From Bacteroidota bacterium (GTDB taxonomy: Bacteria; Bacteroidota; Bacteroidia; 2-12-FULL-35-15): a stretch of DNA of 64,000 bases. The first letter of the stretch is position 1. Each line of letters opens with the position of its first letter. Positions 1 through 64,000 of this stretch are shown here, piece after piece. Location: assembly GCA_023251835.1 (NCBI GenBank), contig JAHEXZ010000015.1, positions 25,568 through 89,567 on the forward strand. Direction: 5' to 3'. The translations under genes were made by a program, and so were the position numbers. The notes beneath the pieces are model-generated. The model saw only the letters and a program-made list of their open reading frames with translations. It made no database searches and had not been told where the DNA came from.

Positions 1-715
1 AACAGGTGCTGTAAAAGGAATTGGTGAAGCAATTGCAAAAAAATTAACCAGGGAAGGTTGTTTTGTTGTGGCTATAGATATTGATGAGTTAAACGGAAAA
101 AAACTTATAGCAGAATTTGGAAAAGATAAATTATGCTTTATAAAGGCTGATATTGCCCACGAAAAAGAAGTTTGTCAGTTGTTTGAAAAAGTAATTGATA
201 AATATAAGCAGGTGGATATATTGGTGAATAATGCAGGCGTTATCCGCGATAACATGATTTGGAATATGTCTATTGATGATTTTGATACAGTGATGAATAT
301 AAATTTGAAAGGTACCTGGCTAATGTGCCGTGAGGCTGCAAAACTTATGAAAAAACAAAATTCGGGGCGAATCATTAACATAGCTTCACGTGCATGGCTT
401 GGAAACAGGGGACAATCTAACTATTCAGCATCAAAAGCCGGTGTGGTTGCAATGACAAGGGTGCTTGCTCTTGAGCTTGGAAAATACAATGTTTTGGTGA
501 ATGCTATTGCTCCCGGATTAATCGATACACCTCTCACTAAAAAATTAGAAACAGATGTTTTGCAAAAACTGATTGAAGCACAACCAACAAAATCAATGGG
601 GAAACCTGATGATATAGCAAATGTTGTAGCGTTTCTGGCTAACGAAAAAACACAGTTCATCACAGGACAAACACTATATGTGGATGGAGGGAAAAGTATA
701 GGGGCTGGAATTTGA
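1..715 (+). CDS. Short-chain dehydrogenase/reductase (FabG-like), 5' end cut by window edge
   Basis: The frame starting at nt 2 reads TGAVKGIGEAIAKKL (TGxxxGIG Rossmann motif) and is continuous with ORF 68..715. NNAG, S...YSASK (YxxxK) and PGLIDT motifs are present. Confidence 0.85.
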   Translation, partial: TGAVKGIGEAIAKKLTREGCFVVAIDIDELNGKKLIAEFGKDKLCFIKADIAHEKEVCQLFEKVIDKYKQVDILVNNAGVIRDNMIWNMSIDDFDTVMNINLKGTWLMCREAAKLMKKQNSGRIINIASRAWLGNRGQSNYSASKAGVVAMTRVLALELGKYNVLVNAIAPGLIDTPLTKKLETDVLQKLIEAQPTKSMGKPDDIANVVAFLANEKTQFITGQTLYVDGGKSIGAGI

Positions 716-727
716 TAATTAATAAAA

Positions 728-805
728 TTGGAGAGTTGGAGATTTGGAGAATCCTGACCTGTCGTCAGGACAGGTTGGTGAGTTAAAGATTCTACAATCT
801 CCAAA
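728..805 (+). repeat. Three phased TTGGAGA repeats plus one inverted copy enclosing two mutually exclusive hairpins
   Basis: TTGGAGA occurs at 728, 736 and 744, with an inverted copy TCTCCAA at 798-804. The inner hairpins are tcctgac/gtcagga (752-770) and cctgtc/gacagg (758-774). Confidence 0.5.
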
Positions 806-835
806 TTAATAAATCAATAAATCAACAATTTATGT

Positions 836-3652
836 ATGAAACCAATAACCATCAAAATAAATAAAAGGGAATATCATTTTTTAGCGGATGAACATGAGAT
901 GTTGTCGAATGTTATTCGTAAAAAAGCCGGATTGACTGGAACAAAAATTGGCTGTGAGCAGGGAAGCTGTGGAGCATGCACTGTTTTAATGGATGGAAAG
1001 CCTGTTTTAAGTTGTATTACACCTGCACATCGCTGTAACAATGTAGAAGTAACAACCATTGAGGCACTTTCTAAAAATGGAGAACTTCATAAGTTACAGC
1101 AAAAATTTGTTGAAAAAGGAGCTGTTCAATGTGGGTTTTGTACGCCAGGGATGGTAATGACGGCACTTGATTTTGTCGAAAACACTCCTTCTCCCTCAGT
1201 TGAAGAAATCAAAGGTGCATTGTCAGGAAATCTTTGCCGTTGTACAGGATATAAAAAAATTGTTGAAGCTGTTGCAGAGTATGTGACGGAAGTTAAAAGT
1301 TTAAAGCCCGAAGTTGAAAGTTCTGATAATTGCCGGGAAAAAAAGTTGAAAGCGGTTGGTTTGCCAAGACCTTATATTGAAGCTGAAAAGAAAGTAAAAG
1401 GTGCTGCTGAATATGCTGATGATATTGACTTAAAGAATGTGCTGCATTGCAAGTTCCTGAGAAGTATACACCCCCATGCAAAAATTGAAGATATTGATTA
1501 TTCAGAGGCATTAAAAATTCAGGGGGTGCATTATATTGTTACCGGAAGAGAGTTGCCTGTAAAATTTGGAGTGCTTCCCATTTCACAGGATGAAACAGCT
1601 ATTGCTGTGGAAAAAGTGAGATATGTTGGTGAAATTATTGCAGCTGTGGCAGCAGATACAGAAGAAATTGCTGTTGAAGCATGTAAACGTATCAGGGTGA
1701 AATATACTCCCATTAGGGAATTTCTGACAATAGACGAATCGTTAAATGACATTGGTGCCAACGAAAAGATTCATGAATATGGAAAATTTAATAACAATAT
1801 TCATAAGAAGGCGGAACTTCGTTTTGGTGATCAGCAGCAGGGTATAAAGGAGTCTGACGTTACAAGTAAAATGTTTTTTGAATTTGAAGGCATTAATCAT
1901 GGTTTTACAGAGCCTCATGCTGCAACTGCTTATTGGGATGAGAACGGGCTAACGATAATTACAGCTACTCAGGTGCCGCATTATCTGCACCGTGCATTGG
2001 CAAAAGTAATGGAAATACCACTAAGCCGTGTACGTGTTATAAAACCTTATGTTGGTGGCGGGTTTGGCGGAAAAGGAGATCCCTTTCCGCATGAAATAAT
2101 AATCTCTCATCTTTCCAGAAAAATGGGTTGTCCGGTACGTGTCCGTTTATCACGTGAAGAGGTATTTTTAACAAATCATGGAAGGCATCCTTCCCGAATG
2201 TCTGTTGAAATGGGCATCTCAAAAGATGGTACTTTAAAAGTGCTCGATGCTGATATTGCTATTGATGGTGGTGCTTATGGCAGTTTTGGTGTGGTAACTT
2301 CCTACTATAATGGAGTATTGTTACAGGCCCCTTATAAATTAAATAATTTTGGATTCAGAACTTTTAGGGTTTATACCAATAAACCTCAATGTGGTGCAAT
2401 GCGCGGGCATGGTGCTGTTAATTCGCGTTTTGCTGTAGAATCACTCATAGACGACCTGGCATATAAAATCAACATGGATCCTTGTGAATTGAGGATAAAA
2501 AATTTTCTGGATTCAAATACGCTCACCGTGGGCCAGTATCGGATCACTTCCAATGGAAGCAGGGAATCATTACAGAAAGTGATGGAGCAGTCGGATTGGG
2601 AAAAACGTTTTAAAAAATTGGAGCACGGGCACGGACTGGGTGTTGGCTGCGGCTTTTTCATTAGCGGAAGTGCTTTACCAATTATATGGAATGAATTGCC
2701 TCAATCAGTAGTTCATCTGAAGGTAGATTTTGATGGCCGGGTAGTGATTGCTTCAGGAGCCAGTGATATAGGGCAGGGGAGTGATACAATGCTTGCTATT
2801 ATTGTTTCTGAAGTATTAGGTTTGAGTCTTGACAGGATAGCTGTACTTGCTGCGGACACACTTCTTACTCCCGTTGATTTAGGCAGCTATTCAAGCAGGG
2901 TAACATTTATGGCCGGCAATGCAGCAAAAGATGCGGCCGAAAATCTTAAAAAAGAAATTTCATCTTCAATTGAAAAGAAAAAAGGTATAGCAACAGATGA
3001 ATTGAATTTTTCTGAAAACAGAGTTTTCAGTAATAATAAAGAAGTTGATTTGAGCTGGAATGAAGCTATTGACATTTTAACAGCTAATCGTGGCGCAGTG
3101 AGTGTGAGTGGAAAATATATTTCACCCAAGCTGGGTGGTGATTTTAAAGGTGCTGGTGCCGGATTAAGTCCTTCTTATTCTTTTGGTGCTTGTGTTGCAG
3201 AGGTAAAGGTAGATACTGAAACAGGAATTGTAAAACTGTTAAACGTATGGGGAGCACATGATTGCGGAAAAGCAATTAATCCGCTTGCTGTGGAAGGACA
3301 GTTGGAAGGCTCATGGCACATGGGAATTGGACAGGCAATGTCAGAACAGATGAAATATTACAAAGGTCTTTTGTTGAACAACAATTTTTTAGATTACAAA
3401 ATCCCTACTACTCTTGATACTCCTGAAATACACACTAATATTATTGAATCCAACGACCCGGAAGGCCCTTTTGGTGCTAAGGAATGTGGTGAAGGAGCTT
3501 TGCATCCTGTTATTCCTGCAATAGCAAATGCCATTTATAACGCGGTAGGAGTGAGAATTACAAGGCTGCCAATAAGTGCCGAAGATGTTTTAGGTCTTCT
3601 ACAAATTACGAATAGAGGCGAATTACGGATGCATACAAATGCAGATTCGTGA
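836..3652 (+). CDS. Xanthine-dehydrogenase-family molybdoenzyme with fused [2Fe-2S] (gamma) and molybdopterin-binding (alpha) subunits
   Basis: 938 aa. The N-terminus has CEQGSCGACTV, QCGFCTPGM and NLCRCTGY (two 2Fe-2S motifs). These are followed by the YVGGGFGGK and GAKECGEGA...PAIANAI Mo-subunit motifs. Confidence 0.85.
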   Translation: MKPITIKINKREYHFLADEHEMLSNVIRKKAGLTGTKIGCEQGSCGACTVLMDGKPVLSCITPAHRCNNVEVTTIEALSKNGELHKLQQKFVEKGAVQCGFCTPGMVMTALDFVENTPSPSVEEIKGALSGNLCRCTGYKKIVEAVAEYVTEVKSLKPEVESSDNCREKKLKAVGLPRPYIEAEKKVKGAAEYADDIDLKNVLHCKFLRSIHPHAKIEDIDYSEALKIQGVHYIVTGRELPVKFGVLPISQDETAIAVEKVRYVGEIIAAVAADTEEIAVEACKRIRVKYTPIREFLTIDESLNDIGANEKIHEYGKFNNNIHKKAELRFGDQQQGIKESDVTSKMFFEFEGINHGFTEPHAATAYWDENGLTIITATQVPHYLHRALAKVMEIPLSRVRVIKPYVGGGFGGKGDPFPHEIIISHLSRKMGCPVRVRLSREEVFLTNHGRHPSRMSVEMGISKDGTLKVLDADIAIDGGAYGSFGVVTSYYNGVLLQAPYKLNNFGFRTFRVYTNKPQCGAMRGHGAVNSRFAVESLIDDLAYKINMDPCELRIKNFLDSNTLTVGQYRITSNGSRESLQKVMEQSDWEKRFKKLEHGHGLGVGCGFFISGSALPIIWNELPQSVVHLKVDFDGRVVIASGASDIGQGSDTMLAIIVSEVLGLSLDRIAVLAADTLLTPVDLGSYSSRVTFMAGNAAKDAAENLKKEISSSIEKKKGIATDELNFSENRVFSNNKEVDLSWNEAIDILTANRGAVSVSGKYISPKLGGDFKGAGAGLSPSYSFGACVAEVKVDTETGIVKLLNVWGAHDCGKAINPLAVEGQLEGSWHMGIGQAMSEQMKYYKGLLLNNNFLDYKIPTTLDTPEIHTNIIESNDPEGPFGAKECGEGALHPVIPAIANAIYNAVGVRITRLPISAEDVLGLLQITNRGELRMHTNADS

Positions 3653-3729
3653 TTCGTCTGATATTAGAAAAAAGTAAATGGCAGACAAAGATTCGTAATT
3701 GGTTAAAATTCGTAATTCGTGGTATATAA

Positions 3730-4662
3730 ATGATAAAAGAAAGATTATATCTCCAACCTGAAACTGCTGAAGAAGCGGTTAGAATGGCACATCAATATGA
3801 AAGGGATTTTCGTTTTATTGCTGGTGGAACGGATGTTATTGTAAATAAATTCCAGGGGAATGATTCTACATCCTGCCTCATTGATATTACCGGAATAAAT
3901 GAGTTGAAACAGGTGATAAGAAATGGGAAGCATCTGAAAATAGGAGCTGTTGTTTCTTTGGAAGAACTATACAAACATATTGAAATTAAAAAAGAATTTC
4001 CAATACTGTCGGAGGCTGCCCGTGCGGTGGCTTCACCCGTAATACGCAAAACGGCTACTATAGGAGGTAATTTACTGTGTGAGAATCGTTGTGTGTTTTA
4101 TAATCAGAGTGAATGGTGGAGGGAGGCTGCGGGATATTGTCTGAAGTGCAGTGGTGATGTTTGTATTGCTACCGGAGGGAAGAAAAATTGTTTCTCAAAG
4201 TTTGTTTCGGATATGGCTGTGGCTCTTATTGCTCTGGATGCTTGTTTAGAGGTTGTAGAATATGGGGGAAGCTATATAATCCCCTTGGAAGATATTTATA
4301 CCGGTGATGGAGTAAAACCCCGGAGATTTAACAGAACATCTCTTATTAAAGCAATACATATACCGCTTCACAATGGCCAGCGTTCTGTATTTAAAAAGTT
4401 GCGTCAGCGCGAAAGCATAGAGTTCACTTCTCTTACAACTGTAGTATCGGTAAATAAATATGGAAAAATAAAAATTGTACTTGGCGGTGTTGATCCTAAG
4501 CCAATTATTGTTGAAGGAACGTCAGAGGCTAATGAGCAGGAACTTATCAGGCAGGCTGTGAAAAAGGCCAGGATAATCGATAATGATGTGTTCTCGCGGA
4601 AATACAGAAAGGAAATGGTAACTGTATTTTTAAACAACAGCTTTAAGGAACTAAAACAATAA
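3730..4662 (+). CDS. FAD-binding (CoxM/XdhB-type) subunit with a Cys-rich insertion, HcrB-like
   Basis: Contains FIAGGTDV and ATIGGNL FAD-subunit motifs. An insertion of about 38 aa with six Cys sits between GGNL and SDMAVAL. The gene is 78 nt downstream of the Mo subunit gene. Confidence 0.85.
   Translation: MIKERLYLQPETAEEAVRMAHQYERDFRFIAGGTDVIVNKFQGNDSTSCLIDITGINELKQVIRNGKHLKIGAVVSLEELYKHIEIKKEFPILSEAARAVASPVIRKTATIGGNLLCENRCVFYNQSEWWREAAGYCLKCSGDVCIATGGKKNCFSKFVSDMAVALIALDACLEVVEYGGSYIIPLEDIYTGDGVKPRRFNRTSLIKAIHIPLHNGQRSVFKKLRQRESIEFTSLTTVVSVNKYGKIKIVLGGVDPKPIIVEGTSEANEQELIRQAVKKARIIDNDVFSRKYRKEMVTVFLNNSFKELKQ
4078..4191 (+). other. Cys-rich insertion loop (C117,C121,C137,C140,C145,C154), putative extra [4Fe-4S] site
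   Basis: Sequence is LLCENRCVFYNQSEWWREAAGYCLKCSGDVCIATGGKKNC. The paralogous FAD subunit at 40394..41284 lacks it (GGNLCTASPSGDIACAL). Confidence 0.6.
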
Positions 4663-4685
4663 ATAAATACCAGGCTAATTTTTTT

Positions 4686-5870
4686 ATGCTAATGAAACAG
4701 AAAGGGAAAACAAATCTTATCATAACTATAGGGTTAGCACTTTCCCTTGTCATTTTTTTTATAGATATACATACTCCTCTTGGAATTGCCGATGGCATCT
4801 GTTATATAGCCGTTATGCTCCTTTCTATGTGGTCTGATGATAAAAGGCTGACTATAATGGCTGCTGCAACAGGTACTATTCTGATAATAGCCGGCTATTT
4901 TTTTTCTCCACCAGCACCTCTCATTGCAGAACCTTATATTGCCATTACTAATAGGTTACTTTCTATAGTTGTTGTTATTATATGTGCTTTGGTGATAATC
5001 AAATACAAAAAAGTTGAACAGTTAACTATGGAACAACAGTCGGAATTAGAGGAATTAAATAAAAACTTAAAGGCTACAAATTTGCAGTTAGAAGAACGTG
5101 TCAGAGAACGAACTTCAGTTCTTGAGGGGGCACTTGTAAAACTCAAAAAATCAGAAGAAGAATTACAGAAATTATTAGCGCACGAAAAAGAGTTAAATGA
5201 ACTAAAAACACGTTTTGTTTCAACGGCTTCACATGAGTTCAGAACTCCACTTACAACAATATTGTCTTCCCTTTCTCTTATTTCAAGGTATGGGGAACAA
5301 AACGATAAGGAAAAACAAAACAAACACATTGATCGGATTAAATCTGCTGTTTCCCAACTTACAGAGATTCTAAATGATATGCTTTCTATCAGCAAGCTCG
5401 AAGAAGGAAGAATAATAGTATCGTATGAAAAATTTCATGTAAACACTTTGGTATCCGGAGTTGTCAGGGAAATGCAACTTATAACAAAACCAAACCAAAA
5501 AATTGAATACGATCACTTTGGTGAGGAGGAGGTAGTGCTGGATAAAAAAATATTGCAACATATTTTGTTAAACCTTATCTCTAATTCTATTAAATTTTCC
5601 GATGAAGGCAGCGTTGTTCAGCTTGTTACTGAAGTGAACAATTTTTGTTTTAAACTTAAGGTAAAAGATTCAGGAGTTGGAATACCAGAGGAAGACCAAA
5701 AACATTTATTTAAACGATTTTTCAGGGGCAACAACGTTTCAGCTATACAGGGAACGGGGTTAGGACTTAACATAGTAGCAAAATATGTTGAAACAATGAA
5801 TGGGACGGTTGATTTTACCAGCAAATTGGGCGTGGGAACTACTTTTAATATTGAATTTCAGGTAGCTTAA
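4686..5870 (+). CDS. Membrane sensor histidine kinase with no adjacent response regulator
   Basis: The N-terminus is hydrophobic and is followed by a coiled coil. It has the H-box SHEFRTPL, the N-box LLNLISNSIKF, and G-boxes DSGVGI and GTGLGLNIV. Confidence 0.85.
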   Translation: MLMKQKGKTNLIITIGLALSLVIFFIDIHTPLGIADGICYIAVMLLSMWSDDKRLTIMAAATGTILIIAGYFFSPPAPLIAEPYIAITNRLLSIVVVIICALVIIKYKKVEQLTMEQQSELEELNKNLKATNLQLEERVRERTSVLEGALVKLKKSEEELQKLLAHEKELNELKTRFVSTASHEFRTPLTTILSSLSLISRYGEQNDKEKQNKHIDRIKSAVSQLTEILNDMLSISKLEEGRIIVSYEKFHVNTLVSGVVREMQLITKPNQKIEYDHFGEEEVVLDKKILQHILLNLISNSIKFSDEGSVVQLVTEVNNFCFKLKVKDSGVGIPEEDQKHLFKRFFRGNNVSAIQGTGLGLNIVAKYVETMNGTVDFTSKLGVGTTFNIEFQVA

Positions 5871-5906
5871 ATTTATTTAAGATTGGTTTATACAAAAAAA
5901 TAGAAG

Positions 5907-8900
5907 ATGGCAAACAAAGTAAAAATCATGGATGGCAATGAAGCTGCAGCTTATATTGCATATAAAACAAATGAAGTTTGTGCAATTTATCCGATTACAC
6001 CATCTTCGGCTATGGGTGAATTTTGCGATGAATGGTCGGCTGCCGGAATTAAAAATGTATTTGGCCAGGTTCCAAGAGTGATGGAGATGCAAAGTGAAGG
6101 TGGTGCTGCAGGAGCAGTACATGGTGCCTTACAAGGCGGTACTTTAGCTTCTACATTTACTTGTTCACAAGGATTATTGCTGATGATTCCCAATATGTAC
6201 AAAATTGCGGGTGAACTTACACCTGTCGTTTTCCATATTGCAGCACGTACTTTGGCAACACATGCACTATCCATTTTTGGAGATCATTCCGATGTTATGT
6301 CTGTTCGCCAAACCGGCTGGGCAATGTTATTTAGCCGTAATTCACAGGAAGCAATGGATATGGCTCTGATAGCGCAAGCCGCTACGTTGAAAACCCAGAT
6401 TCCGTTTTTGAATATTTTTGATGGTTTCAGAACTTCACATGAATTAACTAAAGTGGAAATAATACCAGATGAAGTTATTCTGGAAATGATAGACGAAGAT
6501 GAGCTACTTGCATTCAGAAAACGTGCTATGTCAACGGAGAATCCCTCTATCAGGGGGACTGCTCAAAATCCGGATGTGTTTTTTCAAAGTCGTGAAGCCG
6601 CTAATAAATATTATGCTGCTGCTCCCGGTATTGTTTCGGAAACAATGGAGAAGTTTGGGCAACTCACCGGCAGAAATTATAAACTTTACGAATATTATGG
6701 ACATGCAAACCCTGACAGAATAGTTATTATCATGGGATCAGGGGCAGGAGCTGTGAATGAAACTGCTAATTATTTGAATGAACAGGGAGAAGCTGTTGGA
6801 TACTTGTATATACGTTTGTTTCGGCCTGTAGATGTTAAAGAATTGATTCAAAATATTCCCGGATCAGTAAAAAATATTTGTGTGCTCGACCGTTGCAAAG
6901 AACCTGGAGCTATTGGAGATCCTTTGTATATGGATGTTATAAATAGTATAGCTGAAACATGGCAGGGTGAAAAACCTAAAGTTATTGCAGGACGCTATGG
7001 ACTTGCTTCTAAAGAGTTTACTCCTGCAATGGTAAAATCTATTTTTGATGAATTAAAAAAAGGTATCCCTAAAAATCATTTTACAATTGGGATCAATGAT
7101 GATGTAACACATACCAGTTTGGATTATGACAAAACATTCTCATTGGAGAAACAACATTTATTCAGGGGTTTGTTTTACGGATTGGGTGCAGATGGTACTG
7201 TAAGCGCAAATAAAAATTCTATAAAAATCATCGGGGAAACCACTACTAATTATGTGCAAGGCTATTTTGTGTATGACTCAAAAAAATCAGGTTCATTAAC
7301 TGTTTCACATTTACGCTTTGGAAAAAATCCTATTCAATCAACCTATTTAATTAACTCTGCCAATTTTATTGCCTGCCATCAGTTTAACTATATCAATAAA
7401 TATGACATTCTGAAAGATGCTGAAAAGGGTGCTACTTTTTTACTGAATACTCCATATACTATGGAGCAGGTATGGAATAAAATGCCTCAATATGTTCAGG
7501 AACAAATTATTTCCAAAGAACTAAAATTTTATGTTGTAAATGCCTCTAAAGTGGCACGTGAAACAGGTATGGGGTCGCGTATAAATACTATTTTACAGAC
7601 TTGTTTTTTTGCTGTTTCAGGAATACTTACAAGAGAAGATGCGATACAAAAAATAAAAGATGCTACCCAAAAAACATACGCTGCAAAAGGTGAAAAAGTA
7701 GTTCTTAAAAATTTTGAGGCAATTGATAAAACAATAGAAAATCTTCAGCAGATTGATTACTCAAAGTACACCGTAGGAACTGTCAAAACAGAAAAACTTG
7801 TTTCGGATAATGCCCCTGATTTTGTAAAAAATGTACTGGAAAAAATACTTTCTTTTGAAGGAGACAGTTTGCCTGTAAGTGCTTTTCCTGTGGATGGAAC
7901 ATACCCTGTTGGAACTACTCAGTATGAAAAAAGAAATATTGCTGATAAAGTACCTGTTTGGGATGAAGCGCTGTGTTCACAATGTGGTAAATGTTTTCTG
8001 ATTTGCCCGCATGCAGCCATACGCTGTAAAGTATATAACAAAGAGCATCTTGCCGGTACCCCGGAAACATTCAAACATGCGGCTCCTGTTGGTAAAGAAT
8101 TTGAAAAAGAAAAAGAAGCCTATACATTACAGGTTTCTGTAGAAGATTGTACTGGCTGTAATTTATGTGTTGAATATTGCCCAATGACAAGCAAAACGGA
8201 TGTTAAGCATAAGGCAATAAATATGCAGGAGCAACTGCCTTTGAAAAAAACTGAAATAAAAAATTGGGAATTCTTTTTGTCGATTCCCGAAATTGACCGT
8301 TCTCGCGTGAATAAGAATACAGTAAAGGGTACACAGTTGTTACAACCTTTATTTGAATTCTCAGGTGCATGTTCCGGTTGTGGCGAAACACCTTATGTAA
8401 AGCTCTTATCACAACTCTATGGCGACAGGATGGTGGTTGCAAATGCAACAGGATGCTCATCCATTTACGGTGGCAACCTGCCAACAACACCATGGACAGT
8501 CAATAAGGAAGGATACGGACCGGCATGGGCAAATTCATTGTTTGAAGACAATGCTGAATTTGGACTTGGAATAAAAATGGCGTATGATAAAAAAACAGAG
8601 ATTGCAAAAGCAATACTGGAAAACAATAAAGATAGTATTGGTGAAAGTTTTGTAAATGAACTATTAAATGCCGACCAAAGTTCAGAAGCAGGCATTCGTA
8701 AACAACACATGGCCATCAAAGAACTTCGTAATCGTATTACATCAATAAATAGTTTTGAGATGAAGCAATTGAACCTTGTTGCTGACCATCTTTTAAAAAA
8801 ATCACACTGGATTATTGGTGGCGATGGATGGGCTTATGACATTGGTTTTGGCGGTTTAGACCATGTGCTTTCGACAGGGGAGAATGTAAACATTATTGTA

Positions 8901-9434
8901 CTTGATACAGAAGTGTATTCCAATACGGGAGGACAAAAATCAAAGTCGACACCTATTGGTGCAAGTGCAAAATTTTCAGTAAACGGAAAAGAGAATTCGA
9001 AAAAGGATTTGGCATTACAGGCCATAGCACACGGTTCGGCATACGTTGCACAGATAGCAATGGGTGCAAATGATGCACATGCAATTAAAACTATACAGGA
9101 GGCAGAAGCCTTTCCGGGAACATCTATTGTAATAGCCTACAGCCATTGTATTGCTCATGGTTATGATATGGCAAATGGTGCGAATCAGCAGGAAAATGCT
9201 GTAAAATCAGGATATTGGCCGTTGTTCCGTTACAATCCGTTAAAGCCAAAAGGCGAACGTTTCTCATTGGATAGCAAAGAGTCGGCCTTGCCATTGAAAG
9301 ATTTTCTATACAATGAAACCCGCTTCAACACTTTGGTTCGTCAAAATGCGGAACACGCAGCTGATTTACTTTCAAGAGCGGAGAGCGGAGTAATCAGCCG
9401 TTGGGAACGTTTGCTGGCATTGAAGGCATTATAG
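5907..9434 (+). CDS. nifJ: Pyruvate:ferredoxin (flavodoxin) oxidoreductase, single-polypeptide type
   Basis: 1175 aa. It has two ferredoxin motifs (CSQCGKCFLICPHAAI and CTGCNLCVEYCP) and the TPP motif GGDGWAYDIGFGGLDH. The length and domain order are typical of NifJ/PFOR. Confidence 0.93.
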   Translation: MANKVKIMDGNEAAAYIAYKTNEVCAIYPITPSSAMGEFCDEWSAAGIKNVFGQVPRVMEMQSEGGAAGAVHGALQGGTLASTFTCSQGLLLMIPNMYKIAGELTPVVFHIAARTLATHALSIFGDHSDVMSVRQTGWAMLFSRNSQEAMDMALIAQAATLKTQIPFLNIFDGFRTSHELTKVEIIPDEVILEMIDEDELLAFRKRAMSTENPSIRGTAQNPDVFFQSREAANKYYAAAPGIVSETMEKFGQLTGRNYKLYEYYGHANPDRIVIIMGSGAGAVNETANYLNEQGEAVGYLYIRLFRPVDVKELIQNIPGSVKNICVLDRCKEPGAIGDPLYMDVINSIAETWQGEKPKVIAGRYGLASKEFTPAMVKSIFDELKKGIPKNHFTIGINDDVTHTSLDYDKTFSLEKQHLFRGLFYGLGADGTVSANKNSIKIIGETTTNYVQGYFVYDSKKSGSLTVSHLRFGKNPIQSTYLINSANFIACHQFNYINKYDILKDAEKGATFLLNTPYTMEQVWNKMPQYVQEQIISKELKFYVVNASKVARETGMGSRINTILQTCFFAVSGILTREDAIQKIKDATQKTYAAKGEKVVLKNFEAIDKTIENLQQIDYSKYTVGTVKTEKLVSDNAPDFVKNVLEKILSFEGDSLPVSAFPVDGTYPVGTTQYEKRNIADKVPVWDEALCSQCGKCFLICPHAAIRCKVYNKEHLAGTPETFKHAAPVGKEFEKEKEAYTLQVSVEDCTGCNLCVEYCPMTSKTDVKHKAINMQEQLPLKKTEIKNWEFFLSIPEIDRSRVNKNTVKGTQLLQPLFEFSGACSGCGETPYVKLLSQLYGDRMVVANATGCSSIYGGNLPTTPWTVNKEGYGPAWANSLFEDNAEFGLGIKMAYDKKTEIAKAILENNKDSIGESFVNELLNADQSSEAGIRKQHMAIKELRNRITSINSFEMKQLNLVADHLLKKSHWIIGGDGWAYDIGFGGLDHVLSTGENVNIIVLDTEVYSNTGGQKSKSTPIGASAKFSVNGKENSKKDLALQAIAHGSAYVAQIAMGANDAHAIKTIQEAEAFPGTSIVIAYSHCIAHGYDMANGANQQENAVKSGYWPLFRYNPLKPKGERFSLDSKESALPLKDFLYNETRFNTLVRQNAEHAADLLSRAESGVISRWERLLALKAL

Positions 9435-10383
9435 AAGTAGCAGGGGCGTAATGTTTCCCCTGCCACCAGTTTTTCTCAATGAGTTTTTTATCAATCCTGT
9501 CTACCACTTCAAAGTTTTTTATCCCTCCCCAGTAAGGTGCTATTAGCAAGTGTTTTGGCGATTCGCTGGTAAAACGTTCAATGATAATATCGGGACGTAA
9601 GAGGGTGATAAATTCAGCAATCAAATCAACATATTGTTCTAAGGTTGATAAATTAAACATTTCAGGAGTTTCCCTATATTGATGAGCCATTACAGTATGT
9701 TTTACAATCTGTAGCTGATGAAGTTTAAGTGTGTTAATAGGTAACCTGGATAGTTCTTTTGCATGATTCAACAGTTCTTCTTTGCTTTCTCCCGGTAAAT
9801 TTAAAATCATGTGTGCTCCAAGATGCAGCCCTTTGTTGTCTGCCATTTTATAGGCGGCAATTGTTTCTTCAAAAGTATGACACCTGTTAATGAGTTTTAA
9901 GGTTCTGTTTAAGGTGCTTTCCACACCAAATTCAAGCGACACAAAATGGGTTTTGGCAATTTCTGATAGCATATCAATTATTTCCGGATTGATACAGTCC
10001 GGCCTGGTGCCAATTACAAGACCTGTTATATCCGGGTAACGGAGCGCCTCCATGTACATATTCCTTAATAGGTCTACTGAAGCATAGGTGTTGGTATATG
10101 ATTGGAAATAAGCAAAATATTTTTGTGCGGTATATTTTTTTGAAAAAAATAAAATACCCTCTTCTAATTGCTGAGAAATAGTTTTTATTGGTTTACAGTA
10201 ACCGGGGCTGAATGTATTATTGTTACAATAGGTGCATCCACCAATACCTTTTGTTCCGTCTCTGTTAGGGCAGGTAAAACCTGTATTTAAAGAAATCTTC
10301 TGCACACGCTGATTGAAAGTTTTTTTTATAAAAGAACTGTAATCATTGTAGCGTTTGTTGTTTTGAAAAAGCATTGTTTTCAT
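9394..10383 (-). CDS. Radical SAM protein, YhcC/TIGR01212-like
   Basis: Contains FTCPNRDGTKGIGGCTYCN (an atypical radical-SAM Cys cluster characteristic of the YhcC family). 329 aa. Confidence 0.75.
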   Translation of the reverse strand: MKTMLFQNNKRYNDYSSFIKKTFNQRVQKISLNTGFTCPNRDGTKGIGGCTYCNNNTFSPGYCKPIKTISQQLEEGILFFSKKYTAQKYFAYFQSYTNTYASVDLLRNMYMEALRYPDITGLVIGTRPDCINPEIIDMLSEIAKTHFVSLEFGVESTLNRTLKLINRCHTFEETIAAYKMADNKGLHLGAHMILNLPGESKEELLNHAKELSRLPINTLKLHQLQIVKHTVMAHQYRETPEMFNLSTLEQYVDLIAEFITLLRPDIIIERFTSESPKHLLIAPYWGGIKNFEVVDRIDKKLIEKNWWQGKHYAPATSIMPSMPANVPNG

Positions 10384-10526
10384 TTAGCGTAATTAGTCAT
10401 ATTATGCAAATTGATTTTGTGATTAATCTTGTTTCCTGTCTTCTTTTGGCGGAAGACTACTCTTTGGATGCTAAAGATTTATAAATGTGGATCATTGTAA
10501 TTTATGAATGTTTTGGGGGGTATTAA

Positions 10527-12203
10527 TTATTGCTCCACAATTATTTTCTGTATTTGAACGGATTGTTCTGTTTGTATTGTAACAAAATATATCCCCGAAG
10601 GTAAATTGTGCACATCTATTTTTATTTGTTCTCCTTTTTTAAAAATACCTGATGCGATAGTTTCTCCAAAAATATTTATTACAGAAAATCTTGCTGTTTT
10701 ATTTTGAACATCAGTTGCAAGAAAAATAAAATCAGTGGCTGGGTTGGGATAAATCTGCACGTTTGATTCTAAGTCCGTGTTATTGACCGAGTTGGTGTTG
10801 TATTCTATTTCCAAAAATTTAGGCGAATGCTTTGCTTGCAGCGGAATGATCTGGCTTGGAGTTAAATTAGTTACATTTTCGTTGATGTCCGTTAGTGTAA
10901 CGGATATTGGCATAGTGCTTAACGTGATCGTATAATTTAATGTCTGTGCGTCAAAGATGGAGGGTGTTAAGGGTTCGCTTAATGGGTTGAAAAAAATGTA
11001 CAATTCTTTATTATTGCTGCCCGAAATGAATTTTTCAACCCAGATAGTATTAAAAGAATTAAGTGTACCGCTTACGTGTGATGAGTAATTGTACATGTTT
11101 AATTTTGAGAGAAGCAAAGCAGTTGCTTTCATCGATCTGCTTGCCGAACCGTCCGGTTTTAAAGAACCCCATTCCCTTTCTCCTACGGGGCCTCTGGGAA
11201 TAACTTTCAACGGTGAAATACCTGATAGAACAGGAGTCCCATTATATGTCAATGTTTTTTTTATTGTTAATTCCTGAATCATATAAGCAGCGTCTATTTT
11301 ATCAATGGTATCAGAAATTGCTGGCAGGTTATTGCTCGGGGGAGTATGTTCCGTATCAAACATTGGTTTTGACTGCCAGCCAACAGAATCAAGTTTCTGA
11401 CGTATTGATAAAATACCCGGAATGCCAGCATATCTATTGAATATGGGTGCTGTTATCGGGGAATAGCGTGTACTATATTCGTGAAATGCCCAGTAATCAA
11501 ACTTGGCGTGATTGGTTGTGTCTAAAAAATATTCCACCATCTGCATCATCACTTGCATTTGTGGATATCCTTGGCTATTTGGTGGCACATCAAAAAAATA
11601 TTCAAAACCGTGAGTGCCAACCATAATATCAGGATATTTAATTTTTACACTGTCGTAAATATTATTTTGGGTTGTAAGCAACTGGCTTAATGTCAAAGTG
11701 CCAAGAAGCAACTCTGTGGATGGCTCGTTGAACAATTCTATGTATTTTATATTGGCAGCAATTTTATAACGATCTAGAAACCAACCAACAAAACTCACAA
11801 AATCAGTAATATCCTGATTGGTATAAGTATTATTTGCCCCTGTGGGTATTGCCGAAAACATTGGTCTCATGCTCCATCCATTCAGAGTAAATTTATTGAC
11901 AAATGTATCCAAATCATAACTGTCAGAGTTAAGGAAAACGGTAGAGGAAAAATTTCCATTTATGTCTTTATTAGTTCTTATCCGGAATTTTACATTTTTT
12001 TCAAGTTTTAAAGTATCATTAATAGCAGATATTTGTTTTGACCCATCCGTATCAAGAATAGTCATGTATGCTTCTGTACCCCATCGGATGCTGTCGGCAT
12101 CAAAAGAATAGCTAGTTGATTGGGCGAAGCAACCAGCTATGCTCGGAAAGAAATAGGTCCCGATAAAAATCGAGATGAGCAAAAGTTTGTCGTTGCGGTT
12201 CAT
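10527..12203 (-). CDS. Secreted clan GH-A-like glycoside hydrolase with T9SS C-terminal sorting domain
   Basis: Has a signal peptide, an IELFNEPS acid/base-like motif and a DTEH nucleophile-like motif. The C-terminus reads YPNPATDFIFL...GIYFVTIQ...IIVEQ, a T9SS CTD pattern. Confidence 0.55.
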   Translation of the reverse strand: MNRNDKLLLISIFIGTYFFPSIAGCFAQSTSYSFDADSIRWGTEAYMTILDTDGSKQISAINDTLKLEKNVKFRIRTNKDINGNFSSTVFLNSDSYDLDTFVNKFTLNGWSMRPMFSAIPTGANNTYTNQDITDFVSFVGWFLDRYKIAANIKYIELFNEPSTELLLGTLTLSQLLTTQNNIYDSVKIKYPDIMVGTHGFEYFFDVPPNSQGYPQMQVMMQMVEYFLDTTNHAKFDYWAFHEYSTRYSPITAPIFNRYAGIPGILSIRQKLDSVGWQSKPMFDTEHTPPSNNLPAISDTIDKIDAAYMIQELTIKKTLTYNGTPVLSGISPLKVIPRGPVGEREWGSLKPDGSASRSMKATALLLSKLNMYNYSSHVSGTLNSFNTIWVEKFISGSNNKELYIFFNPLSEPLTPSIFDAQTLNYTITLSTMPISVTLTDINENVTNLTPSQIIPLQAKHSPKFLEIEYNTNSVNNTDLESNVQIYPNPATDFIFLATDVQNKTARFSVINIFGETIASGIFKKGEQIKIDVHNLPSGIYFVTIQTEQSVQIQKIIVEQ

Positions 12204-12449
12204 CGATTCTGTTTTACGGTAAAAAACTCACTCGCAAATGTAAATAAAAATCGGTTACTGGATTACAAAACACCAGCTTCACAATACAGGCTTGCCGCTT
12301 GAGTTATGAATATATTAACATATTTCAACAAAAAGAAAAAAAGAAGCAAAAAAAGAAAAATGTACAACAACAAAAACAAACTTAACTTTAACTCTTTTCT
12401 GTCCTAAGGATTGGGTACATTATAGTCTAAAAAATTGATATTTCTCTAT

Positions 12450-14861
12450 TTAGTTACACTTTGTTTTGTTATACTCTTCCTTAACAAAAGGGTTATCAAA
12501 TACCTGGAAGGTTAAATAAGGTGAACCAAATAATTTACAATACCTTTCATGGTTTAATTTTTCTGCTTTTTGCAACGCTGTTACAAAGGTACGTGATTTG
12601 TAAAGTTCAGGCAGTTGGGCACAGTAGGATATATAGGCAAACAAGAGTTGCTCATTTGCTTCGTCTTTTCTGACAAAATCGTTTAACAGGCTGGCTGCAA
12701 ATTTATAATCTTTGAATCGTGCGAATACATAAGATAATTTGAGGTTATTCTGCCAGCTTGATTCTTTTAAATTGTAGAATGATTTCACCCTTTCAGTACA
12801 AGCCTGTATAATTGGTTCTGTACCTTCTTCTGTATTTTTTTCATCAATAACCTTAAACTGCCATTCAATATTTAAAGCATCTACCAGCTTTTTGGGGATA
12901 TCGCTTTTATAAAGTGCATCAATATGACTTTGCATTGCCGATATATCCTTAGAATCGCCAACGCTGGTATCTAATTTTACAGCACAATAAATGGTGTTAT
13001 AGGATGCATAACTATTTGCAGGATCAAGGGTAACAAGCTTTTTTAGCTGTTCGTAATCATTTTCATTGACAGTATTGTTTTTAGCCATAGACTTTAATAC
13101 TATCTGGTTATTCAGTAAACCTGAATATTTAGCTTCGCTTGGAATTTCAAGTTTGTCAAATGCTTCGGGAGTATATTTCTTTTCGCGTACCTGTTTGCCT
13201 ATATAATACTGTATTTTATAGGCCAGTTTAATATCTTTCTTTTTGGCAGCCTGGTTGAATTTACTTACAGAAAATTTTTCCTCTTTTGGTCCGCTGATGT
13301 CGTAAACAACATCCATAACAATTTCACCAAAACGTTGTTTGGATAAAAATGGCTCAAGCTCTTCAGAAAGCCCCGGTTTGGTATTTATTTCATGAATAGC
13401 CTGCTCCTTGCTCATTTTGGTTAGTGTATCATACTGAGTGCCTTCCATGGTCATTTTAAAAAGTTCCCACGAATCATTAGTTTTGATGGTTGTAACAACA
13501 TCCTGCTTTTGCAGCTTTCCGAGAGCCTTAATAATACTTTCTGAGCGTTTTTTTTGAAGTTTTACATTGGATTCAGCGTCACCTTCAATAGAAGAATATG
13601 CGGTGATGTATAATCCATTAATAATAAAATCAGGCTCCTGCAAAGCATTTAAAAAAGGCTCAATATCGGTTTCTTTGTAGTCATATTTGTTTTTTTCAAA
13701 CGGAAGGGTAAAATTCAATAAAGCATCCTCAGCTTTAGGTGAAAATAATGGTTTAAGATAGGCATTCGTATCCGGCATCAACAGCATTTTAAGTGTTGTA
13801 GTGGCATCCTGGTCGCCCTGCTCAATGTATGATTTTACAAGTGTTTTGCATAATTTGCCATTTTGTATAACAAGCAAATTCATTTCGTAAGTTGTATCTG
13901 TTTTAAGTCCTTTGGGGACAATTCCCAGCTGTATATCCAATTTATCAATTTTTGCTTTTTTGTCTGTCTTCTCCGGTTTAACACGATTTTTACTTAACAA
14001 CTTATCTTTTTTAACCGTTTTTGATAATACCCCTTTACTTAATAAGTTGTTGTCCATAATATTATAGTCAGGCTTTTCATATTGGGCACGCTGAATAATA
14101 TCTACAGCAAGGCCATCTGTTGGCTTTGCAATTAGTTTCATGAGTGTTTTCAGATTATCATACTTCAGGAATATTTTTCCATCTTCTACATATAATCCTC
14201 TTACAAGTCCATCGTAATCTTTGAATTTTTCACAATTTTTACAGGCTTTGTCGTCCGGAGCCTTTATCTTTTTGTTTTTCTTGGTATAGCGTACTTTCAG
14301 CTCTTTTCTCTTTTTCACTCCCGGGTTGAATGTATTGAAACTGCCGAACACCACAGAAATAAATGCTTTTTTGCCTGTTTCATCTAATTTTACACTTGGA
14401 CTTGCATATACATAGTTTCCATTTTTTATAATGTTTGGTTCTTTTTTACCCGTTTGCCATTTTGCAACAGCAGTAGCTGCAACTTCCTGGGGAGTCATAT
14501 TCTTTTTATCTTTAGTAATTGGCACAGTTAATACTATTTCTTCGGCATTTCTGGTTCCTCCAATAGAAATTACACGCTTTGCAGTAGTTTTGTATTTGCC
14601 TTTGCTGTTTTCTAAATTAGCTTTTCCCTGTTTTGCAATATATTCAGCCTGAATGGTACTTGCTTTTGCCAGCATGTCATTATATGCAAGTGAATCAATA
14701 CCATTTTCGATACGTACTCTGTTTAATTCATCCAATACAAGTTTGGCTGTGGTTTCAATGTCAAAATCGTTTTTTACTTCTTTATCTAAAGGAGAATTTT
14801 GTGCAGTAACATGAACAGCTATGAGGGTAATAAACAGAATAGAAATGATTCTTTTATACAT
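12450..14861 (-). CDS. Secreted 803-aa protein of unknown function, N-terminal CAP/SCP-like segment
   Basis: Signal peptide MYKRIISILFITLIAVHVTAQ. It is a long uninterrupted ORF. No catalytic motif was recognised. Confidence 0.7.
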   Translation of the reverse strand: MYKRIISILFITLIAVHVTAQNSPLDKEVKNDFDIETTAKLVLDELNRVRIENGIDSLAYNDMLAKASTIQAEYIAKQGKANLENSKGKYKTTAKRVISIGGTRNAEEIVLTVPITKDKKNMTPQEVAATAVAKWQTGKKEPNIIKNGNYVYASPSVKLDETGKKAFISVVFGSFNTFNPGVKKRKELKVRYTKKNKKIKAPDDKACKNCEKFKDYDGLVRGLYVEDGKIFLKYDNLKTLMKLIAKPTDGLAVDIIQRAQYEKPDYNIMDNNLLSKGVLSKTVKKDKLLSKNRVKPEKTDKKAKIDKLDIQLGIVPKGLKTDTTYEMNLLVIQNGKLCKTLVKSYIEQGDQDATTTLKMLLMPDTNAYLKPLFSPKAEDALLNFTLPFEKNKYDYKETDIEPFLNALQEPDFIINGLYITAYSSIEGDAESNVKLQKKRSESIIKALGKLQKQDVVTTIKTNDSWELFKMTMEGTQYDTLTKMSKEQAIHEINTKPGLSEELEPFLSKQRFGEIVMDVVYDISGPKEEKFSVSKFNQAAKKKDIKLAYKIQYYIGKQVREKKYTPEAFDKLEIPSEAKYSGLLNNQIVLKSMAKNNTVNENDYEQLKKLVTLDPANSYASYNTIYCAVKLDTSVGDSKDISAMQSHIDALYKSDIPKKLVDALNIEWQFKVIDEKNTEEGTEPIIQACTERVKSFYNLKESSWQNNLKLSYVFARFKDYKFAASLLNDFVRKDEANEQLLFAYISYCAQLPELYKSRTFVTALQKAEKLNHERYCKLFGSPYLTFQVFDNPFVKEEYNKTKCN

Positions 14862-15069
14862 TGTGTATTTTTGCTATGTAAGTGTGTATGGCAGCAAAAA
14901 TATTTTTTAGGTTCCAAACAGGAAAATATATTGTTAATCTTTTATGAACAAAAAGAATTTTTATTCACGAAATTTATATTGCTTGGGTGTAAGTTTTTGA
15001 AAATCAAGTAATTGATTTTTTTTGTTTTTCGAAAAAAACAATTGCTGCAGGAGGGATTTTTTAATTATT
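14837..15069. repeat. Direct repeat copy A (233 bp)
   Basis: 226/233 identical to 24131-24363 with no gaps by manual alignment. It covers the first 8 codons and the upstream region of the 803-aa gene. Confidence 0.9.
14895..14902 (-). promoter_or_regulatory. Bacteroidota-type -7 box TATTTTTG (TAnnTTTG) upstream of the 803-aa gene
   Basis: The minus strand reads TATTTTTG and ends 33 nt before the ATG at 14861. The upstream TTTG is closer than the usual spacing. Confidence 0.4.
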
Positions 15070-15286
15070 CCCCAAAACTCGCAAACCTTATCAGGGGATT
15101 ATTACCGGCAATGAGGATATGAACGAAAAAGAAGCGATTGAATTTTACAATCAGCGGGGAGATGCGGAGAACTCCAATCGTTATATGCTCAACGATTTTA
15201 ACTTACATCATCTGCCTTTTATGGATATGGATACCAATACCGTTTATATGTACTTTACGGCCATGTGCGCAACTTTGTTTGAGTAG
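15065..15286 (+). pseudogene. 3' fragment of a DDE transposase gene (IS1380/IS4-like C-terminus)
   Basis: Translates to ...GIITGNEDMNEKEAIEFYNQRGDAENSNRYMLNDFNLHHLPFMDMDTNTVYMYFTAMCATLFE*. This fits the YNQRG..E..f..lKndF....LPf......NtV pattern of transposase C-termini, recalled from memory. There is no N-terminal part, and it abuts repeat A. Confidence 0.55.
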
Positions 15287-15309
15287 ATGAAAAAGGTGTT
15301 GGTAAAATT

Positions 15310-16008
15310 TTATCTTGCATCAGCATACCATTTTGCCAACAAGTGAGGCGAAACACCTGTCAGGTATAATTTTTTTATCAGAATCCATTGCATCCTCGTT
15401 TTGAAGAATCCTGTCTCGATGTGCCTTCGAGCTGAAACAATTAGTTTTGGAAATTTTATCTGCTTTACTTTGAACTGTTTTTTCATTCTGATAGAAAAAT
15501 CATAATCCTCCATGATTGGAATTTCTTTGAAGCCGTCTAATATTTCAAAAACATCTTTCTTTACAAATATTCCATTGTCGCCATAAAAAATACATCTGTC
15601 GGATTGTTCACGATTCCTGAAAAACCTAAAATTCAAAATTATTCCAAGCTGTTTTATTTTTTTGTTGTGCGAGTCAAACTCATTGGCGAACCCGCCACCG
15701 TCAAACCCATCTTTCAATTGATTGCATATAGCGGTAAGCGCTCCATCGGGTACAAACATATCTGCATGAACAAAAAAAAGAATGCTGCCTTTTGCGTGCT
15801 TGGCTCCCTCGTTCAACTGTTTCGCTTTTCCTTTTTCGCAATGAATCACTTTAGCGTATTTGCCTGCTATTTCAATTGTGGTATCTGTACTTCCCCCGTC
15901 AGCAACAATGATTTCTTTTTGTGATTTACAGGAAAGTTTATTCAGTTGAAGAAGTGTATTCTCAATAGAAGACGATTCATTGTATGTGGGGATGATTATG
16001 GAAATCAT
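15310..16008 (-). CDS. Family 2 glycosyltransferase, paralogue of the rSAM/selenodomain-associated transferase 2
   Basis: Contains ISIIIPTYNE, VADGGSTDTT, FVHADM, YGDNGIFV, IMEDYDF and SARR. The motif order matches ORF 21686..22375. Confidence 0.75.
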   Translation of the reverse strand: MISIIIPTYNESSSIENTLLQLNKLSCKSQKEIIVADGGSTDTTIEIAGKYAKVIHCEKGKAKQLNEGAKHAKGSILFFVHADMFVPDGALTAICNQLKDGFDGGGFANEFDSHNKKIKQLGIILNFRFFRNREQSDRCIFYGDNGIFVKKDVFEILDGFKEIPIMEDYDFSIRMKKQFKVKQIKFPKLIVSARRHIETGFFKTRMQWILIKKLYLTGVSPHLLAKWYADAR

Positions 16009-17390
16009 TCTTTAGTGCGTAAAAATCGTGTGAATGCCTTTTTTACAATTTCGGAATAAGTGGGGTAAGCAAAAATTGTATCGGCAAAATTTTCAGCGGG
16101 AATTTTATTGTTAATCGCTACAGTTAAGATTTGTATCCATTCTCCCGCATGCGCTCCAATTGCATCAGCGCCAATGACAAGATTTTTAGAATTAAAAATT
16201 ACTTTTAAAAACCCGATTGTATTTCTATCGGTAATAAAACGATCAATGTTTGCGTCCACTTTGAAAACTGAAATTTCATTTCCAAATTTTTCTCGCGCTT
16301 CTTTTTCGGATAAACCTACATGTGCTATTTCAGGTTCAGTAAAAATTGCCCAAGGCAGTGCGCTTAAATCATTTTCTTTTTTATTCCCATTCAGGATATT
16401 TTCAATTACACTATTTGCCTGATAGGACGCGGTGTGAGTGAATTTAGGATAAGTTGCAACATCTCCACAGGCATAAATATGGGGAGTGGATGTCTGCAAA
16501 TAGGAATTTGTTTTGATTCCATTTTCTGAAAATTCCACACCCGATTTTTCCAAATCAAGATCGAAAACATTTGGATGCCTACCAGCAGCAAGAAAAATAC
16601 TTTTGGCAGAAATTTCTTTTTCTTTTCCGTCTTGAAAATATGAAACAAAAGTTGTTGCTATTTCTTTTCTAACACCTTTCAACTCGGCTGAACAAATAAT
16701 TTTAATTTCTTCTTTTTTAAAAATGTCAATGATGATTTTGGCTGCATCATCGTCAACTGGTTTTAAAATTCTCGGATTACGGTCAAGGATGGTAACCTTG
16801 CTTCCGAAACGAGCAAGCGCCTGTCCGAGTTCAGCAGAGATTACTCCCCCGCCAATGAAAATAATTGATTCAGGAAGTTCTCGTATTGACCAGAAATTTT
16901 CATTGTGAAGAAACTCAACTTCTTTTCCCACCGAGACATTTACTTTTTGCGGTGATGAACCAGTGCAAATTACAGCGTATTTAAAATTCAAAACTTCATC
17001 ACCGATGGCAATATTATTTTTATCTAAAAATTTTGCTCCGCTGCTGTTCACATACACATCTATTCCCTGTTTCTCAAAAATGATAGGCGTTTCGTGTTTG
17101 TAAACTTCCTGAACAATGCTGTCAACCTGCTCCATAACAGTTGCAAAATTCAGTTTGCCAGAAACCTGTATTCCACCTAATCCGTAATTTTCTTTCAGAT
17201 GTTTTGTCACCTTATATATTTTTGCACTATGCAGAAACGCTTTGCTCGGAATACAACCGTAATGTGTACACTCTCCGCCAATTTTATTTTTTTCAAGCAA
17301 GGCAACTTTCAATCCTTTTCGGTTGGCAGTAGTAGCCGCAACCAATCCACCCGAACCTGCGCCAATCACAACTAAATCATACTTTTTCAT
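16005..17390 (-). CDS. Class I pyridine nucleotide-disulfide oxidoreductase (MerA/Lpd family) with Tyr replacing the dyad His
   Basis: Contains VVIGAGSGG and the redox-active GGECTHYGCIPSK. A second Rossmann motif is IFIGGGVISAE. The C-terminus reads FAYPTYSE where Lpd/GR have HPTxSE. Confidence 0.8.
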   Translation of the reverse strand: MKKYDLVVIGAGSGGLVAATTANRKGLKVALLEKNKIGGECTHYGCIPSKAFLHSAKIYKVTKHLKENYGLGGIQVSGKLNFATVMEQVDSIVQEVYKHETPIIFEKQGIDVYVNSSGAKFLDKNNIAIGDEVLNFKYAVICTGSSPQKVNVSVGKEVEFLHNENFWSIRELPESIIFIGGGVISAELGQALARFGSKVTILDRNPRILKPVDDDAAKIIIDIFKKEEIKIICSAELKGVRKEIATTFVSYFQDGKEKEISAKSIFLAAGRHPNVFDLDLEKSGVEFSENGIKTNSYLQTSTPHIYACGDVATYPKFTHTASYQANSVIENILNGNKKENDLSALPWAIFTEPEIAHVGLSEKEAREKFGNEISVFKVDANIDRFITDRNTIGFLKVIFNSKNLVIGADAIGAHAGEWIQILTVAINNKIPAENFADTIFAYPTYSEIVKKAFTRFLRTKE

Positions 17391-17473
17391 TTTGGGAATA
17401 ATTAAATATTTTCAGCAGAATTGCTTAAACCATTACAGCGCTTCTTTTTCATTCTTATATCAAAATAACTATG

Positions 17474-17495
17474 TTTTTGTGGAATTAGCAAAAAT
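17474..17495. promoter_or_regulatory. Palindromic motif TTTTTGTGGAATTAGCAAAAAT, copy 1
   Basis: Lies 84-105 nt upstream of the reductase start at 17390. It matches 20500-20521 at 21 of 22 positions. Confidence 0.45.
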
Positions 17496-17515
17496 TTAGT
17501 TGCTTTGGCATACCA

Positions 17516-17899
17516 TCAATGTATGCCATATAATAAAAGTTTTTGTTTTACAAGATTTATGAGCTCAGTAGTGGAAGAACTGTAATTGATTTCATCTGCT
17601 GTAATGATTTGCAAAGTTTTTAAACCATTTTTCCAAAACACCGCAGGAAATTTTTTCCTCTTGATGTTATAAGCATTTTCAAATTCATCTCTGTGAAAGA
17701 ACAGCGATTGTATTTTGAATGAAGAAATGAACTCTTTCCATTCTTTCTTCTCAGTAAAATTTCCGTATGACAGTTTGCATAAATTACAGTCATAAGTTTT
17801 CGGAGAAAGTATTTTGTGGGTGAAGTCAACGAGCGAATTATAGAATCCTTCATCAGCATTATAGACGAATATTAAAGCGTGTTCGGTATCATTTTTCAT
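17516..17899 (-). CDS. Small CxxC protein, possible thioredoxin/glutaredoxin-like fold
   Basis: 127 aa with a CNLC motif and FPAVFW (a cis-Pro-like element). Its start overlaps the stop of the upstream small ORF by 4 nt. Confidence 0.45.
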   Translation of the reverse strand: MKNDTEHALIFVYNADEGFYNSLVDFTHKILSPKTYDCNLCKLSYGNFTEKKEWKEFISSFKIQSLFFHRDEFENAYNIKRKKFPAVFWKNGLKTLQIITADEINYSSSTTELINLVKQKLLLYGIH

Positions 17900-18105
17900 T
17901 TTAACCCTAATTGTTTTCGCAAAAGAGAATCGGCAACAGAATCTTTCTTCCTGTAATCAGCGATAACAGTTTCTGATTTCGTTCCTTTGCTTGTAAGTAC
18001 GTTGCTTTTTGGCCGAAACCATCCCCCCCGTGCCCATGATCCGCCAGCATTTGAATAAATTGTGACCAAACAAAACATTAGTGCATAAAATAATTTTTCT
18101 TTCAT
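17896..18105 (-). CDS. Small secreted or membrane-anchored hypothetical protein (69 aa)
   Basis: The N-terminus is hydrophobic (FYALMFCLVTIYSNA). It is tightly packed between the methyltransferase and CxxC genes. Confidence 0.4.
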   Translation of the reverse strand: MKEKLFYALMFCLVTIYSNAGGSWARGGWFRPKSNVLTSKGTKSETVIADYRKKDSVADSLLRKQLGLK

Positions 18106-18114
18106 TAAAAAAAG

Positions 18115-19086
18115 TTAACAACAACCACCGCCATCATAAAACCAAGTTGATTCAGAAATAAAAATATCCTTTCTTCCGAGTGATTTCAAGGCATTGGCTG
18201 TTTTATCGCAGACAGAAAGTGGCTGATTGAAATTCAGAATATGACGTTTATTATCATCATAAAATCCTTTCGTTCCGAAATAAATCGCTGTTTTTCCAGT
18301 GAACACACAGGGTCCGTCATCAGGCATCGGGTCTTTAACAGCGCACACTTCCACACTTTCAATAAAAATATTTTTTAGAGTATCATAATTTTCTGGGTCA
18401 AGAATTCTGTAAGGGCGTTTCGCTCTTACTTCAACAGTTCCGAAACCTACATCGGTAATCATTTTTATGTATTCCTTCAACGGCATCGCTCCGCTTAAAC
18501 ACATTGCTCTCAATACCTCGTCATTCTTGAGAGAATCAGAAATATTATCTTCACAAACAGGGTCGGATAAAACTAATCTGCCATTCGGTTTAAGCACACG
18601 ATACATTTCCTTCAATGCTTTTTTCAAATCTTCTTGTTTGAAAATATTGAATAAACAATTTTGAGCGGCAACATCTATACTTTCATTTTCAATGGGCAGA
18701 TTCAATGCATCCCCCTTTCTTACATCAATAAATTCCGATTTAAACCAATTGTTTTGCTTCATTGCATCAAGGAAGTTACTTTTACAAGCATGAAGCATTT
18801 CATCTACTACATCTATTCCAATCACTCCATTTTTCTTCCTGCTGAAATAGGAGAATTGCAAAAGTTCCATTCCTCCTCCAACTCCAACATAGAGTATGGT
18901 TGGTTCATTCACTAAATCTCGCGGATGGACCGTGCTTCCACAGCCGTAATTCATTTCCAACATTTTTTTTGGAATTTTCAATCCCGGTAATTGCCATACT
19001 GGTGTCGTGGTGCAGCACAATCCTACATTGGGCGTTTCAGCCGCTTCTTTATAAACATTTTTTGCTGTTTCAAGATAGGTTTCCAT
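18115..19086 (-). CDS. arsM: ArsM-like SAM-dependent (metalloid) methyltransferase
   Basis: The N-terminus has an LCC pair and YGCGST. The SAM motif is VGVGGGMEL. QNCLFNIF, VLKPNGRLVLSD and RAMCLSGAM parallel the conserved ArsM Cys-containing blocks. The protein ends in GGGCC. Confidence 0.65.
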   Translation of the reverse strand: METYLETAKNVYKEAAETPNVGLCCTTTPVWQLPGLKIPKKMLEMNYGCGSTVHPRDLVNEPTILYVGVGGGMELLQFSYFSRKKNGVIGIDVVDEMLHACKSNFLDAMKQNNWFKSEFIDVRKGDALNLPIENESIDVAAQNCLFNIFKQEDLKKALKEMYRVLKPNGRLVLSDPVCEDNISDSLKNDEVLRAMCLSGAMPLKEYIKMITDVGFGTVEVRAKRPYRILDPENYDTLKNIFIESVEVCAVKDPMPDDGPCVFTGKTAIYFGTKGFYDDNKRHILNFNQPLSVCDKTANALKSLGRKDIFISESTWFYDGGGCC

Positions 19087-19088
19087 AT

Positions 19089-20198
19089 TTAAAAATTAAT
19101 TTTAGTTAGAAGTAAATAAATTAATGCACTTATAATTGCTGCAACAGGAAGTGTGAGTAGCCACGAAAGAAAAATTTCTGAAATAACTTTTGTGTTTGCC
19201 TTTTTTGTTATTGTCCCGATTCCAAATAACGAACCCACCGAAACGTGTGTGGTAGAAACCGGAAGCCCATTTACACTTGCTGTTGAAACAAGAAGCGCAG
19301 TTACAAGATTTGCTGTGAATCCTTGTCCGTGATTCATGGTAGTAATTTTTTTACTCATTGTTTCTCCCACTTTTTTTGCATTGAGTAAACCGCCAATGAC
19401 AATAGCAACAGCAACGGCTCCTGCTCCGATATGCACGTCAAGTGCAGTGATTAGAAGCAAAAGTCCAACCATCTTCGGTGTATCATTCACCCCCCTTGCA
19501 AAACTTACTGCGCCTGCGCTGATGAAATGAAAAGCATCTAAAATTTTCTGCGCTGAAATTCCAACGATAGTTCCATTGTATTGCTCTACACATTGATTAA
19601 CAGTCCCTATTTTTATTGCTATTGAATTTTCTGCAATCGCAGTTTTATCTCCAAAAGCGTAAACTTTTTGTTCCTGCACCACACAAGCACAGGATTCTTT
19701 TGTGATGCCTGATTTTTTTCTTGCTGAAGCGAAAACAAAATACAAGAACATACTTGCGACAGCAGCAATGAGTGGACTTAAAATGAGAGGGAGAAAAAAT
19801 GTTCCTCCGAGTTTTCCGAAATTAAATTGTGAACCAACTGCAATCAATCCGGCTCCTGTAAGCGCGCCTACCAATCCATGTGTAGTGGAAATAGGCATTC
19901 CTATTCTTGTAGCGAGAAAGACGGTGACCGCTGCACCGAGAGCAACTGCAATGGCAAACGAGGGAGAAGCAATCAGTGAATCGGGAACTAACCCTTTTCC
20001 TGAAAAATTTTTTACGAGAGATGAAGCAAGAAAAATAGAAGCCACCGAGCCGAGCAAAGTGGTAATAGTTGCCCAATTGATCGCCTTTTTGTAATCTGTT
20101 GTCCCGCTGCCGAATAAAGTGGCAACTCCTTTGAAGTTATCGTTTGCACCGTTGGAATAAGCGAGAAAGATAACAGCTGTGAAAATTAAAAATGGCAT
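19089..20198 (-). CDS. Inorganic phosphate transporter, PiT/PHO4 family
   Basis: Contains NGANDNFKGVATLFG and a second repeat, RGVNDTPKMVG. The protein is polytopic. I prefer the internal ATG at 20198, because the 23 extra N-terminal codons of the track ORF read through the trx remnant. Confidence 0.85.
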   Translation of the reverse strand: MPFLIFTAVIFLAYSNGANDNFKGVATLFGSGTTDYKKAINWATITTLLGSVASIFLASSLVKNFSGKGLVPDSLIASPSFAIAVALGAAVTVFLATRIGMPISTTHGLVGALTGAGLIAVGSQFNFGKLGGTFFLPLILSPLIAAVASMFLYFVFASARKKSGITKESCACVVQEQKVYAFGDKTAIAENSIAIKIGTVNQCVEQYNGTIVGISAQKILDAFHFISAGAVSFARGVNDTPKMVGLLLLITALDVHIGAGAVAVAIVIGGLLNAKKVGETMSKKITTMNHGQGFTANLVTALLVSTASVNGLPVSTTHVSVGSLFGIGTITKKANTKVISEIFLSWLLTLPVAAIISALIYLLLTKINF

Positions 20199-20229
20199 CG
20201 CATTATTTTTTAAGCATAAATTTGTGTAT

Positions 20230-20435
20230 TCAATACTGGCTGGAAATTTCCGGGTTGCCATCCACATTCAATTTCCCGATAACCACTTTCCCTTCGCATT
20301 CCTTTGAAAGTTCATCTACAATGGGACCAACCATTTGGCAAGAACCACACCATTCTGCCTAGAAATCTACCTATACCGGTTTTCTGATTTCATTACCACT
20401 TCATTGAAGTTGGTATCTGTTAATTCTGTTGACAT
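20230..20435 (-). pseudogene. trxA: Thioredoxin pseudogene (frameshift, two in-frame TAG codons, 3' truncation)
   Basis: Reads MSTELTDTNFNEVVMKSE, then a 1-nt shift, then [48 protein letters not shown]. The WCGxC active site is recognisable, and the last ~35 aa of a normal Trx are missing. Confidence 0.8.
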
Positions 20436-20499
20436 AGTTTTAATTTTTTTGATCACTAATTTTTCTTTTACAATGCTAAATTATACGAAAGGAACTAAT

Positions 20500-20521
20500 T
20501 TTTTGTGGAATTAACAAAAAT
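20500..20521. promoter_or_regulatory. Palindromic motif TTTTTGTGGAATTAACAAAAAT, copy 2
   Basis: Has perfect TTTTTGT-N7-ACAAAAA symmetry. It lies 65-86 nt upstream of the trx remnant start. Confidence 0.45.
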
Positions 20522-20584
20522 ATTTTGATAACTAATGGCGAGTTCTTATTTTTGAGATAAAAAAATGGGATAATTGTATTATCA

Positions 20585-20830
20585 AACAGCCGGAGAAATA
20601 TTTTCTAACCAGGCAAGAGACACTTGCAATCATCCTTGCTCATCGTCAGCAGAAGGATAAGAGTATAGCAGATAGACTAAAACAATCTTATTTTTAATAA
20701 GGGATTTAGTTATGTAGAAGTATCGGAGTTATTATTATTGGACGAGAATACCATACGTAACACATACGAAATTTTTGTTCGTGAAGGAAAAATTTTTCAA
20801 AACCTAAGTTGGTTTGGTATAGTTTACTGC
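20585..20830 (+). pseudogene. Degenerate helix-turn-helix remnant (IS630-like transposase N-terminus?)
   Basis: Two broken frames read ETLAIILAHRQQKDKSIADRLKQS and KGFSYVEVSELLLLDENTIRNTYEIFVREG. No intact ORF remains. Confidence 0.3.
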
Positions 20831-20872
20831 ACAATGAAAGAGTGTCAGATGAATGACATAGAGTTACATTTC

Positions 20873-21676
20873 CTAAATCGCATCCGCAAAAATCTTTGAT
20901 AATTTTTTATCAGCTTTTCCTGCAACTTCGATTATTTCCTCAATGCTTATGGGTTTTAGATTATCGGGGTCGCACTCATCTGTTATAACTGACACTGCCG
21001 CACATTGCAGTCCCAAATGGTTTGCAGCAATCACTTCGGGCACAGTGCTCATTCCTACCATATCTACCCCTATATTTTTCAGCATCCGATATTCAGCAGG
21101 GGTTTCCAACATGGGGCCCGCCACAGCTGCATAGACACCTTTTTTCAAAATCACTTTTTCAGATAAACCACATTTTTTCAATTGCTGTTGAAGTTCCAAT
21201 GAATAGGGCTGACTCATGTCGGGGAATCCCGGACCGAATGAATCTTCGTTTTTTCCGATAAGAGGATTCCCTGGAAGAAGATTGATATGGTCGTCAATCA
21301 AAACCAAATCTCCCTTTTTAAAATCTAAATTGATTCCACCTGCCGCGTTGGAAAGAAAAAGATTTTTCACGCCAAGCATTTTCATAACACGAATGGGAAA
21401 AACGATTTGCTGAAAAGAATATCCTTCGTAGAAATGAAATCTTCCCTGCATCGATATCACTTTCTTTTTTCCTATCTCACCATAAATTAAATTCCCCTTA
21501 TGAAATTCCACAGTTGAAACTGGGAAGTGGGGGATTTCAGAATAAGGAATAGTTGAAATAATTTTTAAATGAGTGATGAATTGGTTAAGCCCTGTGCCGA
21601 GAACAATTCCATAATCAGCATTCCCCATCCCCTTGCCTCTGAGAAAATTTTCTGTTTCTTTGATTTTTTCGTACAT
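20873..21676 (-). CDS. Purine nucleoside phosphorylase, PunA/MTAP (trimeric PNP) fold
   Basis: Contains GIVLGTGL, GRFHFYEGY, SNAAGGIN, VAGPMLETPAEYRML and GMSTVPEV. 267 aa. Confidence 0.85.
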   Translation of the reverse strand: MYEKIKETENFLRGKGMGNADYGIVLGTGLNQFITHLKIISTIPYSEIPHFPVSTVEFHKGNLIYGEIGKKKVISMQGRFHFYEGYSFQQIVFPIRVMKMLGVKNLFLSNAAGGINLDFKKGDLVLIDDHINLLPGNPLIGKNEDSFGPGFPDMSQPYSLELQQQLKKCGLSEKVILKKGVYAAVAGPMLETPAEYRMLKNIGVDMVGMSTVPEVIAANHLGLQCAAVSVITDECDPDNLKPISIEEIIEVAGKADKKLSKIFADAI

Positions 21677-21685
21677 ACAATTCTC

Positions 21686-22375
21686 TTATTGAATGTGATT
21701 CTGATAATACCTTACAATTTCCTCCTGTGAAAAACCGAGATAGTAAAGAATATTTATCACTGTATAATTCCATTGCAGGCGGAGCATCCCGTTCTTACGG
21801 TATCTTCTTGCTGATGTAACAACATAATCCGGTATAACGGAAAATTTTCCCTGTTTTGTAATTCTTCTCACAATATCATTATCTTCCATTATTTCCAGAT
21901 TAATGTCGAAGCCGTTTATTTTTCCAAACAAATCACGCTTCGCAAATAATGACTGGTCTCCGAAGCGACATAGATTATTATTGAACCTTGTGAACCAACT
22001 GAAAAATCTGAAGAAAGGATGTTTGCTGTCAAATTTCATTCTGAAACAACCGGCATCATTACCGTCTTTTATGGATTGAAGAATCCGCTCATCAAATTTT
22101 TTGGGTGGAATAGTATCCGCATGAAGAAAATAAAAAATGTCTCCCGTAGCAAGATTTGCTCCTGTATTCATTTGAAGTGCCCTGCCTCTTCGCTCTGTTA
22201 GAAAAACTTTTGCACCAGCCCGTTTCGCAATTTCAGCGGTGTTATCTCCGCTACAAGCATCCACAACAATAATTTCCTGAATATTTCTCTCGGAAGAATT
22301 ATTTTTCAAGGTATGAACAAGTTTTTCAATTCTCTCAGATTCGTGGCAAGTCGGTATGATAATGCTGATTTTCAT
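21686..22375 (-). CDS. Family 2 glycosyltransferase, TIGR04283-like (transferase 2, rSAM/selenodomain-associated)
   Basis: Contains ISIIIPTCHE, GRALQMNTGA, FLHADT, FGDQSLF, IMEDNDI and SARRYRKNG. Confidence 0.75.
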   Translation of the reverse strand: MKISIIIPTCHESERIEKLVHTLKNNSSERNIQEIIVVDACSGDNTAEIAKRAGAKVFLTERRGRALQMNTGANLATGDIFYFLHADTIPPKKFDERILQSIKDGNDAGCFRMKFDSKHPFFRFFSWFTRFNNNLCRFGDQSLFAKRDLFGKINGFDINLEIMEDNDIVRRITKQGKFSVIPDYVVTSARRYRKNGMLRLQWNYTVINILYYLGFSQEEIVRYYQNHIQ

Positions 22376-22989
22376 TTTTTTATTTGAATTTTTCCTAATT
22401 CACCGATGTTATCTTCTGTATCAATATCAGATAATGCAGGGAGCAAGTGATATTTCAGTTGTAATTTTTTAAGAATGTTAATACTGTCAAGCAAAACATT
22501 TTCCGTGCTCCAGGGAATATTTTCAAATAATTCTTTGTGGAGCGATTTCATTCCAAGAAGATAATATCCTCCGTCTATCGCTGGACCAATTACCACATCA
22601 TTATTATCGAGTGTTTCAAATGCTTTTTGAAGCATTTCTGTTTTCAATTCATGGCAATCTGTACCTATTATGAGAACCTTTTCATATTTATTTTGAAATT
22701 CAAAAGCAAAAGCATTTTTCATTCGCTCTCCTAAATCGCTTCCGTCTTGTACATATTTTTGATAAAAATCCTTGTCCCACATATCATTTTTGTCAATAAA
22801 ATCAGAATAGAAAATTGCTTTGTCGCAATTTTTTAATTGTGCGACAATATTTCCGGTATAGTGAAGAAGCATCTTATAAATTTGAAGTGCCTTCTCGTTT
22901 CCAATGCTTTTTGCAAGACGGGTTTTAACTTTCCCTTTGACAGGGTTTTTCATAAAAACCATAAGCAAGTATTTGTTTTTTTCTTTCAT
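22372..22989 (-). CDS. DUF2064 / TIGR04282-like (transferase 1, rSAM/selenodomain-associated; CofC/MobA-like nucleotidyltransferase fold)
   Basis: Contains VFMKNPVKGKVKTRLA, QDGSDLGERM, IIGTDCHEL, GPAIDGGYYLLGM, IPWSTENV and LSDIDTEDN. Confidence 0.75.
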   Translation of the reverse strand: MKEKNKYLLMVFMKNPVKGKVKTRLAKSIGNEKALQIYKMLLHYTGNIVAQLKNCDKAIFYSDFIDKNDMWDKDFYQKYVQDGSDLGERMKNAFAFEFQNKYEKVLIIGTDCHELKTEMLQKAFETLDNNDVVIGPAIDGGYYLLGMKSLHKELFENIPWSTENVLLDSINILKKLQLKYHLLPALSDIDTEDNIGELGKIQIKK

Positions 22990-22992
22990 CTT

Positions 22993-24039
22993 TTATTTTG
23001 TAATTGCTCCCTGACAACTTGAACCTGCCCCGGCAGTACATCCGAAACAATGCTGATTAACGATAATATTTCTTTCAGAAAGATTTTTGGTATTGAATTC
23101 GCTGATATGCTGAGGCGCATTTTTCTGAACTTTTAGTTCAAGCATCTGGTTAAAATCACAGTCGTATAAATATCCATCCCAACTGACTGAAATCGTATTT
23201 CTGCACATCACGCCTTGTGCGGCTGTTGCATTAAAAGCATTCACAAGCGTCTCCATATATTTTTCGTATTTCCCGAGCATGAGCAAGTAATCTAAAAACC
23301 TGCTGATAGGAAGATTGTTTATTGTATAAAGGTTATTAAAAGCGATTCCAAATTTTTCTCCAAGTTCATGTTTATAATCTGAGTGAAGTTTTTCCTGCGA
23401 ACCGGCTAACGAAGCTCCGATAGGATTAAAAACAAGATGTAACTCCAATCCTGTTTCTTCTTTTCCATAGCCAATTTTATTCAACATTTTTAACGATTCA
23501 ATCGAATGATTAAAAACTCCTTCTCCTCTTTGCTTATCTGTATTTTCTTTTGTGTAACATGGAAGAGAAGAAATCACAATTACTTTATGCTTTTTAAAAA
23601 ATTCAGGATACATTTTGAATTTTTTATTTGAAACAAGAATTGTGAGATTGCTTCGCACTATAATTTTTTTCCCGAGTTTGAAAATTTCCTCAACAAACCA
23701 TTGAAATCTTGGATTCATTTCAGGTGCGCCACCAGTTAAATCAATAGTATTCACCGAAGATTTCTTAATCGCTTCTAAACACAACTGCATTGTTTCGCGT
23801 GTCATAATTTCTTTTCGGTCAGGTCCTGCATCCACATGGCAATGCGCGCAGGTTTGATTGCACATTTTTCCAAGATTGATTTGCAGAATATCAAGAGAAA
23901 TTGGTTTTAAAGGATAAAGACCGATGTCTTTCAATTTTTCCGAAAAGGCAGGGACTAAAGCTTTGCTATCCTCAAGAATTGAAATTTGGTTCTCTGCAAC
24001 TGAGATTTTGTTGCCGCTTGATTTTAATGACTTTAACAT
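22993..24039 (-). CDS. arsS: Radical SAM/Cys-rich-domain protein, ArsS-like (TIGR04167 family)
   Basis: Contains CNQTCAHCHVDAGP (CxxxCxxC) and a C-terminal HCFGCTAGAGSSCQG Cys cluster. The track ORF starts at a TTG (24066), but the first ATG is at 24039. Confidence 0.75.
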   Translation of the reverse strand: MLKSLKSSGNKISVAENQISILEDSKALVPAFSEKLKDIGLYPLKPISLDILQINLGKMCNQTCAHCHVDAGPDRKEIMTRETMQLCLEAIKKSSVNTIDLTGGAPEMNPRFQWFVEEIFKLGKKIIVRSNLTILVSNKKFKMYPEFFKKHKVIVISSLPCYTKENTDKQRGEGVFNHSIESLKMLNKIGYGKEETGLELHLVFNPIGASLAGSQEKLHSDYKHELGEKFGIAFNNLYTINNLPISRFLDYLLMLGKYEKYMETLVNAFNATAAQGVMCRNTISVSWDGYLYDCDFNQMLELKVQKNAPQHISEFNTKNLSERNIIVNQHCFGCTAGAGSSCQGAITK

Positions 24040-24130
24040 AGTGTTGTTTTTATTTTCATAGTACAAAGTAATCTATTAGCAATGTATAGAAATGTCATTT
24101 TACGCGACAAACAAACTTTCGGATAGTTGT

Positions 24131-24363
24131 GAATAGAAATAATTCTTTTATACATTGTGTATTTTTGCTATGTAAGTGTGTGTGGCAGCAAAAATATTTT
24201 TTAGGTTCCAAACAGGAAAATATATTGTTGATCTTTTATGAACAAAAAGAATTTTTATTCACGAAATTTATATTATTTGGGTGTAAGTTTTTGAAAATCA
24301 ATTAATTGATTTTTTTTGTTTTTCGAAGAAAACAATTGCTGCAGGAGGGATTTTTTAATTATT
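24131..24363. repeat. Direct repeat copy B (233 bp)
   Basis: 226/233 identical to 14837-15069. It carries a duplicate ATG plus 8 codons and a duplicate -7 box, now lying upstream of arsS. Confidence 0.9.
24189..24196 (-). promoter_or_regulatory. Duplicated -7 box TATTTTTG, positioned to drive the arsS-side operon
   Basis: Same motif as 14895-14902, within repeat B. Confidence 0.35.
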
Positions 24364-24371
24364 ACAGTTTA

Positions 24372-25016
24372 TTAGTTCATAATACAACGTACAGAGAGGC
24401 CACTTCCCATGCTGCCATCGTCTCTTCCTATATCACTAAAACTGGAATGTAAAGTTCTTCCCCAGGCTTTATTTTTATTTTTTGATTCCGTAGCAGTCCA
24501 AAAGCATGCATTATTTCCTGCATACAGAAAAGAACCTACACTGTAACGGTAACCGCCCGGTAAGCCGGAAAAGCCGGTTTCATTGGTTGCATTTCCATTG
24601 TGTTTCCAGCCTCTTTTGGCTTTAATTTTCGCCCCGGCTTCTTCTCCACCAAGGTTATTAATCAGTTGATCCCATTCTTCGTCTGTAGCGATGTGAAATC
24701 CCTTGGGTGCTAACCCACGAGGGTCATTGACAGCATACCAGTTGTATAGCTTTCCATATTTGGCACCGTTTTCTTCGTCATTATCATAGTAACACCAGGC
24801 TCCTGTTTTCATTTTTGACCATAATGTAGGATTTTTTACCTGGGGAATGGTATCTCCGTTGCGGTAAGTACAAACGTCTAAATTTTCAGCCATCCATACT
24901 TGTTCTTTAATTTTTATTATTTTAAAAATATGTTTATCCTGGTCAGTGCCTTTTTCATTTGAAGTAAATAGTACTAGTGCGAGTAACGCAGTGATACTAA
25001 TAATACCTTTTCTCAT
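24372..25016 (-). CDS. FISUMP-domain (Fibrobacter succinogenes major paralogous domain, TIGR02145-like) lipoprotein
   Basis: Contains WMAENLDV, YGKLYNWYAV, LAPKGFHIATDEEW, TGFSGLPGGYR and FWTATE. Confidence 0.75.
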   Translation of the reverse strand: MRKGIISITALLALVLFTSNEKGTDQDKHIFKIIKIKEQVWMAENLDVCTYRNGDTIPQVKNPTLWSKMKTGAWCYYDNDEENGAKYGKLYNWYAVNDPRGLAPKGFHIATDEEWDQLINNLGGEEAGAKIKAKRGWKHNGNATNETGFSGLPGGYRYSVGSFLYAGNNACFWTATESKNKNKAWGRTLHSSFSDIGRDDGSMGSGLSVRCIMN

Positions 25017-25464
25017 TGGGATTACAAATTATTTAATTTTTTATTTCAGTAATAAAAAGTGATACCCCTGAAATAACCCACTATTCCAGTATAGATAAGT
25101 GCAAAAATGAGCTATTTTTTATAGTTAGCGTACTATTTTTTAGAGATGTTATAAACAACCGAAAGTTAATAGTGGAGGTTATTAGAGGTGGTATATATAA
25201 TTTTATTATATATCTCCGTAGGCTGTTGAGCGAATTTCAGATTCCGTCCGCTCTTTGGCAATTACCTTATTGAATGCATCTGTGTCCGGTTCGAATAAAA
25301 CTCACGATAGTATTATAAATTATGCCTGTTAGCTCGTAGAGATAACAACTCAAACGAGGAATATAATACTCAGCTTTTATAGTAAAGTCAACGGGTATGA
25401 AGTTTGAAAAACCGGTGAAATAATATATACCTATTTTCTAAAACATTTAAAATTCAACTCAATT

Positions 25465-26022
25465 ATGAAAACAGCAAGTAAAACAACAGGAAAAGTAAAA
25501 AGCACATCAGAAGAACCCGGTATGGAAGAATCAAAATTGATGAAGCTATTCGAAGATGAACTAAAAGATATTTATTGGGCTGAGAAAGCGTTGGCAAAGG
25601 CATTTCCAAAATTTGTCAAAAATGCAACTTCGGATGAATTAGCAGATACCATTGAAAATCACCTCAATGAAACAGAAACGCATGTGCAAAAAGTGGAGCA
25701 GGTATTTGAGACGTTAGATAAGAAGGCGGTAGCTAAAAAATGTGAAGCTATGGTAGGATTGCTAAAAGAGGCTGAAGATATTATTAAAAGCTGTGATAAA
25801 GGAGCAATGTGTGATGCGGGAATTATCTCTGCAGTACAAAAGATAGAACATTATGAAATTGCTACTTATGGTACTCTTAGAACGTTTGCCCAGGAATTAA
25901 ATTTAACGGAAGCTGCTACTTTACTGGAAGAAATTCTAAATGAAGAAAAAAATGTTGATGAAAAACTAACTCAAATAGCTAAATCAACCATTAATGTTCA
26001 GGCGTTGGAAGAAGTAGAATAA
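25465..26022 (+). CDS. Ferritin-like DUF892 (YciE/YciF family) protein
   Basis: Contains LKDIYWAEKALAKAFPKFV...HLNETETHVQKVEQVFE and EHYEIATYGTL. Confidence 0.7.
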   Translation: MKTASKTTGKVKSTSEEPGMEESKLMKLFEDELKDIYWAEKALAKAFPKFVKNATSDELADTIENHLNETETHVQKVEQVFETLDKKAVAKKCEAMVGLLKEAEDIIKSCDKGAMCDAGIISAVQKIEHYEIATYGTLRTFAQELNLTEAATLLEEILNEEKNVDEKLTQIAKSTINVQALEEVE

Positions 26023-26029
26023 TTTATAA

Positions 26030-26055
26030 CTCGTCCCGATAGCTATCGGGACGAG
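26030..26055. terminator. Bidirectional hairpin (26-nt perfect palindrome) between convergent genes
   Basis: The sequence ctcgtcccgatagctatcgggacgag lies between the stops at 26022 (+) and 26060 (-). Confidence 0.6.
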
Positions 26056-26059
26056 TTGA

Positions 26060-26701
26060 TTATTTCTTTCTTACGATCACTAAACCATCCCTCACAGGTA
26101 ACAACATATGTTCTATACGATGATCAGAATGGATCTTTTTGTTAAAGGCATCTATTGCTTTGGCATCAGCATCCATTTTTTCAGGAACATTTAACACTTT
26201 ACCACTCCATAGCACATTATCTGCGATGATGTAACCGCCTTTACGTACTTTATCAAATACCAGGTCATAATATGCAGAATAGTTTTTTTTATCGGCATCA
26301 ATAAAAACCAGATCAAATGTTATTTCTATAGTTGGAATAATGGTAAGAGCATTACCTATATAATAATTGATATTATTAGTTAATCCGGCCTCGTTAAAAA
26401 AGGTACGTACCTTATCTTCCAACTCCTCATTTATATCGATGGTGTAAAGTTTACCATTTTCTTTTAATCCATGAGCAAGGCAAATAGCGGAATACCCTGT
26501 GAATGTTCCTATTTCCAGTATTTGTTCCGGTTGAATCATAGTGCTTAGCATGCTCAATAAATTACCCTGCATGTGTCCGGAAAGCATACGAGGCATCAAT
26601 ACATTGGCATATGTATCCCTGTTAATTTTTTTTAAAATAGCTGATTCCGGTTGTGAATGTGCCAATGCATACGTTTCGATTTGTTCATCTATAAATTCCA
26701 T
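26060..26701 (-). CDS. Class I SAM-dependent O-methyltransferase (family 3, caffeoyl-CoA OMT-like)
   Basis: Contains ILEIGTFTGYSA, IDADKKNY and ADNVLWSG. Confidence 0.75.
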   Translation of the reverse strand: MEFIDEQIETYALAHSQPESAILKKINRDTYANVLMPRMLSGHMQGNLLSMLSTMIQPEQILEIGTFTGYSAICLAHGLKENGKLYTIDINEELEDKVRTFFNEAGLTNNINYYIGNALTIIPTIEITFDLVFIDADKKNYSAYYDLVFDKVRKGGYIIADNVLWSGKVLNVPEKMDADAKAIDAFNKKIHSDHRIEHMLLPVRDGLVIVRKK

Positions 26702-26861
26702 TTTATTGTTTTTTATTGATACGAAAGTACATATTTATATAATTGTTAATAAAATCATAATGAACGAATCTATCTGTAATATATCCAATAATTTCACGAT
26801 ATTTACATTCCCAAATTCAAAAAAGAGCAATTTCTCTAAACTTAATATTGATACATAAATA

Positions 26862-28538
26862 ATGTCAGAAGGAAGACAAATTATTTTTTCTATGGTAAAC
26901 GTAAGCCGTACGTTGCCAACAGGTAAAACCATTTTAAAAGATATTTATTTATCATTTTACTACGGTGCTAAAATTGGAATTTTAGGTTTAAATGGTTCTG
27001 GTAAATCTACATTGCTAAAAATTATAGCCGGAGTTGAAAAAAATTATCAGGGAGAAATACACTTTTCTCCCGGATATAAAATTGGTATGCTTGAACAGGA
27101 GCCGCATTTAGACAACTCAAAAACGGTTATTGAAGTAGTTCGCGAAGGTGCTCAGGAACATATCAACATTTTGAAAGAATATGAAGATGTGAATAATAAA
27201 TTTGCTGAGGAAATGACGCCTGAAGAAATGGATAAACTTATCAACCGGCAGGCAAAATTACAAGATCAAATTGATCAGCTTGATTTGTGGAACTTAGATA
27301 ATCGTTTGGAGCAGGCAATGGAAGCATTGAGATGTCCTGAAAGTAATACTCCCGTGGAACAGCTGTCAGGTGGTGAACGCAGAAGGGTTGCTTTGTGTCG
27401 TTTACTGATACAGGAGCCTGAAATTTTATTATTGGATGAGCCTACCAACCATTTGGATGCGGAGTCGGTTGATTGGTTGGAACAGCATTTACAAAATTAT
27501 AAAGGAACTGTTATTGCAGTTACACACGACCGTTATTTTCTTGATAATGTTGCCGGATGGATACTTGAACTCGACCGTGGGGAAGGCATTCCATGGAAAG
27601 GCAACTACTCTGAATGGCTGGAACAAAAACAAAAGCGTTTGGCCCAGGAAGAGAAAACAGAGAGCAAACGCCAGAAAACATTATTACGGGAATTAGAGTG
27701 GGTACGTCAGGGAGCTAAAGGTCGTCAGGCGAAGTCAAAAGCCCGTTTGGCAAATTATGAAAAAATGTTGGGTACTGATGTAAAAGCAGTAGAAGAAAAA
27801 CTGGAATTATTTATCCCTAACGGCCCGCGTTTGGGTAATGAAGTGATTGAAGCTATTGATGTTTCAAAAGCATTTGGCGATAAGCTTTTATATGAACATC
27901 TTAATTTTAAATTGCCACCTGCAGGAATAGTTGGCATTATTGGACCAAATGGTGCTGGTAAAACTACTTTGTTCCGAATGATTATGGGACAGGAGAAACC
28001 GGATACAGGGGAATTTAAAGTAGGTTCTACTGTTAAAATTGCTTATGTAGATCAGTCGCACACGGAGATTGATCCTAACAAAACGGTATATGATGTATTG
28101 ACCGGTGGGCATGACAATATTGTTATTGGCGGGCAAACATTTAACTCCCGTGCGTATGTTTCCAAATTTAATTTCAACGGTTCCGATCAGGGAAAAAAAT
28201 GCGGAGTGTTATCAGGCGGTGAACGCAATCGTTTGCACTTAGCCATGACATTAAAGAAAGAAGCCAACGTTTTGTTATTAGACGAGCCAACCAATGATTT
28301 GGATGTAAATACACTTCGGGCATTGGAAGAAGGTTTGGAGAATTATGCCGGCTGTGCAGTTATTATTTCCCATGACCGTTGGTTCTTAGACAGGGTATGT
28401 ACTCATATACTTGCTTTTGAAGGCAATTCGCAGGTATACTATTTTGAAGGCGGCTATTCCGATTATGAAGAAAATAAGAAAAAACGCCTTGGAAATGTAG
28501 AACCTAAGCGTGTTCGATATAAGAAACTAGTGATATAG
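26862..28538 (+). CDS. ettA: ABC-F translational throttle protein EttA
   Basis: 558 aa with two ABC cassettes: GLNGSGKST/LSGGERRR/LLLDEPTNHLD and GPNGAGKTT/LSGGERNR/LLLDEPTNDLD. The N-terminus is EttA-like. Confidence 0.9.
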   Translation: MSEGRQIIFSMVNVSRTLPTGKTILKDIYLSFYYGAKIGILGLNGSGKSTLLKIIAGVEKNYQGEIHFSPGYKIGMLEQEPHLDNSKTVIEVVREGAQEHINILKEYEDVNNKFAEEMTPEEMDKLINRQAKLQDQIDQLDLWNLDNRLEQAMEALRCPESNTPVEQLSGGERRRVALCRLLIQEPEILLLDEPTNHLDAESVDWLEQHLQNYKGTVIAVTHDRYFLDNVAGWILELDRGEGIPWKGNYSEWLEQKQKRLAQEEKTESKRQKTLLRELEWVRQGAKGRQAKSKARLANYEKMLGTDVKAVEEKLELFIPNGPRLGNEVIEAIDVSKAFGDKLLYEHLNFKLPPAGIVGIIGPNGAGKTTLFRMIMGQEKPDTGEFKVGSTVKIAYVDQSHTEIDPNKTVYDVLTGGHDNIVIGGQTFNSRAYVSKFNFNGSDQGKKCGVLSGGERNRLHLAMTLKKEANVLLLDEPTNDLDVNTLRALEEGLENYAGCAVIISHDRWFLDRVCTHILAFEGNSQVYYFEGGYSDYEENKKKRLGNVEPKRVRYKKLVI

Positions 28539-28559
28539 AAGAAAGCTATAATGAAAAGG

Positions 28560-28598
28560 AAACCCGGATGGTTTGTTAGCCATCCGGGTTTCTTTTTT
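28560..28598 (+). terminator. Rho-independent terminator of ettA
   Basis: A 12-bp stem aaacccggatgg/ccatccgggttt with an 8-nt loop, followed by cttttttat. Confidence 0.8.
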
Positions 28599-28626
28599 AT
28601 CTTGTTTTAATCAATCTGACAATTAT

Positions 28627-29118
28627 TCAAGGTTTACTCTTTTTCCTCGTAGCTATAAAAATAATCAAGGCAATAACCAGCACTATTGGTGTGATTATAT
28701 ACCATAATGATATGGGGGTAATAGGATGTATGTAGCTAAATTCTTCGGTGTATATTGTTATTGCCTTCTCGGCAGTAGAAAATCGTTTCTTTATATTACA
28801 CTCGCCATTGACAAAGGATAGCATAGTGTCTTCGCCATTAATAATAAAATTGATTTTATTGTTATTAAATAAAAGCCGTGTATGCTCCGGATTTTTGAAT
28901 TTTAATTTAATATCCGTATCTGTGAAGGTAAAAATAACGGAGGGAACGGTAACTTCAATATCTTTGCTGTTTATCCGGGCAATGATAACCGAATTATCGG
29001 TATTGTCATTATTTTCAATTGTACTATGCTCTAATCCAGCGTATGCATTTATATATAGTAGATTTAATACTGAATATAAAATTAAAAGGTGTGCTTTTCT
29101 CATTAGTAAATATTTCAT
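28627..29118 (-). CDS. Hypothetical protein with signal sequence and C-terminal TM anchor
   Basis: 163 aa. The N-terminal leader is hydrophobic, and the C-terminal helix reads LWYIITPIVLVIALIIFIA. No motif was recognised. Confidence 0.45.
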   Translation of the reverse strand: MKYLLMRKAHLLILYSVLNLLYINAYAGLEHSTIENNDNTDNSVIIARINSKDIEVTVPSVIFTFTDTDIKLKFKNPEHTRLLFNNNKINFIINGEDTMLSFVNGECNIKKRFSTAEKAITIYTEEFSYIHPITPISLWYIITPIVLVIALIIFIATRKKSKP

Positions 29119-29405
29119 AAAACAAATATAACTGTTTTTGAGATGTCTGGGGGCTTTCTTACAAAGAAAGAAAATTAATTGAACAGCCTCTATAAGTGTT
29201 CATATTATTTACAGTTTAAATTTCTGTAAATAGAAACGCCTGTTTTCCAAACATGAATTGAAAACAGGCATTTTATTATTAATTATTAGAGAATACGTTT
29301 TAGCTATAGATAAGCTTATAGTCGAGCCATATTAAGGGGTATGGTTTATATTTTTTAAGATAAATATTACGGTGCGATGCACCTTAAAAAAAACTTACTC
29401 ACTAA

Positions 29406-29493
29406 TACTACTACAAATATTTCGCGGCTCTGCCGCTCTTTAAAGCTGCAAAAATAGTTGTGGCGGCAGAGCCGCGAAATATTTGTAGTAGTA
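29406..29493. repeat. 31-bp perfect inverted repeat with 26-nt spacer
   Basis: The arms are tactactacaaatatttcgcggctctgccgc (29406-29436) and gcggcagagccgcgaaatatttgtagtagta (29463-29493). Each arm contains its own small gcggc/gccgc palindrome. Confidence 0.85.
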
Positions 29494-29632
29494 GATAAAA
29501 AATAAAAAAATATTCAGGTGCGGAACACTGGCATATCCGTTGTGTTAATGCAGTCTCTTACAGAATAATAGAATGAAAATTATGTTTTTTTACAAATTTT
29601 ATTCGATATAAACTCTATTATTTAACTGTTTT

Positions 29633-32269
29633 TTATTTTGCACGTTCCATTTTAGGAGATTTTTTATCGCTTTCAATCGGATTCCGGAAAACAAATTCTT
29701 TATTGAATAGGTCCAATACAATCTGTGTTTCCTTTTGTACTTTACCGGCTAACATTTGTTTTGAAAGCTCATTCAATACACGTTTTTGCATAACCCTTTT
29801 TACCGGACGGGCACCAAACTGAGGGTCAAAACCGAGTTGTGACAACCAGTCAATAGCTTCAGATGTTGCTGTAAGATAAACAGCATTTTCTTCCAGCATT
29901 TTGGCAATGTTATTAAACTGCATTTCAACAATGCGATGAACATCTTCTCTGTTAAGAGGTGTAAACATAATAGTTTCGTCTATCCGGTTTAAAAACTCCG
30001 GACGTATATTCTTTTTCAATAATTCAAACACTTCTATTTTTGTTTTAGCTATTATCTCATCCTTATTTTTCTCAGTCATACCTTCAAAATTTTCTTGAAT
30101 CAGATGAGAACCCATGTTGGATGTCATAATGATAATTGTATTCTTGAAGTTCACTACGCGTCCTTTATTGTCAGTTAAACGTCCGTCATCCAAAACTTGC
30201 AGAAGTATGTTGAAAACATCCGGATGTGCTTTTTCAATTTCATCCAATAATATAACGCTATACGGCTTTCTGCGAACGGCTTCGGTTAATTGACCGCCTT
30301 CATCATATCCAACATAGCCGGGAGGTGCGCCTACCAAACGACTCACAGAATGTCTTTCCTGGTATTCGCTCATATCAATACGCGTCATACTGTTTTCATT
30401 ATTGAATAAAAATTCGGCTAAAGCCTTTGCCAGCTCTGTTTTTCCAACACCGGTTGTTCCCAGAAATATAAATGAACCTATTGGGCGCTTTGTATCCTGT
30501 AAACCGGCTCTGCTTCTGCGTATGGCATCACTGATAGCTTCAATAGCTTCATCCTGTCCAACAACCCGCTTATGCAATTCATCTTCGAGATGTAATAATT
30601 TTTCCCGTTCACTTTGTAACATACGGGCAACAGGAATTCCTGTCCAACTGGAAATAACACTTGCAATATCTTCATTGTCTACTTCTTCTTTGATAAGCTG
30701 AGAGCCGTTTTGCTGCATCTCGGCCAGTTTGCTCTCGTATGACTTTAATTGCATTTCTGCTTCTTTAACCCGTCCATAACGAATTTCTGCTACTTTTCCA
30801 TAATCACCGCTGCGTTCAGCCTGTTCTGCTTCAAATTTCAGGTTTTCAATTTGTTCTTTTACTTTTTGAATTCCTTCCACTACTTCTTTCTCACTTTGCC
30901 ATTTTGCTCTTAAATCACTACGCTGGTCAGCTAATTCAGCAATTTCTTTATTCAGGTCTTCTAATTTTTTCTGGTCGTTTTCACGTTTTATGGCTTCACG
31001 TTCAATTTCTAACTGACGGATTTTTCTTTCCAGTACATCCAGCTCAATAGGCATTGAATTGATTTGCATACGTAGTTTTGAAGCCGCTTCATCCATCAGG
31101 TCAATTGCCTTATCCGGTAAAAAGCGGTCATTGATATAACGTTGTGATAGCTCTACCGCTGAAATGATAGCTTCATCTTTAATACGTACTTTATGGTGAG
31201 TTTCGTATTTCTCTTTTATACCACGCAAAATAGAAATAGCATCTTCTGAACTTGGCTCATCTACCATTACTTTCTGAAAGCGTCTTTCCAATGCTTTGTC
31301 TTTCTCAAAATATTTCTGGAACTCGTTAAGTGTGGTAGCACCTATTGCACGTAACTCACCACGAGCCAATGCTGGTTTAAGTATATTGGCAGCGTCCATG
31401 GCTCCCTCGCCACCACCAGCTCCCACAAGCGTATGAATTTCATCAATAAACAAAATGATTTCACCTTCTGCAGCAATTACTTCTTTTACAACAGATTTTA
31501 AACGTTCTTCAAATTCTCCTTTGTATTTAGCGCCTGCAATTAAAGCACCCATATCTAAAGAATAAATTTGTTTTGTTTTAAGGTTCTCCGGTACATCCCC
31601 GTTGAGAATACGGTGTGCTAAGCCCTCTGCAATAGCTGTTTTACCAACACCTGGTTCGCCCACTAAAATGGGATTGTTTTTGGTTCTGCGGGATAATATT
31701 TGTAACACCCTGCGTATCTCTTCGTCACGGCCAATAACAGGGTCCAACTTTCCTTTTTTGGCCTGTTCATTCAGGTTAATCGCATATTTATTAAGCGAAT
31801 TATAAGTGTCTTCTGCCGTTTGGCTGGTTACTTTTGCTCCTTTGCGGAGTTCATTAATGGCTGCTTTTAAATCTTTTTCTGTAACACCATTATCTTTCAA
31901 CAATTGTGAAATGGTATCTTTTGCCGAATGTATACCTAACAACAAATGTTCGATAGAAACAAACTCATCACCAAATTCTTTGAGATATGTAGAAGCCTTT
32001 GCTATTGCTTGATTTGCACTATTTGACAAATAGGGCTGGCCACCCGAAACTTTAGGATAACTTTCTGTAATTTTATTCAATGCTGCTGTAAACATCTGGG
32101 TATTTACATTCAGCTTTTTCAGGATAAAAGGCGTTACATTTTCATCTATTTCAAGTATACCTTTTAGAATATGACCGTTTTCGATAGCCTGCTGACCATT
32201 GACTGTTGCAATTTGAACAGCTTGCTGAACGGCTTCCTGTGATTTAATTGTAAAATTATTCAGATTCAT
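29633..32269 (-). CDS. clpB: ATP-dependent chaperone ClpB
   Basis: 878 aa with two AAA+ modules (GEPGVGKTA and GTTGVGKTE), a long middle coiled coil and a Clp N-domain. Confidence 0.95.
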   Translation of the reverse strand: MNLNNFTIKSQEAVQQAVQIATVNGQQAIENGHILKGILEIDENVTPFILKKLNVNTQMFTAALNKITESYPKVSGGQPYLSNSANQAIAKASTYLKEFGDEFVSIEHLLLGIHSAKDTISQLLKDNGVTEKDLKAAINELRKGAKVTSQTAEDTYNSLNKYAINLNEQAKKGKLDPVIGRDEEIRRVLQILSRRTKNNPILVGEPGVGKTAIAEGLAHRILNGDVPENLKTKQIYSLDMGALIAGAKYKGEFEERLKSVVKEVIAAEGEIILFIDEIHTLVGAGGGEGAMDAANILKPALARGELRAIGATTLNEFQKYFEKDKALERRFQKVMVDEPSSEDAISILRGIKEKYETHHKVRIKDEAIISAVELSQRYINDRFLPDKAIDLMDEAASKLRMQINSMPIELDVLERKIRQLEIEREAIKRENDQKKLEDLNKEIAELADQRSDLRAKWQSEKEVVEGIQKVKEQIENLKFEAEQAERSGDYGKVAEIRYGRVKEAEMQLKSYESKLAEMQQNGSQLIKEEVDNEDIASVISSWTGIPVARMLQSEREKLLHLEDELHKRVVGQDEAIEAISDAIRRSRAGLQDTKRPIGSFIFLGTTGVGKTELAKALAEFLFNNENSMTRIDMSEYQERHSVSRLVGAPPGYVGYDEGGQLTEAVRRKPYSVILLDEIEKAHPDVFNILLQVLDDGRLTDNKGRVVNFKNTIIIMTSNMGSHLIQENFEGMTEKNKDEIIAKTKIEVFELLKKNIRPEFLNRIDETIMFTPLNREDVHRIVEMQFNNIAKMLEENAVYLTATSEAIDWLSQLGFDPQFGARPVKRVMQKRVLNELSKQMLAGKVQKETQIVLDLFNKEFVFRNPIESDKKSPKMERAK

Positions 32270-32491
32270 GATTTATAATTTTTACGGGATTTGGGGTATA
32301 TACAAATCGCCAATTTCACTACGAATTACAAAATATATTCCAGTGGAAAAAATGATCTCAAATAGGGCTGTAAATGATTTTAATCAGGACGAAATGACGG
32401 TAATAATTGATTTTGAATGACTTTTTGACTTTAGTTAGTGATATAATTATGGCTAACTGGCAGCGATAATCCTTTAAGAATTTAATAAATT

Positions 32492-32528
32492 AAAAAGGGT
32501 TCAATTCCTTAAAAATTGAACCCTTTTT
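32492..32528 (-). terminator. 15-bp perfect hairpin terminator after the 1140-aa gene
   Basis: The arms are aaaaagggttcaatt / aattgaacccttttt with a 7-nt loop. A/T runs flank both sides. Confidence 0.75.
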
Positions 32529-32544
32529 TAATAACAGAGGTATG

Positions 32545-35500
32545 TTATTCGATTACTAATTTAGTAGTAATCACTTCAGTTCCCAAATTTACTTTCACAT
32601 AATAAATACCTTTTGCCAAATACTCAAGGTTGATTTGTTTATTGTATTCGGTTGTAATGTTGTCTGATATCTTAAGAATTTCTTTCCCTAATATATTTAC
32701 TACATAAATACTCATCTTATTGGTAGTTGCGTTTTTGATAGCTATTGTAAATCCTGAATTGTTGGTTGGGTTAGGATAAACCAATACTTCAGGCATATTA
32801 ATTTTTTCGATACCGGTACAGGTTTCAACAGTTACTACTTGTGATAAGGTATCACTGCAGCCAGTTGCAGTAATAGTTCCTGTTACAAGATAGCTTGCCG
32901 TGGTTGAGGGAGTTATAGTGTATGTTGCTGTTGATGGACCGTTTGTCCAGACAAAGGTATCGGCACCGCTTGCAGTAAGAGTTGTGGAACCTCCGCTGCA
33001 AATAGTTGTAAGGCCATTGATTGTGAGAGCAGGCAATGGATTTACAGTTACAACAGCCGGTGCAGAAGTGCCTATTAAACCTGCTGAATCTACGGTAACG
33101 GTATAAGCTCCGGAGGAGTCAATAGTAACGGATTGTGTTGTAGCCCCGTTTGACCATAAATAGGTATCACCTAAACTTGAAGTGAGTGTTACTGTATCGC
33201 CTTCACAGAAAGTTAAAGCGTTATTATTTGTTATAGTGGGTGTTAAACCATTTTGTGCCTGTATACATGCAGAAAACTCCGAAGTATTGCCCGATGCATC
33301 GGTAGCAAGAGCTGTGATGTAGTTGCCTGCCGGAACTGCACTACTAAATTGTGTATTAATGGAAGCGTTGCCGGAATTATCCGTTGTAAGGGTTGTTGTT
33401 CCTAAAAGTTGTTTACCTTCTCCGTTTCCCGAGCCATCGCAGGCTATATTAGAAAAATATTGAATGGTGTAAGTGGAATTAGAAGCCGAGTTAAAAGTTC
33501 CTGTAAGAGAAATGGATGAGCTGTTTGAGTATGCTCCCGTTAATACAGGATAATTCTGGTTTCCATTAGGGCCGGTATCTCCGTCTCCGCTGTCATTTAT
33601 GTCTGGTGAATAATCTGCTGACAAATCAATTGCCATTTCTGTATTGTTATAGAATAAGTTAGAAAGCATTGAATTACCATTTCCTGCATTGGAATATAGT
33701 GCAATGCCAAAAACATTATTTGCAATAATATTACCATCTGCTGGGTTTATACCTCCTATTGTGTTGTTAGTACTTCCATTTAACAGCATAATTCCTGCAC
33801 TGAATGTTGAAGGATCGCCATTTCCCATACTTGCAGTTTGAGTTGAATCAGTACCAATGTAATTGGATTGAATGCTTGTACTATAAGCATGGTCTATCCA
33901 TATTCCTGCTTCATCATAAGAATTGTTTGCAATAACATTATTTATTATTGCATTGTCATAGGTGCTGTCACTTAGTAATATTCCGGCATTGGAATTACCT
34001 AATTGGGAAATGCCATCATTGGCAACACCAATATAGTTACCTGTAACAGCATTATCATGGCTATGGGCTCCTGAAATCATAACTCCTCTGTTGCCACCAG
34101 AGATGAGGTTTCTTTCAGTTACAAGGGTGCCTCCTATTGTATTATAAGCAGACGAGTCTGCAATCTGAATTCCATGGGCAGTGGTTCCGCTGCTAATACT
34201 GCCGGAAGCCGCTGTACCAATATAATTACCAATTATTTGATTGCTGTTGGATTTTGTTAAGATAATTCCTCCACCAATTAGATTCCTGGCAGCATTGGTG
34301 CTGCCTCCGATTATATTATTGTTTTGGTTATTAATATTAAGCGCAGAGCCTCCTGGTGTGGTACCATCTGCTTCCATTCCAATAAAACAACCTGTTACAG
34401 TATTATTATCACTGCTTTTTGAATATCCTTCTTCATATAAGAAATCAATAGCACCATTGATAAAGGAAAGCCCTCTTATCATATTATTACCGCAGTGAAA
34501 AGAAATTGCTGCTCCTCCATGAGTTGCATCAACTGCTATTGTGATGGAGGTGTTTAATCCCTGGTCAAAATTATTGGTGTTTGCGCTGGCACCCGTTTGT
34601 GTATACCCATTAATATCTACCGGAAAAAAAACATCGGGATAAATAGCGGAAGGACTTATTGTTTTAACACCTGTTCCGGAAATATTAAATGTGATTGGCA
34701 AAGCAAGTGTATCATAACCATCATAAGGCGGACGCGCATTTGCTTCCTGCAGTGCAGCTCTTAAAGTACATACATTTCCTGTTGTTAGACATATTCCGTC
34801 ACCAGGGGTTTTATCATCGGTATCTAAAGTTGAATTTACTACCAATGATGTAACAATTTCTTTGTTAAATGTTACAGGTACCCTGATTAAATCGCGGTCA
34901 TACGTTCCTGAATTCCATTTGGTATAATACAAATAACAGTTTTGTCCTGCCTGTTCGAAATTTCGTGAAGTATCAGCATGGTCAATAATAGAAGGATAGT
35001 TGGAGCCTCCTGCTGCCCAGGTAGAAGCCGTTTGAAGGATTAATCTTTTGGATGACCAGTTAATCAGGTCATCCGAAAGTGCGTAGTAAAAACCATATTT
35101 TAATGTTCCGTCTACTTCACCAATAGTGTAATCAACCACCATATATTTACCAAAATAAGTATTATAGGTAAGGCTGGCGCACATTTTCCCGATATTGTCA
35201 CGTGAAACAGGTGCAAGTATAATATCAGCAGGGTTATATCCTGATTGTGTATATGGATTAACAAATTGAACATTAAAGCCACTGCCATCCCAGCCTCCCC
35301 AGCTGGTTGGATCGCTCAGATCATTGGTACGTATAATGCCTGCTCCCCAGTCTTGTAACAGATGACTTTCTAATTGCACCATTTTATAATAATAACCATC
35401 TTTAAAAATAATGTTGGAGCCGCCAAAAATCCCAAAAGGAGTATGTGTAGTTGGGTAGGGTGATTGATAAGGCGAAGCTGCTACCAGGTGGCTTGGTGCT

Positions 35501-35967
35501 GTGGTATGGGTGTATGTTTTTCCACTATCAGATGAAGATACGTAGGTGATAGCATTATACCAGCAGTTGTTAGGATTGCCACAGGGCACATATTCATTAT
35601 GAACAAGGGCGTGAATGTTTATACCATCAGTAGTATAAGGAGCCACAATCCACTCATTGTCATTAAAATTGGCCGGATCAGTATCCTGGTGAGAGGTCAT
35701 TACCGGAGTACAATCTTTTGACAGTGAAGTAAAATTTGTGCCGGTCATCCTCCAGGTAGTATAGTGTGATGCAATAAGATTAATAGTGCCTCCGGCATCA
35801 CGGAAGGCGCGTGCCGGAGCATCCGGAATATCTATGGTGTTGCATTTGTCTGATGAATAATCAAAAACTATTTCCTGGGTTCCTGTAGTTGGAGTTCCAG
35901 GATAAGTAATTTGAGAAAAAACTGAAACGGAAGTAAAAGTGCAAATAAGCAGGGTAATTTTTTTCAT
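32545..35967 (-). CDS. Large T9SS-secreted surface protein with a CSLREA motif, parallel beta-helix repeats and Ig-like repeats
   Basis: Has a signal peptide and the CTLRAALQEAN (CSLREA-type) motif, followed by many NN..GG/I.G beta-helix-like repeats. Two Cys-containing Ig-like repeats (TFCEGDTVTLTSS, TICSGGSTTLTASG) follow. The C-terminus reads YPNPTNN...GIYYVKV...LVIE. Confidence 0.75.
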   Translation of the reverse strand: MKKITLLICTFTSVSVFSQITYPGTPTTGTQEIVFDYSSDKCNTIDIPDAPARAFRDAGGTINLIASHYTTWRMTGTNFTSLSKDCTPVMTSHQDTDPANFNDNEWIVAPYTTDGINIHALVHNEYVPCGNPNNCWYNAITYVSSSDSGKTYTHTTAPSHLVAASPYQSPYPTTHTPFGIFGGSNIIFKDGYYYKMVQLESHLLQDWGAGIIRTNDLSDPTSWGGWDGSGFNVQFVNPYTQSGYNPADIILAPVSRDNIGKMCASLTYNTYFGKYMVVDYTIGEVDGTLKYGFYYALSDDLINWSSKRLILQTASTWAAGGSNYPSIIDHADTSRNFEQAGQNCYLYYTKWNSGTYDRDLIRVPVTFNKEIVTSLVVNSTLDTDDKTPGDGICLTTGNVCTLRAALQEANARPPYDGYDTLALPITFNISGTGVKTISPSAIYPDVFFPVDINGYTQTGASANTNNFDQGLNTSITIAVDATHGGAAISFHCGNNMIRGLSFINGAIDFLYEEGYSKSSDNNTVTGCFIGMEADGTTPGGSALNINNQNNNIIGGSTNAARNLIGGGIILTKSNSNQIIGNYIGTAASGSISSGTTAHGIQIADSSAYNTIGGTLVTERNLISGGNRGVMISGAHSHDNAVTGNYIGVANDGISQLGNSNAGILLSDSTYDNAIINNVIANNSYDEAGIWIDHAYSTSIQSNYIGTDSTQTASMGNGDPSTFSAGIMLLNGSTNNTIGGINPADGNIIANNVFGIALYSNAGNGNSMLSNLFYNNTEMAIDLSADYSPDINDSGDGDTGPNGNQNYPVLTGAYSNSSSISLTGTFNSASNSTYTIQYFSNIACDGSGNGEGKQLLGTTTLTTDNSGNASINTQFSSAVPAGNYITALATDASGNTSEFSACIQAQNGLTPTITNNNALTFCEGDTVTLTSSLGDTYLWSNGATTQSVTIDSSGAYTVTVDSAGLIGTSAPAVVTVNPLPALTINGLTTICSGGSTTLTASGADTFVWTNGPSTATYTITPSTTASYLVTGTITATGCSDTLSQVVTVETCTGIEKINMPEVLVYPNPTNNSGFTIAIKNATTNKMSIYVVNILGKEILKISDNITTEYNKQINLEYLAKGIYYVKVNLGTEVITTKLVIE

Positions 35968-36109
35968 ACAATTACATTTAACAATTTATTTTTCTCAAAA
36001 CTACTGTTTTTTGTTCTGTACTGAAGCATTCCCATAAGGGAAATATATTTTTTAAAAATTATTTAAATGCTTAGTTTTGCATATACAAATATGAAACGTT
36101 TGTATTAAA

Positions 36110-36997
36110 ATGAAGACCATCCATCAATATTTACTGTACTCTTTTTTTCTTTGTATTTGCTGTTCAATTAAAGCACAAAATGTTAGGGATGATACACATT
36201 TAAATGTTTTGACATGGAACCTGTATATGCGTCCACGAGCAGTTATGCATGATGGTCAGGTAAGAAGGGCCTATGCTATTGTTGAACAACTGAAAGACAA
36301 GGATTATGATATTATTGTATTTCAGGAAGCGTTTGATAACAAAGCAAGAAATATAGTCTGGAATGGATTAAAAGAAAAATTTCCATACCAGTCAGGTGCT
36401 CCAAAACATAAATATTTTTATAAAGTTAGTACAGGTGTTTTTATTATCAGCAAGCATCCTTTGAAAGTAATTGACGATATTTATTTCTCAGAATGTGGGG
36501 GATCAGATTGTTTTGCCATAAAAGGAGCGGTGTTGGTGAGTTTGATGAAAAACGGCCATAAAGCCCAGATTATAGGAACGCACTTGCAGGCTGCGGACGG
36601 TAAAAAGAAAACGGGAGCAGAAATTCGCAAGACGCAATATGACGAAATCAAAAATAAATTAATGATTCCGTATGCCGAAGCAGGTGTTCCGCAATTTCTG
36701 GTTGGCGATTTAAATACTGAAAAAGACAATAAAGGGGTTTATGAGCAACTGCTTACGGATATGGGGGTAGAAGATGGAGAAATAACCGGAGAATGTCAAT
36801 TTTCTTCCGGAGGGGAGAATGATTTTCGTGAGGCTGGGGATCAGCCTCATTTGATCGATTATATTTTATGCAGGAAAAATGGGGCTAAGTTAAATTTTGT
36901 TCAGCGCTGTGTGAAAATATTTAAGAGCAATTGGTGCGAAAAACACAAAGACCTTTCCGATCATTATGCTGTGTCGGCAACTATTCTTCTTCAGTAA
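36110..36997 (+). CDS. Secreted endonuclease/exonuclease/phosphatase-fold enzyme, sphingomyelinase C-like
   Basis: Has a signal peptide plus LTWNLYMRP, IVFQEAFD, VGDLN and SDHYAV. The pattern resembles Bacillus SMase C. Confidence 0.6.
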   Translation: MKTIHQYLLYSFFLCICCSIKAQNVRDDTHLNVLTWNLYMRPRAVMHDGQVRRAYAIVEQLKDKDYDIIVFQEAFDNKARNIVWNGLKEKFPYQSGAPKHKYFYKVSTGVFIISKHPLKVIDDIYFSECGGSDCFAIKGAVLVSLMKNGHKAQIIGTHLQAADGKKKTGAEIRKTQYDEIKNKLMIPYAEAGVPQFLVGDLNTEKDNKGVYEQLLTDMGVEDGEITGECQFSSGGENDFREAGDQPHLIDYILCRKNGAKLNFVQRCVKIFKSNWCEKHKDLSDHYAVSATILLQ

Positions 36998-37018
36998 TCT
37001 GGTTTTGACGGAGTGTAA

Positions 37019-38284
37019 TTATAACTCTTCAATAGCGAACCCAACGCTTTTTAAATCTTCCCAAAAATCAGGGTAGGATTTTTTTACAACTTCAGGCTGG
37101 TCAATAACAATGCTGTCAAATTGCATTGCAAGAGCTGAAAAGGCCATTGCCATACGATGATCATTGTACGTGTTGATAATTAGATTTGGGGTATTGAGAT
37201 CGGTTGATGCCGGCTTGGGAAATAGTTCTATGGAATTATCATTGATTATTTTTATTTCCGCACCAAGTTTATTTAATTCATTTTTTAACGCTGTAATACG
37301 GTCTGTTTCTTTGATTCGTAAAGTATGTACACCATTAAAAAGAGCAGATGTGCCAAGGGCATTAGCTACTACTGCTATTGTTTGCACTAAGTCGGGGCAG
37401 TCAGAAAAATCGTAGCCAAAGTGTTCTGTTTTGCTTTTTATTTTGGTTAAATGAATACCTCCTGTGACGTACTCTGTTTTTATACCGAAAAAAGTAAAAA
37501 TATCTGCTACAATAGCGTCTCCCTGTAAACTGGGATGTTTTAATCCTTTAATTGTAAAATCAGCATCTTTTGATAGTGCTGCTATTGCATACCAATAGGA
37601 TGCGGAACTCCAATCAGATTCTACTTCGAACGAATAATAAGGGTCATTTTTTTTATGATATTTCTGTTGACTAACTGAGATATATTGGTCGTGCCATTGT
37701 CCGTAAACTCTGAATTCTTCCATCATTTTCAATGTCATATTCACGTACGGTTGTGATGTTACATCTCCTCTGAATTTAATTACGAGGCCATTGGGTAGTT
37801 CTGATGAAATTAGCAGTACAGCAGAAATAAACTGGCTGCTTACATTACCATCCATTTCCACTCCTGTTCCGGTTAATATTTTTCCGATAATTTTTACAGG
37901 CGGGAATCCTTCTTTTTCTATGTATTCTATCTGTGCTCCTAAGTCACGAAGTGCTTTGACCAGAATTCCAACAGGCCGTTCTTTCATTCGTTCTGAGCCT
38001 ATTAGAATATGAGTTCCTGGCTTTGTTGCAAAAAATGCTGTCAGAAAGCGCATAGCAGTTCCCGAATCTTCAACATTATAAACACCTTCTGTTTTCGAAA
38101 CTCTTGCTCTGTTTAATATTTGCTGTAATATTTTAGTGTCATTCGCTGTTGCTAAATTATTTATTGTGAATCCTTCATTGCATAATGCCTGAATAATAAG
38201 TGCACGATTGCTTTCACTTTTGGAAGCTGTAAGTGTTATAGTACCATGTAGTTTTTTCGTAGGGTGTGAAATGCGGTACTTCAT
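37019..38284 (-). CDS. aroA: 3-phosphoshikimate 1-carboxyvinyltransferase (EPSP synthase)
   Basis: Contains LTASKSESNRALI, DSGTAMRFL, NDHRMAMA and KSYPDFW. Confidence 0.9.
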   Translation of the reverse strand: MKYRISHPTKKLHGTITLTASKSESNRALIIQALCNEGFTINNLATANDTKILQQILNRARVSKTEGVYNVEDSGTAMRFLTAFFATKPGTHILIGSERMKERPVGILVKALRDLGAQIEYIEKEGFPPVKIIGKILTGTGVEMDGNVSSQFISAVLLISSELPNGLVIKFRGDVTSQPYVNMTLKMMEEFRVYGQWHDQYISVSQQKYHKKNDPYYSFEVESDWSSASYWYAIAALSKDADFTIKGLKHPSLQGDAIVADIFTFFGIKTEYVTGGIHLTKIKSKTEHFGYDFSDCPDLVQTIAVVANALGTSALFNGVHTLRIKETDRITALKNELNKLGAEIKIINDNSIELFPKPASTDLNTPNLIINTYNDHRMAMAFSALAMQFDSIVIDQPEVVKKSYPDFWEDLKSVGFAIEEL

Positions 38285-38425
38285 AAATTGGAATTTTTTT
38301 CAATGCTACATTGAATTATAAAATCAAAATTACAAAGTATAAGCAGTAAAGACAAAAATCATTTTGATTTATGGTGTTGCATTAAAGCCGGGAAAATTAA
38401 TACCTTCGCAATTGTTATATAAAAA

Positions 38426-39382
38426 ATGAAAATGGAAAATAATAGAATCACACAACTGTTTAACATACAGACCCCAATTATACAAGCCGGAATGATTTGG
38501 TGCAGTGGTTGGGAACTGGCTTCAGCCGTTAGTAATGCTGGTGGACTTGGATTGATAGGCGCAGGAAGTATGTACCCGCATATATTACAGGAGCACATCA
38601 GAAAATGCAAAAAAGTAACTGATAAACCTTTTGGTATAAATGTTCCTATGCTTTATCCGGATATAGATAAACATATGGAAATCATTATTTCAGAGGGAGT
38701 AAAAGTAGTAGTTACATCGGCAGGAAATCCTAAGGTATGGACTCAAAAGCTTAAGGACAATGGAATAAAAGTAATACATGTAATCTCTAATGCTAAATTC
38801 GCAAAGAAGGCTGAAGATGCTGGTGTTGATGCAATTGTTGCAGAAGGCTTTGAAGCAGGCGGACATAACGGACGGGAAGAAACAACTACATTTTGCCTTG
38901 TTCCATTGGTGAAAAAAGCTGTTACTATTCCTGTTATTGCTGCCGGTGGAATTGGAACAGGACGTACTATGCTTGCTGCAATGGCCTTAGGTGCTGATGG
39001 AGTTCAGATAGGAAGCCGTTTTGTTGCATCTGATGAATCTTCTGCAGATATCAATTTTAAAAATAAAGTAATTACATCTAACGAGGGAGATACAAAGCTG
39101 ATGCTAAAACAGTTGACCCCTGTACGTTTGTTAAAGAATAAATTTTCTGAAACTGTTCAAAATGCCGAAAATAACTGTGCCTCAGTGGAAGAATTAACTG
39201 CTTTGCTTGGCCGTGCACGTGCTAAAAAAGGAATGTTTGAAGGCGATATGGATGAAGGAGAATTAGAAATAGGACAAATAGCTGCTTTAATCCGTGAAAT
39301 AAAACCTGCCAAAGCAATTCTTGATGAAATTATCGCGGAATATGAACAGGCAAAGCAAGAGTTAGCCTGTAAGCGGTGGTAA
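38426..39382 (+). CDS. NAD(P)H-dependent flavin oxidoreductase (nitronate monooxygenase / FabK-like)
   Basis: Contains PIIQAGMIW...LASAVSNAGGLGLIGAG, EGFEAGGH, AAGGIGTG and GADGVQIGSRF. Confidence 0.75.
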   Translation: MKMENNRITQLFNIQTPIIQAGMIWCSGWELASAVSNAGGLGLIGAGSMYPHILQEHIRKCKKVTDKPFGINVPMLYPDIDKHMEIIISEGVKVVVTSAGNPKVWTQKLKDNGIKVIHVISNAKFAKKAEDAGVDAIVAEGFEAGGHNGREETTTFCLVPLVKKAVTIPVIAAGGIGTGRTMLAAMALGADGVQIGSRFVASDESSADINFKNKVITSNEGDTKLMLKQLTPVRLLKNKFSETVQNAENNCASVEELTALLGRARAKKGMFEGDMDEGELEIGQIAALIREIKPAKAILDEIIAEYEQAKQELACKRW

Positions 39383-39399
39383 ATTTATAACTGGTATAG

Positions 39400-40404
39400 C
39401 TATTCCAGGCATAAACATATTTTTTCTACTGCTGCTGCATCTCCCACACTAATCCGCAATGACTTATCCTGACCAAAAACTTTCAGGTTACAAACTATCA
39501 ATCCGTTAGTTGTAAATTTACTAAATAGTTCTTCTTTTTTATTTTCCGAATCAAAAAATACATACAAAAAATTTCCCTGTGGTGAAATTACATTTAACCC
39601 TGCCTGTTTTAATTTCTCATATAAAATATTTCGGTATTTAGTATTTTTCTTTATACATGATGAAATAAATCTTTTGTCTTTCAGTGATGCAAGTGCTGCA
39701 TCTTCTGAAAGCGAATTGAAGAAAAACGGAATACGGTTTTGTTTTAAGACGTTTGCCATATCTCCTCTCATTATTCCATAACCGATTCTTAAGCCGGCTA
39801 ATCCATATATTTTGGAAAATGTGCGAAGGATAATCAGGTTGGGATATTTTTTCTGAAGAGAAAATGAATCAGGAAAGGATTTATCAGTTACGTATTCACA
39901 ATAGGCTTCATCAATAACAACAATTATTTTCTCAGATATATTTTTCAATAATTGTTCAAGCTGTGAATGGGTAATGATTGTTCCTGTGGGATTATTGGGA
40001 TTGGCAATGAAAATAACTTTGGTTTTTTTAGTGATGAGTTGGAAAATATTTTCTACATCACAAATAAAATCTGTTTGTTTGGCAAAACTATATTTTCTCC
40101 GGTGAGCAGCAGCGAGTTGTTCGTAAGCAACAAAACTCCGCTCAAAAAGTATAATTTCTTCATCAGGCTCAACAAATGTCTGGATAATTCCATCAATTAA
40201 CCTCACTGAGCCTGCACCTACAACAATATCTGTTGCATCAACGTTAAATTTTTCTGCAAGCTTTTCTTCCAGGCGGACAGGCAGTGAAGGATACAGATGT
40301 ACATTTATTAAGCCTTTTTTAATTGTTTTCTGAACTTCTGGAGAACAGCCATGGCTATTTTCATTTGCGTTCAGACGTATTATTGGTTGTTTTTTATTCT
40401 TCAT
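39400..40404 (-). CDS. Class II PLP aminotransferase (HisC/aromatic aminotransferase-like)
   Basis: Contains LNANENSHG, ANPNNPTG, DEAYCEY and TFSKIYGLAGLRIGY (PLP Lys). I prefer the ATG at 40404 (MKNKKQPIIRLNANEN). The longer track ORF overlaps the upstream gene. Confidence 0.8.
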   Translation of the reverse strand: MKNKKQPIIRLNANENSHGCSPEVQKTIKKGLINVHLYPSLPVRLEEKLAEKFNVDATDIVVGAGSVRLIDGIIQTFVEPDEEIILFERSFVAYEQLAAAHRRKYSFAKQTDFICDVENIFQLITKKTKVIFIANPNNPTGTIITHSQLEQLLKNISEKIIVVIDEAYCEYVTDKSFPDSFSLQKKYPNLIILRTFSKIYGLAGLRIGYGIMRGDMANVLKQNRIPFFFNSLSEDAALASLKDKRFISSCIKKNTKYRNILYEKLKQAGLNVISPQGNFLYVFFDSENKKEELFSKFTTNGLIVCNLKVFGQDKSLRISVGDAAAVEKICLCLE

Positions 40405-41284
40405 TTGATAAAATATCTTCAAAAATTCCTTTGCTGATGTTATATAAAACTTCTTTCCTATACCAGGCAGTAGCACGTATATCTGAAATGGGAGAGGCAT
40501 AACCCACTACTTTCTCTGCAAACTCTTTCTTTTCATTTTCAGAAATTTCAAAAATGTTTTTTCCTGCGAGAAATTTGCAGGCGGAATCGGTGGAACGAAT
40601 AGTAGGTGCTGATGAGCCAATTGCTATTCCTGCATGAATAATTTTTCCTTTAATATCAGTTTGAATATGGTATGCCAGCGACACAACAGAACACTCCATT
40701 GATTTACGTGTGCCTATTTTAATGAATCTGGAAAAAATTCTTTTTTTATTTTTTTCATTTCCGCGAATAGAGATGCTGTAAAGCAATTCGCCTCGTTTAA
40801 GAGCTGTAGCTCTTACTCCTGTGTGGAAATCATGAATCGGAATTCTTCTTCTCCTTCCATTTTCATTAATAATCTCACAGTTCGCACCCAATGTCATTAA
40901 CGCACAGGCAATATCTCCGGAAGGTGAAGCTGTACAAAGATTTCCTCCCACAGTAGCTACCTGCCTTATCTGGGTTGATGCAAGATTTAGTGCTGCCTCA
41001 TGTAAAACAGGAAAATTTCTTTTTATTTCTTCGTTCATAACAATATTGTGTGCAGTAACTCTTGAGCCTATTGTTAAACCCTTGGATGTTTTCTTTATCC
41101 CTGTAAATACAGCATCTTTTACCTGTGTAATATTTATCACAGTCAAATTTTCCTCTGGCTTTTTTCTTAGCTCTAATAATAGGTCGGTGCAGCCGGCTCC
41201 AAAACGAAATTTTTTTCTTTTCAAATTTTTTACGACCGAAAGAAGTTCTTTAGTCGTTGTCGGGTTTATGATTTCAAAACTCAT
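40394..41284 (-). CDS. FAD-binding (CoxM/XdhB-type) subunit of the second XDH-family enzyme
   Basis: Contains FGAGCTDL and ATVGGNLCTASPSGD. It has no Cys-rich insertion. Confidence 0.85.
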   Translation of the reverse strand: MSFEIINPTTTKELLSVVKNLKRKKFRFGAGCTDLLLELRKKPEENLTVINITQVKDAVFTGIKKTSKGLTIGSRVTAHNIVMNEEIKRNFPVLHEAALNLASTQIRQVATVGGNLCTASPSGDIACALMTLGANCEIINENGRRRRIPIHDFHTGVRATALKRGELLYSISIRGNEKNKKRIFSRFIKIGTRKSMECSVVSLAYHIQTDIKGKIIHAGIAIGSSAPTIRSTDSACKFLAGKNIFEISENEKKEFAEKVVGYASPISDIRATAWYRKEVLYNISKGIFEDILSNEE

Positions 41285-41294
41285 TTTATTTCAA

Positions 41295-43604
41295 TTAAAT
41301 ATTTTTATGAATTGCTTTCAATACTTTTTCAGGAGTAATTGGCAGCTCAATAATGTCAATATCAAGTGCATTACACACTGCATTTGCAATTGCAGCGGCA
41401 GTGGGAATCAATGGTGCTTCACCAACACCTTTAGCTCCGTAAGGGCCTTGCTTGTCGTTTGTTTCTATCGGAAAAAAATCTATTTCCGGAATATCCGAAG
41501 CAGTAAGCATTTTGTAGTTATGAAAATTCGGATTCAGAATTTTTCCATCTTTCATCAGTAGCTCTTCTGAAAGCGCATAACCCATTCCCTGCAAAATTCC
41601 TCCGTGAATTTGACCATCGAGTAAAAGCGGATTCAGCACTTTTCCCACATCCTGTGCCACCCACACATTTTTTACACTCACATTGCCAGTATAAGTGTCT
41701 ACTTCCACTTCTATTGCCTGCGAAGCAAAAGCATAGGTTCCCGAAACATTCCCTTTGTATTCCTTATTCTGGACCTGGCTGGATGGCTCATAAAAATAAG
41801 AAGCTATTGCCAGTTCGTTCGGATGGGAGAAATGCATTTCACGAACTACTTTGTCGAGGGCAATGCTGTTACCGGATATGCTGGATTTGATGAATCCATT
41901 TTCGTATTCAAATTCTTCATCACTGGTTTTGAGAAGTTCGTTTGCTTTTTTATTTAATTTCTCTTTCAGAATTTTTATTGCACCAAGCAATGAATTTCCG
42001 GCCACAAAGCTGGTACGTGAGGCATGCACTCCCACATCCCAGGGCTTTATATCGGTGTCGGTATTAATAACTTTAATTTTTTTCAAATCAATTCCAAGTT
42101 CTTCCGAAGCAATCATAGCAAGCACAGTTTCTGAACCCTGGCCAATTTCATTGGAACCGGTAATAATCGTACAATATCCGTACGGGTCAATTTTTAGTGT
42201 GGTTCCACAACCGTCAGAACGGTATATTTTTGCACCACCACCTACATGCAACATTGAAGCATAACCGATTCCGCTTACAAACCTCTTTTGAGTGCTTTTT
42301 TTTGATGAGTGTTTGCTCACTTCACTTTTTTGAGTTTTTAATTTTGATTTAGTTATTACTGTTTCCAAACACTCTTTGTGTCCGCAGGTTTCGTAGTGTA
42401 AACCTTGTCCGGTAGTTTCTCCTTTTTCATTTGCGTTCAGCAGACGGATTTCAGCTTTGTCCATACCAATTTCTTCGGCAAGTAAATCAATCATACGCTC
42501 CAAAGCAAAAGTAGCCTGTGGATTTCCGTATCCTCTGAATGAACCCGCAAAAACATTGTTGGTATAAACGGCCGTTGCGTCAAACATGCAGGCACCAACT
42601 TTATATAGCGATGAAAATGCCTGCATAATTACAAACGGAGTAGTTGCACCCCATGAAGTATAAGCTCCATTGTCTTTCACAATATTTATTTCCCGGAAAG
42701 TAAAATTTCCTTTTTTGTCAACTCCCGCAGTTAAATCAATTATCATTGGTTGGCGTGTGGGGGATGCAATAAATTCTTCCTCGCGTGAATAAATTATCTG
42801 AACCGGTCTGCCGGTTTTCATTGAGAGCAACGCACAAATTGGTTCAAATGGATACATATCTAATTTGCTTCCAAACCCCCCTCCAATCACAGGTTGAATG
42901 ATTCTGATGTCGGAAGGATTCATTTTGAGCGCGTGTGCCATGTCGCGCTGATACAAAAACGGAACCTGTGTTGAACTGTAGAGTAAAAGTTTACCATCTG
43001 TTTTATTATAGGATGCGGTGATATTGCTTGTACCCATACAAGCATGTGTCATTCGCGGAAGCGTGAATCTTCTTTTTACAATAGCTGCACTTTTCTTTTT
43101 TTCTTCTTCAAGATTACCGTGTTCATAATGAAATGTTTCCGCAATGTTTTTATTTTGAAATTTTCCTGAAATAAATTTATTAATCTGCGGAGCATCTTCT
43201 TTCAATGCTTCAAACGGCCCATATATTCCTTTTCGGATTTTATATTTTACCTTGATTAGCTTTAGCGCCTGCTGTGCTATTTCTTTTGTTTCGGCTGCTA
43301 TAGCGGCAATTTCATCACGTATACAGTTCACCTCACCTTTTTTCAAAATGGGATGATCGCGCTTATAGCTGATATTATTGGTATCTATATCATCTGCGGT
43401 GATTATGCAAACAACCCCTGGGATTTTTTTGGCTGCGGAAATATCAATAGTAAATTCTGCCGAAGGATGTTCTGTTCGAAGAATTGCACCGTACAACATA
43501 CCCGGCAAAACAATATCGTGACCGTACACGGCCTTTCCTGTAACACGGATGTGTGCATCGTGTTTTGGAGTGGGTTTGCCAATTATTTTCAATTCTTTAA
43601 ACAT
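41295..43604 (-). CDS. Molybdopterin-binding large subunit of the second XDH-family enzyme
   Basis: 769 aa. Contains VIGGGFGSK and GAKGVGEAPLIPTAAAIANAV. Confidence 0.88.
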   Translation of the reverse strand: MFKELKIIGKPTPKHDAHIRVTGKAVYGHDIVLPGMLYGAILRTEHPSAEFTIDISAAKKIPGVVCIITADDIDTNNISYKRDHPILKKGEVNCIRDEIAAIAAETKEIAQQALKLIKVKYKIRKGIYGPFEALKEDAPQINKFISGKFQNKNIAETFHYEHGNLEEEKKKSAAIVKRRFTLPRMTHACMGTSNITASYNKTDGKLLLYSSTQVPFLYQRDMAHALKMNPSDIRIIQPVIGGGFGSKLDMYPFEPICALLSMKTGRPVQIIYSREEEFIASPTRQPMIIDLTAGVDKKGNFTFREINIVKDNGAYTSWGATTPFVIMQAFSSLYKVGACMFDATAVYTNNVFAGSFRGYGNPQATFALERMIDLLAEEIGMDKAEIRLLNANEKGETTGQGLHYETCGHKECLETVITKSKLKTQKSEVSKHSSKKSTQKRFVSGIGYASMLHVGGGAKIYRSDGCGTTLKIDPYGYCTIITGSNEIGQGSETVLAMIASEELGIDLKKIKVINTDTDIKPWDVGVHASRTSFVAGNSLLGAIKILKEKLNKKANELLKTSDEEFEYENGFIKSSISGNSIALDKVVREMHFSHPNELAIASYFYEPSSQVQNKEYKGNVSGTYAFASQAIEVEVDTYTGNVSVKNVWVAQDVGKVLNPLLLDGQIHGGILQGMGYALSEELLMKDGKILNPNFHNYKMLTASDIPEIDFFPIETNDKQGPYGAKGVGEAPLIPTAAAIANAVCNALDIDIIELPITPEKVLKAIHKNI

Positions 43605-43616
43605 AAATTACAGTTA

Positions 43617-44306
43617 TTAATTTAACATCATATAATATTTCGCCTTTCCAAACTCCTTTCGTTCTCTATCATAAAGAGTAATATCAATTGCGCTATACTT
43701 ATCTTTGGGTTGTTTAAACTCTGTTTGAATAAAATATCCTGTCATACTTTGTTTTCCCGCGTATTCATTTACCTTTTGTATTGAATAAATTTTTAATCGT
43801 TGACCATCTATAGAAACATTTATCTCAACACTATCAATATTTGGAGCTATAGAACGAGTAGTCTCATTTTGTTTCCTGTTATCAAGAAATCTTGTTATAC
43901 TCATGGGCCTCATATAGATTGTATATGCAGGAAAAGCTCCTTGAATCTTAAACACATTAACACCATATATTTCTATCTTTTCAATTTGTATATCTATTGT
44001 CAAGTCTTTATGAGCTGGCACATTCCATGTCCAAAATTCAAGATTACTTTTTGCATAATCACTTTTCTTAACAGCACATAAGGCAAAATAATTATTCTTT
44101 TTTGTCTTAAAAGAGTACAATCCACCCTTAGCAGACATTGCTGAATCAACCGTAATAAAATTGGAATCTTTTAACTCAATGGAAACACTATCCATAGGTA
44201 AATTTTCAAAATCAGTGATTTTACCTGAAATCGTTACATAATCCTGATTTTTACATGGTGAAATCAATAAGACGACTCCTGGAATTATAAAGAGTAAGGG
44301 TCTCAT
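43617..44306 (-). CDS. Lipoprotein with CarboxypepD_reg-like beta-sandwich N-domain
   Basis: Has the lipobox LLISPC. ISGKITDFENLPMDSVSIEL...GGLYSF follows. Confidence 0.5.
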   Translation of the reverse strand: MRPLLFIIPGVVLLISPCKNQDYVTISGKITDFENLPMDSVSIELKDSNFITVDSAMSAKGGLYSFKTKKNNYFALCAVKKSDYAKSNLEFWTWNVPAHKDLTIDIQIEKIEIYGVNVFKIQGAFPAYTIYMRPMSITRFLDNRKQNETTRSIAPNIDSVEINVSIDGQRLKIYSIQKVNEYAGKQSMTGYFIQTEFKQPKDKYSAIDITLYDRERKEFGKAKYYMMLN

Positions 44307-44317
44307 AATTTTTTGTA

Positions 44318-44512
44318 TTAGCAGTTATTAATTTTTTGGTTTATACAAATATCTCTATTATTGTATCTGCAAAAACGTGATGTACAGGGCTTCTGTTCCA
44401 CGGTTTCATCGGAAGTAAATTTTTCAGCATGAAGTTTTTGAAACGAAAAAAATACTGTTCCGACAATTGCTGCTGAACATATTTTCAGAAATTCTCTTCG
44501 TGTTCTGTCCAT
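44318..44512 (-). CDS. 64-aa Tat-signal mini-protein with C-terminal 4-Cys segment
   Basis: MDRTRREFLKICSAAIVG gives a perfect T-R-R-x-F-L-K Tat motif. Its ATG directly abuts the stop of the upstream FAD oxidoreductase gene. Confidence 0.6.
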   Translation of the reverse strand: MDRTRREFLKICSAAIVGTVFFSFQKLHAEKFTSDETVEQKPCTSRFCRYNNRDICINQKINNC

Positions 44513-45940
44513 CTATCTTGACTTTGAAAAATATTTTTTTGTTTCATTAGCGGCATTTATTCCTGTAACAATTGCTCCTTCCATACAAGGCATCTCTATC
44601 TCACTACGTATCCAGTCGCCAGCGAGAAAAAGGTTTCTGAAATGTGTTCTCGTTCTTGGTCTGAATTTTACTGTGCCTGGTTCGGTGAGCAGGTAACGTT
44701 CGTGATTTGCTTTGTTCCTGTTGAAGGATTCATGGATGATTCCAGCTTTTCTCGGGTCTTTTGCACCTGGAACTTTGAGAAACGCATTGAAAATTATTTC
44801 TTTTAGTTCATCATCCGTTTTATTTTCGAAAGATGTTTCCTGTCCTACCCATTCAAGAGCAGAACCAATTCCTGGATTATTTTTATACTCGTCCTTAATA
44901 GTTTTATAATCCGCAACACTTCCCATTGGTTCATCAAGTCCATTAATAGTGACAGTTCCGGTTGGCATCACGGATTCTTTTGTCCATACCTGGTAAGAAA
45001 GTGAAACTACGGTTCGCAGATTTTCTATGCTCTTAAACCCATTCCAGAAAAAAGAATCACCCCAGTTCAGTTCCCTAAAGCAATCAGGAGGAATTGCCAG
45101 GATAAGTGCATCTATATTATTTATCTCCTGAATAGAATCCTGTATAACAGGTACAACATCTTTCCACGGTATTGTTCCATATCCATGAATTTTAGCATCC
45201 GGATCACCGATTTTTATACCTGTTATCTTTTGTCCGTCATGGATAAGTTCTGTAAGTTTTTTTTTAATAAAAATTTTTCCTCCAAGTTTTTCAAAATAAT
45301 CTGTAAGCGGTTTAATAATGTTTTCACCATATGTTCCGTTTATGTAAAAATATTTACCCGTTCCAACCGCTTTTCTCACACCCATCAGGGTTAAATAGGT
45401 AGATATTTCATATGGCCAATTGAATGCGGCATCCTGTGAAAAACGAAACCATCTCATCTTTGTTATTTCTTTGTCCATGCCATGTTCAAGTGCCCAGGCA
45501 GTATAACATATATCATCATATTTTTCAATATCCATATCAAGATAAATTGTTTTCGCATTCTTTATCCCGAAATTAGTTATTTTCCTATAGGTGTTAAATG
45601 GGTAAGGTGGATTGGGAATTCGTAAATCAGGAGCAATGGAATGAACTTTTCCCGTGCTTTCTTCATAACATAAATTTATTCTTTTATTTGAAACCAGAGT
45701 CTTTTTTTCTTTCACTCCAGCTCGTTTCAACATTCTTCTCATATTGGTATACGGAGCAAACAGGCCATGCAAGCCATGGTCAATATTAAAACCTTCCGCA
45801 TCGCGCCATGAAGTCGCGCGACCACCCAGGTGATGCCCCATATTGTATAGCCTTACATCAGCATCTTTCATCTCTTCCAGAATTTTGATTCCGGCAGCAA
45901 TTCCGGCAAGCCCTCCTCCTATGATAACCACTTTTTTCAT
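44513..45940 (-). CDS. FAD-dependent oxidoreductase (amine oxidase / phytoene desaturase superfamily), no own signal peptide
   Basis: Contains KKVVIIGGGLAGIAAG and GGRATSWRD..GFNIDHGLH. The C-terminus has LAGDW. Confidence 0.7.
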   Translation of the reverse strand: MKKVVIIGGGLAGIAAGIKILEEMKDADVRLYNMGHHLGGRATSWRDAEGFNIDHGLHGLFAPYTNMRRMLKRAGVKEKKTLVSNKRINLCYEESTGKVHSIAPDLRIPNPPYPFNTYRKITNFGIKNAKTIYLDMDIEKYDDICYTAWALEHGMDKEITKMRWFRFSQDAAFNWPYEISTYLTLMGVRKAVGTGKYFYINGTYGENIIKPLTDYFEKLGGKIFIKKKLTELIHDGQKITGIKIGDPDAKIHGYGTIPWKDVVPVIQDSIQEINNIDALILAIPPDCFRELNWGDSFFWNGFKSIENLRTVVSLSYQVWTKESVMPTGTVTINGLDEPMGSVADYKTIKDEYKNNPGIGSALEWVGQETSFENKTDDELKEIIFNAFLKVPGAKDPRKAGIIHESFNRNKANHERYLLTEPGTVKFRPRTRTHFRNLFLAGDWIRSEIEMPCMEGAIVTGINAANETKKYFSKSR

Positions 45941-47079
45941 TCGGATTTCAATTTGAATTTATCGAAATAAAAACCTACCAATTCCTGATAACCCTTTCCA
46001 TTTGTACTGTTTTTCCCGGAAGATTTTTCATTTACTACCACTTTGCATGGACCTTCCCAGAAATAATTGTAAAAGAGAATAGGCATCTCGTGGTCGTCCC
46101 ATTGGGGAGAAATATGAAGCTCGTATCCCCATTCCGGAATATCCAGCGTCCATTCGACCGGATATTTAATATTTGTTCTCGGACTTTCCCATATTCGGTG
46201 AGATGATGCGTTAATGGTTTTATACACACTGGTTTTTCCATTCTTGTCAAGTTGTGTTACCGACTGAACAAGAATTTTTCCAGTTAAAATATTTTTAACA
46301 ATATACAGATTCAGCGCGTCACCATTGTCAAGTGTAATTCCCCACCAACACCAGCGTAGGTTTTTGTTGGGCCAGGGCTTTCCCCATTGATGGTCATACC
46401 ATACCACGCCTTTCAAATCATGAAAAGAATCATCCGCTTTGAGTTTTCCGATTGAACCTAATTGCGGGTAAGAATAATAGTAAACATCCTGCGAACGCTT
46501 TATTCCGATGAGTCCGGTACCATCAAGAAGCAGAGGTTTTGAAGAATCGGGAAGCGACATAAGAAGTGAAAGCACAAGTGAATCATTATTGATTACAAAT
46601 GAATAACTTCCTTTTTGTTTTTTCAAAATGCTGTTGTCGTAATTCAAATCAAGCGGTGCTCCCGGTTTTTCATTTGGGCCTTTTGGATACGTAAAAATAT
46701 TTTTCTTTCCTGCTATCGGAAGCGATAGAGGCGACAGTGATTTATCAAAAATATAATTGTAATAATTTTTTCCGGTATTCAGGTTGGTAATCTTGTATGT
46801 GAGGTATCTTTCTCCAAGACCACGGATAAAACTGGCATAAAACGACCAGGCGTATTTTGAAGAATCGGTTTCGTAAAGATACCCGTAGTAATACCACCAT
46901 TCCATAGATTTATAGGTATGAATTTCCTCTTCATCAACGGGAGAAAGAATTCGTTTTCCCTCACTGTTGTAAACTGGTTCTTTTTTATTCAGGAAGTAAG
47001 GATAACATGAAGTCAATAAAATCATAAGCAGGCTTATAGCCAGCAAAAATTGTAAATATATTTTTGAAAATGATTTCAT
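45937..47079 (-). CDS. AttH/CrtC-like (hydratase-fold, lipocalin-like) lipoprotein
   Basis: Has the lipobox LLTSC. MEWWYYYGYL and VVWYDHQWG are motifs typical of the CrtC/AttH family. It overlaps the downstream gene by 4 nt. Confidence 0.6.
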   Translation of the reverse strand: MKSFSKIYLQFLLAISLLMILLTSCYPYFLNKKEPVYNSEGKRILSPVDEEEIHTYKSMEWWYYYGYLYETDSSKYAWSFYASFIRGLGERYLTYKITNLNTGKNYYNYIFDKSLSPLSLPIAGKKNIFTYPKGPNEKPGAPLDLNYDNSILKKQKGSYSFVINNDSLVLSLLMSLPDSSKPLLLDGTGLIGIKRSQDVYYYSYPQLGSIGKLKADDSFHDLKGVVWYDHQWGKPWPNKNLRWCWWGITLDNGDALNLYIVKNILTGKILVQSVTQLDKNGKTSVYKTINASSHRIWESPRTNIKYPVEWTLDIPEWGYELHISPQWDDHEMPILFYNYFWEGPCKVVVNEKSSGKNSTNGKGYQELVGFYFDKFKLKSE

Positions 47080-47088
47080 GAAATTATC

Positions 47089-47619
47089 TTACTCTCTCGA
47101 AATTTTTTCAACTGCGTCAATAATTTTTACGTAACCCGTGCATCTGCACAAATTTCCTTCCAGCCATTTTTTAATTTCATCTCTTGTGGGGATTTCGGAT
47201 TTCGCCTTTCCGGTAGTCTTATGAGAATTCTCGTACCGATTCATCAATCCCTTAATCGACATTGCCATTCCTGATGTACAGAATCCACATTGTACCGCCC
47301 CATTTTGAACAAGTGCATGCTGCACTTCATCTAATGAACCATCGCTTTTTGTCAATCCTTCAATGGTTGTGATTTCTTTTCCGTTTGCATTCACGGCTAA
47401 AAATAAACAGGAGTTTATTGGAGCGCCATTCATAAGCACTGTACAGGCACCACATTCACCTTCATTGCAGCCCGGTTTTGTTCCTTTGAGTTCAAAAACA
47501 TCGCGAATCACATCCAGCAATACGGCTGAAGGTTTTACTTCACAGGAAACTTTTTTTCCGTTGAGCACGAATGAGATTTTATGCAGCGACCCATTTTCCT
47601 TTTTTATTTTCTGTACCAT
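47089..47619 (-). CDS. [2Fe-2S] small subunit (CoxS/XdhC-iron-sulfur type) of an XDH-family enzyme
   Basis: Contains CNEGECGACTV, QCGFCTSGM and NLCRCTGY. Confidence 0.88.
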   Translation of the reverse strand: MVQKIKKENGSLHKISFVLNGKKVSCEVKPSAVLLDVIRDVFELKGTKPGCNEGECGACTVLMNGAPINSCLFLAVNANGKEITTIEGLTKSDGSLDEVQHALVQNGAVQCGFCTSGMAMSIKGLMNRYENSHKTTGKAKSEIPTRDEIKKWLEGNLCRCTGYVKIIDAVEKISRE

Positions 47620-47637
47620 CGTAAATTATACTTTTTA

Positions 47638-48225
47638 TCATTTTGAATAATATTCCCTGCCCATCCTGAATGCTGACATAGTTTTTTCCCTGTGATAATC
47701 CATCACTGTATTCTGAATTGCTTTTTCAATTGTTTCCGCAGTGAACGGAAAATTCATCATCTTTGTGGCTCTTCCAAGAAGGAGAACGTTGTATAAAACG
47801 GAATCAACATTCTCAGGAATAGTTTTAACAAATACAACCTCTTTGCATTGTTCTTTCAGGTAATCTGCAAAAGAATTTACGTCAGGGTATTTAGCAGTTT
47901 CGGAATTTACCGAATAAGGTGCAATTTGATAGTTACAGAAAATTATACTGCTATTTTTATGCAGGTATGGGATACAACGTTGTGTTTCGAGTGGTTCCAG
48001 CCCAATAAGAAAATCAACATTGGCTTTTCCGATAAATCCAGTATTGTATTTCCCTAACCCAATGCCGGCAGTTACAATTCCTCCGCGCTGTGAAAGTCCA
48101 TGAATTTCGCTCACACTAACAGGAATATCTGAAATAACTGCCGCCTCTGCCAGAATGTTTGTTAGATATACTATTCCCTGCCCACCTACACCAGCCACAA
48201 GAATCTTATTTATTTTGTTTTTCAT
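47638..48225 (-). CDS. iorB: Indolepyruvate:ferredoxin oxidoreductase beta subunit
   Basis: 195 aa. Contains ILVAGVGGQGIV and GLSQRGG. Confidence 0.8.
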   Translation of the reverse strand: MKNKINKILVAGVGGQGIVYLTNILAEAAVISDIPVSVSEIHGLSQRGGIVTAGIGLGKYNTGFIGKANVDFLIGLEPLETQRCIPYLHKNSSIIFCNYQIAPYSVNSETAKYPDVNSFADYLKEQCKEVVFVKTIPENVDSVLYNVLLLGRATKMMNFPFTAETIEKAIQNTVMDYHREKTMSAFRMGREYYSK

Positions 48226-48296
48226 GTAAACTTTTTAAGCCAGGTTAATGCATTGCGTTCATTACTAAAAATCATTGAAGGATAATATTTTTTTTC

Positions 48297-51200
48297 TTAT
48301 CGTTCCACTATTTCCCATCGTATCGCATTATTCGGACAAACATCTATACATAAACCGCACAATGTACAGCGGCTATAATCTATTTTTATTTTTCCGTTCA
48401 CTTTTACCATTGCAGGACAACCGAAATTATCTATGCAGTGATTACATTTCATACAGGATTGGTATAGATTAAAACGTTCAAGAGCTCTTCCTAAATTCTG
48501 CCCTTCTGAGAGAACATTAACACGTGTCTCTCCCCACTTTGTCCGAAAGGACTCGTTCGGAGGGGAGAGCTGGAGAGGGGTGTTATTCAATTTCTCTAAT
48601 GCTTTTTCTCCTTCATAATCATGCTGATAATTCTCCAAAAGTTTTCGTACTCCAACTGCGGCTTTTTTCCCGGATGCAATTGCACCAATTACGCTCATAT
48701 TGTTTCCGGAAGAAATATCTCCGGCAACAAAAATGTTTTTGTATCCTGAAAATCCTTTATCATTTTTAATTCTTCCCTGCATATCTATTTTTTCTTTTCC
48801 TATCTTTTCAAAAACAGGTTGCTCGCTTTGTTGTCCAATAGCAGTGATTATATAATTACATTCTAATTTTTTCAGAAATTCCTTTTTGACGAATGAGTGA
48901 AGGTTGATTTCTATTTTTTTCGAGGAAGAAACAGAACACTCAGTTACAAAACTATCATGAATAAATTCAATATCTTCTGCAATAGCATGATTGACTTCTT
49001 CTGCAAAAGCGGGCATTGTTTCTGCACTTTCAACGCAGGATACTATTACTTTATTATGAGGGTTTAATTTTTTTGCAGAACGTGCGGCATCAATAGCACT
49101 ATTACCTCCACCAATTATAAGAATAACAACACTTTCTATATCATCCCTGAAAGGGAGGGCCTTGGTGTTAAATGCTTTTAAAAATGAGAGTGCATCAAGT
49201 CTTTTTTCAAAGGGAATATTTTTTTCAATAACATCCAAAGTCTTTGACTTGCCCATGCCGATAGCAAGAATAACAGAATCAAACTCATCCGAAAGTTTTT
49301 CCAATGTAAAATCTTTACCGAGTGATTTATTAAAATGAAATTTCACACCTATTTCTTTCAGCTGCATCGCTTCAAAATCAAAGCCCGTTTTGTCCATCCT
49401 GAAATCCGGAATGGCAAATGTTACCATACCTCCTGCTTTGTTTTCTTTTTCAAAAATTTCTATACTGTATCCTGCCTGTGCTAAGTCATAAGCTGCGCTT
49501 AACCCGGCAGGGCCTGCACCAATAATGGCAACTGATTTATTCAGACTTGCCGAATTTTTTGCTCTTGATTTAGGTAAAGTGAAATCGTGAAAATTTTCAT
49601 CAATGGACGAAACAAATTTTTTCAATGCTTTAATAGGCACTGCTTCTTTCTGTAATGAAAATAATTCACATGGACGATGACATATATCTCCACAGGTTCT
49701 CGCGAAAAGCATTTTATCTCTCACAATTTCCACTGCCGATTTGTAATCTCCTTCAAGAATTGAATTGAAAAATCCATGGTTACAAATATTCGCAGGGCAT
49801 AATTGTTCTTCCCCTGCAATGGAAACTTCAGCAAACAATTTTGCGCGGGCGCGTGATAAATTATTTTTTGGAGCATAACCGCGGGAGCAGGCAAGCGAAA
49901 CATCTTCATGATTAGCGCAGGTATTGCAGAGATTTTCATCCACCACAATTTTCATTTTTTTATTTGTTTTTTCCTTGAAATCAGGAAGAAAAATGCAGGG
50001 TGCTTTTGAAATAATTACTGAAACACCCTTGTGCGACATAGCTTTATTTAATTTTACAAATCCATCACGAATATCAAATGGATTGAAGGTCTCTACCACT
50101 TCTATTCCCATACCTTTCAGCAATGGTGCTATTTCTATTTCGTGGTATTTTGGTAAATGTTGTGAAGCTCCGGGATGTGACTGATGTCCTGTCATACCTA
50201 TCGTACGGTTGTCAAAAATCACCACAAGAATATTGGCGCGCGTATAAACGGCATTCACCAGCGAGGTAAGTCCCGAGTGAAAAAATGTTCCGTCACCAAG
50301 CAATGCCACAACTTTTTTCCCATTCTGTGAATGATGAAATGCTTCATATAACCCTTGCGCCATGGAAATGCTCATGCCCATGTGATTGATGGTATCAATC
50401 ATTTTCAGGGGAGGCAGCGCTCCAAGACCGAAACAGCCTATGTCTCCGCACATCAGCAGTTCGCCCTGCTCTCTCGGTATTGCAAGTTTCAGTAAATAAA
50501 AAGTTGCACGGTGCGGACAACCGGAGCATAGAACAGGCGGGCGGGGAGGAAGATTTTGTATATAATTTTCAGAGTTATCTAGAATACGATTTTCTTCCTT
50601 GTTGATAGAAATATTCAGGAAATCTTCTAACACTTTTGTGATAATGTCAATAGAAAATTCTCCTGTTGGAATAAGCACTGAAAATCCTTTACCTAAGATT
50701 TCAGATTTATTTTTATTTTTTTGTGCAAGCGTACGAACAGCATTTTCAATAAAGGGGTCTAATTCTTCCAGCACCAAAATTTTTTTTAAATTTTTTTCCA
50801 GAAAATTCAACACTTCTTGTTCAGGAAAAGGATGAATCATTCCGAGTGAAAGAATATTCACTTTATCTTCAATAGTATGGTGATGTAAAATTTCATTCAG
50901 GTATGCTGTAGAAACTCCGCTTGTAATTATTCCGAATTGGGTTAAATTTCCCCTCTCCAAAGGAGAGTTTTTAAGGGTGAGATGTTTACTGTTCTCAGAA
51001 AGTAAATTTAGAACAGCTTTACTTTTCAGTTTATCAAGCAAACGCGTATGTGCTGTTGCTGTTCTTGCCGGAATATTTATATGTTCGGGAATACGGTCAA
51101 ACTTTGCTGAGTGATTTTCATAATTTATTTTTCCGTAGTTGATAACACTCCTCGAATGAGAAACGCGTGTTGTAGTGCGAACAATAACTGGTAATTTTAG

Positions 51201-51746
51201 TTCTGCTGAAAGTAGAAATGCCTGTTTTGTCATTTCTTTTGCTTCATCAGGTGTAGCCGGATTAAAAACCGGTACCGAAGCCATAGGCCCCCAGTATCGG
51301 GAATCCTGCTCATTTGAGCTGGAGTGACAGCCGGGGTCATCACAAATCACTATTACCAAAGAACCCATAATTGTTTGGTAAGTAATACTCATCAGAGCAT
51401 CACTGGCAACATTCATTCCTACATTTTTCATTACGCACATAGTGCTTTTATGTCCGATGGAAAATGCAATAGCTTTTTCAAGAGCTATTTTTTCATTAAT
51501 ACTGTATTCAAAATAAATTTTGCGAGCAGTTTGTTCTGCGTATTTTTCTTCGTGTTCTGATTTATTCTGAAAATCGTTGACATATTTGAATACTTCCGAA
51601 ATTTCTGTAGATGGAGTTCCTGGATAAGCAAACACACCATTCACCCCTGCTTCAATTGCCCCGCGAGCAATTGCTACGTTTCCCATCACACAACGTTTTT
51701 GAGGGTGACTATGCGATGTAAGTATTTCAATGGTTTGACGAAGCAT
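48297..51746 (-). CDS. iorA: Indolepyruvate oxidoreductase alpha subunit carrying an internal GltD-like NAD(P)H flavoprotein module
   Basis: 1149 aa. Residues 1-600 are the IorA TPP core (GDIGC, GDGTFFHSG). Residues 640-1040 are GltD-like (CPANICNHGFF...CGDICHRPCE, VAIIGAGPAGLSAA, IIGGGNSAIDAA, FVAGDI). Residues 1098-1140 are a 2x[4Fe-4S] ferredoxin (CMKCNHCIDNFGCP, CTLCGLCIDVCP). Confidence 0.85.
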   Translation of the reverse strand: MLRQTIEILTSHSHPQKRCVMGNVAIARGAIEAGVNGVFAYPGTPSTEISEVFKYVNDFQNKSEHEEKYAEQTARKIYFEYSINEKIALEKAIAFSIGHKSTMCVMKNVGMNVASDALMSITYQTIMGSLVIVICDDPGCHSSSNEQDSRYWGPMASVPVFNPATPDEAKEMTKQAFLLSAELKLPVIVRTTTRVSHSRSVINYGKINYENHSAKFDRIPEHINIPARTATAHTRLLDKLKSKAVLNLLSENSKHLTLKNSPLERGNLTQFGIITSGVSTAYLNEILHHHTIEDKVNILSLGMIHPFPEQEVLNFLEKNLKKILVLEELDPFIENAVRTLAQKNKNKSEILGKGFSVLIPTGEFSIDIITKVLEDFLNISINKEENRILDNSENYIQNLPPRPPVLCSGCPHRATFYLLKLAIPREQGELLMCGDIGCFGLGALPPLKMIDTINHMGMSISMAQGLYEAFHHSQNGKKVVALLGDGTFFHSGLTSLVNAVYTRANILVVIFDNRTIGMTGHQSHPGASQHLPKYHEIEIAPLLKGMGIEVVETFNPFDIRDGFVKLNKAMSHKGVSVIISKAPCIFLPDFKEKTNKKMKIVVDENLCNTCANHEDVSLACSRGYAPKNNLSRARAKLFAEVSIAGEEQLCPANICNHGFFNSILEGDYKSAVEIVRDKMLFARTCGDICHRPCELFSLQKEAVPIKALKKFVSSIDENFHDFTLPKSRAKNSASLNKSVAIIGAGPAGLSAAYDLAQAGYSIEIFEKENKAGGMVTFAIPDFRMDKTGFDFEAMQLKEIGVKFHFNKSLGKDFTLEKLSDEFDSVILAIGMGKSKTLDVIEKNIPFEKRLDALSFLKAFNTKALPFRDDIESVVILIIGGGNSAIDAARSAKKLNPHNKVIVSCVESAETMPAFAEEVNHAIAEDIEFIHDSFVTECSVSSSKKIEINLHSFVKKEFLKKLECNYIITAIGQQSEQPVFEKIGKEKIDMQGRIKNDKGFSGYKNIFVAGDISSGNNMSVIGAIASGKKAAVGVRKLLENYQHDYEGEKALEKLNNTPLQLSPPNESFRTKWGETRVNVLSEGQNLGRALERFNLYQSCMKCNHCIDNFGCPAMVKVNGKIKIDYSRCTLCGLCIDVCPNNAIRWEIVER
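48464..49946 (-). other. Inserted GltD-like module within iorA (about residues 601-1095)
   Basis: Lies between the end of the TPP domain and the C-terminal ferredoxin domain that normally follows it directly. Confidence 0.65.
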
Positions 51747-51828
51747 TGTTCTTTTTGTGCAAGATTTAATTTGTGCTATACTTCGACTGAATGACCCCGA
51801 TAGCTATCAGGGCAGCAAACGCATTCGC

Positions 51829-52800
51829 TCAGTATAAATTAGTAAAATTTGGTACTTTGTTACCCAAAAAAACAGTTTCCTGTTGTATAATTTTCAATAT
51901 TGTTGACAGAATTTTATCCCCACCAGAATTTCCATCCACCCAGTGAATTTTAAATCCGTTTTTTTCCATCCTACGAAACCATGTCATTTGTCTCTTGGCG
52001 AATTGATGAATGGCTGTATTTAATAAGGAAAACATTTCATTGTATTTTAATTCTCCCTGTAGAAACATAGTCAGAAATTTATATTCTAAACCGTAATTTT
52101 TGAGTTGATTTGATGAAATACCTTTACCAAGTAATTCTTTCACTTCATCAATCATTCCTTGTTCAAATCTTCTCTTTAATCGCTGCGTAATCTTTTGCCT
52201 GAGAAGATTTCTTTCCATATGAATACCGATAACTCTACTGTTTATCTTAGGAAAATCATTTTTTAAATTGGGGTTGTTGATATTATAATGTTCAATCTCA
52301 ATTGCCCTGAGAACTCTGTTGATATCATTTGAATCAGTTGCATTATGTAGTTTGCGCATTCCTGATAGTATTATTACAAGTTCTTCCAGACTTTTCCCTT
52401 GCAGATGCTCCCTTAATTGAGAATTTACAGGAACATCAACTAACTTGTATCCTTTTAAAACTGCTTCAAGATACAGTCCTGTCCCTCCACACAGAATCGG
52501 TACATTACCACTTAAAGTGATTTTCTGATAAGCCGACAAAAATTCATTTTGATATTGATAAACACTAAATTCTGTTCCTGGGTCAGCGATGTCAATCAAG
52601 TGAACAGGAATTTTTTTGTTGTGAACTATATAATCATCAAAATCTTTTCCGGTACCAATATTCATTTCTCTGTAAACCTGGCGGGAATCTGCGCTAATGA
52701 TTTCACCATTTATCCGGTATGCCAGACCGGTCGCAATTTTTGTTTTCCCGGAAGCCGTGGGGCCAAGAATGGTTATCATATTGGTAGTTGGTGAAATCAT
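51829..52800 (-). CDS. miaA: tRNA dimethylallyltransferase
   Basis: Contains ILGPTASGKT, ISADSRQVYREMNIGTGK, HLIDI and CGGTGLYLEA. Confidence 0.85.
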   Translation of the reverse strand: MISPTTNMITILGPTASGKTKIATGLAYRINGEIISADSRQVYREMNIGTGKDFDDYIVHNKKIPVHLIDIADPGTEFSVYQYQNEFLSAYQKITLSGNVPILCGGTGLYLEAVLKGYKLVDVPVNSQLREHLQGKSLEELVIILSGMRKLHNATDSNDINRVLRAIEIEHYNINNPNLKNDFPKINSRVIGIHMERNLLRQKITQRLKRRFEQGMIDEVKELLGKGISSNQLKNYGLEYKFLTMFLQGELKYNEMFSLLNTAIHQFAKRQMTWFRRMEKNGFKIHWVDGNSGGDKILSTILKIIQQETVFLGNKVPNFTNLY

Positions 52801-52804
52801 GTAT

Positions 52805-54100
52805 TTAAATTATTTTTTTTTCTTTCAGAATTACCATTTCTTCTTCGGTAACACCACATGATTTATATACTGCATCGTTATGTTCACCTAAACGAGGAGC
52901 TCCTTCTACCTGAAAATTATTTTTTATCAGAAAATCGGTATGGTGTGAAGGCGGAGAAAGTTTTGCTTCTTTTCCATCAGGAAGTTTTGTTTTTACCATT
53001 GCATTGCATACATATTCAAGAGCGGCAACTTCTTTGATGGAATTTACCGGGGCAACGGAGAGATTCAGCGAGATGCATAAATCATAAAATTCTTTGGTAG
53101 TATAATTTTTTGTGAGCGTACCGATTTCTTTATAGATATTTTCTTTGTCTTTCATTCGGCCTTCGTTTGTTTTACGCATTGGTTTTGCCAATGACTCAAA
53201 TCTTTCCAACGAAGTGAATTTTGCCCACTGGGAATCATTTCCTATTGCGAGATAAATAAAACCGTCTTTTGTAGGATAGGCATTGCACGGAATAAAACTG
53301 CGATGTTCGTTTCCACTTCGTTGAAAAAGTTCGTCATCGCTTTTTACAAAATTCAATTGTGGAAGAGCGGTAATCAGCCAGCTTGCTGCACATTGCGCCA
53401 TTGATATGTGAATTTCTTTGCCAGGCTCTTCTAAATCTTCTACATAGGGAAAGACTTTGTTGTCCGGTACTTTTTTGAGTTCTGAAATTTCCTCTCTATC
53501 CTTTGGAGGCGGGGTGGGGGAGAGGTATTTTTGTTCCAGCATTGCAAGTAACACCTGTGTAAAAGCTTCTTCACCCGCTTTCAAATCAATGATGGGTATT
53601 CCACATGGAACAGGTTTTCCGCTGGGTTCGCCCGTGAGAAAGGTGTAGCCAAGTAATGCCTGCAATGCGGGGTCGTAGCCAGCGCGTTCAGGATGTGCAG
53701 GACCCATCGCTGAAATACCGCACCATATTAAGTTGGGATTTGCTTCGCGCAATGTTTCAAAATCAATTCCCAGTTGTTTGTATCTTTTCGGAAGCGTATT
53801 GCACATAAATACATCAACTCTTAGTTCCCGGATAATTTTTTTCAGCAGTTCCTGCCCTTCTTTTTTCTTAAGATTAATTGTGATAGCTTCCTTCCCAACA
53901 TTTGGGGCGATGTAGTAAGAATGTAAATCATGAAATCCTAAGTTTGCACCGATATAGCGGTTTGGGTCTCCCGCATTTTCATCTCCTTCGGCAGGCGATT
54001 CAATACGAATCACTCTCCATCCCAACTGCACAAAGCGTTGAGTGGCATAAGGCAAAGCCAGAGCCTGTTCAAGTGATAATATTGTTTTCTTTTCCAGCAT
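52805..54100 (-). CDS. Family III (CaiB/BaiF) CoA-transferase with an acidic insertion
   Basis: Contains LPYATQRFVQLGWRVIRIESP..GDPNRY. 431 aa. The start lies 2 nt after the mutase stop. Confidence 0.75.
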   Translation of the reverse strand: MLEKKTILSLEQALALPYATQRFVQLGWRVIRIESPAEGDENAGDPNRYIGANLGFHDLHSYYIAPNVGKEAITINLKKKEGQELLKKIIRELRVDVFMCNTLPKRYKQLGIDFETLREANPNLIWCGISAMGPAHPERAGYDPALQALLGYTFLTGEPSGKPVPCGIPIIDLKAGEEAFTQVLLAMLEQKYLSPTPPPKDREEISELKKVPDNKVFPYVEDLEEPGKEIHISMAQCAASWLITALPQLNFVKSDDELFQRSGNEHRSFIPCNAYPTKDGFIYLAIGNDSQWAKFTSLERFESLAKPMRKTNEGRMKDKENIYKEIGTLTKNYTTKEFYDLCISLNLSVAPVNSIKEVAALEYVCNAMVKTKLPDGKEAKLSPPSHHTDFLIKNNFQVEGAPRLGEHNDAVYKSCGVTEEEMVILKEKKII

Positions 54101-54102
54101 TC

Positions 54103-55749
54103 TTAAAAGAAAATCGGTTCGTTATATTCTCCATAAACTTCTTTCAGCACACCTATGATTTCTCCAACAGTTGCATATTCCTTTACTGCGGAAATAATGG
54201 ATGGCATGAGGTTATTGTTTTTCTTTGCATCCTCTCTGACAGCATCAAGTAGTTTTTTCATTTCGTCATTATTTCTTTCTGCGCGTTTCTTTTTCAGTTT
54301 TTCCACTTGCTTCTTTGCCGCTTCTACATTATATGGATGAAATTCTACAGAGTGCTTCTCTTCTTCTTTGCGATAACAATTCACGCCTACTTTTAAAATT
54401 TTTCCTTCCTGGGTTGCTTTTTCACGCTCATATGCCTGGTATGAAACGGCTTCCTGAATTTTTCCGGTTGCAACTGCATTGATGATTCCTCCCCACTTAT
54501 CCACTTCCTTCATGGATTCACAGATTGCGTTTTCAAACTGATTTGTGAGCGTTTCAATATAGTACGAACCACCAAGTGGGTCAACCGTATCGCAAACTCC
54601 CACTTCGTGCATCATTATTTGCATAGTGCGTAGTGCAATTTCCGCAGCTTTTTCGGTGGGAATGGTGAATGCTTCATCATAAGTGCAGAGTGCCATGGTT
54701 TGAGTTCCTGAAAGCGCACTTACGAGCGCATAGTAAGCTGTTCTCACAATATTGTTTTCTGGCTGCTCCTTGGTCAGGCCCGCCCCACCGCCTCCTGCAA
54801 TCATTCTTAACCAGCATGATTCATCTTTCTTAGCATGATATTCTTCACGCATAATTTTTGCCCACAACCTTCTTCCGGCACGGAACTTTGCAATCTGCTC
54901 AAATAAATTTCCGTAGATATCAAAATTGTAAGAGAGGCGGGATGCAAATTCGTCAATATCAATTCCGCGTTTCATTGTTTCATCAGAATATGCTTTCGCG
55001 ATGCAAAATGCATATGCCATTTCCTGAACAGGGTTTGCTCCTGATTCACGGATATGATAACCGCACACGCTTACAGGCGAGTATTTTGGGACATGTTTTG
55101 CACAGTATTCAATTGTATCTACAACTAATTTTACCGATTTATCAACGGGGAAAATCCAGGTTCCGCGGCCGATAAATTCTTTAAGAATATCATTCTGTGC
55201 CGTACCCCGGAGATTTTTTAAATCATATCCGCGCTTTTCAGCAAGAGCAAAATACATTGCCATCAGTACAATTGCAGAACCGTTGATAGTCATTGACACG
55301 GTAATTTTATCCAAATCAATTCCTTTAAATGCAATTTCAAAATCTTCTAGTGTATCAATCGCCATTCCCACCCGACCTACTTCGCCAAGTGCACGTGAGT
55401 CGTCTGAATCCAACCCACATTGCGTAGATAAATCAAATGCTACATTCAAACCGGTTTGCCCGTTTTTAATCAGAAACTGAAAACGTTCATTGGTCTCTTC
55501 AGGCGAAGCAAAACCTGCATATTGCCTGATAGTAAATGGACGCTTACGGTACATCAGTGGGTGGATGCCTCGTGTAAATGGGTATTGACCAGGAAGTTCT
55601 TCCTCCGTATTGAGATTTTTTCCGTAAGCATCTTTGAAAGTATAGACAGGCTTAACCTCAAAACCCGATTCGAGAAATACTTTTTTTATTTCTTCACTTC
55701 GGCTCTGCTCAGTGCAGGCTTTCTTTTTATCTGTGGTCTTTTTTTCCAT
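54103..55749 (-). CDS. Methylmalonyl-CoA mutase-family catalytic (large) subunit
   Basis: Contains FTIRQYAGFASPEETN, GLNVAFDLSTQCGLDSD and NDILKEFIGRGTWIFP. Confidence 0.85.
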   Translation of the reverse strand: MEKKTTDKKKACTEQSRSEEIKKVFLESGFEVKPVYTFKDAYGKNLNTEEELPGQYPFTRGIHPLMYRKRPFTIRQYAGFASPEETNERFQFLIKNGQTGLNVAFDLSTQCGLDSDDSRALGEVGRVGMAIDTLEDFEIAFKGIDLDKITVSMTINGSAIVLMAMYFALAEKRGYDLKNLRGTAQNDILKEFIGRGTWIFPVDKSVKLVVDTIEYCAKHVPKYSPVSVCGYHIRESGANPVQEMAYAFCIAKAYSDETMKRGIDIDEFASRLSYNFDIYGNLFEQIAKFRAGRRLWAKIMREEYHAKKDESCWLRMIAGGGGAGLTKEQPENNIVRTAYYALVSALSGTQTMALCTYDEAFTIPTEKAAEIALRTMQIMMHEVGVCDTVDPLGGSYYIETLTNQFENAICESMKEVDKWGGIINAVATGKIQEAVSYQAYEREKATQEGKILKVGVNCYRKEEEKHSVEFHPYNVEAAKKQVEKLKKKRAERNNDEMKKLLDAVREDAKKNNNLMPSIISAVKEYATVGEIIGVLKEVYGEYNEPIFF

Positions 55750-55768
55750 CGGAATTATTTAGTCGATC

Positions 55769-56152
55769 TTAAATTCTCCCTTTTAAATCCTTAATATAAC
55801 CTACCACTGTTTCAATGGTTGTTCCTGTGGCAAATGCTTTTTTTGCTCCTGATTTTTCAAGAGAAGAAACATCTTCGGCTGGAATATTTCCTCCCACTAT
55901 CCAGGGAATTTGCAAACTACTTTTTTTCATTTCCTCATTCATCTTTTCGCAAAGAATCTGGTGAGTTCCTGAAAGAATAGATAACCCAATCACAGCCGGA
56001 TTTTCTTTTTTCGCGCGTGCTACAATATCTTCAATAGATTTTCTTAAACCTGTATAAACCACTTCATGTCCTGCTTCTTTCAATGCGTGCGCCAGCACTT
56101 TTACACCTACATCGTGGCCATCCAGTCCGGGTTTTGCTAAAAGTATTTTCAT
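55769..56152 (-). CDS. Cobalamin-binding small subunit of the mutase
   Basis: MKILLAKPGLDGHDVG carries the DxHxxG B12 motif. I prefer the ATG at 56152 over the track start at 56218. Confidence 0.8.
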   Translation of the reverse strand: MKILLAKPGLDGHDVGVKVLAHALKEAGHEVVYTGLRKSIEDIVARAKKENPAVIGLSILSGTHQILCEKMNEEMKKSSLQIPWIVGGNIPAEDVSSLEKSGAKKAFATGTTIETVVGYIKDLKGRI

Positions 56153-56243
56153 TCTTGTTGTGATTACGAATGTTATAATATACTGAACGAATGGGTTTAC
56201 TGGTTTTTGCAAACTCATTCAGTTGAAGTATAAATTACAGAGA

Positions 56244-58325
56244 TTAATTACTCATTACTTTATCATATTCACTTCCCACTCTTCCTTTCCTGCATAGTTT
56301 GGTGACCATAAAATCAGCAGAGTGTTTTGCCTGAATGCTTACGGCTTTATCCAGAGTGGTATTGCACGCTGCTTCCACACAATCGGTTATGGCTTTCATG
56401 GCTTCCCTCATTCCATTTGCATTAGCAAGTAATTTTTCATCAAAAGGAAGTTTTCCTAATGGTTTTTCATCTACTTTTCTCAGAGGCAGAACCGAAGTTC
56501 CTTTCTGTATAATTTGCCATGCTTTCTTCAAACAGTTTTCAAGTGAATCAGAATAATCAGCCAGCCAGCCAACAGTTTCTTTTGCTTTGATTTGTTTTCC
56601 CTGCAACAACATATTCAGCAAATACTTTCTGTCTTCTTTTTTTGCTTTCCGGATTGCCCAATGGCAGCCCTCCATTCCTGGAACTACAGGAAGTGTTACT
56701 TCAGGCATGGAGAAAACTGTATTTTCATCTGCGATAAGATAATGACAATGCATCATTAACTCCAGCATTCCACCCATGCACCGTTTACCGTTTACAAAGC
56801 CAATTGAAATTTCAAATTCGTTATATAATCTCCGTGCAGTTGCCGACCATGTGGAGGCAATGCGTTCGCCTTCTTTCACTTCAGTAATGGCAGGGAAAAA
56901 TTCATTCGTATCAGCACCTACCATTTGGGTGGAAAGATGAAAATCGCTTGTAACAATCACGCGCCTTATTTTATTTTTCTTCAGCCAGTCAATGGCACGG
57001 TTTATTTCGTCATTCACATCGCTGTTATAGCTCTCGCGGGAGATAGTAATCACTCCTGCTTTTCCATCATGTTCAGCATTTACATAAAGCTGCTGCCATT
57101 CGGGCGAATTTATCTTTTTAAATTCTTCAGGATACCATTTTGTTTTTGCTGATTCGGGATGAAGTTTGTGATATTTTTTTACGGTATTAATTACCTCATC
57201 GGTACCGAGGTTTCTTGCCATAGCAAGAAGTCCTTTTGTAAACTGCGCGCAGAGCTCTGCAATGGCATTCATCGAAGAAAGATTGGAGCGCTTTTCTTTC
57301 AGCATAATGGAAGTCATCTGGAAAAGCGGACCAAGAATCATAGTTCGTAAAATTTCATCATCATCTTTATCCTTGCTCCAGTTCACCATTGGTCGGAAAT
57401 GGTCAAGAGGATACCAGTTTTGTCCACTGTCTTTGTGTTCATCTAAATCTTTCGTAGGTGTGAAAAGAGCTCCATAATTTTTGCTTAAGTGGTACAGGCA
57501 GGACCAAGTCAGAAAATTTGCGCCTTTAGCTCCGATAGCATCATGTGCACGGAAAGGATTAGGGCCAACGAGCTGACGGATGTATTTATCTGCTTTCCAG
57601 AAAGGTGTATTAGTTTGTTCGTGATAACGTAAGCCTGCGAGCATGAGCCCACAGAAGAATACATCGAGCACAAACGACCAGTCATCGCTCACTTCAACAG
57701 GAATCAACCCAAGCGACCAAAGTAATTGAGTAGCTGCTGATGGTTTGTCTTCAACGATTTCAAAAATTTTATTGATTTCGTGTGGGAAAGCAGGATGAGC
57801 GATGTTCACTCCCAGTTGTGATGAAGGAAAACCGGAAGTAACAGAATAAATGGTGATACCGGGAAATTTTTTCCTAAAAAGTTCATAGTGTCCTTTTTTC
57901 AATTCAAGAATTTCAGGAATTGCTTCTAAAAGGAATTTTGGTTTATAAGCTGCCAGAGAATCAGGAAGTGTTTTTCCATCATAGGTGAGACGGATAATAT
58001 TTTTCATGATATTATCCGCATCTTCTTTTCCGAATGCTTTTTGCAAACCACTATATTGCTTTCCTATTCCATCGGGAGCACCAGGCAAATCGAGTGCGAT
58101 GATTGGGATATTGTAAGGCAAAAGTCGTGAAGCAAATTGCATCACTTTTCCTGCACCTACAATTCCGTTGGCTCCGGAAATTACTATGGCTCCTCTGTTG
58201 TTTGGTTTCCCGAAAACTTTGTCAACTAACTCTGAAGTATTCACTGGAAGTTTTCCGTTCTGAAATATTTCTAACACTGTTCCTAATCCTAGGGTTTCAA
58301 GTGTTGATTGTCGCATTGAATTCAT
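56244..58325 (-). CDS. Bifunctional 3-hydroxyacyl-CoA dehydrogenase (N-terminal) / enoyl-CoA hydratase-fold (C-terminal) protein
   Basis: The N-terminus has GANGIVGAGKV and EAIPEILELKK..TSG...HPAFP. The C-terminal half is crotonase-like (GVITISRESYN...). Confidence 0.65.
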   Translation of the reverse strand: MNSMRQSTLETLGLGTVLEIFQNGKLPVNTSELVDKVFGKPNNRGAIVISGANGIVGAGKVMQFASRLLPYNIPIIALDLPGAPDGIGKQYSGLQKAFGKEDADNIMKNIIRLTYDGKTLPDSLAAYKPKFLLEAIPEILELKKGHYELFRKKFPGITIYSVTSGFPSSQLGVNIAHPAFPHEINKIFEIVEDKPSAATQLLWSLGLIPVEVSDDWSFVLDVFFCGLMLAGLRYHEQTNTPFWKADKYIRQLVGPNPFRAHDAIGAKGANFLTWSCLYHLSKNYGALFTPTKDLDEHKDSGQNWYPLDHFRPMVNWSKDKDDDEILRTMILGPLFQMTSIMLKEKRSNLSSMNAIAELCAQFTKGLLAMARNLGTDEVINTVKKYHKLHPESAKTKWYPEEFKKINSPEWQQLYVNAEHDGKAGVITISRESYNSDVNDEINRAIDWLKKNKIRRVIVTSDFHLSTQMVGADTNEFFPAITEVKEGERIASTWSATARRLYNEFEISIGFVNGKRCMGGMLELMMHCHYLIADENTVFSMPEVTLPVVPGMEGCHWAIRKAKKEDRKYLLNMLLQGKQIKAKETVGWLADYSDSLENCLKKAWQIIQKGTSVLPLRKVDEKPLGKLPFDEKLLANANGMREAMKAITDCVEAACNTTLDKAVSIQAKHSADFMVTKLCRKGRVGSEYDKVMSN

Positions 58326-58346
58326 AGCTGAACTATTTTTTTGTTA

Positions 58347-59546
58347 TTAACTTACATGAAAAATTGATGCAATACCCACATCGCCTGCTGCGCAACCGAA
58401 AACCAGCACATAACCACCTCCTAAATCAACCGCTTCTTCCAATGCTTCCATCAAAATTCTGGTCAGAGTTGGTCCCTGTGGGTGCCCAAATACGAGTGGG
58501 CTTCCTGTGTTGTTCATTTTATGCCAGTCATAATTCATCACTTTGGCAAAGATGGCATCATTCACTGCAAACGGATTATGATCCTTTACCACTTTTATTT
58601 CTTTCATGGTTAACCCTGTTTGCTTTAGAAGTTTTTGTACTGCAAGTGCTGGTGCTTCAGGCATTAGTGAAGGGTTAGTACGTACTTCTGTTTTTGCTAT
58701 GAATGAAATTTCTATTTCAGGTTTTTTGCTTAATTGCTTAGCTTTTTCTTTTGTTGTCACAAGCAATGTTGCCATTCCATCTGCTGCGTGAGTTTGAGTT
58801 CCGCCAGTTACGCAGGAATCTAGTTCCCTCATGGCACGTAAAGCGTCAATGGAAATTTTCTTTACACCTGCATCTTCGGTAACCCATCCTGCAGATTTAC
58901 CCTGCACATTTAAGATTTCGAAAGGGAAAGCAACCCTGTTAAGGAAACCTGATTCTTTTGCGTTGAAATATTGTTCATAACGATAACAAGTAAGTTCATC
59001 CACTTCTTTTTTAGCAATCTTGTATTTTCTTGCAGCGAACCCTGCGGCATTCAGCATGGCTTTTCCGGTGGAGGGGTCGAACCCGAAGTTGTCCCATACA
59101 TCAGCGAGAACTTCAGTGCGTTTGTAACTTCTCCTTTCAGGAAAAACTCCCACGGGAGAATCGCTTGTGCGGTCAAAAGTGAGAACGCCAACGGCCTCGC
59201 TCGCTCCGCTCTGTACTTGCGCCCCGGCAAGAATCACTGCCTGTAATCCGGTTGCACATGCTTGTTCCATCTGAAAGCCGGGCAAACGTTTTCCCATACA
59301 GTTCGCAACTACAGTTGCGTTCCAGAATTTAAAATGCCACGGAACAGTTGAGCCTATAATCAGATAATCCAGATTGCTCACCGGAACTTTTCTTTTGTTC
59401 ATAATGCGTGCCATAGCCTCACCTGCAAACTGGCCTATATTTACCTCCGCCAGTGGAGACGTTTGCCATGCAGGAAAATAACTGCATCCCCATGTGCCGT
59501 AAGGAATATAGGCATTGGGAAACATTTTTTGAATTTTGTTTTTCAT
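58347..59546 (-). CDS. Thiolase-family acyltransferase
   Basis: Contains EQACATGLQAV (nucleophile Cys), GHPQGPT and FGCAAGD. Confidence 0.75.
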   Translation of the reverse strand: MKNKIQKMFPNAYIPYGTWGCSYFPAWQTSPLAEVNIGQFAGEAMARIMNKRKVPVSNLDYLIIGSTVPWHFKFWNATVVANCMGKRLPGFQMEQACATGLQAVILAGAQVQSGASEAVGVLTFDRTSDSPVGVFPERRSYKRTEVLADVWDNFGFDPSTGKAMLNAAGFAARKYKIAKKEVDELTCYRYEQYFNAKESGFLNRVAFPFEILNVQGKSAGWVTEDAGVKKISIDALRAMRELDSCVTGGTQTHAADGMATLLVTTKEKAKQLSKKPEIEISFIAKTEVRTNPSLMPEAPALAVQKLLKQTGLTMKEIKVVKDHNPFAVNDAIFAKVMNYDWHKMNNTGSPLVFGHPQGPTLTRILMEALEEAVDLGGGYVLVFGCAAGDVGIASIFHVS

Positions 59547-59558
59547 ACTCTGTTTGTT

Positions 59559-60689
59559 TTATAATCCGAGTTCCTTTGCAATATTTATTTTAAGAATTTC
59601 TGAAGTGCCTCCTCCAATAAGTGTAAAGCGTGAATCGCGGAGGTATCTTTCAATGTTGTATTCTGCTGCATAGCCGTAAGAAGCAAGTATACGACTGGCT
59701 TCATCGCAAATATGCACTGCACATTCTGAAGCATAAAGTTTTGCAATCATTGCTTCTTTTTGCCGGGGAAGATTTTTGTCGCTCAATGTTGCGGCATATA
59801 AAACATAATGCTTTGCGGTTTCTAATTGAACAGCCATGTCAGCAAACTTCATTTGTATTGCCTGAAATTTTCCAATCGGTTTTCCGAACTGTACTCTGGT
59901 TTTGGCATATTCAATCGTATCTTCGTAAGCTGCAGTAGCAACACCAATGGCAAGCGCGGCAGTCATAACCCTTATTTCTGCAAGAATTTCACGCAAACAT
60001 TTTGTTCCTTCACCAATCCCTCCGAGCAAATAATTTTTCGGAAGTTCCACATCTATAAAACCAACTTCACTGGTAACCGAAGCGCGAACACCCATTTTAT
60101 CAATACTTTTTCCAACCATTACACCTTTAATATTGGATGGAACAAAAAAGATAGAGAGTTGCTCGTGGTTATCTGTTCGAGCAAGTACGGTGAAGAAATC
60201 TGCAACAGGAGCTGATGTAACCCAGGTTTTTTGTCCATTAAGAATAAATCCGCTATCGGTAACTTTTGCTGTGGTTTTGATGGACATCAGGTCACTTCCT
60301 GCATTTGGCTCGGTCATACATATACCGCCAATCTTGTTTCCTTTTAATGCTTCTGAAAAGTATTTCTCTTTGATTTCATTATCTCCGAAACGATACAGAA
60401 AATAAGTTCCCATTAGCGATTGCATGGTACAGGCGGCAGCAAGTGAAAGCGAACCTTTTGCTAATTCAATAACGGCAAGCGAATATGAAACAATATCCAA
60501 CCCACTTCCTCCGGCACTTTCAGGGTAACGCATTCCGAAAAATCCAAGTTCGCCAACTTGTTTGAAAAGTTCTTTTGGGAATTTTTTTTCTTCATCCAAT
60601 GTTGCGGCAACAGGTTTCACTTTCTTCACGGAAAATTCACGGAAGGTTTGTTGAATTTGTTTTTGTACGTCTGTTAACTCAAAATCCAT
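59559..60689 (-). CDS. Acyl-CoA dehydrogenase
   Basis: Contains MTEPNAGSD and GQKTWVTS. The C-terminus has GGGTSEI. 376 aa. Confidence 0.88.
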   Translation of the reverse strand: MDFELTDVQKQIQQTFREFSVKKVKPVAATLDEEKKFPKELFKQVGELGFFGMRYPESAGGSGLDIVSYSLAVIELAKGSLSLAAACTMQSLMGTYFLYRFGDNEIKEKYFSEALKGNKIGGICMTEPNAGSDLMSIKTTAKVTDSGFILNGQKTWVTSAPVADFFTVLARTDNHEQLSIFFVPSNIKGVMVGKSIDKMGVRASVTSEVGFIDVELPKNYLLGGIGEGTKCLREILAEIRVMTAALAIGVATAAYEDTIEYAKTRVQFGKPIGKFQAIQMKFADMAVQLETAKHYVLYAATLSDKNLPRQKEAMIAKLYASECAVHICDEASRILASYGYAAEYNIERYLRDSRFTLIGGGTSEILKINIAKELGL

Positions 60690-60760
60690 TTTTCTTTTTT
60701 ACAGCTGCGATACTAAAGCACTACGTTATCTTTATGGTTTTATGGTTTCGCGATAAACAA

Positions 60761-61162
60761 TTATTCCGGTATTACAGCTATCGCTTCAATTTCAATTACC
60801 GCAGGGTGGTCCAATAAATCAACCACGAAAATCATACTCATACAGGGATAATGGCTACCTATAATTTCTTTCCACACTTTTCCAAGTTCTTTGCGCGAAG
60901 CAAGATATTGTTCACGGTCTTTGCAGAAGCAGGTCATCTTGCAGATATGCTCTGTTTTTCCACCTGCTTTTTTTACAATTGCCACAATATTTTTCAGAGC
61001 TTGTTCAAACTGCGGAACAAGTTTGTCGCTGGCGAATTTTTCTTCCGGAGTCCAGCCCACCTGTCCGGCCATATATAGCGTTTTCCCTTTTGCGGCAAGA
61101 ATACCGTTAGAATATCCTTTCGGAACAGGCCAGCCATCGGGTAATATAATCTCGTGAACCAT
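60761..61162 (-). CDS. RidA/YjgF-family protein
   Basis: 133 aa. The pattern is YMAGQVG...C.....VEIEAIAV. Confidence 0.75.
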   Translation of the reverse strand: MVHEIILPDGWPVPKGYSNGILAAKGKTLYMAGQVGWTPEEKFASDKLVPQFEQALKNIVAIVKKAGGKTEHICKMTCFCKDREQYLASRKELGKVWKEIIGSHYPCMSMIFVVDLLDHPAVIEIEAIAVIPE

Positions 61163-61187
61163 TTGCTTTGCTTTTACCGCAAGGTTG

Positions 61188-62915
61188 CTAAGACGCTAAG
61201 CTCTCTTTGCGTCTTGGCGACTTTGTGGTGAATTTTGTTTTAACACCATAAAATTTTGCTGCCATTTTTGCTGAAACCACTTCATTCTTCACATCCCACA
61301 GAACTTTTTCTTTGTTGCGTTTTTTCGGGTTTCCATAACCGCCTCCACCGCCTGCAATCTGACGATATAATGTTCCATCAGGGATTCCGTAAATCATATC
61401 CTTGCTCATCGGAACAATTTTTTTTCCGTTCTTGTATTTTAATCCAATTGTATTTAGCACACTTCCTTTGCCTCCGAAAAGTCCGTAATTTTTTTCCACA
61501 TCTCCATCACCGAAAACAACCATTGTAGTATCACCGCCACGCAGTAAAATTTTTGTTTCTGTTCCCAAACCACCCCGCCATTGTCCGGCACCTCCTGAAT
61601 CACACAAAAATTCATGCTGCAAAATAAGGTGAGGAGTTTGCTGTTCATACATTTCGTAATCCTGGTCGAGCACACCTCCTGAAGCGTCAATCATGCCGAT
61701 ATGGTCATAACCGTCATCGTCTTTGAGAGCTCCGCTTCCGCCTTTTAGGCCCATAAAGCAGATGTCGACATATTTTTTTTCTGTGCGTGGATGAATACCC
61801 GTAAAGAGTGAACACAAAAGATGATTCCACCCGGCAGTGATTCGGTCAGGAATAGCAGGCCCTAATGCTTTGAAAATAGAATCAGCTACCTGTGGGCATA
61901 AATGATTTCCGAAAGTGGTGGCAGCAGGATATGATGCATTGAGAATTGTTCCTTCGGGTACAATGTATTTCAGTGGCTTAATCATTCCTTCATTGTGTGG
62001 GATGTTCGGATTCACCATTTGCAGAAAGGTGAGCGTAATGGCAGAGCAGGTAGATGTATATGTTCCGTTTACAAATCCCTTTGTTTGAGGAGATGATTTT
62101 GAGAAATCAAAAGTGATTTCTTCATCTTTTACCGTGATTTTTGCGCGAATAGGAAATTTACTGCCCTTGTGTTTTCCATCATAATACACCATGCTTTTTC
62201 CTTCGTATATGCCGTTGGGGATATTTTTTATTTCGGCACGCATCATTTTTTCGGTAGAGTTGAACAATGCCTGCTTGTGTGTTTCAAATTTTTCCAGTCC
62301 GTATTTTTCAACGAATGCACTCAATCTTCTTTCACCCAGCGTACATGCGCCAATTTGCGCCTTTATGTCTTCCTGCACCATCTGCAAACGAATATTGGCA
62401 AAAATCAGATTCCAGACATCTTTTCTCAGTTTTCCTTTTTCATACAATTTCACTGCGGGAATGCGAATTGCTTCCTGCCATACTTCAGTAGCATTCGGAT
62501 TGTAACCACCTTGTACTGCACCACCAATATCGGCCTGGTGACCTTTGGCTGCCGACCATCCAACTAATGTGTTTTTTAAAAAAATGGGTTTGAAAATCGC
62601 TACATCATTGTTCTGATTTCCCATAGAGAAAACATCGTTGTGAATGATTACATCGCCTTCGTGAATATCATCACCGTATTGTTTCAGAATTTCTTTACAG
62701 ACGGGCCCGAGTGAAAAAGAAAGAATAGGAAGGTTTTCGGTTTGTTCCAGCATTTGTCCTCTTGCATCATACAAGCCCGTTACAAAATCCTTCGCTTCAC
62801 ACAAAATGGGCGAACGTGTTGTTTTGGTGAGTGAAATGCTCATCTCATCCGTGATAGACTTGAATGCGCGTTGGAAAATTGAAACCAATATTTTGTCAAT
62901 CTGCATTTGCTTCAA
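61188..62915 (-). CDS. Hydantoinase B/oxoprolinase-family (HyuB-type) subunit
   Basis: 575 aa. The N-terminal FQRAFKSITDEMSISLTKTTRSPILCEAKDF pattern is typical of HyuB. Confidence 0.8.
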   Translation of the reverse strand: MKQMQIDKILVSIFQRAFKSITDEMSISLTKTTRSPILCEAKDFVTGLYDARGQMLEQTENLPILSFSLGPVCKEILKQYGDDIHEGDVIIHNDVFSMGNQNNDVAIFKPIFLKNTLVGWSAAKGHQADIGGAVQGGYNPNATEVWQEAIRIPAVKLYEKGKLRKDVWNLIFANIRLQMVQEDIKAQIGACTLGERRLSAFVEKYGLEKFETHKQALFNSTEKMMRAEIKNIPNGIYEGKSMVYYDGKHKGSKFPIRAKITVKDEEITFDFSKSSPQTKGFVNGTYTSTCSAITLTFLQMVNPNIPHNEGMIKPLKYIVPEGTILNASYPAATTFGNHLCPQVADSIFKALGPAIPDRITAGWNHLLCSLFTGIHPRTEKKYVDICFMGLKGGSGALKDDDGYDHIGMIDASGGVLDQDYEMYEQQTPHLILQHEFLCDSGGAGQWRGGLGTETKILLRGGDTTMVVFGDGDVEKNYGLFGGKGSVLNTIGLKYKNGKKIVPMSKDMIYGIPDGTLYRQIAGGGGGYGNPKKRNKEKVLWDVKNEVVSAKMAAKFYGVKTKFTTKSPRRKESLAS

Positions 62916-64000
62916 TTAAATTTTTATTTAATGAAAATCCGTTTGGAAACTTTACTTTATCATACACGATGAACGACCCGAAATCATCTACCACACAATC
63001 ATAACTTTCACTTACAAAAACTGAAGTAGTAATTTTTTCAATTATACAAGGGCCTTTGAGATGCGTTCCGAAAATCGGTTTGTCGCCATCGTATACAGCA
63101 ACTTTTTTCATTTGATTTTTTTCAGGGATATAAACTTCGCGATGCTCTTTTATAGCTGATTCTGCTGAAACCGATTTTGTGGAGGATGATAAAAATTTGG
63201 GTCGCTCTGTTTTTCCTGTCACTCGTAGACGTACATTAATCAATTCCAATTCTGTTCCTTCTTCCTTCAGCGAATAACCAAACTGGCGGTTGTGTTCTTT
63301 GTGGAATTCTTCAAAAATAGCTGAGAGATTGAAATTCATCACATCATCCCATTCACACTCCAACTGTACTTCGTGATATTGCCCTAAATAGCGTAAATCC
63401 AGAATGGGATAAAAAGAAATGTGTTCACGCGAAACACCTTCTTCTACAAGCAGTGCATGAATTCCTTCCTCTTTCATTCCATTGAAAAGCGAAAGAAATT
63501 TTTTTCGGTCGAGATTTTTGAAAGAAGTAAAATACGAACGGATATAATCGTGTTTCAAATCACCAAGAAGCATTCCTGCAGCACAGAAAATGGAAGAAAC
63601 ATTCGGAACAAGGAACATTGGTATTTCCAGCTCCTTACAGATTTCGGAAGAATGAATAGAACCGGCACCTCCTGCTACAATGAATAAAAATTCTCTTGGG
63701 TCGTAACCGCGCTCTACAGAAATTTCTCTGACACCCTGAGCCATATTGCTGTTAATGACGCGGTACATCCCCGCTGCGGTTTCCAGAACAGATAGTCCGA
63801 GCCTGGAAGCGAGTTCATTTTTGATTGCTTTCTCAGCTTTCGATTTATTAAGTTTTAATTTTCCTCCGGCAAAAAAATCAGGATTGAGGTAACCAAGCAT
63901 CAAGTCGGCATCGGTACATGCGGGAATTTTCCCTCCGCGTTCGTAGCACACTGGTCCGGGCAATGCGCCTGCGCTTTGTGGCCCCATCTGCAGCAACCCT
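62896..64000 (-). CDS. Hydantoinase A/oxoprolinase-family (HyuA-type) subunit, 5' end beyond window
   Basis: Contains GPQSAGALPGPVCYERGG..PACTDADLMLG. The reading frame is open to the window edge. It overlaps hyuB by 20 nt. Confidence 0.8.
   Translation of the reverse strand, partial: GLLQMGPQSAGALPGPVCYERGGKIPACTDADLMLGYLNPDFFAGGKLKLNKSKAEKAIKNELASRLGLSVLETAAGMYRVINSNMAQGVREISVERGYDPREFLFIVAGGAGSIHSSEICKELEIPMFLVPNVSSIFCAAGMLLGDLKHDYIRSYFTSFKNLDRKKFLSLFNGMKEEGIHALLVEEGVSREHISFYPILDLRYLGQYHEVQLECEWDDVMNFNLSAIFEEFHKEHNRQFGYSLKEEGTELELINVRLRVTGKTERPKFLSSSTKSVSAESAIKEHREVYIPEKNQMKKVAVYDGDKPIFGTHLKGPCIIEKITTSVFVSESYDCVVDDFGSFIVYDKVKFPNGFSLNKNLIEANAD

Follow-up and report, generated by a model that had tools for sequence, protein, structure and literature searches.

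Genes and cofactor modules at the locus

The enzyme is encoded by two genes at the beginning of a 64,000-nucleotide stretch of contig JAHEXZ010000015.1 (the window), both on the plus strand, as are all their modules described below. [quoted passage not shown] The Pfam domains of the 938-residue protein follow in the order Fer2/Fer2_2 (residues 7–146), a/b hammerhead (189–292), MoCoBD_1 (319–557), and MoCoBD_2 (581–863). Its N-terminal 2×[2Fe-2S] module (residues 1–150; 836–1285) matched HcrC (1rm6_C) over residues 6–147 in the PDB search (5e-42, 147 bits) and contains two sets of cysteines (40/45/48/60 and 99/102/134/136), all eight of which are invariant in 186 homologues. A linker (residues 148–175, EYVTEVKSLKPEVESSDNCREKKLKAVG; 1277–1360) bridges the gap between the HcrC alignment, which stops at residue 147, and the HcrA alignment, which begins at residue 173. 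The Mo-cofactor (MCD) catalytic module (residues 173–923; 1352–3604) was aligned residue by residue to HcrA 10–763, and carries the family motifs TQVP (Q379), GGGFGGK (407–413), CGAMRGHG (519–526), and GAKECGE (E883 and E886), with R523–G526, E883, and E886 invariant in the 186 homologues.

An earlier note on this DNA had described the 2Fe-2S and Mo subunits as fused into one 938-residue protein, and this description is borne out by the single open reading frame and its conservation among relatives. Proteins of ~930 residues were returned by all 120 of the 120 best database matches, and the gamma–alpha fusion is present in 72 of 82 related loci (37 of these loci have full flanks, and neighbours were counted within 10 kb). 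The genome is also of the Bacteroidota type, as had been stated, with T9SS Por_Secre_tail proteins in the window and close homologues that all derive from Bacteroidota MAGs.

The cysteine loop of the FAD subunit

The FAD_binding_5 match covers 207 residues on 165 profile positions, indicating an insertion of ~40 residues. The insertion (residues 116–157; 4075–4200) follows the ATIGGNL motif (residues 109–115) and contains six of the eight cysteines of the subunit (Cys49, Cys117, Cys121, Cys137, Cys140, Cys145, Cys154, and Cys172), exactly at the six loop positions listed previously. A second FAD subunit in the window (40394–41284, minus strand) had been noted to lack the insertion of ~38 residues, and exactly 38 residues were missing from it in a MAFFT alignment. 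HcrB was the best PDB match of the subunit in a phmmer search (1rm6_B, 4e-42, 147 bits) and also the top Foldseek match of its AF2 model, in which residues 118–157 have pLDDT values below 50, a low confidence for the loop geometry. In the sequence alignment, the insertion is homologous to the HcrB loop without gaps, with Cys121, Cys137, Cys145, and Cys154 on Cys122, Cys138, Cys146, and Cys155 of HcrB at the one-residue offset that the earlier note had given, and the loop is more similar to HcrB (20 of 42 residues identical) than the whole protein (32%).

The four matching cysteines are kept in 202 of 202 homologues, while the control residues Cys49 (175 of 202) and Cys172 (unconserved) are not invariant, so that the match to HcrB goes beyond chance. 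The two extra loop cysteines, Cys140 (199 of 202) and Cys117 (195 of 202), are also widely kept, whereas HcrB has Tyr and Gln at these positions. Cys122, Cys138, Cys146, and Cys155 of HcrB are reported to be the ligands of its [4Fe-4S] cluster in the 2004 structure paper, and Cys121, Cys137, Cys145, and Cys154 of the present subunit would thus form a putative [4Fe-4S] site. PMC11760930 refers to the 2004 structure paper for a [4Fe-4S]-binding loop in the beta subunit.

Where the earlier note went on to credit the extra cluster with enabling reverse operation, it overstated the case. The loop and its counterpart in HcrB stand, but the oxidative XO-family enzyme PaoABC is likewise characterised by a four-Cys [4Fe-4S] motif in its FAD subunit (PMC13404670), and therefore the loop alone does not prove the reductive direction. 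This likeness raises the alternative of a PaoABC-type oxidative hydroxylase or aldehyde oxidoreductase, in which electrons would leave the enzyme through the [4Fe-4S] cluster towards ferredoxin or a different acceptor. The FAD subunits of E. coli PaoABC, a periplasmic aldehyde oxidoreductase (PaoB in PDB entry 5G5G; 5g5g_B, 4e-25, 92 bits), and of Methylobacillus aldehyde oxidase (5y6q_B, 1e-20) indeed align through the loop. However, the PaoB alignment contains three gaps in a loop of different length, with three cysteine positions coinciding with Cys121, Cys137, and Cys154, the fourth cysteine elsewhere, and His opposite Cys145; no PaoB model appeared among the NCBIfam matches. PaoC scored 177 bits in the PDB search against 580 bits for HcrA, and PaoA scored 96 bits. 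PaoABC is also exported and made of separate subunits, whereas the 2Fe-2S fold of the present protein begins at residues 2–6, as compared with the match to PaoA that begins at PaoA residue 61 behind a leader of ~60 residues, showing that an N-terminal export leader is absent. Together with a gene context of a benzoyl-CoA pathway and pyruvate:ferredoxin oxidoreductase (PFOR), described below, these differences make an oxidative enzyme of this type very improbable.

Relation to 4-hydroxybenzoyl-CoA reductase and other fused enzymes

The closest known system is HcrCAB of Thauera aromatica (PDB entries 1RM6 and 1SB3), equivalent to HbaBCD of Rhodopseudomonas palustris. All three cofactor modules are common to both, each with its best sequence and fold match in HcrCAB, and they share the insertion of ~40 residues with four cysteines in matching positions, an FYNQSEWWR motif, and a Bcr-type benzoyl-CoA reductase pathway in the genomic neighbourhood. 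For the large protein, the match to HcrA (1rm6_A, 9e-173, 580 bits) far exceeded the runner-up (349 bits), and the Mo module shares 40.3% identity with HcrA across 756 residues. The top NCBIfam matches of the three modules were TIGR03194, TIGR03195, and TIGR03193, although none of the three reached its equivalog cut-off (805 vs 995, 230 vs 405, and 175 vs 258). In addition to these scores and the moderate identities (40% for alpha and 32% for beta), the present enzyme differs from HcrCAB, which has three separate subunits, in the fusion of gamma and alpha through a linker of ~25 residues, in the two extra loop cysteines, in its hosts (uncultured Bacteroidota), and in its usual neighbours, which are SDR, hemerythrin or kinase, and PFOR genes, with no adjoining ligase.

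In a bootstrapped neighbour-joining tree, the Mo module paired with homologue P0241 (100%), followed by the unfused P0243, P0244, and P0248 (93–96%), and was placed inside a clade with Thauera HcrA (72–81%). It thus groups with HcrA and not with ordinary hydroxylases, and the best matches and the tree position agree on a 4-HBCR-like enzyme of the XO family, as had been proposed. None of the outcomes named in the earlier note as refuting its reading was observed, neither a loop unrelated to that of HcrB, nor unconserved cysteines, nor a Mo subunit among ordinary hydroxylases. Fused gamma–alpha proteins of 932–951 residues are also found in Ignavibacteriales, Kiritimatiellia, and Acidobacteriota MAGs (P0242, P0245, and P0246, the latter two already named 4-HBCR alpha subunit by NCBI). 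These proteins are 43–48% identical to the present one and belong to the same HcrA-containing clade, but to other branches, and the nearest neighbours of the present protein outside its own group are unfused; on this tree, the gamma–alpha fusion probably has more than one origin.

The same fused order, 2×[2Fe-2S] followed by Mo, is known from MOP of Desulfovibrio gigas, which aligns with residues 6–922, and from enzymes of the E. coli XdhD type. An FAD subunit is not known for MOP, nor is an HcrB-type loop for MOP or the XdhD-type enzymes. An assignment to this type was rejected, as the MOP/XdhD-like fused proteins (a group of ~920 residues) form a separate clade of the tree despite the same fusion order, and the present protein has an HcrB-like partner.

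Gene neighbourhood and proposed function

Directly upstream of the fused gene lies the 3′ part of a FabG-like SDR gene (1–715, plus strand; Pfam adh_short_C2, 1e-57; tblastn homology over nucleotides 2–712), the start of which is upstream of the window. The complete SDR on the source contig has 254 residues, and an SDR occupies this position in 53–56 of the 82 related loci. On the other side, a membrane sensor histidine kinase (4686–5870, plus strand; Pfam HisKA and HATPase_c) begins 24 nucleotides downstream of the FAD gene; a kinase takes this slot in only 3 related loci, and hemerythrin is found there instead in 35. The next gene (5907–9434, plus strand) encodes a NifJ-type PFOR (NCBIfam TIGR02176, 1730 bits, cut-off 911). 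PFOR adjoins the enzyme in 15 related loci, 13 of them among the 37 with full flanks; it is the probable source of low-potential electrons, although its adjacency is only suggestive of a ferredoxin-driven reductase activity. A small ferredoxin gene was not found nearby in most related loci. Two enzymes that form arylacetyl-CoA, an aminotransferase and an indolepyruvate:ferredoxin oxidoreductase, are also encoded in the window.

The window begins within a gene cluster. Upstream of it, the source contig encodes MocA, two HGD-D proteins (387 and 434 residues), and a BcrAD_BadFG protein (473 residues), with the BcrA-, BcrB-, and BcrC-like genes on one strand and those of MocA, SDR, the enzyme, the kinase, and PFOR on the other; BcrD does not adjoin the BcrA-like gene. 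In relatives, the counterparts of these upstream proteins score as BcrC (434, cut-off 421) and BcrB (675, cut-off 487), both over the NCBIfam cut-offs, and as BcrA and BcrD (312.8, cut-off 312.85). Genes for Had (459, cut-off 339), Oah (593, cut-off 464), and Dch (the best match for its protein) are also clustered with the enzyme in relatives. Among the 37 fully flanked Bacteroidota loci, 24 have bcr or dch/had/oah genes within 10 kb, and bcr, lower-pathway, and PFOR genes are all missing in only 6. MocA, for MCD synthesis, and XdhC, for Mo-cofactor maturation, adjoin the enzyme in 35–41 loci; XdhC was not found in the window.

The window contains no 4-hydroxybenzoate-CoA ligase, in agreement with the earlier observation of no CoA ligase nearby, and just 2 of the 82 loci carry an AMP-binding ligase gene within 10 kb. 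In R. palustris, the 4-hydroxybenzoate-CoA ligase gene hbaA is located near HbaBCD. The missing ligase had been taken as a pointer to an uncharacterised reductive substrate, a conclusion undercut by the bcr-type genes and MocA upstream of the window. The underlying idea, a reductive member of the XO family whose substrate is not a CoA ester, is compatible with the rarity of adjoining ligases and with the very widespread lineage P0164, in which no bcr genes lie within 10 kb of a compact MocA–XdhC–enzyme–hemerythrin–PFOR operon. Such enzymes exist: apart from 4-HBCR, the one reductive dehydroxylase of the XO family that has been described, urolithin C dehydroxylase of Enterocloster (Ucdh/UcdCFO), has a non-CoA substrate (PMC12771579), from which, as in 4-HBCR, a hydroxyl in the para position to an electron-withdrawing carbonyl is removed. 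Ucdh is, however, ~33% identical to 4-HBCR, uses NADH, and has no [4Fe-4S] loop. With benzoyl-CoA pathway genes beside the enzyme both on the source contig and in the 24 fully flanked relatives, we regard a non-CoA substrate as improbable.

The upstream bcr genes and the clustering of Had, Oah, and Dch in relatives point instead to the classical role of making benzoyl-CoA. We therefore favour, with a probability of about 0.65, a reductive dehydroxylase of the 4-HBCR type, in fused form and part of a benzoyl-CoA pathway of Bacteroidota, which most likely removes the hydroxyl of 4-hydroxybenzoyl-CoA and so allows ring breakdown without oxygen. In the electron path proposed as part of this reading, reduced ferredoxin, regenerated by the adjoining PFOR, would donate electrons to the [4Fe-4S] cluster at Cys121/Cys137/Cys145/Cys154 of the FAD subunit, from which they would pass through FAD and the pair of [2Fe-2S] clusters in the N-terminal module to Mo-MCD. 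The para-hydroxyl of 4-hydroxybenzoyl-CoA, or of a very similar phenolic acyl-CoA, would be reductively removed there. The ATP-dependent reductase of the Bcr type, whose genes lie immediately upstream, would then dearomatise the benzoyl-CoA product, and Dch/Had/Oah and beta-oxidation would take it further. The domain set, the loop homology, the conserved cysteines, the tree position, and the gene context are the observed part of this reading; binding of the cluster, the direction in which electrons flow, their donor, and the substrate are inferred. The enzyme would thus be a known kind in a fused form, in a pathway with which the literature searched does not credit uncultured Bacteroidota.

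The same chemistry, ferredoxin-driven reductive dehydroxylation, may conceivably serve a different phenolic acyl-CoA, such as another hydroxy- or dihydroxybenzoyl-CoA, or a tyrosine-derived aryl-CoA that 2-oxoacid:ferredoxin oxidoreductases or CoA-transferases form with no ligase involved. The sub-equivalog scores, the 40% identity to HcrA, the two conserved clade-specific cysteines (Cys117 and Cys140), and the near absence of adjoining ligases would all fit such a substrate, as would the aminotransferase and indolepyruvate:ferredoxin oxidoreductase of the window and the tryptophanase/tyrosine-phenol-lyase-family genes that adjoin the enzyme in 11–12 loci. On the other hand, the genes conserved next to it encode precisely the benzoyl-CoA-consuming enzymes, no enzymes converting arylacetyl-CoA to aroyl-CoA were recognised, and the protein lies inside the 4-HBCR clade of the tree, so that we consider this alternative unlikely, though less so than the two preceding ones. 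More speculatively, and with as little expectation, the Bacteroidota clade could represent a fused reductive dehydroxylase with six Cys and a function of its own, linked to PFOR and hemerythrin, which would use another phenolic acyl-CoA instead of, or besides, 4-hydroxybenzoyl-CoA; it would then be the entry to an undescribed anaerobic catabolism of aromatic, possibly tyrosine-derived, compounds, widely distributed among uncultured Bacteroidota of freshwater, groundwater, and wastewater.

Domain architecture and the cysteine loop of the FAD subunit

The enzyme is encoded by two ORFs, located exactly where the earlier note had placed them: a 938-aa iron–sulfur/molybdenum protein (836–3652, +) and a 310-aa FAD subunit (3730–4662, +). 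In Pfam, the 938-aa protein consists of Fer2/Fer2_2, a/b-hammerhead, MoCoBD_1, and MoCoBD_2 in this order, which points to the small iron–sulfur subunit of an XO-family enzyme being fused to the large molybdenum subunit; the Fer2/Fer2_2 and MoCoBD modules do share a single ORF, as the fusion claim had it. The 310-aa protein is an FAD_binding_5 subunit, in which 207 residues span 165 profile positions. Its ATIGGNL motif occupies residues 109–115, and the insertion noted behind it, put at about 38 residues, is matched in the alignment with the second FAD subunit of the window (40394–41284, −), which is shorter by exactly 38 residues at this site. The six cysteines listed for the loop (Cys117, Cys121, Cys137, Cys140, Cys145, and Cys154) agree with the sequence.

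[quoted passage not shown] The alignment with HcrB is gapless across the insertion and places Cys121, Cys137, Cys145, and Cys154 opposite Cys122, Cys138, Cys146, and Cys155 of HcrB, with the motif FYNQSEWWR common to both loops and an identity of 20 out of 42 residues in the loop against 32% overall. These four cysteines are invariant in 202 homologues, and Cys140 and Cys117 are kept in 199 and 195 of them, respectively; cysteines outside the loop are not conserved (Cys49 in 175 of the 202, Cys172 variable). The spacing match to the HcrB ligand positions, proposed from the sequence, is thus borne out residue by residue. The four HcrB cysteines are presumably the cluster ligands, as we take it from the 2004 structure paper. 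A passage of a further article cites that paper for the [4Fe-4S]-binding loop in the β-subunit of 4-HBCR (PMC11760930). At the positions of Cys117 and Cys140, HcrB has Gln and Tyr, so that these two cysteines are specific to the clade of the present enzyme, which differs from the characterised 4-HBCR in having six conserved loop cysteines. In an AlphaFold2 model of the FAD subunit built from a 35-sequence alignment (pLDDT, 77 overall and <50 for loop residues 118–157), the nearest fold, ranked first by Foldseek, was 1rm6_B.

PaoABC, an oxidative enzyme whose role the present one might in principle share, likewise typically has a four-cysteine [4Fe-4S] motif in its FAD subunit (PMC13404670). 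The FAD subunits of E. coli aldehyde oxidoreductase (PaoB) and of a Methylobacillus aldehyde oxidase do align across the loop, but with gaps and with only Cys121, Cys137, and Cys154 matched, a His of PaoB standing opposite Cys145. Because the HcrB alignment is gapless and the cysteines are invariant, whereas the PaoB-type alignments are gapped and leave Cys145 unmatched, the loop is best assigned to the HcrB type. A PaoABC-like oxidative role is made unlikely by this difference in loop type, by the scores, by the absence of an export leader, and by the gene context; the first three of these points were the grounds for rejecting a PaoABC-type identity. The claim that the cluster is what allows this family member to operate in reverse was nevertheless too strong, since the motif occurs in oxidative PaoABC and since Ucdh, the other known XO-family reductive dehydroxylase, has no such loop and uses NADH. 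According to a 2025 paper, Ucdh is the only other XO-family reductive enzyme described besides 4-HBCR (PMC12771579).

Molybdenum module and its phylogenetic position

By far the best PDB match of the molybdenum protein was HcrA (1rm6_A; 9e-173; 580 bits; identity, 40.3% over 756 residues), followed by the fused MOP of Desulfovibrio gigas (349 bits), which aligned over both modules. The XO-family motifs TQVP (Gln379), GGGFGGK, CGAMRGHG, and GAKECGE (Glu883 and Glu886) are present and, like all eight [2Fe-2S] cysteines, invariant in 186 homologues. For each of the three modules, the top NCBIfam model was the 4-HBCR equivalog, with all scores under the curated cut-offs (805 against 995, 230 against 405, and 175 against 258). 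These sub-threshold scores, the identity of only 40% to HcrA, and the two extra conserved loop cysteines mean that the substrate may be a related phenolic acyl-CoA instead of 4-hydroxybenzoyl-CoA.

Relatives both fused and unfused were found in a search of 1.84 billion cluster representatives. In a neighbour-joining tree of the molybdenum module (100 bootstraps), the present enzyme pairs with one fused representative (100%) and then with three unfused ones (93–96%), and lies inside the clade holding Thauera HcrA and its representative (72–81%), apart from the MOP/XdhD-like fusions of ~920 aa, which form a large separate group. A MOP/XdhD-type identity, whose architecture the earlier note had likened to the fusion, was rejected on this separation, and the 4-HBCR-like placement of the molybdenum domain holds. 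Within the HcrA clade, fusions also occur in MAGs of Ignavibacteriales, Kiritimatiellia, and Acidobacteriota, and two of these proteins are already named "4-hydroxybenzoyl-CoA reductase subunit alpha" by NCBI. Fused and unfused members being interleaved in the clade, the γ–α fusion appears to have arisen more than once; in contrast to Thauera 4-HBCR, the present enzyme carries it in a form stable over a large clade apart from the characterised enzymes. The enzyme belongs to a known kind, and automated pipelines (JGI) already label such proteins 4-HBCR subunits; the fused form is present in databases without a description in the literature found, our full-text search having yielded none of a Bacteroidota 4-HBCR, a fused HcrCA, or a Bacteroidota Bcr pathway.

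Gene neighbourhood in the source contig and in related loci

The gene table of the source contig, from which the context upstream of the window was taken, shows that the window begins in the middle of a gene cluster. Just upstream, on the opposite strand, are genes for an acyltransferase, a 473-aa BcrAD_BadFG protein, a T9SS protein, and two HGD-D proteins (434 and 387 aa); on the enzyme's strand, genes for a MocA-like cytidylyltransferase, an SDR, the fused protein, the FAD subunit, a histidine kinase, and PFOR follow one another. The start of the window in mid-cluster, with bcr genes upstream, changed the interpretation of the enzyme: what the earlier note observed stands and its interpretation is supported in part, but its reading of an uncharacterised reductive substrate is not supported. 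The PFOR of the window is of the bona fide NifJ type (NCBIfam; 1730 bits against a cut-off of 911). The FabG-like SDR (1–715) passed no NCBIfam equivalog model, its best specific similarities including cis-4-hydroxycyclohexanecarboxylate dehydrogenase (191 bits against 350). The 121-nt gap between the SDR and fused genes contains an inverted repeat, CCTGAC...GTCAGG (745–775, +), which the terminator scan did not flag; the promoter/terminator scan of 1–10500, a scan that does not cover Bacteroidota promoters, gave counts that did not differ from those of shuffled sequence.

A genome scan, limited to one genome per species, gave 219 related stretches, of which 80 loci were kept; the window's own genome is not among the loci obtained, the best of which is 71% identical. 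All 80 are from MAGs, nearly all of Bacteroidota (one is labelled Ignavibacteria and one Bifidobacteriaceae), with lakes, groundwater, peat, and wastewater as habitats. Neighbours were counted over 83 loci with a near-duplicate included, or 82 with it removed. On this basis, the fused gene occurs in 72–74 loci, MocA in 38–41, XdhC in 35–38, BcrB/C in 17–22, Had/Oah/Dch in 13–20, and PFOR in 15. The SDR gene lies directly upstream of the enzyme in 53–56 loci, where it is kept between XdhC or MocA and the fused molybdenum gene. A hemerythrin gene (~175 aa) is directly 3′ of the FAD subunit gene in 35 of 82 loci (for example, 10930–11466 of L001, a locus of a Bacteroidia MAG); in the window, a membrane histidine kinase (4686–5870) takes its place, likewise in three loci. 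Hemerythrin and kinase may serve in oxygen or redox sensing, or in protection of an oxygen-sensitive enzyme. The SDR/hemerythrin/PFOR neighbourhood distinguishes this clade from the characterised 4-HBCR. A small CxxCxxCxxxCP ORF, searched for as a small ferredoxin, was found in only 7 of 82 loci.

Among the neighbour genes of the relatives, NCBIfam scores in bits (cut-offs in parentheses) were 675 (487) for BcrB, 434 (421) for BcrC, 312.8 (312.85) for BcrD, 459 (339) for Had, and 593 (464) for Oah, and the best hits of two others were BcrA with 437 (578) and Dch with 215 (293). Thauera-type ATP-dependent bcr genes and Dch/Had/Oah genes are clustered with the enzyme in L001, L005, L007, L015, L019, and other loci. 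L001 has the same arrangement as the source contig, with an AMP-binding ligase and another BcrAD protein in addition, and in L002 (Sphingobacteriales MAG) the enzyme is preceded by a Zn-dependent alcohol dehydrogenase, two enoyl-CoA hydratases, and a 3-hydroxyacyl-CoA dehydrogenase fusion. Where at least 9 kb is available on both sides (37 loci), bcr or dch/had/oah genes lie within 10 kb of the enzyme in 24, and bcr, lower-pathway, and PFOR genes are all lacking in 6.

Some further findings bear on the choice of substrate. AMP-binding ORFs in the 82 loci amount to one full-length and a partial one in L001, so adjacent ligases are nearly absent (2 of 82), which likewise allows for a related phenolic acyl-CoA. 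The window encodes an aminotransferase and an indolepyruvate:ferredoxin oxidoreductase (IOR), which form arylacetyl-CoA without a ligase. In the very widespread P0164 lineage (152 blocks of the collection), genes for MFS, MocA, XdhC, the fused enzyme, the FAD subunit, hemerythrin, and PFOR form a compact operon (L084–L086; GCA_013112825.1 and GCA_016861005.1), and neither an SDR nor a bcr gene lies within 10 kb of the enzyme, a caveat to the 4-HBCR/benzoyl-CoA reading. A Beta_elim_lyase gene (tryptophanase/tyrosine phenol-lyase family) adjoins the enzyme in 11–12 loci (L001, 12245–13630, −; L002, 10954–12324, −; and 9–10 others), which may point to a connection with the breakdown of aromatic amino acids; in NCBIfam it passed the tryptophanase subfamily model (656 bits against 285) and stayed under the equivalog cut-offs of TnaA (547 against 750) and tyrosine phenol-lyase (495 against 721).

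Proposed role and other genes of the window

What is observed comprises the domain set, the homology of the loop, residue conservation, the position in the tree, and the gene context; most likely, the enzyme acts as a reductive dehydroxylase of the 4-HBCR type within a Bacteroidota form of the anaerobic benzoyl-CoA pathway. Cluster binding, the direction of electron flow, the donor, and the substrate are inferred from knowledge of the Thauera enzyme (PMC12771579). PFOR would regenerate reduced ferredoxin as the source of low-potential electrons, which would enter at the [4Fe-4S] loop of the FAD subunit and reach the Mo-MCD by way of FAD and then the pair of [2Fe-2S] clusters in the N-terminal module of the fused protein. 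There, the para-hydroxyl of 4-hydroxybenzoyl-CoA would be removed, and the benzoyl-CoA so formed would serve as substrate for the Bcr-type reductase encoded nearby.

Among XO-family enzymes acting reductively, 4-HBCR is the classical one. Its fused form with a complete HcrB-type cysteine loop is common in uncultured Bacteroidota, where its usual neighbours are Dch/Had/Oah and a Bcr-type, ATP-dependent benzoyl-CoA reductase, and looks like part of a full Bcr-type benzoyl-CoA pathway in these bacteria. In a 2024 survey, none of 37 representative FCB-superphylum genomes had bcr or bam genes (PMC10936416). Set against this, the bcr-linked cluster suggests that the part played by Bacteroidota of lakes, groundwater, peat, and wastewater in breaking down phenolics anaerobically has been too little recognised. 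With γ and α in a single chain, the fused form could also be a practical construct when enzymes of this oxygen-sensitive type are to be expressed and studied.

The genes of a second XO-family enzyme are scattered through a cluster at 39400–51746 (−), which comprises the FAD subunit lacking the cysteine loop, a molybdenum subunit (41295–43604, −), a 2Fe-2S subunit (47089–47619, −), a 229-aa ORF, an amine-oxidase-like gene, and a CrtC/lipocalin-like gene. Its molybdenum subunit scores about equally with the NCBIfam models of 4-HBCR-α (546 bits) and XdhA (531 bits), both far under cut-off. The cluster is flanked by genes for a HisC-family aminotransferase, IOR β, and a 1149-aa IOR α fused to GltD-like NAD(P)/FAD and Fer4 modules, and could, together with these, constitute a route from aromatic amino acids to arylacetyl-CoA. 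An acyl-CoA block at 52805–63996 (−) encodes a family III CoA-transferase (a possible ligase-independent means of acid activation), a methylmalonyl-CoA-mutase-like protein, a 693-aa ECH-like protein, a thiolase, and an acyl-CoA dehydrogenase, together with hydantoinase B/A (caprolactamase-like, under cut-off). A further run at 20873–24066 (−), encoding a PNP_UDP_1 phosphorylase, a family-2 glycosyltransferase, a DUF2064/CofC-like transferase, and a radical-SAM protein with DUF3641, appears to be unrelated to the 4-HBCR-like enzyme.

Follow-up and report, generated by a model that had tools for sequence, protein, structure and literature searches.

A degraded arsenosugar biosynthesis cluster between two copies of a gene 5′ region in an uncultured Bacteroidota bacterium

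The repeat pair and its gene of origin

The window, by which the whole 64,000-nt stretch of DNA analyzed here is meant, is part of a metagenome contig from an uncultured Bacteroidota bacterium of the class Bacteroidia (GCA_023251835.1, JAHEXZ010000015.1, 25,568–89,567). In this window, a 9-kb block of genes lies between two 233-nt direct repeats, copy A (14837–15069) and copy B (24131–24363), both read on the minus strand. Re-alignment bore out what the first-pass annotation had reported, namely that the copies align without gaps and are identical at 226 of 233 positions (97%). The seven substitutions (14847, 14888, 14936, 14981, 14982, 15008, and 15034) comprise six transitions and one transversion; several identical runs reach 35–47 nt, and 47 nt is the longest exact run common to both copies. 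Each copy consists of 208 nt of upstream sequence, an ATG and seven further codons (MYKRIISI), a content that had also been described correctly, and the only coding difference, ATC/ATT, is synonymous. Copy A is contiguous with the gene for an 803-aa secreted protein with a weak CAP domain (12450–14861, minus strand), the source of the repeated 5′ region. Copy B starts 8 nt after the stop codon of a FISUMP (Fib_succ_major) gene (24372–25016, minus strand) and its other end lies 91 nt before the arsS ATG. The edges of the repeat are sharp on both sides, and homology ends there.

Judged from its sequence, the repeat originates from the 803-aa gene, whose native 5′ region it represents: the predicted promoter block, the 5′ UTR and the first eight codons. 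In 10 relatives, its core recurs once per locus at the orthologous position, with 73–83% conservation. About 95 promoter-proximal nucleotides are kept upstream of all orthologues of the 803-aa gene, in the blocks TTTTTGTTCATAA, ATATATTT and CTAAAAAATATTTTTG, the last of which holds the Bacteroidetes −7 motif TAnnTTTG. Promoters of Bacteroidota differ from the sigma-70 type. Both copies retain the conserved blocks, and all seven substitutions fall outside them, which is not significant since it would happen by chance with a probability of about 0.3. The coincidence of the repeat with a conserved promoter had escaped the earlier reading. A dispersed repeat or MITE was rejected as an explanation: the unit occurs twice in the window, its 34-nt core has no match in JGI metagenome contigs, and its matches in 64 fetched loci are confined to the orthologous position preceding homologues of the 803-aa gene. 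It has no match in Rfam, and the only other direct-repeat family of at least 40 nt in the window is a 41-nt pair.

Because the source is a metagenome contig, the repeat could in principle come from misassembly, in which an island-free strain was joined to an island from elsewhere through a short common sequence. A second assembly, the Logan k=31 contigs of run SRR14366766, covers 12368–14877, 15228–17999, 18050–24171, and 24334–29254 at 99.96–100% identity. Three of the four repeat junctions are supported by these contigs; for example, one of them spans 24130/24131 and carries the copy-B base at 24141. The junction 15069/15070 lies outside the retrieved Logan contigs and is present in the ENA contig only, and the graph break at 15228 together with the uncovered stretch at 18000–18049 points to some heterogeneity in the sample. 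However, the three supported junctions lie in unique contigs with copy-specific bases, and three of the Logan ends that face the repeats stop precisely 30 nt beyond either a copy-specific base or an edge of the repeat, as would be predicted for a genuine repeat present in two copies. Since the copies share no exact run longer than 47 nt, assemblers with k above 47 separate them. Furthermore, for five proteins spread over the locus (the 803-aa protein, the second glycosyltransferase, ArsM, ArsS, and FISUMP), the longest contig given is in each case an NCBI contig of 95,541 bp. An artefact or strain chimera is accordingly considered very improbable. The two assemblies diverge by about 0.02–0.04%, whereas copies A and B differ by 3%, roughly 100-fold more.

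The gene block between the repeats

By its gene content, the block between the repeats is a degraded arsenosugar biosynthesis cluster, an identity missed at first reading. Open reading frames of at least 120 aa between the repeats, a 69-aa ORF, and a 55-aa transposase relic were scanned against NCBIfam or Pfam, and five proteins exceeded the NCBIfam arsenosugar cutoffs. As had been noted, all intact genes lie on the minus strand. Next to copy B is the radical SAM enzyme ArsS (22993–24039; TIGR04167, 451.5 bits, cutoff 300), whose role is taken from published work (10.1101/2024.02.01.577332) and whose start at 24039 agrees with 348-aa gene calls. It is followed by a TIGR04282 (DUF2064) arsenosugar glycosyltransferase (22372–22989; 220.2 bits, cutoff 134), a TIGR04283 arsenosugar glycosyltransferase (21686–22375; 241.8 bits, cutoff 182), a purine nucleoside phosphorylase (PNP, 20873–21676), a thioredoxin (trx) pseudogene (20223–20441), a PiT/PHO4-family phosphate, probably arsenate, transporter (19089–20198), and the arsenosugar-type arsenite methyltransferase ArsM (18115–19086; NF038099, 559.2 bits, cutoff 400). 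Beyond ArsM lie the 69-aa ORF (17896–18105), a 127-aa conserved cluster protein (17516–17899), an FAD-dependent pyridine-nucleotide disulfide oxidoreductase (16005–17390), and a second glycosyltransferase of the TIGR04283 family (15310–16008; 196.5 bits, cutoff 182).

Three canonical Bacteroidota clusters (L039, L040, and L041) were used for comparison. The order ArsS, DUF2064 glycosyltransferase, GT2, PNP, Trx, PiT, ArsM is common to them and the window cluster, except that GT2 is absent in L040, and their proteins share 75–86% aa identity with those of the window. The canonical clusters have a divergent Crp/Fnr regulator and a glutaredoxin, an intact trx, and five more genes, none of which was found in the 64 kb. 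The 127-aa protein is 76% identical to the product of a 126-aa gene of L039, and the 69-aa ORF, which matches residues 242–303 of the 303-aa L039 protein, is what is left of the 3′ end of that cluster gene; this remnant and the gene order indicate an internal deletion of about five genes. The decay of trx, already suspected, is real: relative to L039 it has two in-frame stops, one frameshift, and an 85-nt 3′ deletion. Conversely, the FAD oxidoreductase, the second glycosyltransferase, about 390 bp of extra DNA, and the foreign upstream promoter copy are gains of the window cluster, and a copy of the 803-gene 5′ region is found at none of the three related clusters. The extra DNA (20442–20832), which contains one copy of the 41-nt motif, had been taken for a second IS-like remnant; it yields only sub-threshold HTH matches (E = 0.04–0.07), and that designation was dropped.

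The native upstream region of arsS is retained at 24040–24130 on the minus strand. It contains a TTGTC-N9-GACA palindrome, conserved between the window and the canonical clusters, and a TACTTTG box, and is cut 17 nt beyond the palindrome. Nucleotide homology reaches 24113, which places the junction within what was once the divergent intergenic region. The operon retains a core promoter and a palindromic operator of its own, and has lost the adjacent Crp/Fnr-type regulator gene. A chimeric 40-codon upstream ORF (24033–24155, minus strand) begins at the duplicated ATG, and its TAA stop overlaps the arsS ATG (ATGTTAA).

At the other end of the block, a plus-strand relic of an IS1380-type (DDE_Tnp_1_4) transposase gene occupies 15070–15309, with its left edge at the boundary of repeat A. 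It had been described as a transposase 3′ fragment abutting this repeat. The adjacency is correct, but the relic is internal rather than 3′-terminal: both ends are missing, and it matches positions 319–370 of 435 in Pfam DDE_Tnp_1_4, plus about seven residues after a premature stop. This stop is a TGG-to-TAG change at 15287–15289, homology continues to about 15306, and the first 16 nt or so of the interval are without assignable origin. An intact IS1380-family insertion sequence was rejected, as a full-length DDE_Tnp_1_4 transposase is missing. Insertion of a transposon or IS as the source of the repeats was likewise rejected: the duplication measures 233 nt against 2–14 bp, far too long for a transposase target-site duplication, as had been argued from the start, and no terminal inverted repeats occur at the ends of the block.

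Integration by a site-specific recombinase would also place direct repeats around the block, which would then be attL and attR, with a replacement 5′ end carried by the element and the recombinase gene since lost. The intact target gene fits this idea, as does the RteC-type conjugative-transposon regulator next to the related cluster L041. Islands that target tRNA genes are likewise flanked by direct (att) repeats and reconstitute their target gene. However, the NCBIfam/Pfam scan found no integrase or other recombinase, excisionase, rep, mob, or tra gene between the repeats, where there is no room for one, and no tRNA or tmRNA gene was found in the 64 kb. In addition, the repeat is the 5′ rather than the 3′ end of a gene and is much longer than a typical att core, the canonical clusters lack the 803-gene 5′ region, and between the repeats lies an operon of chromosomal type that was severed within its own regulatory region. 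We give an integrase-borne island only a slim chance.

Empty site and origin of the duplication

Three related lineages (loci L036–38, L042, and L043/44) have no ars genes at this site, where a short spacer, variable among them, separates FISUMP from the 803-aa gene that follows it; FISUMP of L036–38 is 89% identical in amino acids. This island-free order indicates that the cluster was inserted here. It agrees with the empty site predicted at first reading, FISUMP, one repeat and the 803-aa gene, and with the claim that the repeats bracket an inserted accessory block. The main conclusion, to which we assign a probability of roughly 85%, is that a degraded ars cluster was inserted in the variable spacer between FISUMP and the 803-aa gene, together with duplication of the 5′ region of that gene from −208 to +24. 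The GC and tetranucleotide content of 15070–24130 matches that of the flanks, and the island is not distinguishable from them by either measure.

One account of the duplication is that it formed in situ, the cluster having entered breaks staggered by 233 nt or having been copied in through a replication template switch, after which the copies diverged by 3% while selection for the ars genes prevented RecA-dependent loss. This main rival explanation needs only the two novel joints that are observed, the edges are sharp, and the substitutions are mostly transitions. The interior looks old, with its trx pseudogene, internal deletion, and nonsense-mutated IS relic, and its composition is fully host-like. 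On the other hand, the divergence between the copies is about 100 times that between the two assemblies of the sample, and an initially perfect 233-nt repeat would have had to escape deletion and gene conversion over a very long period. The joints lack microhomology, and we know of no established bacterial mechanism that yields a target duplication of 233 nt. We consider an in-situ origin rather unlikely. A tandem duplication of a segment that ran from −208 through the 803-aa gene, whose redundant upstream copy was then replaced from codon 9 by the cluster and an IS, is quite unlikely. Tandem duplications arise often and can be set off by partly repeated sequences, for example IS copies (PMC3784515); a redundant copy tolerates disruption, and an IS relic does lie at the inner joint. 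Nevertheless, at least three events would need endpoints that leave a clean 233-nt repeat, the DNA between the repeats contains nothing left over from a second 803-gene body, and the 3% divergence is as problematic as for duplication in situ.

The account that we favor, with chances about even, is that the duplication arose by homologous recombination with a second 803-gene 5′ region that was about 3% diverged. This second copy would already have been joined to the ars cluster and the IS relic before recombination. The 3% difference between the copies, against 0.02–0.04% between the assemblies, is easily explained if they come from different strains, and the identical runs of 35–47 nt are long enough for RecA. 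Two routes may be envisaged. One is of the Campbell type, in which a circular DNA molecule integrates by a single crossover. In the other, the cluster and IS would first have landed at codon 8, separating the 803-aa gene from its promoter, and DNA of a sister strain would then have restored the gene through a homologous crossover in the gene and an illegitimate join in the IS. The position of the relic edge at the boundary of repeat A is as expected for such an illegitimate joint, and there is documented precedent for integration in which one end is homologous and the other illegitimate (PMC3240628). Several points count against recombination. The island lacks plasmid or integrative functions, and its host-like composition does not mark it as recently foreign. 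No donor, circular form, or sister strain was found in the searched collections; the crossover cannot be traced since they hold no genome above 79% aa identity for the 803-aa protein. The Campbell route requires two earlier illegitimate joints in the donor, and the two-step route several events where duplication in situ needs fewer. Truncation of the IS relic on both sides calls for extra deletions under any model.

Known parallels and promoter duplication

Campbell-type insertion-duplication is the single-crossover integration of circular DNA that carries a chromosomal fragment, as seen with suicide plasmids. The locus is compatible with such a mechanism: the insert is flanked by direct repeats of the shared fragment, which corresponds to a single target segment present once in relatives, the target gene is intact on one side, and the arrangement is RecA-reversible. 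It differs in that the island has no vector, rep, or mob functions, that the copies are 3% diverged, and that the shared fragment is a promoter with eight codons, so that both flanks would gain a working promoter. Complex class 1 integrons carry a duplicated 3′ conserved segment around ISCR1, attributed to recombination of circular intermediates. There too, a partly duplicated stretch of host sequence encloses accessory genes that adjoin a transposase gene, but the relic here is of the IS1380/DDE type, not an HUH rolling-circle enzyme, and there is no integron context. Homology-facilitated illegitimate recombination (PMC3240628) likewise has one homologous end, here the 803-aa gene and repeat, and one illegitimate end, here the IS relic, and it accounts for the diverged copy A. 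However, it usually replaces or deletes recipient DNA and would here presuppose a prior insertion at codon 8, and no transformation system is documented for this uncultured lineage. We regard the locus as a real but rather commonplace scar of insertion with duplication and do not see a novel type of mobile element in it.

As for expression, the motifs suggest that a full promoter likely precedes both the regulator-less ars operon and the 803-aa gene. Copy A would drive the 803-aa gene, and copy B would add a regulator-independent promoter before the operon, whose native promoter was probably activator-dependent. The chimeric ORF that stops on the arsS ATG would permit translational coupling, and the repeats could serve as a substrate for RecA-dependent loss of the island. 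A bolder idea is that this rewiring was selected: having lost its activator gene, the operon captured a conserved housekeeping promoter and start codon with a coupled leader ORF, and became a RecA-excisable, integrase-free cassette gained and lost in the population. This we consider unlikely.

The locus does not overturn current understanding, and its significance is modest. It offers a natural example of an accessory metabolic operon that settled without a dedicated recombinase and received a promoter by duplication of a neighbor's 5′ end. A reduced, regulator-less arsenosugar cluster in an uncultured member of the Bacteroidia bears on which organisms make organoarsenicals in the environment and on how this is controlled. 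If promoter capture is true, the locus would provide a simple test of how horizontally moved operons come to be expressed in Bacteroidota.

The repeat and its support in the assembly

Copies A (14837-15069) and B (24131-24363) of the direct repeat described in the first-pass annotation align without gaps and are identical at 226 of 233 positions, with a sharp loss of homology at both edges. The mismatches (n=7) lie at 14847, 14888, 14936, 14981, 14982, 15008 and 15034, and the longest exact run common to both copies is 47 nt. Only one other direct repeat of at least 40 nt, a 41-nt pair, is found in the 64 kb. In each copy, 208 nt of upstream sequence precede the start codon and seven further codons (together MYKRIISI) of the 803-aa gene, which lies on the minus strand at 12450-14861. 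When this upstream sequence was aligned with that of orthologues at 78-79% amino acid identity (loci L035, L036, L042 and L043), the invariant blocks TTTTTGTTCATAA, ATATATTT and CTAAAAAATATTTTTG were found in the ~95 nt preceding the ATG. Within block CTAAAAAATATTTTTG, TATTTTTG fits TAnnTTTG, the -7 consensus of Bacteroidetes promoters; scans for sigma-70 promoters and for terminators are uninformative in Bacteroidota. In 10 relatives, the repeat core is matched once per locus, always upstream of the 803-gene orthologue. The invariant blocks and this single placement of the core argue that the repeat represents the 803-aa gene's own promoter and 5′ UTR plus the start of its signal peptide. That it might be a common dispersed element was ruled out, since the 34-nt core has no exact match in JGI metagenome contigs, the Rfam scan returned nothing relevant, and the core is restricted to orthologous sites. 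All seven substitutions between A and B fall outside the conserved promoter blocks, which has a probability of ~0.3 by chance and is thus not significant; outgroups do not polarise them, as in that alignment the sites are gapped or cannot be aligned. Among the relatives, conservation does not extend to the distal ~115 nt of the repeat. This distal part folds into two small A/U-rich hairpins (-9 kcal/mol, z = -2.8; 24290-24375 on the minus strand, and the equivalent in copy A). Lying directly 3′ of the stop codon of the FISUMP gene (24372-25016, minus strand), the hairpins may be a weak terminator of that gene. Such a terminator, if real, would then have been duplicated ahead of the 803-gene promoter as well.

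The window is contained in ENA contig ERZ27297570 (64,874 bp), and the Logan assembly (k=31) of run SRR14366766 also contains this organism. Four Logan contigs correspond to 12368-14877, 15228-17999, 18050-24171 and 24334-29254 at 99.96-100% identity. Three contig ends are each exactly 30 nt past either a copy-specific base (14847, 24141) or the repeat edge (24364), as is expected of a de Bruijn graph at a true two-copy repeat. Thus, Logan supports three of the four junctions, namely 803-aa gene/repeat A, island/repeat B and repeat B/FISUMP gene, whereas 15069/15070 is covered by none of the four contigs. A look-up of the 55-aa transposase ORF for a contig spanning this last junction returned nothing on record. 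For all of five proteins across the locus, the longest contig on record is the 95,541-bp NCBI contig. It is highly improbable that the structure is an assembly artefact. Further interruptions of the Logan contigs, a break within the IS relic (15228) and 50 uncovered nt (18000-18049), point to strain-level polymorphism in sample SRR14366766 or to additional IS copies there.

The arsenosugar cluster and the empty site

The DNA between the copies (15070-24130) is identified by NCBIfam matches as an arsenosugar biosynthesis cluster with all genes on the minus strand. It encodes ArsS (TIGR04167, 451 bits; cutoff 300), glycosyltransferases of TIGR04282 (220 bits; cutoff 134) and TIGR04283 (242 bits; cutoff 182), a second glycosyltransferase of TIGR04283 (196.5 bits; cutoff 182) and an arsenosugar-type ArsM (NF038099, 559 bits; cutoff 400), as well as a purine nucleoside phosphorylase (PNP), a PiT transporter and an FAD disulfide oxidoreductase. 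In the nearest clusters (L039-L041; ArsM 83-86% identical in amino acids), a divergent glutaredoxin (not in L040) and a Crp/Fnr-type regulator come first, followed by ArsS, GT1, GT2 (not in L040), PNP, Trx, PiT and ArsM. Further genes 3′ of ArsM are different in each; those of L039 encode products of 278, 118, 174, 147, 303 and 126 aa and a CMD/peroxidase-like protein. Relative to this layout, the cluster in the window is degraded. Neither the Crp/Fnr-type regulator nor the glutaredoxin was found anywhere in the 64 kb, trx is a pseudogene, and ~390 bp of extra DNA, with only sub-threshold HTH matches in Pfam, lies between PNP and trx. A 69-aa ORF called as a gene (17896-18105) matches the last 62 residues of the 303-aa cluster gene as a C-terminal remnant, so that about five genes between ArsM and the 126/127-aa gene were deleted relative to L039. 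A 41-nt motif, ATTTTTGYTAATTCCACAAAAA..TAGTT..TTT..TATAA on the minus strand, occurs at 17455-17495, upstream of the FAD oxidoreductase, and at 20481-20521, within the ~390-bp extra DNA upstream of the trx pseudogene and PiT. Its copies are 83% identical, and it may be a common internal promoter or operator of the cluster.

In three related lineages, OMT ... DUF892 ... BrkB and FISUMP are followed by a variable spacer and the 803-aa gene; all these genes point the same way, and ars genes are absent. The 803-aa protein is 79% identical in each of them; the FISUMP protein is 89% identical in L036-L038, and those of L042 and L043 belong to the same 90%-identity cluster as that of the window. The same flanking genes are found in the window (OMT at 26060, DUF892 at 25465, FISUMP at 24372). 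Since these are conserved and the ars genes are absent from the three lineages, the ars cluster is an insertion into the variable spacer, and the empty site that had been predicted is borne out by gene order. Beyond the sample itself, the search for sister strains turned up nothing closer than 79% amino acid identity (803-aa protein) or 86% (ArsM), and support for the empty site therefore comes from gene order alone and not from nucleotide sequence. The spacer holds a 160-aa ORF in L036 (9151-9633), a 162-aa ORF and a 443-aa T9SS protein in L042 (7792-9645), and a 65-aa ORF in L043 (2366-2563), and it is a local hotspot where genes are gained and lost irrespective of the ars insertion.

Gene arrangement in more distant GTDB relatives (L001, L002, L003, L005 and L017) shows that the surroundings of the 803-aa gene have undergone larger rearrangements too. 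There, the 803-aa gene and its immediate neighbour, the homologue of 28627-29118, are convergent, and the homologue of 29633-32269 (Clp/AAA ATPase domains) comes next, whereas in the window the 803-aa gene and 28627-29118 are co-oriented and 14 kb apart. It follows that one of the lineages underwent an inversion or translocation (roughly 12.4-28.6 kb). In L040 (288-5986), the ars cluster is 1.4 kb from homologues (74% and 63% amino acid identity) of the XDH-like and FAD-binding genes that lie at 836-4662 in the window, only 10 kb from the island. Ancient linkage of ars and xanthine dehydrogenase genes was dropped as a general explanation, since another 20 XDH loci all lack ars genes within 10 kb; the closest of them, L054 and L056, keep the window order XDH, FAD-binding, (HisKA), PFOR. 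The proximity in L040 is either a coincidence or a lineage-specific event.

Origin of the duplication

At its repeat B end, the island retains nucleotide homology to the native arsS upstream region as far as 24113. A palindrome, TTGTC-N9-GACA, is conserved there in all four loci (24085-24112 in the window, ~3150-3175 in L039, and in L040 and L041), and is probably the binding site of the divergent Crp/Fnr-type regulator of L039-L041. The island/repeat B joint thus falls within what was once the divergent regulatory region, just 17 nt beyond the palindrome. The opposite end of the island (15070-15309) holds an internal relic of an IS1380-type transposase gene, which matches Pfam positions 319-370 of 435 and has a TGG-to-TAG change, and homology carries on to about 15306. 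A search for the full-length IS returned only short fragments; all 14 homologues of the relic (P0252-P0265) are short fragments (80-124 aa), mostly from short contigs. The island has neither an integrase, rep or mob gene nor terminal inverted repeats, and the tRNA scan found none. The island is not compositionally foreign: its tetranucleotide profile correlates with the remainder of the window at 0.963, the same as the mean of all 9-kb windows, and its GC is 0.363 vs 0.376. In L041, an RteC-family gene (3267-4046; conjugative-transposon regulator) lies two genes from the arsenosugar cluster, which hints that such clusters can ride on Bacteroidota conjugative elements.

A Campbell-type crossover or a duplication-insertion had been suggested in the first-pass annotation. 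The insertion and the empty site stand, the proposed mechanism is unproven, and the block cannot be recognised as a mobile element. As had been argued, 233 nt is far too long for a transposase target duplication, and site-specific recombination was rejected as no such system is present. The favoured explanation, at a probability of about 0.5, is that the 803-gene 5′ region recombined homologously with a second, diverged copy of itself. In one variant, a circle carrying the diverged 5′ region would have entered by a Campbell-type crossover; in the other, an initial insertion at codon 8 would have been followed by homology-anchored repair (HFIR-like, PMC3240628). Copies A and B are 3% divergent, against only ~0.02-0.04% between the Logan contigs and the window, and the IS relic stops exactly at the repeat A edge, like an illegitimate joint. 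Duplication in situ with later divergence of the copies requires fewer joints and suits an insert that looks old and is host-like in composition, but a perfect 233-nt repeat is unstable over the time needed to diverge, and this origin is considered rather unlikely. One genome is insufficient to choose between it and homologous recombination. A further alternative is a tandem duplication in which one of the gene copies was later replaced (compare PMC3784515).

Regulatory consequences

Copy A presumably serves the 803-aa gene, and copy B would add a complete predicted promoter 91 nt upstream of the ars operon. From the duplicated ATG runs a 40-codon ORF, ending in a TAA that overlaps the start codon (ATG) of arsS. 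The operon keeps its own operator and core promoter without a neighbouring regulator gene; a TACTTTG box is also present in the native arsS upstream region, and the palindrome lies ~35-40 nt upstream of this -7-like box, a position typical of activator-dependent promoters. If the native arsS promoter is activator-dependent, the captured promoter may keep the operon expressed. The locus is a new example of known phenomena, an insertion-duplication and an arsenosugar cluster.

Follow-up and report, generated by a model that had tools for sequence, protein, structure and literature searches.

An arsenosugar-biosynthesis operon of known kind in a Bacteroidota bacterium, with a nucleoside phosphorylase as a candidate for later pathway steps

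Results

Gene content of the locus

The analyzed stretch of DNA (64,000 nucleotides of a Bacteroidota bacterium contig; hereafter, the window) was searched with NCBIfam profiles, among which arsenosugar-associated families are already curated. On the minus strand, positions 15310-24039 encode ArsS, a TIGR04282 protein, two family-2 glycosyltransferases (GT2s) of the TIGR04283 family, and an arsenosugar-type ArsM. Interspersed among these core genes are genes for a PunA-type phosphorylase, a PiT transporter, a CxxC protein, and a class-I flavoprotein reductase. All ten ORFs named in a sequence-only reading of this DNA are present on the minus strand, with the coordinates that it reported, and its core assignment (ArsS, ArsM, DUF2064/TIGR04282, GT2/TIGR04283) was borne out by the HMM test that it had proposed, all scores exceeding the curated NCBIfam cut-offs. 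Within each block, neighboring genes are separated by 2-9 nt or share 4 nt; such a tightly packed, co-directional string of four curated arsenosugar families cannot be due to chance. The same reading had called the region an island; since its GC content (0.35-0.39) resembles that of the remainder of the window, no compositional mark of an island is present. Full-length alignments to relatives showed that the nine enzyme and transporter genes are all intact. No ArsC (arsenate reductase), ArsR, or efflux gene was found inside or beside the cluster.

For comparison, ORFs surrounding ArsS were clustered de novo in 83 loci: 80 came from genome contigs, and L081, L082, and the window made up the rest. 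TIGR04282 proteins occurred in 55 of these loci, ArsM in 33, the nucleoside phosphorylase (PNP) in 32, and TIGR04283 GT2s in 30; PiT (7 loci), the CxxC protein (6), and the class-I reductase (4) were infrequent. When co-occurrence of the additional genes with arsS in other genomes was examined in this way, it was thus strong for PNP and limited to a few loci for PiT, the CxxC protein, the reductase, and the second GT2.

Core enzymes

The arsS gene (22993..24039, minus strand) encodes a radical SAM enzyme with a DUF3641 Cys-rich C-terminal domain. ArsS scored 451.5 bits on TIGR04167 (cut-off 300), matched Pfam PF04055 and PF12345, and contains the previously quoted motifs CNQTCAHCH and CFGCTAGAGSSCQG in its translation; the CX3CX2C motif and the C-terminal cysteines were invariant in an alignment of 21 sequences. 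The ORF itself reaches a TTG at 24066, which had been taken as the start, but the ATG at 24039 is the likelier one, giving 348 aa as in the homologues. The protein is 100% identical to P0001 (348 aa), and the closest ArsS, from a Saprospiraceae MAG, shares 77% identity, which suggests that the cluster probably belongs to a Saprospiraceae-like member of the Bacteroidota. ArsM (18115..19086, minus strand), an arsenosugar-type arsenite S-adenosylmethionine methyltransferase, scored 559.2 bits on the arsenosugar ArsM model NF038099 (cut-off 400). Its translation contains the conserved Cys blocks LCC, YGCG, QNC, and MCLSGA; three of these (LCC, YGCG, and MCLSGA) had been quoted before, together with the terminal GGGCC, which is likewise present.

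The TIGR04282/DUF2064 protein (22372..22989, minus strand; 220.2 bits on TIGR04282, cut-off 134) has a CofC-like nucleotidyltransferase fold. It matched CofC weakly (TIGR03552, 3.5e-6; Pfam CofC, 4.7e-9), and its closest PDB entry was 3cgx, a "putative nucleotide-diphospho-sugar transferase" (5.9e-30). NCBIfam names this family a glycosyltransferase, whereas we propose a nucleotidyltransferase. GT2a (21686..22375, minus strand) scored 241.8 bits on TIGR04283 (cut-off 182), shares 82% identity with its L082 orthologue and 43-50% with most others, and shows a weak likeness to glucosyl-3-phosphoglycerate synthase and MftF. GT2b (15310..16008, minus strand; 196.5 bits against the same cut-off of 182) is a second, deep-branching TIGR04283-type GT2, 35% identical to GT2a. 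This paralogue, also noticed in the sequence-only reading, belongs to a type found again near arsS in L001 (77% identity) and as the second GT2 of the Flavisolibacter locus L086 (59%).

A discrete nucleoside phosphorylase linked to TIGR04282

The PNP gene (20873..21676, minus strand) encodes a trimeric (PunA-type) purine nucleoside phosphorylase of a discrete subtype, scoring 338.7 bits on NF006054 (cut-off 218). Compared with human PNP, it carries Asp for Asn243, Ile for His257, and Leu for Phe200, with the phosphate-site residues retained. Asp243 with Ile or Leu at 257 was found in 32/32 arsS-linked PNPs, and the Asp/Ile/Leu signature in all 32 of these and in 120/120 top homologues. Among the nearest PNP representatives (50%-identity clusters), only 23 of 135 had the Asp plus aliphatic pair and 58 the canonical Asn/His. 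Since Asp also occupies the Asn243 position in the solved bacterial PNPs 4lna, 4m1e, and 8swt, this residue alone is not diagnostic of the subtype.

PNP was found near arsS in 32 of the 83 loci, and three of three PNP homologues that were picked for long contigs only, blind to context, also fell in arsS clusters, supporting the proposed association. In 26 of the 32 PNP loci, PNP directly abuts TIGR04282, and this linkage is kept across three gene orders (ArsS-PNP-TIGR04282, TIGR04282-PNP, and TIGR04282-GT2-PNP); a fourth layout has PNP upstream in divergent orientation. PNP was absent within 10 kb in the other 51 loci, many, but not all, of which are on short contigs. No report of a phosphorylase-ArsS link was found in the literature searched.

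Transporter and redox genes

The PiT-family (PHO4) anion transporter (19089..20198, minus strand) is a short form of 369 aa, with its start likely at 20198, and scored 211.5 bits on Pfam PHO4 (PF01384). On the PitA and CysP models it scored far under the cut-offs (68 versus 800 and 76 versus 400, respectively). Its substrate is not assignable by family, and arsenate is a candidate. PiT accompanies arsS elsewhere: in six of the seven PiT loci (L001, L053, L054, L081, L082, and the window) it adjoins ArsM, in both gene orders, and in L007 it lies about 2 kb from ArsM. It adjoins ArsM in L090 too. The PiT proteins of the seven clustered loci show 56-85% identity to that of the window.

The CxxC protein (17516..17899, minus strand; 127 aa) belongs to a Bacteroidota-only family and matched no Pfam or NCBIfam model. 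Cys-38 and Cys-41 were invariant across 59 homologue clusters. In its AlphaFold2 model (pLDDT 78), the protein probably adopts a thioredoxin-like fold: the top PDB fold matches were nearly all thioredoxin-fold proteins, although none was significant (best E value 0.014, TM 0.4-0.5). Cluster-linked copies recur in 6 of the 83 loci, among them L015, L054, L056, L081, and L082 (two copies), and additionally in L086 and L090; in L015, L056, and L086, the gene sits between TIGR04282 and GT2.

The class-I pyridine-nucleotide disulfide oxidoreductase (16005..17390, minus strand; 461 aa) retains the redox CxxxxC motif but has Tyr for the catalytic His (HAHPT of 1ebd aligns with FAYPT), a change common to the L001, L026, and L041 enzymes. 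Every NCBIfam match was under its cut-off, including NF004991 (418 versus 620) and lipoamide dehydrogenase (365 versus 409). The earlier label "MerA-like" holds as a resemblance only, since the MerA score was 338 against a cut-off of 454 and the C-terminal Cys pair is lacking. A class-I reductase adjoins a TIGR04283 GT2 in six loci (the window, L001, L026, L041, L086, and L089). A part for this enzyme in arsenate reduction would be speculative, as would arsenate import through PiT.

Erosion of this copy

The locus is partly eroded compared with its closest relatives. A thioredoxin pseudogene (20233..20435, minus strand), overlooked in the sequence-only reading, lies inside a 600-bp gap and has a frameshift, in-frame TAG stops, and a loss of about 96 nt at its 3' end. 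By tblastn, Trx residues 1-18 mapped to 20435-20382 and residues 19-68, in a different frame, to 20382-20233, whereas residues 69-107 were missing; the lesions also show when the DNA is aligned with the trx genes of L081 and L082, which are intact (107 aa). Intact Trx occupies the same position in L081, L082, and L090.

About 2.9 kb is deleted downstream of arsM relative to the closest relatives. The 69-aa ORF found here (17896..18105, minus strand), previously listed as a small secreted ORF, proved by tblastn and DNA alignment to be an in-frame deletion-fusion scar rather than a conserved gene. Judging from the alignments, its first part derives from the N-terminus of an outer-membrane-type gene and its second part from the last ~40 codons of a lipoprotein gene encoding ~303 aa. 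It matched the C-terminal 65 residues of 303-aa (L082) and 310-aa (L081) proteins in tblastn, and both halves are visible in the DNA alignment: residues 6-27 aligned with residues 9-30 of the L082 protein OMP278 (score 51, reached in 0 of 500 shuffles) and the C-terminal 40 residues with residues 264-303 of lipo303 (score 132). Two further genes are absent from the window locus, namely, an AhpD-like gene that lies beside ArsS in 65 of the 83 loci and a Crp/Fnr regulator found beside arsS in L081, L082, and L090. Loss of trx and the AhpD-like gene may impair the pathway in this organism.

In the DNA alignment, the spacer at 20436..20872 (minus strand) is enlarged to 437 nt, versus roughly 75 nt (L082) and 32 nt (L081). 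Its similarity elsewhere is confined to a 41-nt repeat shared with 17455-17495 and to the PNP-proximal end. The 21-nt palindromic element TTTTTGYTAATTCCACAAAAA occurs in this spacer (20500-20520) and again at 17474..17494 (minus strand), within the 125-nt spacer ahead of the reductase gene; these two copies compare with 0.02 expected in the window, and the element was not found in related loci.

Discussion

We conclude that the region is a real arsenosugar-biosynthesis operon. Our preferred interpretation, to which we assign a probability of about 0.65, is a single co-directional arsenosugar cluster, partly eroded in this copy, in which PNP, the TIGR04282 protein, and the GT2s act in this order as later steps. 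Family membership and published enzymology indicate that ArsM would convert As(III) to dimethylarsenite. ArsS adenosylates DMAs(III) to DDMAA (PMC13598754), the adenine of which "can then be removed" by an enzyme left unnamed (bioRxiv 10.64898/2026.04.29.721666). We infer that PNP, with its phosphate site intact but its base and 5' pockets altered by the three substitutions, would strip this adenine by phosphorolysis, yielding alpha 5-deoxy-5-dimethylarsinoyl-ribose-1-phosphate. The CofC-like TIGR04282 protein would then place a nucleotidyl group on arsenoribose-1-phosphate to form NDP-arsenoribose, and the two GT2s would transfer arsenoribose to glycerol-type or other acceptors, possibly a different one each, producing beta-ribosides. 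TIGR04283 GT2s are an inverting glycosyltransferase family, and natural arsenosugars are beta-ribosides. By analogy with the established stereochemistry of these enzyme classes, inversion by PNP, retention by the nucleotidyltransferase, and inversion by GT2 should give a beta product. PiT probably imports an oxyanion, and the CxxC protein together with the His-less flavoprotein reductase probably keeps arsenic and the ArsM cysteines reduced. Against this pathway, NDP-ribofuranose donors are rare in biology, 51 of the 83 loci have no nearby PNP, and ArsC, ArsR, and efflux genes are lacking in and beside the cluster. Its wider form is weakened by the small number of loci in which PiT, the CxxC protein, or the reductase accompanies arsS.

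The pathway could instead consist of the four curated core genes only, with PiT, the CxxC protein, the reductase, and GT2b as lineage-specific neighbors serving redox or phosphate housekeeping. The low counts of the first three among the 83 loci fit this explanation, as do the housekeeping gldB-gldC/EngB context of distant CxxC-family members and the mere ~30% identity between the window/L001 and L026/L041 reductases. We nevertheless consider it unlikely, since each additional gene recurs across lineages and gene orders: PiT occurs on either side of ArsM, the CxxC gene between TIGR04282 and GT2, and the class-I reductase against a TIGR04283 GT2, and the in-block spacing is as tight as described above.

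Two other roles for PNP both appear improbable. In one, PNP serves arsenate reduction: PiT imports arsenate, arsenolysis yields ribose-1-arsenate, and this is reduced to As(III) for ArsM by a dithiol, whether Trx, the CxxC protein, or a thiol that the flavoprotein reductase recycles. In vitro reduction of arsenate by mammalian PNP together with a dithiol has been described (Gregus & Nemeti 2002; Radabaugh et al. 2002; both cited in PMC12608789). The gene order in the closest relatives is PNP-Trx-PiT-ArsM, and ArsC is lacking in and near the cluster. However, arsenolysis requires no change in the base or 5' pocket, yet Asp243, Ile257, and Leu200 mark all the linked PNPs; it is TIGR04282, rather than ArsM, Trx, or PiT, that is conserved next to PNP; and both Trx and PiT are absent from most PNP-containing clusters. 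Even in mammals, the in vivo relevance of this reaction is uncertain (reviewed in PMC12608789). In the other role, PNP scavenges by-products, phosphorolyzing 5'-deoxyadenosine or methylthioadenosine from abortive SAM cleavage and so relieving product inhibition of ArsS. 5'-Deoxyadenosine commonly inhibits radical SAM enzymes, and a pocket with Asp243 and an aliphatic residue at 257 would suit 5'-deoxy or 5'-substituted adenosines generally. However, little 5'-deoxyadenosine is expected because ArsS adds the deoxyadenosyl radical to arsenic (PMC13598754), the cluster has no downstream salvage genes (isomerase or aldolase), and scavenging leaves the adjacency to TIGR04282 across differing gene orders unexplained.

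It is also quite improbable that what this genome retains is a decaying, non-functional remnant. The trx pseudogene, the deletion scar, and the missing AhpD-like and Crp/Fnr genes point in that direction, and the related MAG locus L001 holds mere fragments of PNP and TIGR04282; against this, none of the nine enzyme and transporter ORFs is truncated relative to homologues, their catalytic motifs are kept, and all losses are accessory. A pathway that handles selenium, tellurium, or a different element, or one that ends in something other than an arsenosugar, is very improbable: the original TIGRFAMs grouping relied on co-occurrence alone, and no experimentally examined Bacteroidota cluster was found in the literature searched, but ArsM reaches 559 bits on a model for arsenosugar-type ArsM specifically, ArsS passes an equivalog model, and characterized ArsS uses DMAs(III) (PMC13598754).

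Under the preferred arsenosugar interpretation, the additional genes, above all the specialized nucleoside phosphorylase, are testable candidates for later pathway steps. The cluster itself is of an already known kind. The sequence-only reading had presented its gene set as a fuller candidate pathway than is known to be described, but the same set recurs in public genomes, including that of a cultured Flavisolibacter: in Flavisolibacter nicotianae, PNP, the CxxC protein, both GT2 types, and a reductase occur together, and among thiol-redox genes relatives also contain Trx, AhpD-like, Prx, and SOD genes.

Ten co-directional ORFs form an arsenosugar-type cluster

Ten co-directional ORFs on the minus strand span positions 15310–24066 of the window. 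Neighboring ORFs in a block share 4 nt or are separated by 2–9 nt, and the string is interrupted by two larger spacers: ~670 nt separate the PNP and PiT genes, and 125 nt separate the genes for the CxxC protein and the reductase. Comparison with homologues placed the start of ArsS at 24039 and that of PiT at 20198. All core families assigned by the sequence-only reading scored above their NCBIfam cut-offs: ArsS matched the equivalog model TIGR04167 (451.5 bits; cut-off, 300), the DUF2064 protein matched TIGR04282 (220.2 bits; cut-off, 134; Pfam domain PF09837, 117.9 bits), the glycosyltransferases GT2a (21686–22375) and GT2b (15310–16008) matched TIGR04283 (241.8 and 196.5 bits; cut-off, 182), and ArsM matched the arsenosugar-specific model NF038099 over profile positions 1–321 of 321 (559.2 bits; cut-off, 400). 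The other five ORFs encode a PunA-type phosphorylase (PNP; 20873–21676; NF006054, 338.7 bits; cut-off, 218), a PiT/PHO4 transporter (Pfam PHO4, 211.5 bits over profile positions 1–350 of 350), a class-I pyridine-nucleotide disulfide oxidoreductase, a CxxC protein of 127 aa that matched nothing in Pfam, NCBIfam, or PDB sequences, and a 69-aa product.

The motifs quoted in that earlier reading were all found in the window translations. ArsS carried the radical SAM CX3CX2C motif (CNQTCAHC) and the C-terminal CFGCTAGAGSSCQG, together with a DUF3641 C-terminal domain (PF12345, 185 bits); its cysteines were invariant in the homologue alignment, and the GSS[C/U]QG position is Cys, not Sec, in the window. 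ArsM matched several Methyltransf Pfam domains of the class-I SAM methyltransferase fold and contained the cysteine blocks LCC, YGCG, QNC, and MCLSGA, which we take to correspond to the As(III)-binding cysteines of CmArsM. GT2b fell on a deep branch common to the Saprospiraceae MAG locus L001 and the Flavisolibacter nicotianae locus L086.

A compositional island was ruled out, as the GC content of the cluster (0.35–0.39) was the same as that of its flanks. The cluster boundaries hold, as the flanks contain no ars genes; they encode a Fib_succ_major lipoprotein, a DUF892 protein, an O-methyltransferase, an ABC-F protein, a T9SS-sorted protein, and a protein of 803 aa with no annotation. No arsenate reductase gene was found near the cluster. 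Together, the ORF string, the curated-family scores, the motifs, and the unrelated flanks confirmed the observation of a linked arsenosugar gene set in the window.

Elsewhere in the window, a 1175-aa ORF at 5907–9434 was of the pyruvate:ferredoxin-oxidoreductase type by Pfam, a second large ORF of 1149 aa lay at 48297–51746, and tblastn detected further molybdopterin-enzyme homologues at 41304–43583 and 47092–47586. These gene types may point to life at low oxygen, a condition that would favor a radical SAM pathway sensitive to oxygen.

PNP is the strongest addition to the arsS core

We clustered ORFs de novo from 83 ArsS loci, namely 80 loci found by scanning a single genome for each species (almost all Bacteroidota), the contigs L081 and L082, and the window, fetched with up to 10 kb on each side. 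Because many contigs were short, the counts per family are lower bounds: the TIGR04169 "arsenosugar biosynthesis-associated peroxidase-like protein" occurred in at least 65 of the 83 loci, TIGR04282 in 55, ArsM in 33, PNP in 32, a TIGR04283 GT2 in 30, DUF547 and the rhodanese NF045521 in 21 each, a different FAD oxidoreductase in 14, a fatty-acid-hydroxylase-like protein in 12, PiT in 7, the CxxC protein in 6, and the class-I reductase in 4.

TIGR04282 directly adjoined PNP in 26 of the 32 PNP-containing loci. The order was ArsS–PNP–TIGR04282 in Parafilimonas, Chryseolinea, and Flavisolibacter, TIGR04282–PNP in the Flavobacteriales and L081, and TIGR04282–GT2–PNP in the window and L082, while PNP was divergent and upstream of ArsS in some Chitinophagaceae. 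PNP is the strongest addition to the arsS core, and its linkage persists through these different gene orders. A test independent of ArsS-based sampling gave the same picture: three PNP homologues picked solely for their long contigs (P0246, P0254, and P0252) all lay in ArsS clusters.

The low-frequency genes could be bystanders, and their neighborhoods bear on this possibility. A class-I reductase gene adjoined a TIGR04283 GT2 gene in the window and in five further loci (L001, L026, L041, L086, and L089). PiT adjoined ArsM, on either side, in six of the seven clustered PiT loci and also in L090, with 56–85% identity to the window's PiT over all seven clustered loci. The cultured F. nicotianae, which belongs to another family, has the order AhpD-like, ArsS, ArsM, PNP, TIGR04282, CxxC, GT2a-type, GT2b-type, class-I reductase in L086, with 47%, 47%, and 59% identity to the window for CxxC and the GT2a- and GT2b-type proteins, respectively. 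The extra genes that the sequence-only reading had added to the core therefore recur together in a cultured organism, with the exception of PiT.

Two further arrangements were observed. In Flavobacteriales, the arsS order was AhpD-like, ArsS, rhodanese (NF045521), TIGR04282, PNP, ArsM, fatty-acid-hydroxylase/OlsE-like, DUF547, and GT2, followed further downstream by genes for a glycoside-hydrolase-like protein, a CoA-disulfide-reductase-like FAD enzyme, a NapH-like 4Fe-4S membrane protein, and two GT2s; this longer, conserved order was that of L020, L024, L035, L048, L050, L052, L055, L061, L065, L068, L071, L075–L077, and L080. Such gene content gives a hint that the products are linked to lipids and that a redox partner resides in the membrane. 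A protein of ~356 aa, weakly matching FMN_red in Pfam, adjoined GT2 or ArsM in three arsS clusters (L086, 13686–14759; L087, 10134–11204; L089, 12928–13998) and was absent from the window.

Redox and transport genes of the cluster

The class-I reductase has the FAD, NAD(P), and dimerization domains of MerA and dihydrolipoamide dehydrogenase and keeps the CxxxxC redox center, and its catalytic His is replaced by Tyr (FAYPT, compared with HAHPT in 1ebd), as in MerA. It scored below the cut-off of every curated NCBIfam model, including those for MerA (TIGR02053, 337.9 against 454.45 bits) and lipoamide dehydrogenase (TIGR01350, 364.6 against 408.8 bits). Its C terminus (...FTRFLRTKE) lacks a Cys pair and it has no N-terminal extension, so that the earlier label "MerA-like" describes a resemblance only: lacking both an NmerA domain and the C-terminal Cys pair, the protein is no MerA, and the loss of the catalytic His rules out lipoamide dehydrogenase as well.

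The models for PitA (68.4 against 800 bits) and CysP (75.8 against 400 bits) assigned neither specificity to the PiT protein. Judging from its adjacency to ArsM, import of arsenate by PiT for ArsM is plausible, but no gene for an arsenate reductase lies close by.

In the CxxC protein, C38 and C41 were invariant. The top fold matches of its AF2 model (pLDDT 78) were nearly all thioredoxin folds, although weak and below threshold (best E 0.014; TM 0.4–0.5). An arsenic-specific role for the family was ruled out, as distant members with 40–43% identity adjoin gldB–gldC and a GTPase gene, a housekeeping setting. These members lay between gldB–gldC and a convergent GTPase gene (MMR_HSR1) in the Flavobacteriaceae loci L083 (10001–10372) and L084 (10001–10357). 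Several family members are called "GTPase" by NCBI and the family has no GTPase domain; the name is probably a transferred misannotation. From the reductase and the CxxC protein, together with the thioredoxin, AhpD-like protein, peroxiredoxin, and SOD of related loci, we infer a need to maintain arsenic in its trivalent state and the cysteines of ArsM in reduced form.

The window carries a partly eroded copy of the cluster

The ArsS and PNP of the window itself are recorded in metagenome assemblies only, and the nearest genome match is the Saprospiraceae MAG locus L001 (ArsS, 77% identity). Three contigs with ArsS of 75–81% identity (L081, L082, and L090) share a common layout: a divergent Crp/Fnr regulator, then ArsS, TIGR04282, (GT2), PNP, thioredoxin, PiT, and ArsM, followed by (an outer-membrane protein ...), a ~303-aa lipoprotein, CxxC, an AhpD/CMD protein, (SOD), and peroxiredoxin. 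Relative to this layout, the window copy is partly eroded, with four differences.

The thioredoxin gene is a pseudogene in the window, interrupted by a frameshift and by TAG stops and cut short at its 3′ end. Residues 1–18 map to 20435–20382 and residues 19–68 to 20382–20233 in another frame, and residues 69–107 are gone; the DNA alignment showed a 1-nt deletion, a TGG-to-TAG change, and the loss of ~96 nt at the 3′ end. The orthologue in L082 exceeded the TIGR01068 cut-off (135 against 96.8 bits). The 69-aa ORF, initially read as a small secreted protein, proved to be a deletion scar: its N-terminal ~27 residues resemble the N terminus of a 278-aa protein of outer-membrane type encoded after ArsM in L082 (local score 51, reached by none of 500 shuffles), and its last 40 residues resemble the C terminus of the 303-aa lipoprotein (score 132); compared with L082, the window has lost ~2.9 kb in frame. 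The TIGR04169 AhpD-like gene, which lies directly upstream of ArsS in 65 of the 83 loci, had no tblastn match in the 64-kb window at E values up to 0.01, and the 185-aa CMD protein of L082 had no match there either. The Crp/Fnr regulator of the relatives is absent from the window, as is the rhodanese NF045521 present in 21 of the 83 loci. The locus as a whole could be decaying; all nine enzyme and transporter genes have nevertheless kept their full length relative to their relatives.

In L001, TIGR04282 and PNP are represented only by short ORF fragments of ~120 and 89 aa (6268–6627 and 7607–7873), and PiT, ArsM, the reductase, and GT2b are all intact; either this cluster has eroded independently there, or the fragments result from misassembly. 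Xanthine-dehydrogenase-family genes (Fer2/MoCoBD and FAD_binding_5) at window positions 836–4662 are 74% and 63% identical to those at 1417–5695 of L081, where they are found directly upstream of the Crp regulator gene and arsS. Their counterparts in the window sit ~18 kb from the near end of the cluster and on the opposite strand, and this change of place and strand indicates a rearrangement of the region.

The two large spacers of the cluster each contain a copy of a 21-nt element, TTTTTG[C/T]TAATTCCACAAAAA, with palindromic arms TTTTTG/CAAAAA (17474–17494 and 20500–20520, minus strand). Exactly two copies were present in the 64-kb window against 0.02 expected, upstream of the thioredoxin-remnant/PiT/arsM block and of the reductase/GT2b block, and each lies within a 41-nt repeat of 83% identity. 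The element may be a duplicated promoter or operator; it is absent from L001, L081, and L082, so these loci give no support for a conserved operator. Between the PNP stop codon and the thioredoxin remnant there are ~360 extra nt (20521–20872), compared with spacers of ~32 and ~75 nt in L081 and L082, and this sequence resembled none of the fetched loci or proteins and matched no Rfam family. Rfam found no RNA family in the whole window at the gathering threshold or in the cluster at E values up to 1, and hence neither the 600-bp gap nor any other spacer contains a riboswitch. A scan for promoters and terminators, not designed for Bacteroidota promoters, gave counts no different from those of shuffled sequence (36 against 32.7 promoter-like sites and 4 against 6.5 terminator-like sites).

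The arsS-linked PNPs have an altered base and 5′ pocket

PNP exceeded the cut-off for inosine/guanosine-specific PNP (TIGR01700, 301.5 against 293.35 bits). The alignment, numbered on human PNP, recovered the active-site residues known from textbooks. The phosphate site (S/T33, H64, R84, H86, Y88, A116, and S220) was kept in each of the 32 PNPs linked to arsS, and in fold and phosphate binding the window PNP resembles the trimeric PNPs (human PNP and bacterial PunA) and MTAP. In the same 32 proteins, in contrast to the human enzyme, Asn243 was replaced by Asp and Phe200 by Leu, and His257 was replaced by Ile in 31, including the window, and by Leu in one. The motif TD..[DN]P..L was present in all 120 best PNP homologues and ended in Ile (118) or Val (2), whereas the nearest 135 representatives of other 50%-identity clusters had the Asn/His pair in 58 cases and Asp plus an aliphatic residue in 23. 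No full-length representative of these other clusters exceeded ~53% identity. The PNP of the window thus belongs to a discrete subtype.

Asn243 of PNP selects 6-oxopurines, an Asn243Asp mutant favors adenine nucleosides, and His257 contacts the 5′-hydroxyl. Given these roles, the combination of Asp243 and Ile257 looks suited to adenosine without a 5′-hydroxyl, as in DDMAA, the ArsS product. The changes at Asn243, His257, and Phe200 resemble those of MTAP-type enzymes, which accept adenine and tolerate 5′ substituents, although the MTAP score was far too low (TIGR01694, 91.5 against 274.85 bits). Asp at position 243 alone was ruled out as a cluster marker, as this residue is also found in bacterial PNPs of known structure (4lna, 4m1e, and 8swt); only its combination with an aliphatic residue at 257, taken with gene context, is informative.

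A candidate route for the later steps of arsenosugar biosynthesis

ArsS transfers the deoxyadenosyl group of SAM onto DMAs(III), which yields DDMAA (PMC13598754). In the papers examined, enzymes are assigned only for the first arsenosugar steps (ArsM and ArsS), and adenine removal and glycosidation are drawn with hypothetical enzymes: a 2026 preprint states that the adenine "can then be removed" and says nothing further (bioRxiv 10.64898/2026.04.29.721666), and a 2023 review shows an "adenosyl nucleosidase" and then a synthase, both of them hypothetical.

In the furthest-reaching reading, to which we give a probability of roughly one in three, Bacteroidota arsS clusters, that of the window among them, would encode the missing second half of the pathway: a dedicated DDMAA phosphorylase (the Asp243/Ile257 PNP subtype) would supply TIGR04282, which would make NDP-5-deoxy-5-dimethylarsinoyl-ribofuranose as donor for the GT2s, with the GT2 paralogues setting the aglycone and PiT serving as a dedicated importer. 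In the mechanism that we favor, the cluster PNP would phosphorolyze DDMAA to an alpha-sugar-1-phosphate; TIGR04282 would then place a nucleotidyl group on this phosphate, and the GT2s, members of an inverting family, would pass the sugar to an acceptor. The only recognizable relatives of TIGR04282 were CofC-type nucleotidyltransferases and 3cgx, and GT2a showed weak similarity to glucosyl-3-phosphoglycerate synthase and MftF. By textbook enzymology, the sequence of inversion, retention, and inversion predicts beta-ribofuranosides, as in natural arsenosugars.

PNP could alternatively act in arsenate reduction, by arsenolysis together with a dithiol, and such activity has been reported for mammalian PNP; both the conserved PNP–TIGR04282 adjacency and the pocket substitutions weaken this explanation. 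The same adjacency also weakens a role for PNP as a scavenger of 5′-deoxyadenosine, which the enzyme could otherwise fill. A pathway substrate other than arsenic is unlikely, since ArsM matches the arsenosugar-specific model.

Arsenosugars are the chief form of organic arsenic in marine food webs, and the comparison yields candidates for the later steps, namely a specialized phosphorylase, its nucleotidyltransferase-like neighbor, and one or two GT2s, in a stereochemically coherent reaction order. If the phosphorylase route is correct, NDP-5-deoxy-5-dimethylarsinoyl-ribofuranose would be an unprecedented donor, and PiT beside arsM would mean that arsenic is acquired deliberately for biosynthesis, not just detoxified. 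Because the candidate enzymes are soluble, the proposal is directly testable. Its value lies in being a general hypothesis for the downstream steps, to which the window, as one partly eroded example, adds little; cultured Flavisolibacter and many flavobacteria have the same gene set and are better experimental starting points than this metagenomic contig.

Comparison with known systems

In open-access papers and bioRxiv preprints, we found no phosphorylase, DUF2064 protein, or GT2 of this kind linked to ArsS, experimentally or bioinformatically; none brought arsenosugars together with ArsS and a phosphorylase, or with a glycosyltransferase and ArsM, and DUF2064 was not mentioned.

The closest described system is the cyanobacterial ArsM/ArsS arsenosugar pathway, reported by Xue et al. 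(2019) for Synechocystis sp. PCC 6803. The window shares both families at the level of equivalog or exception HMMs, so the first half of the pathway, from As(III) through DMAs(III) to DDMAA, should match. Unlike Synechocystis, the window represents a heterotrophic Bacteroidota context, and its operon-like string adds PNP, TIGR04282, two GT2s, PiT, and redox genes.

CofC (2-phospho-L-lactate guanylyltransferase) transfers an NMP onto a phosphate monoester, the chemistry that the proposed pathway needs. Along with MobA-like nucleotidyltransferases, it is the closest system for TIGR04282, which weakly matches CofC models and has an N-terminal K-x-P-x-x-G-x-V-K-T-R-L segment but scored far below the CofC cut-off (26.8 against 105). 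The only solved TIGR04282 relative, 3cgx, is an uncharacterized structural-genomics entry named "nucleotide-diphospho-sugar transferase".

Arsenate reduction that depends on PNP has been reported for the mammalian enzyme (Gregus & Nemeti 2002; Radabaugh et al. 2002; both cited by PMC12608789). The window recalls this case in that a PNP sits beside genes for thiol redox and oxyanion transport within an arsenic pathway; however, the mammalian activity is a side reaction of an ordinary PNP, whereas the window PNP is a specialized subtype linked to a nucleotidyltransferase-like gene.

The arsenosugar neighborhood curated in NCBIfam comprises TIGR04167, TIGR04169 (peroxidase-like), TIGR04282, TIGR04283, NF038099, and NF045521 (rhodanese). 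The window has TIGR04167, TIGR04282, two copies of TIGR04283, and NF038099 above their cut-offs but lacks TIGR04169 and the rhodanese, and its PNP, PiT, CxxC protein, and class-I reductase have no arsenosugar-specific curated model in NCBIfam. The type of system is already known and curated, and the window contains a lineage-specific, partly eroded variant of it.
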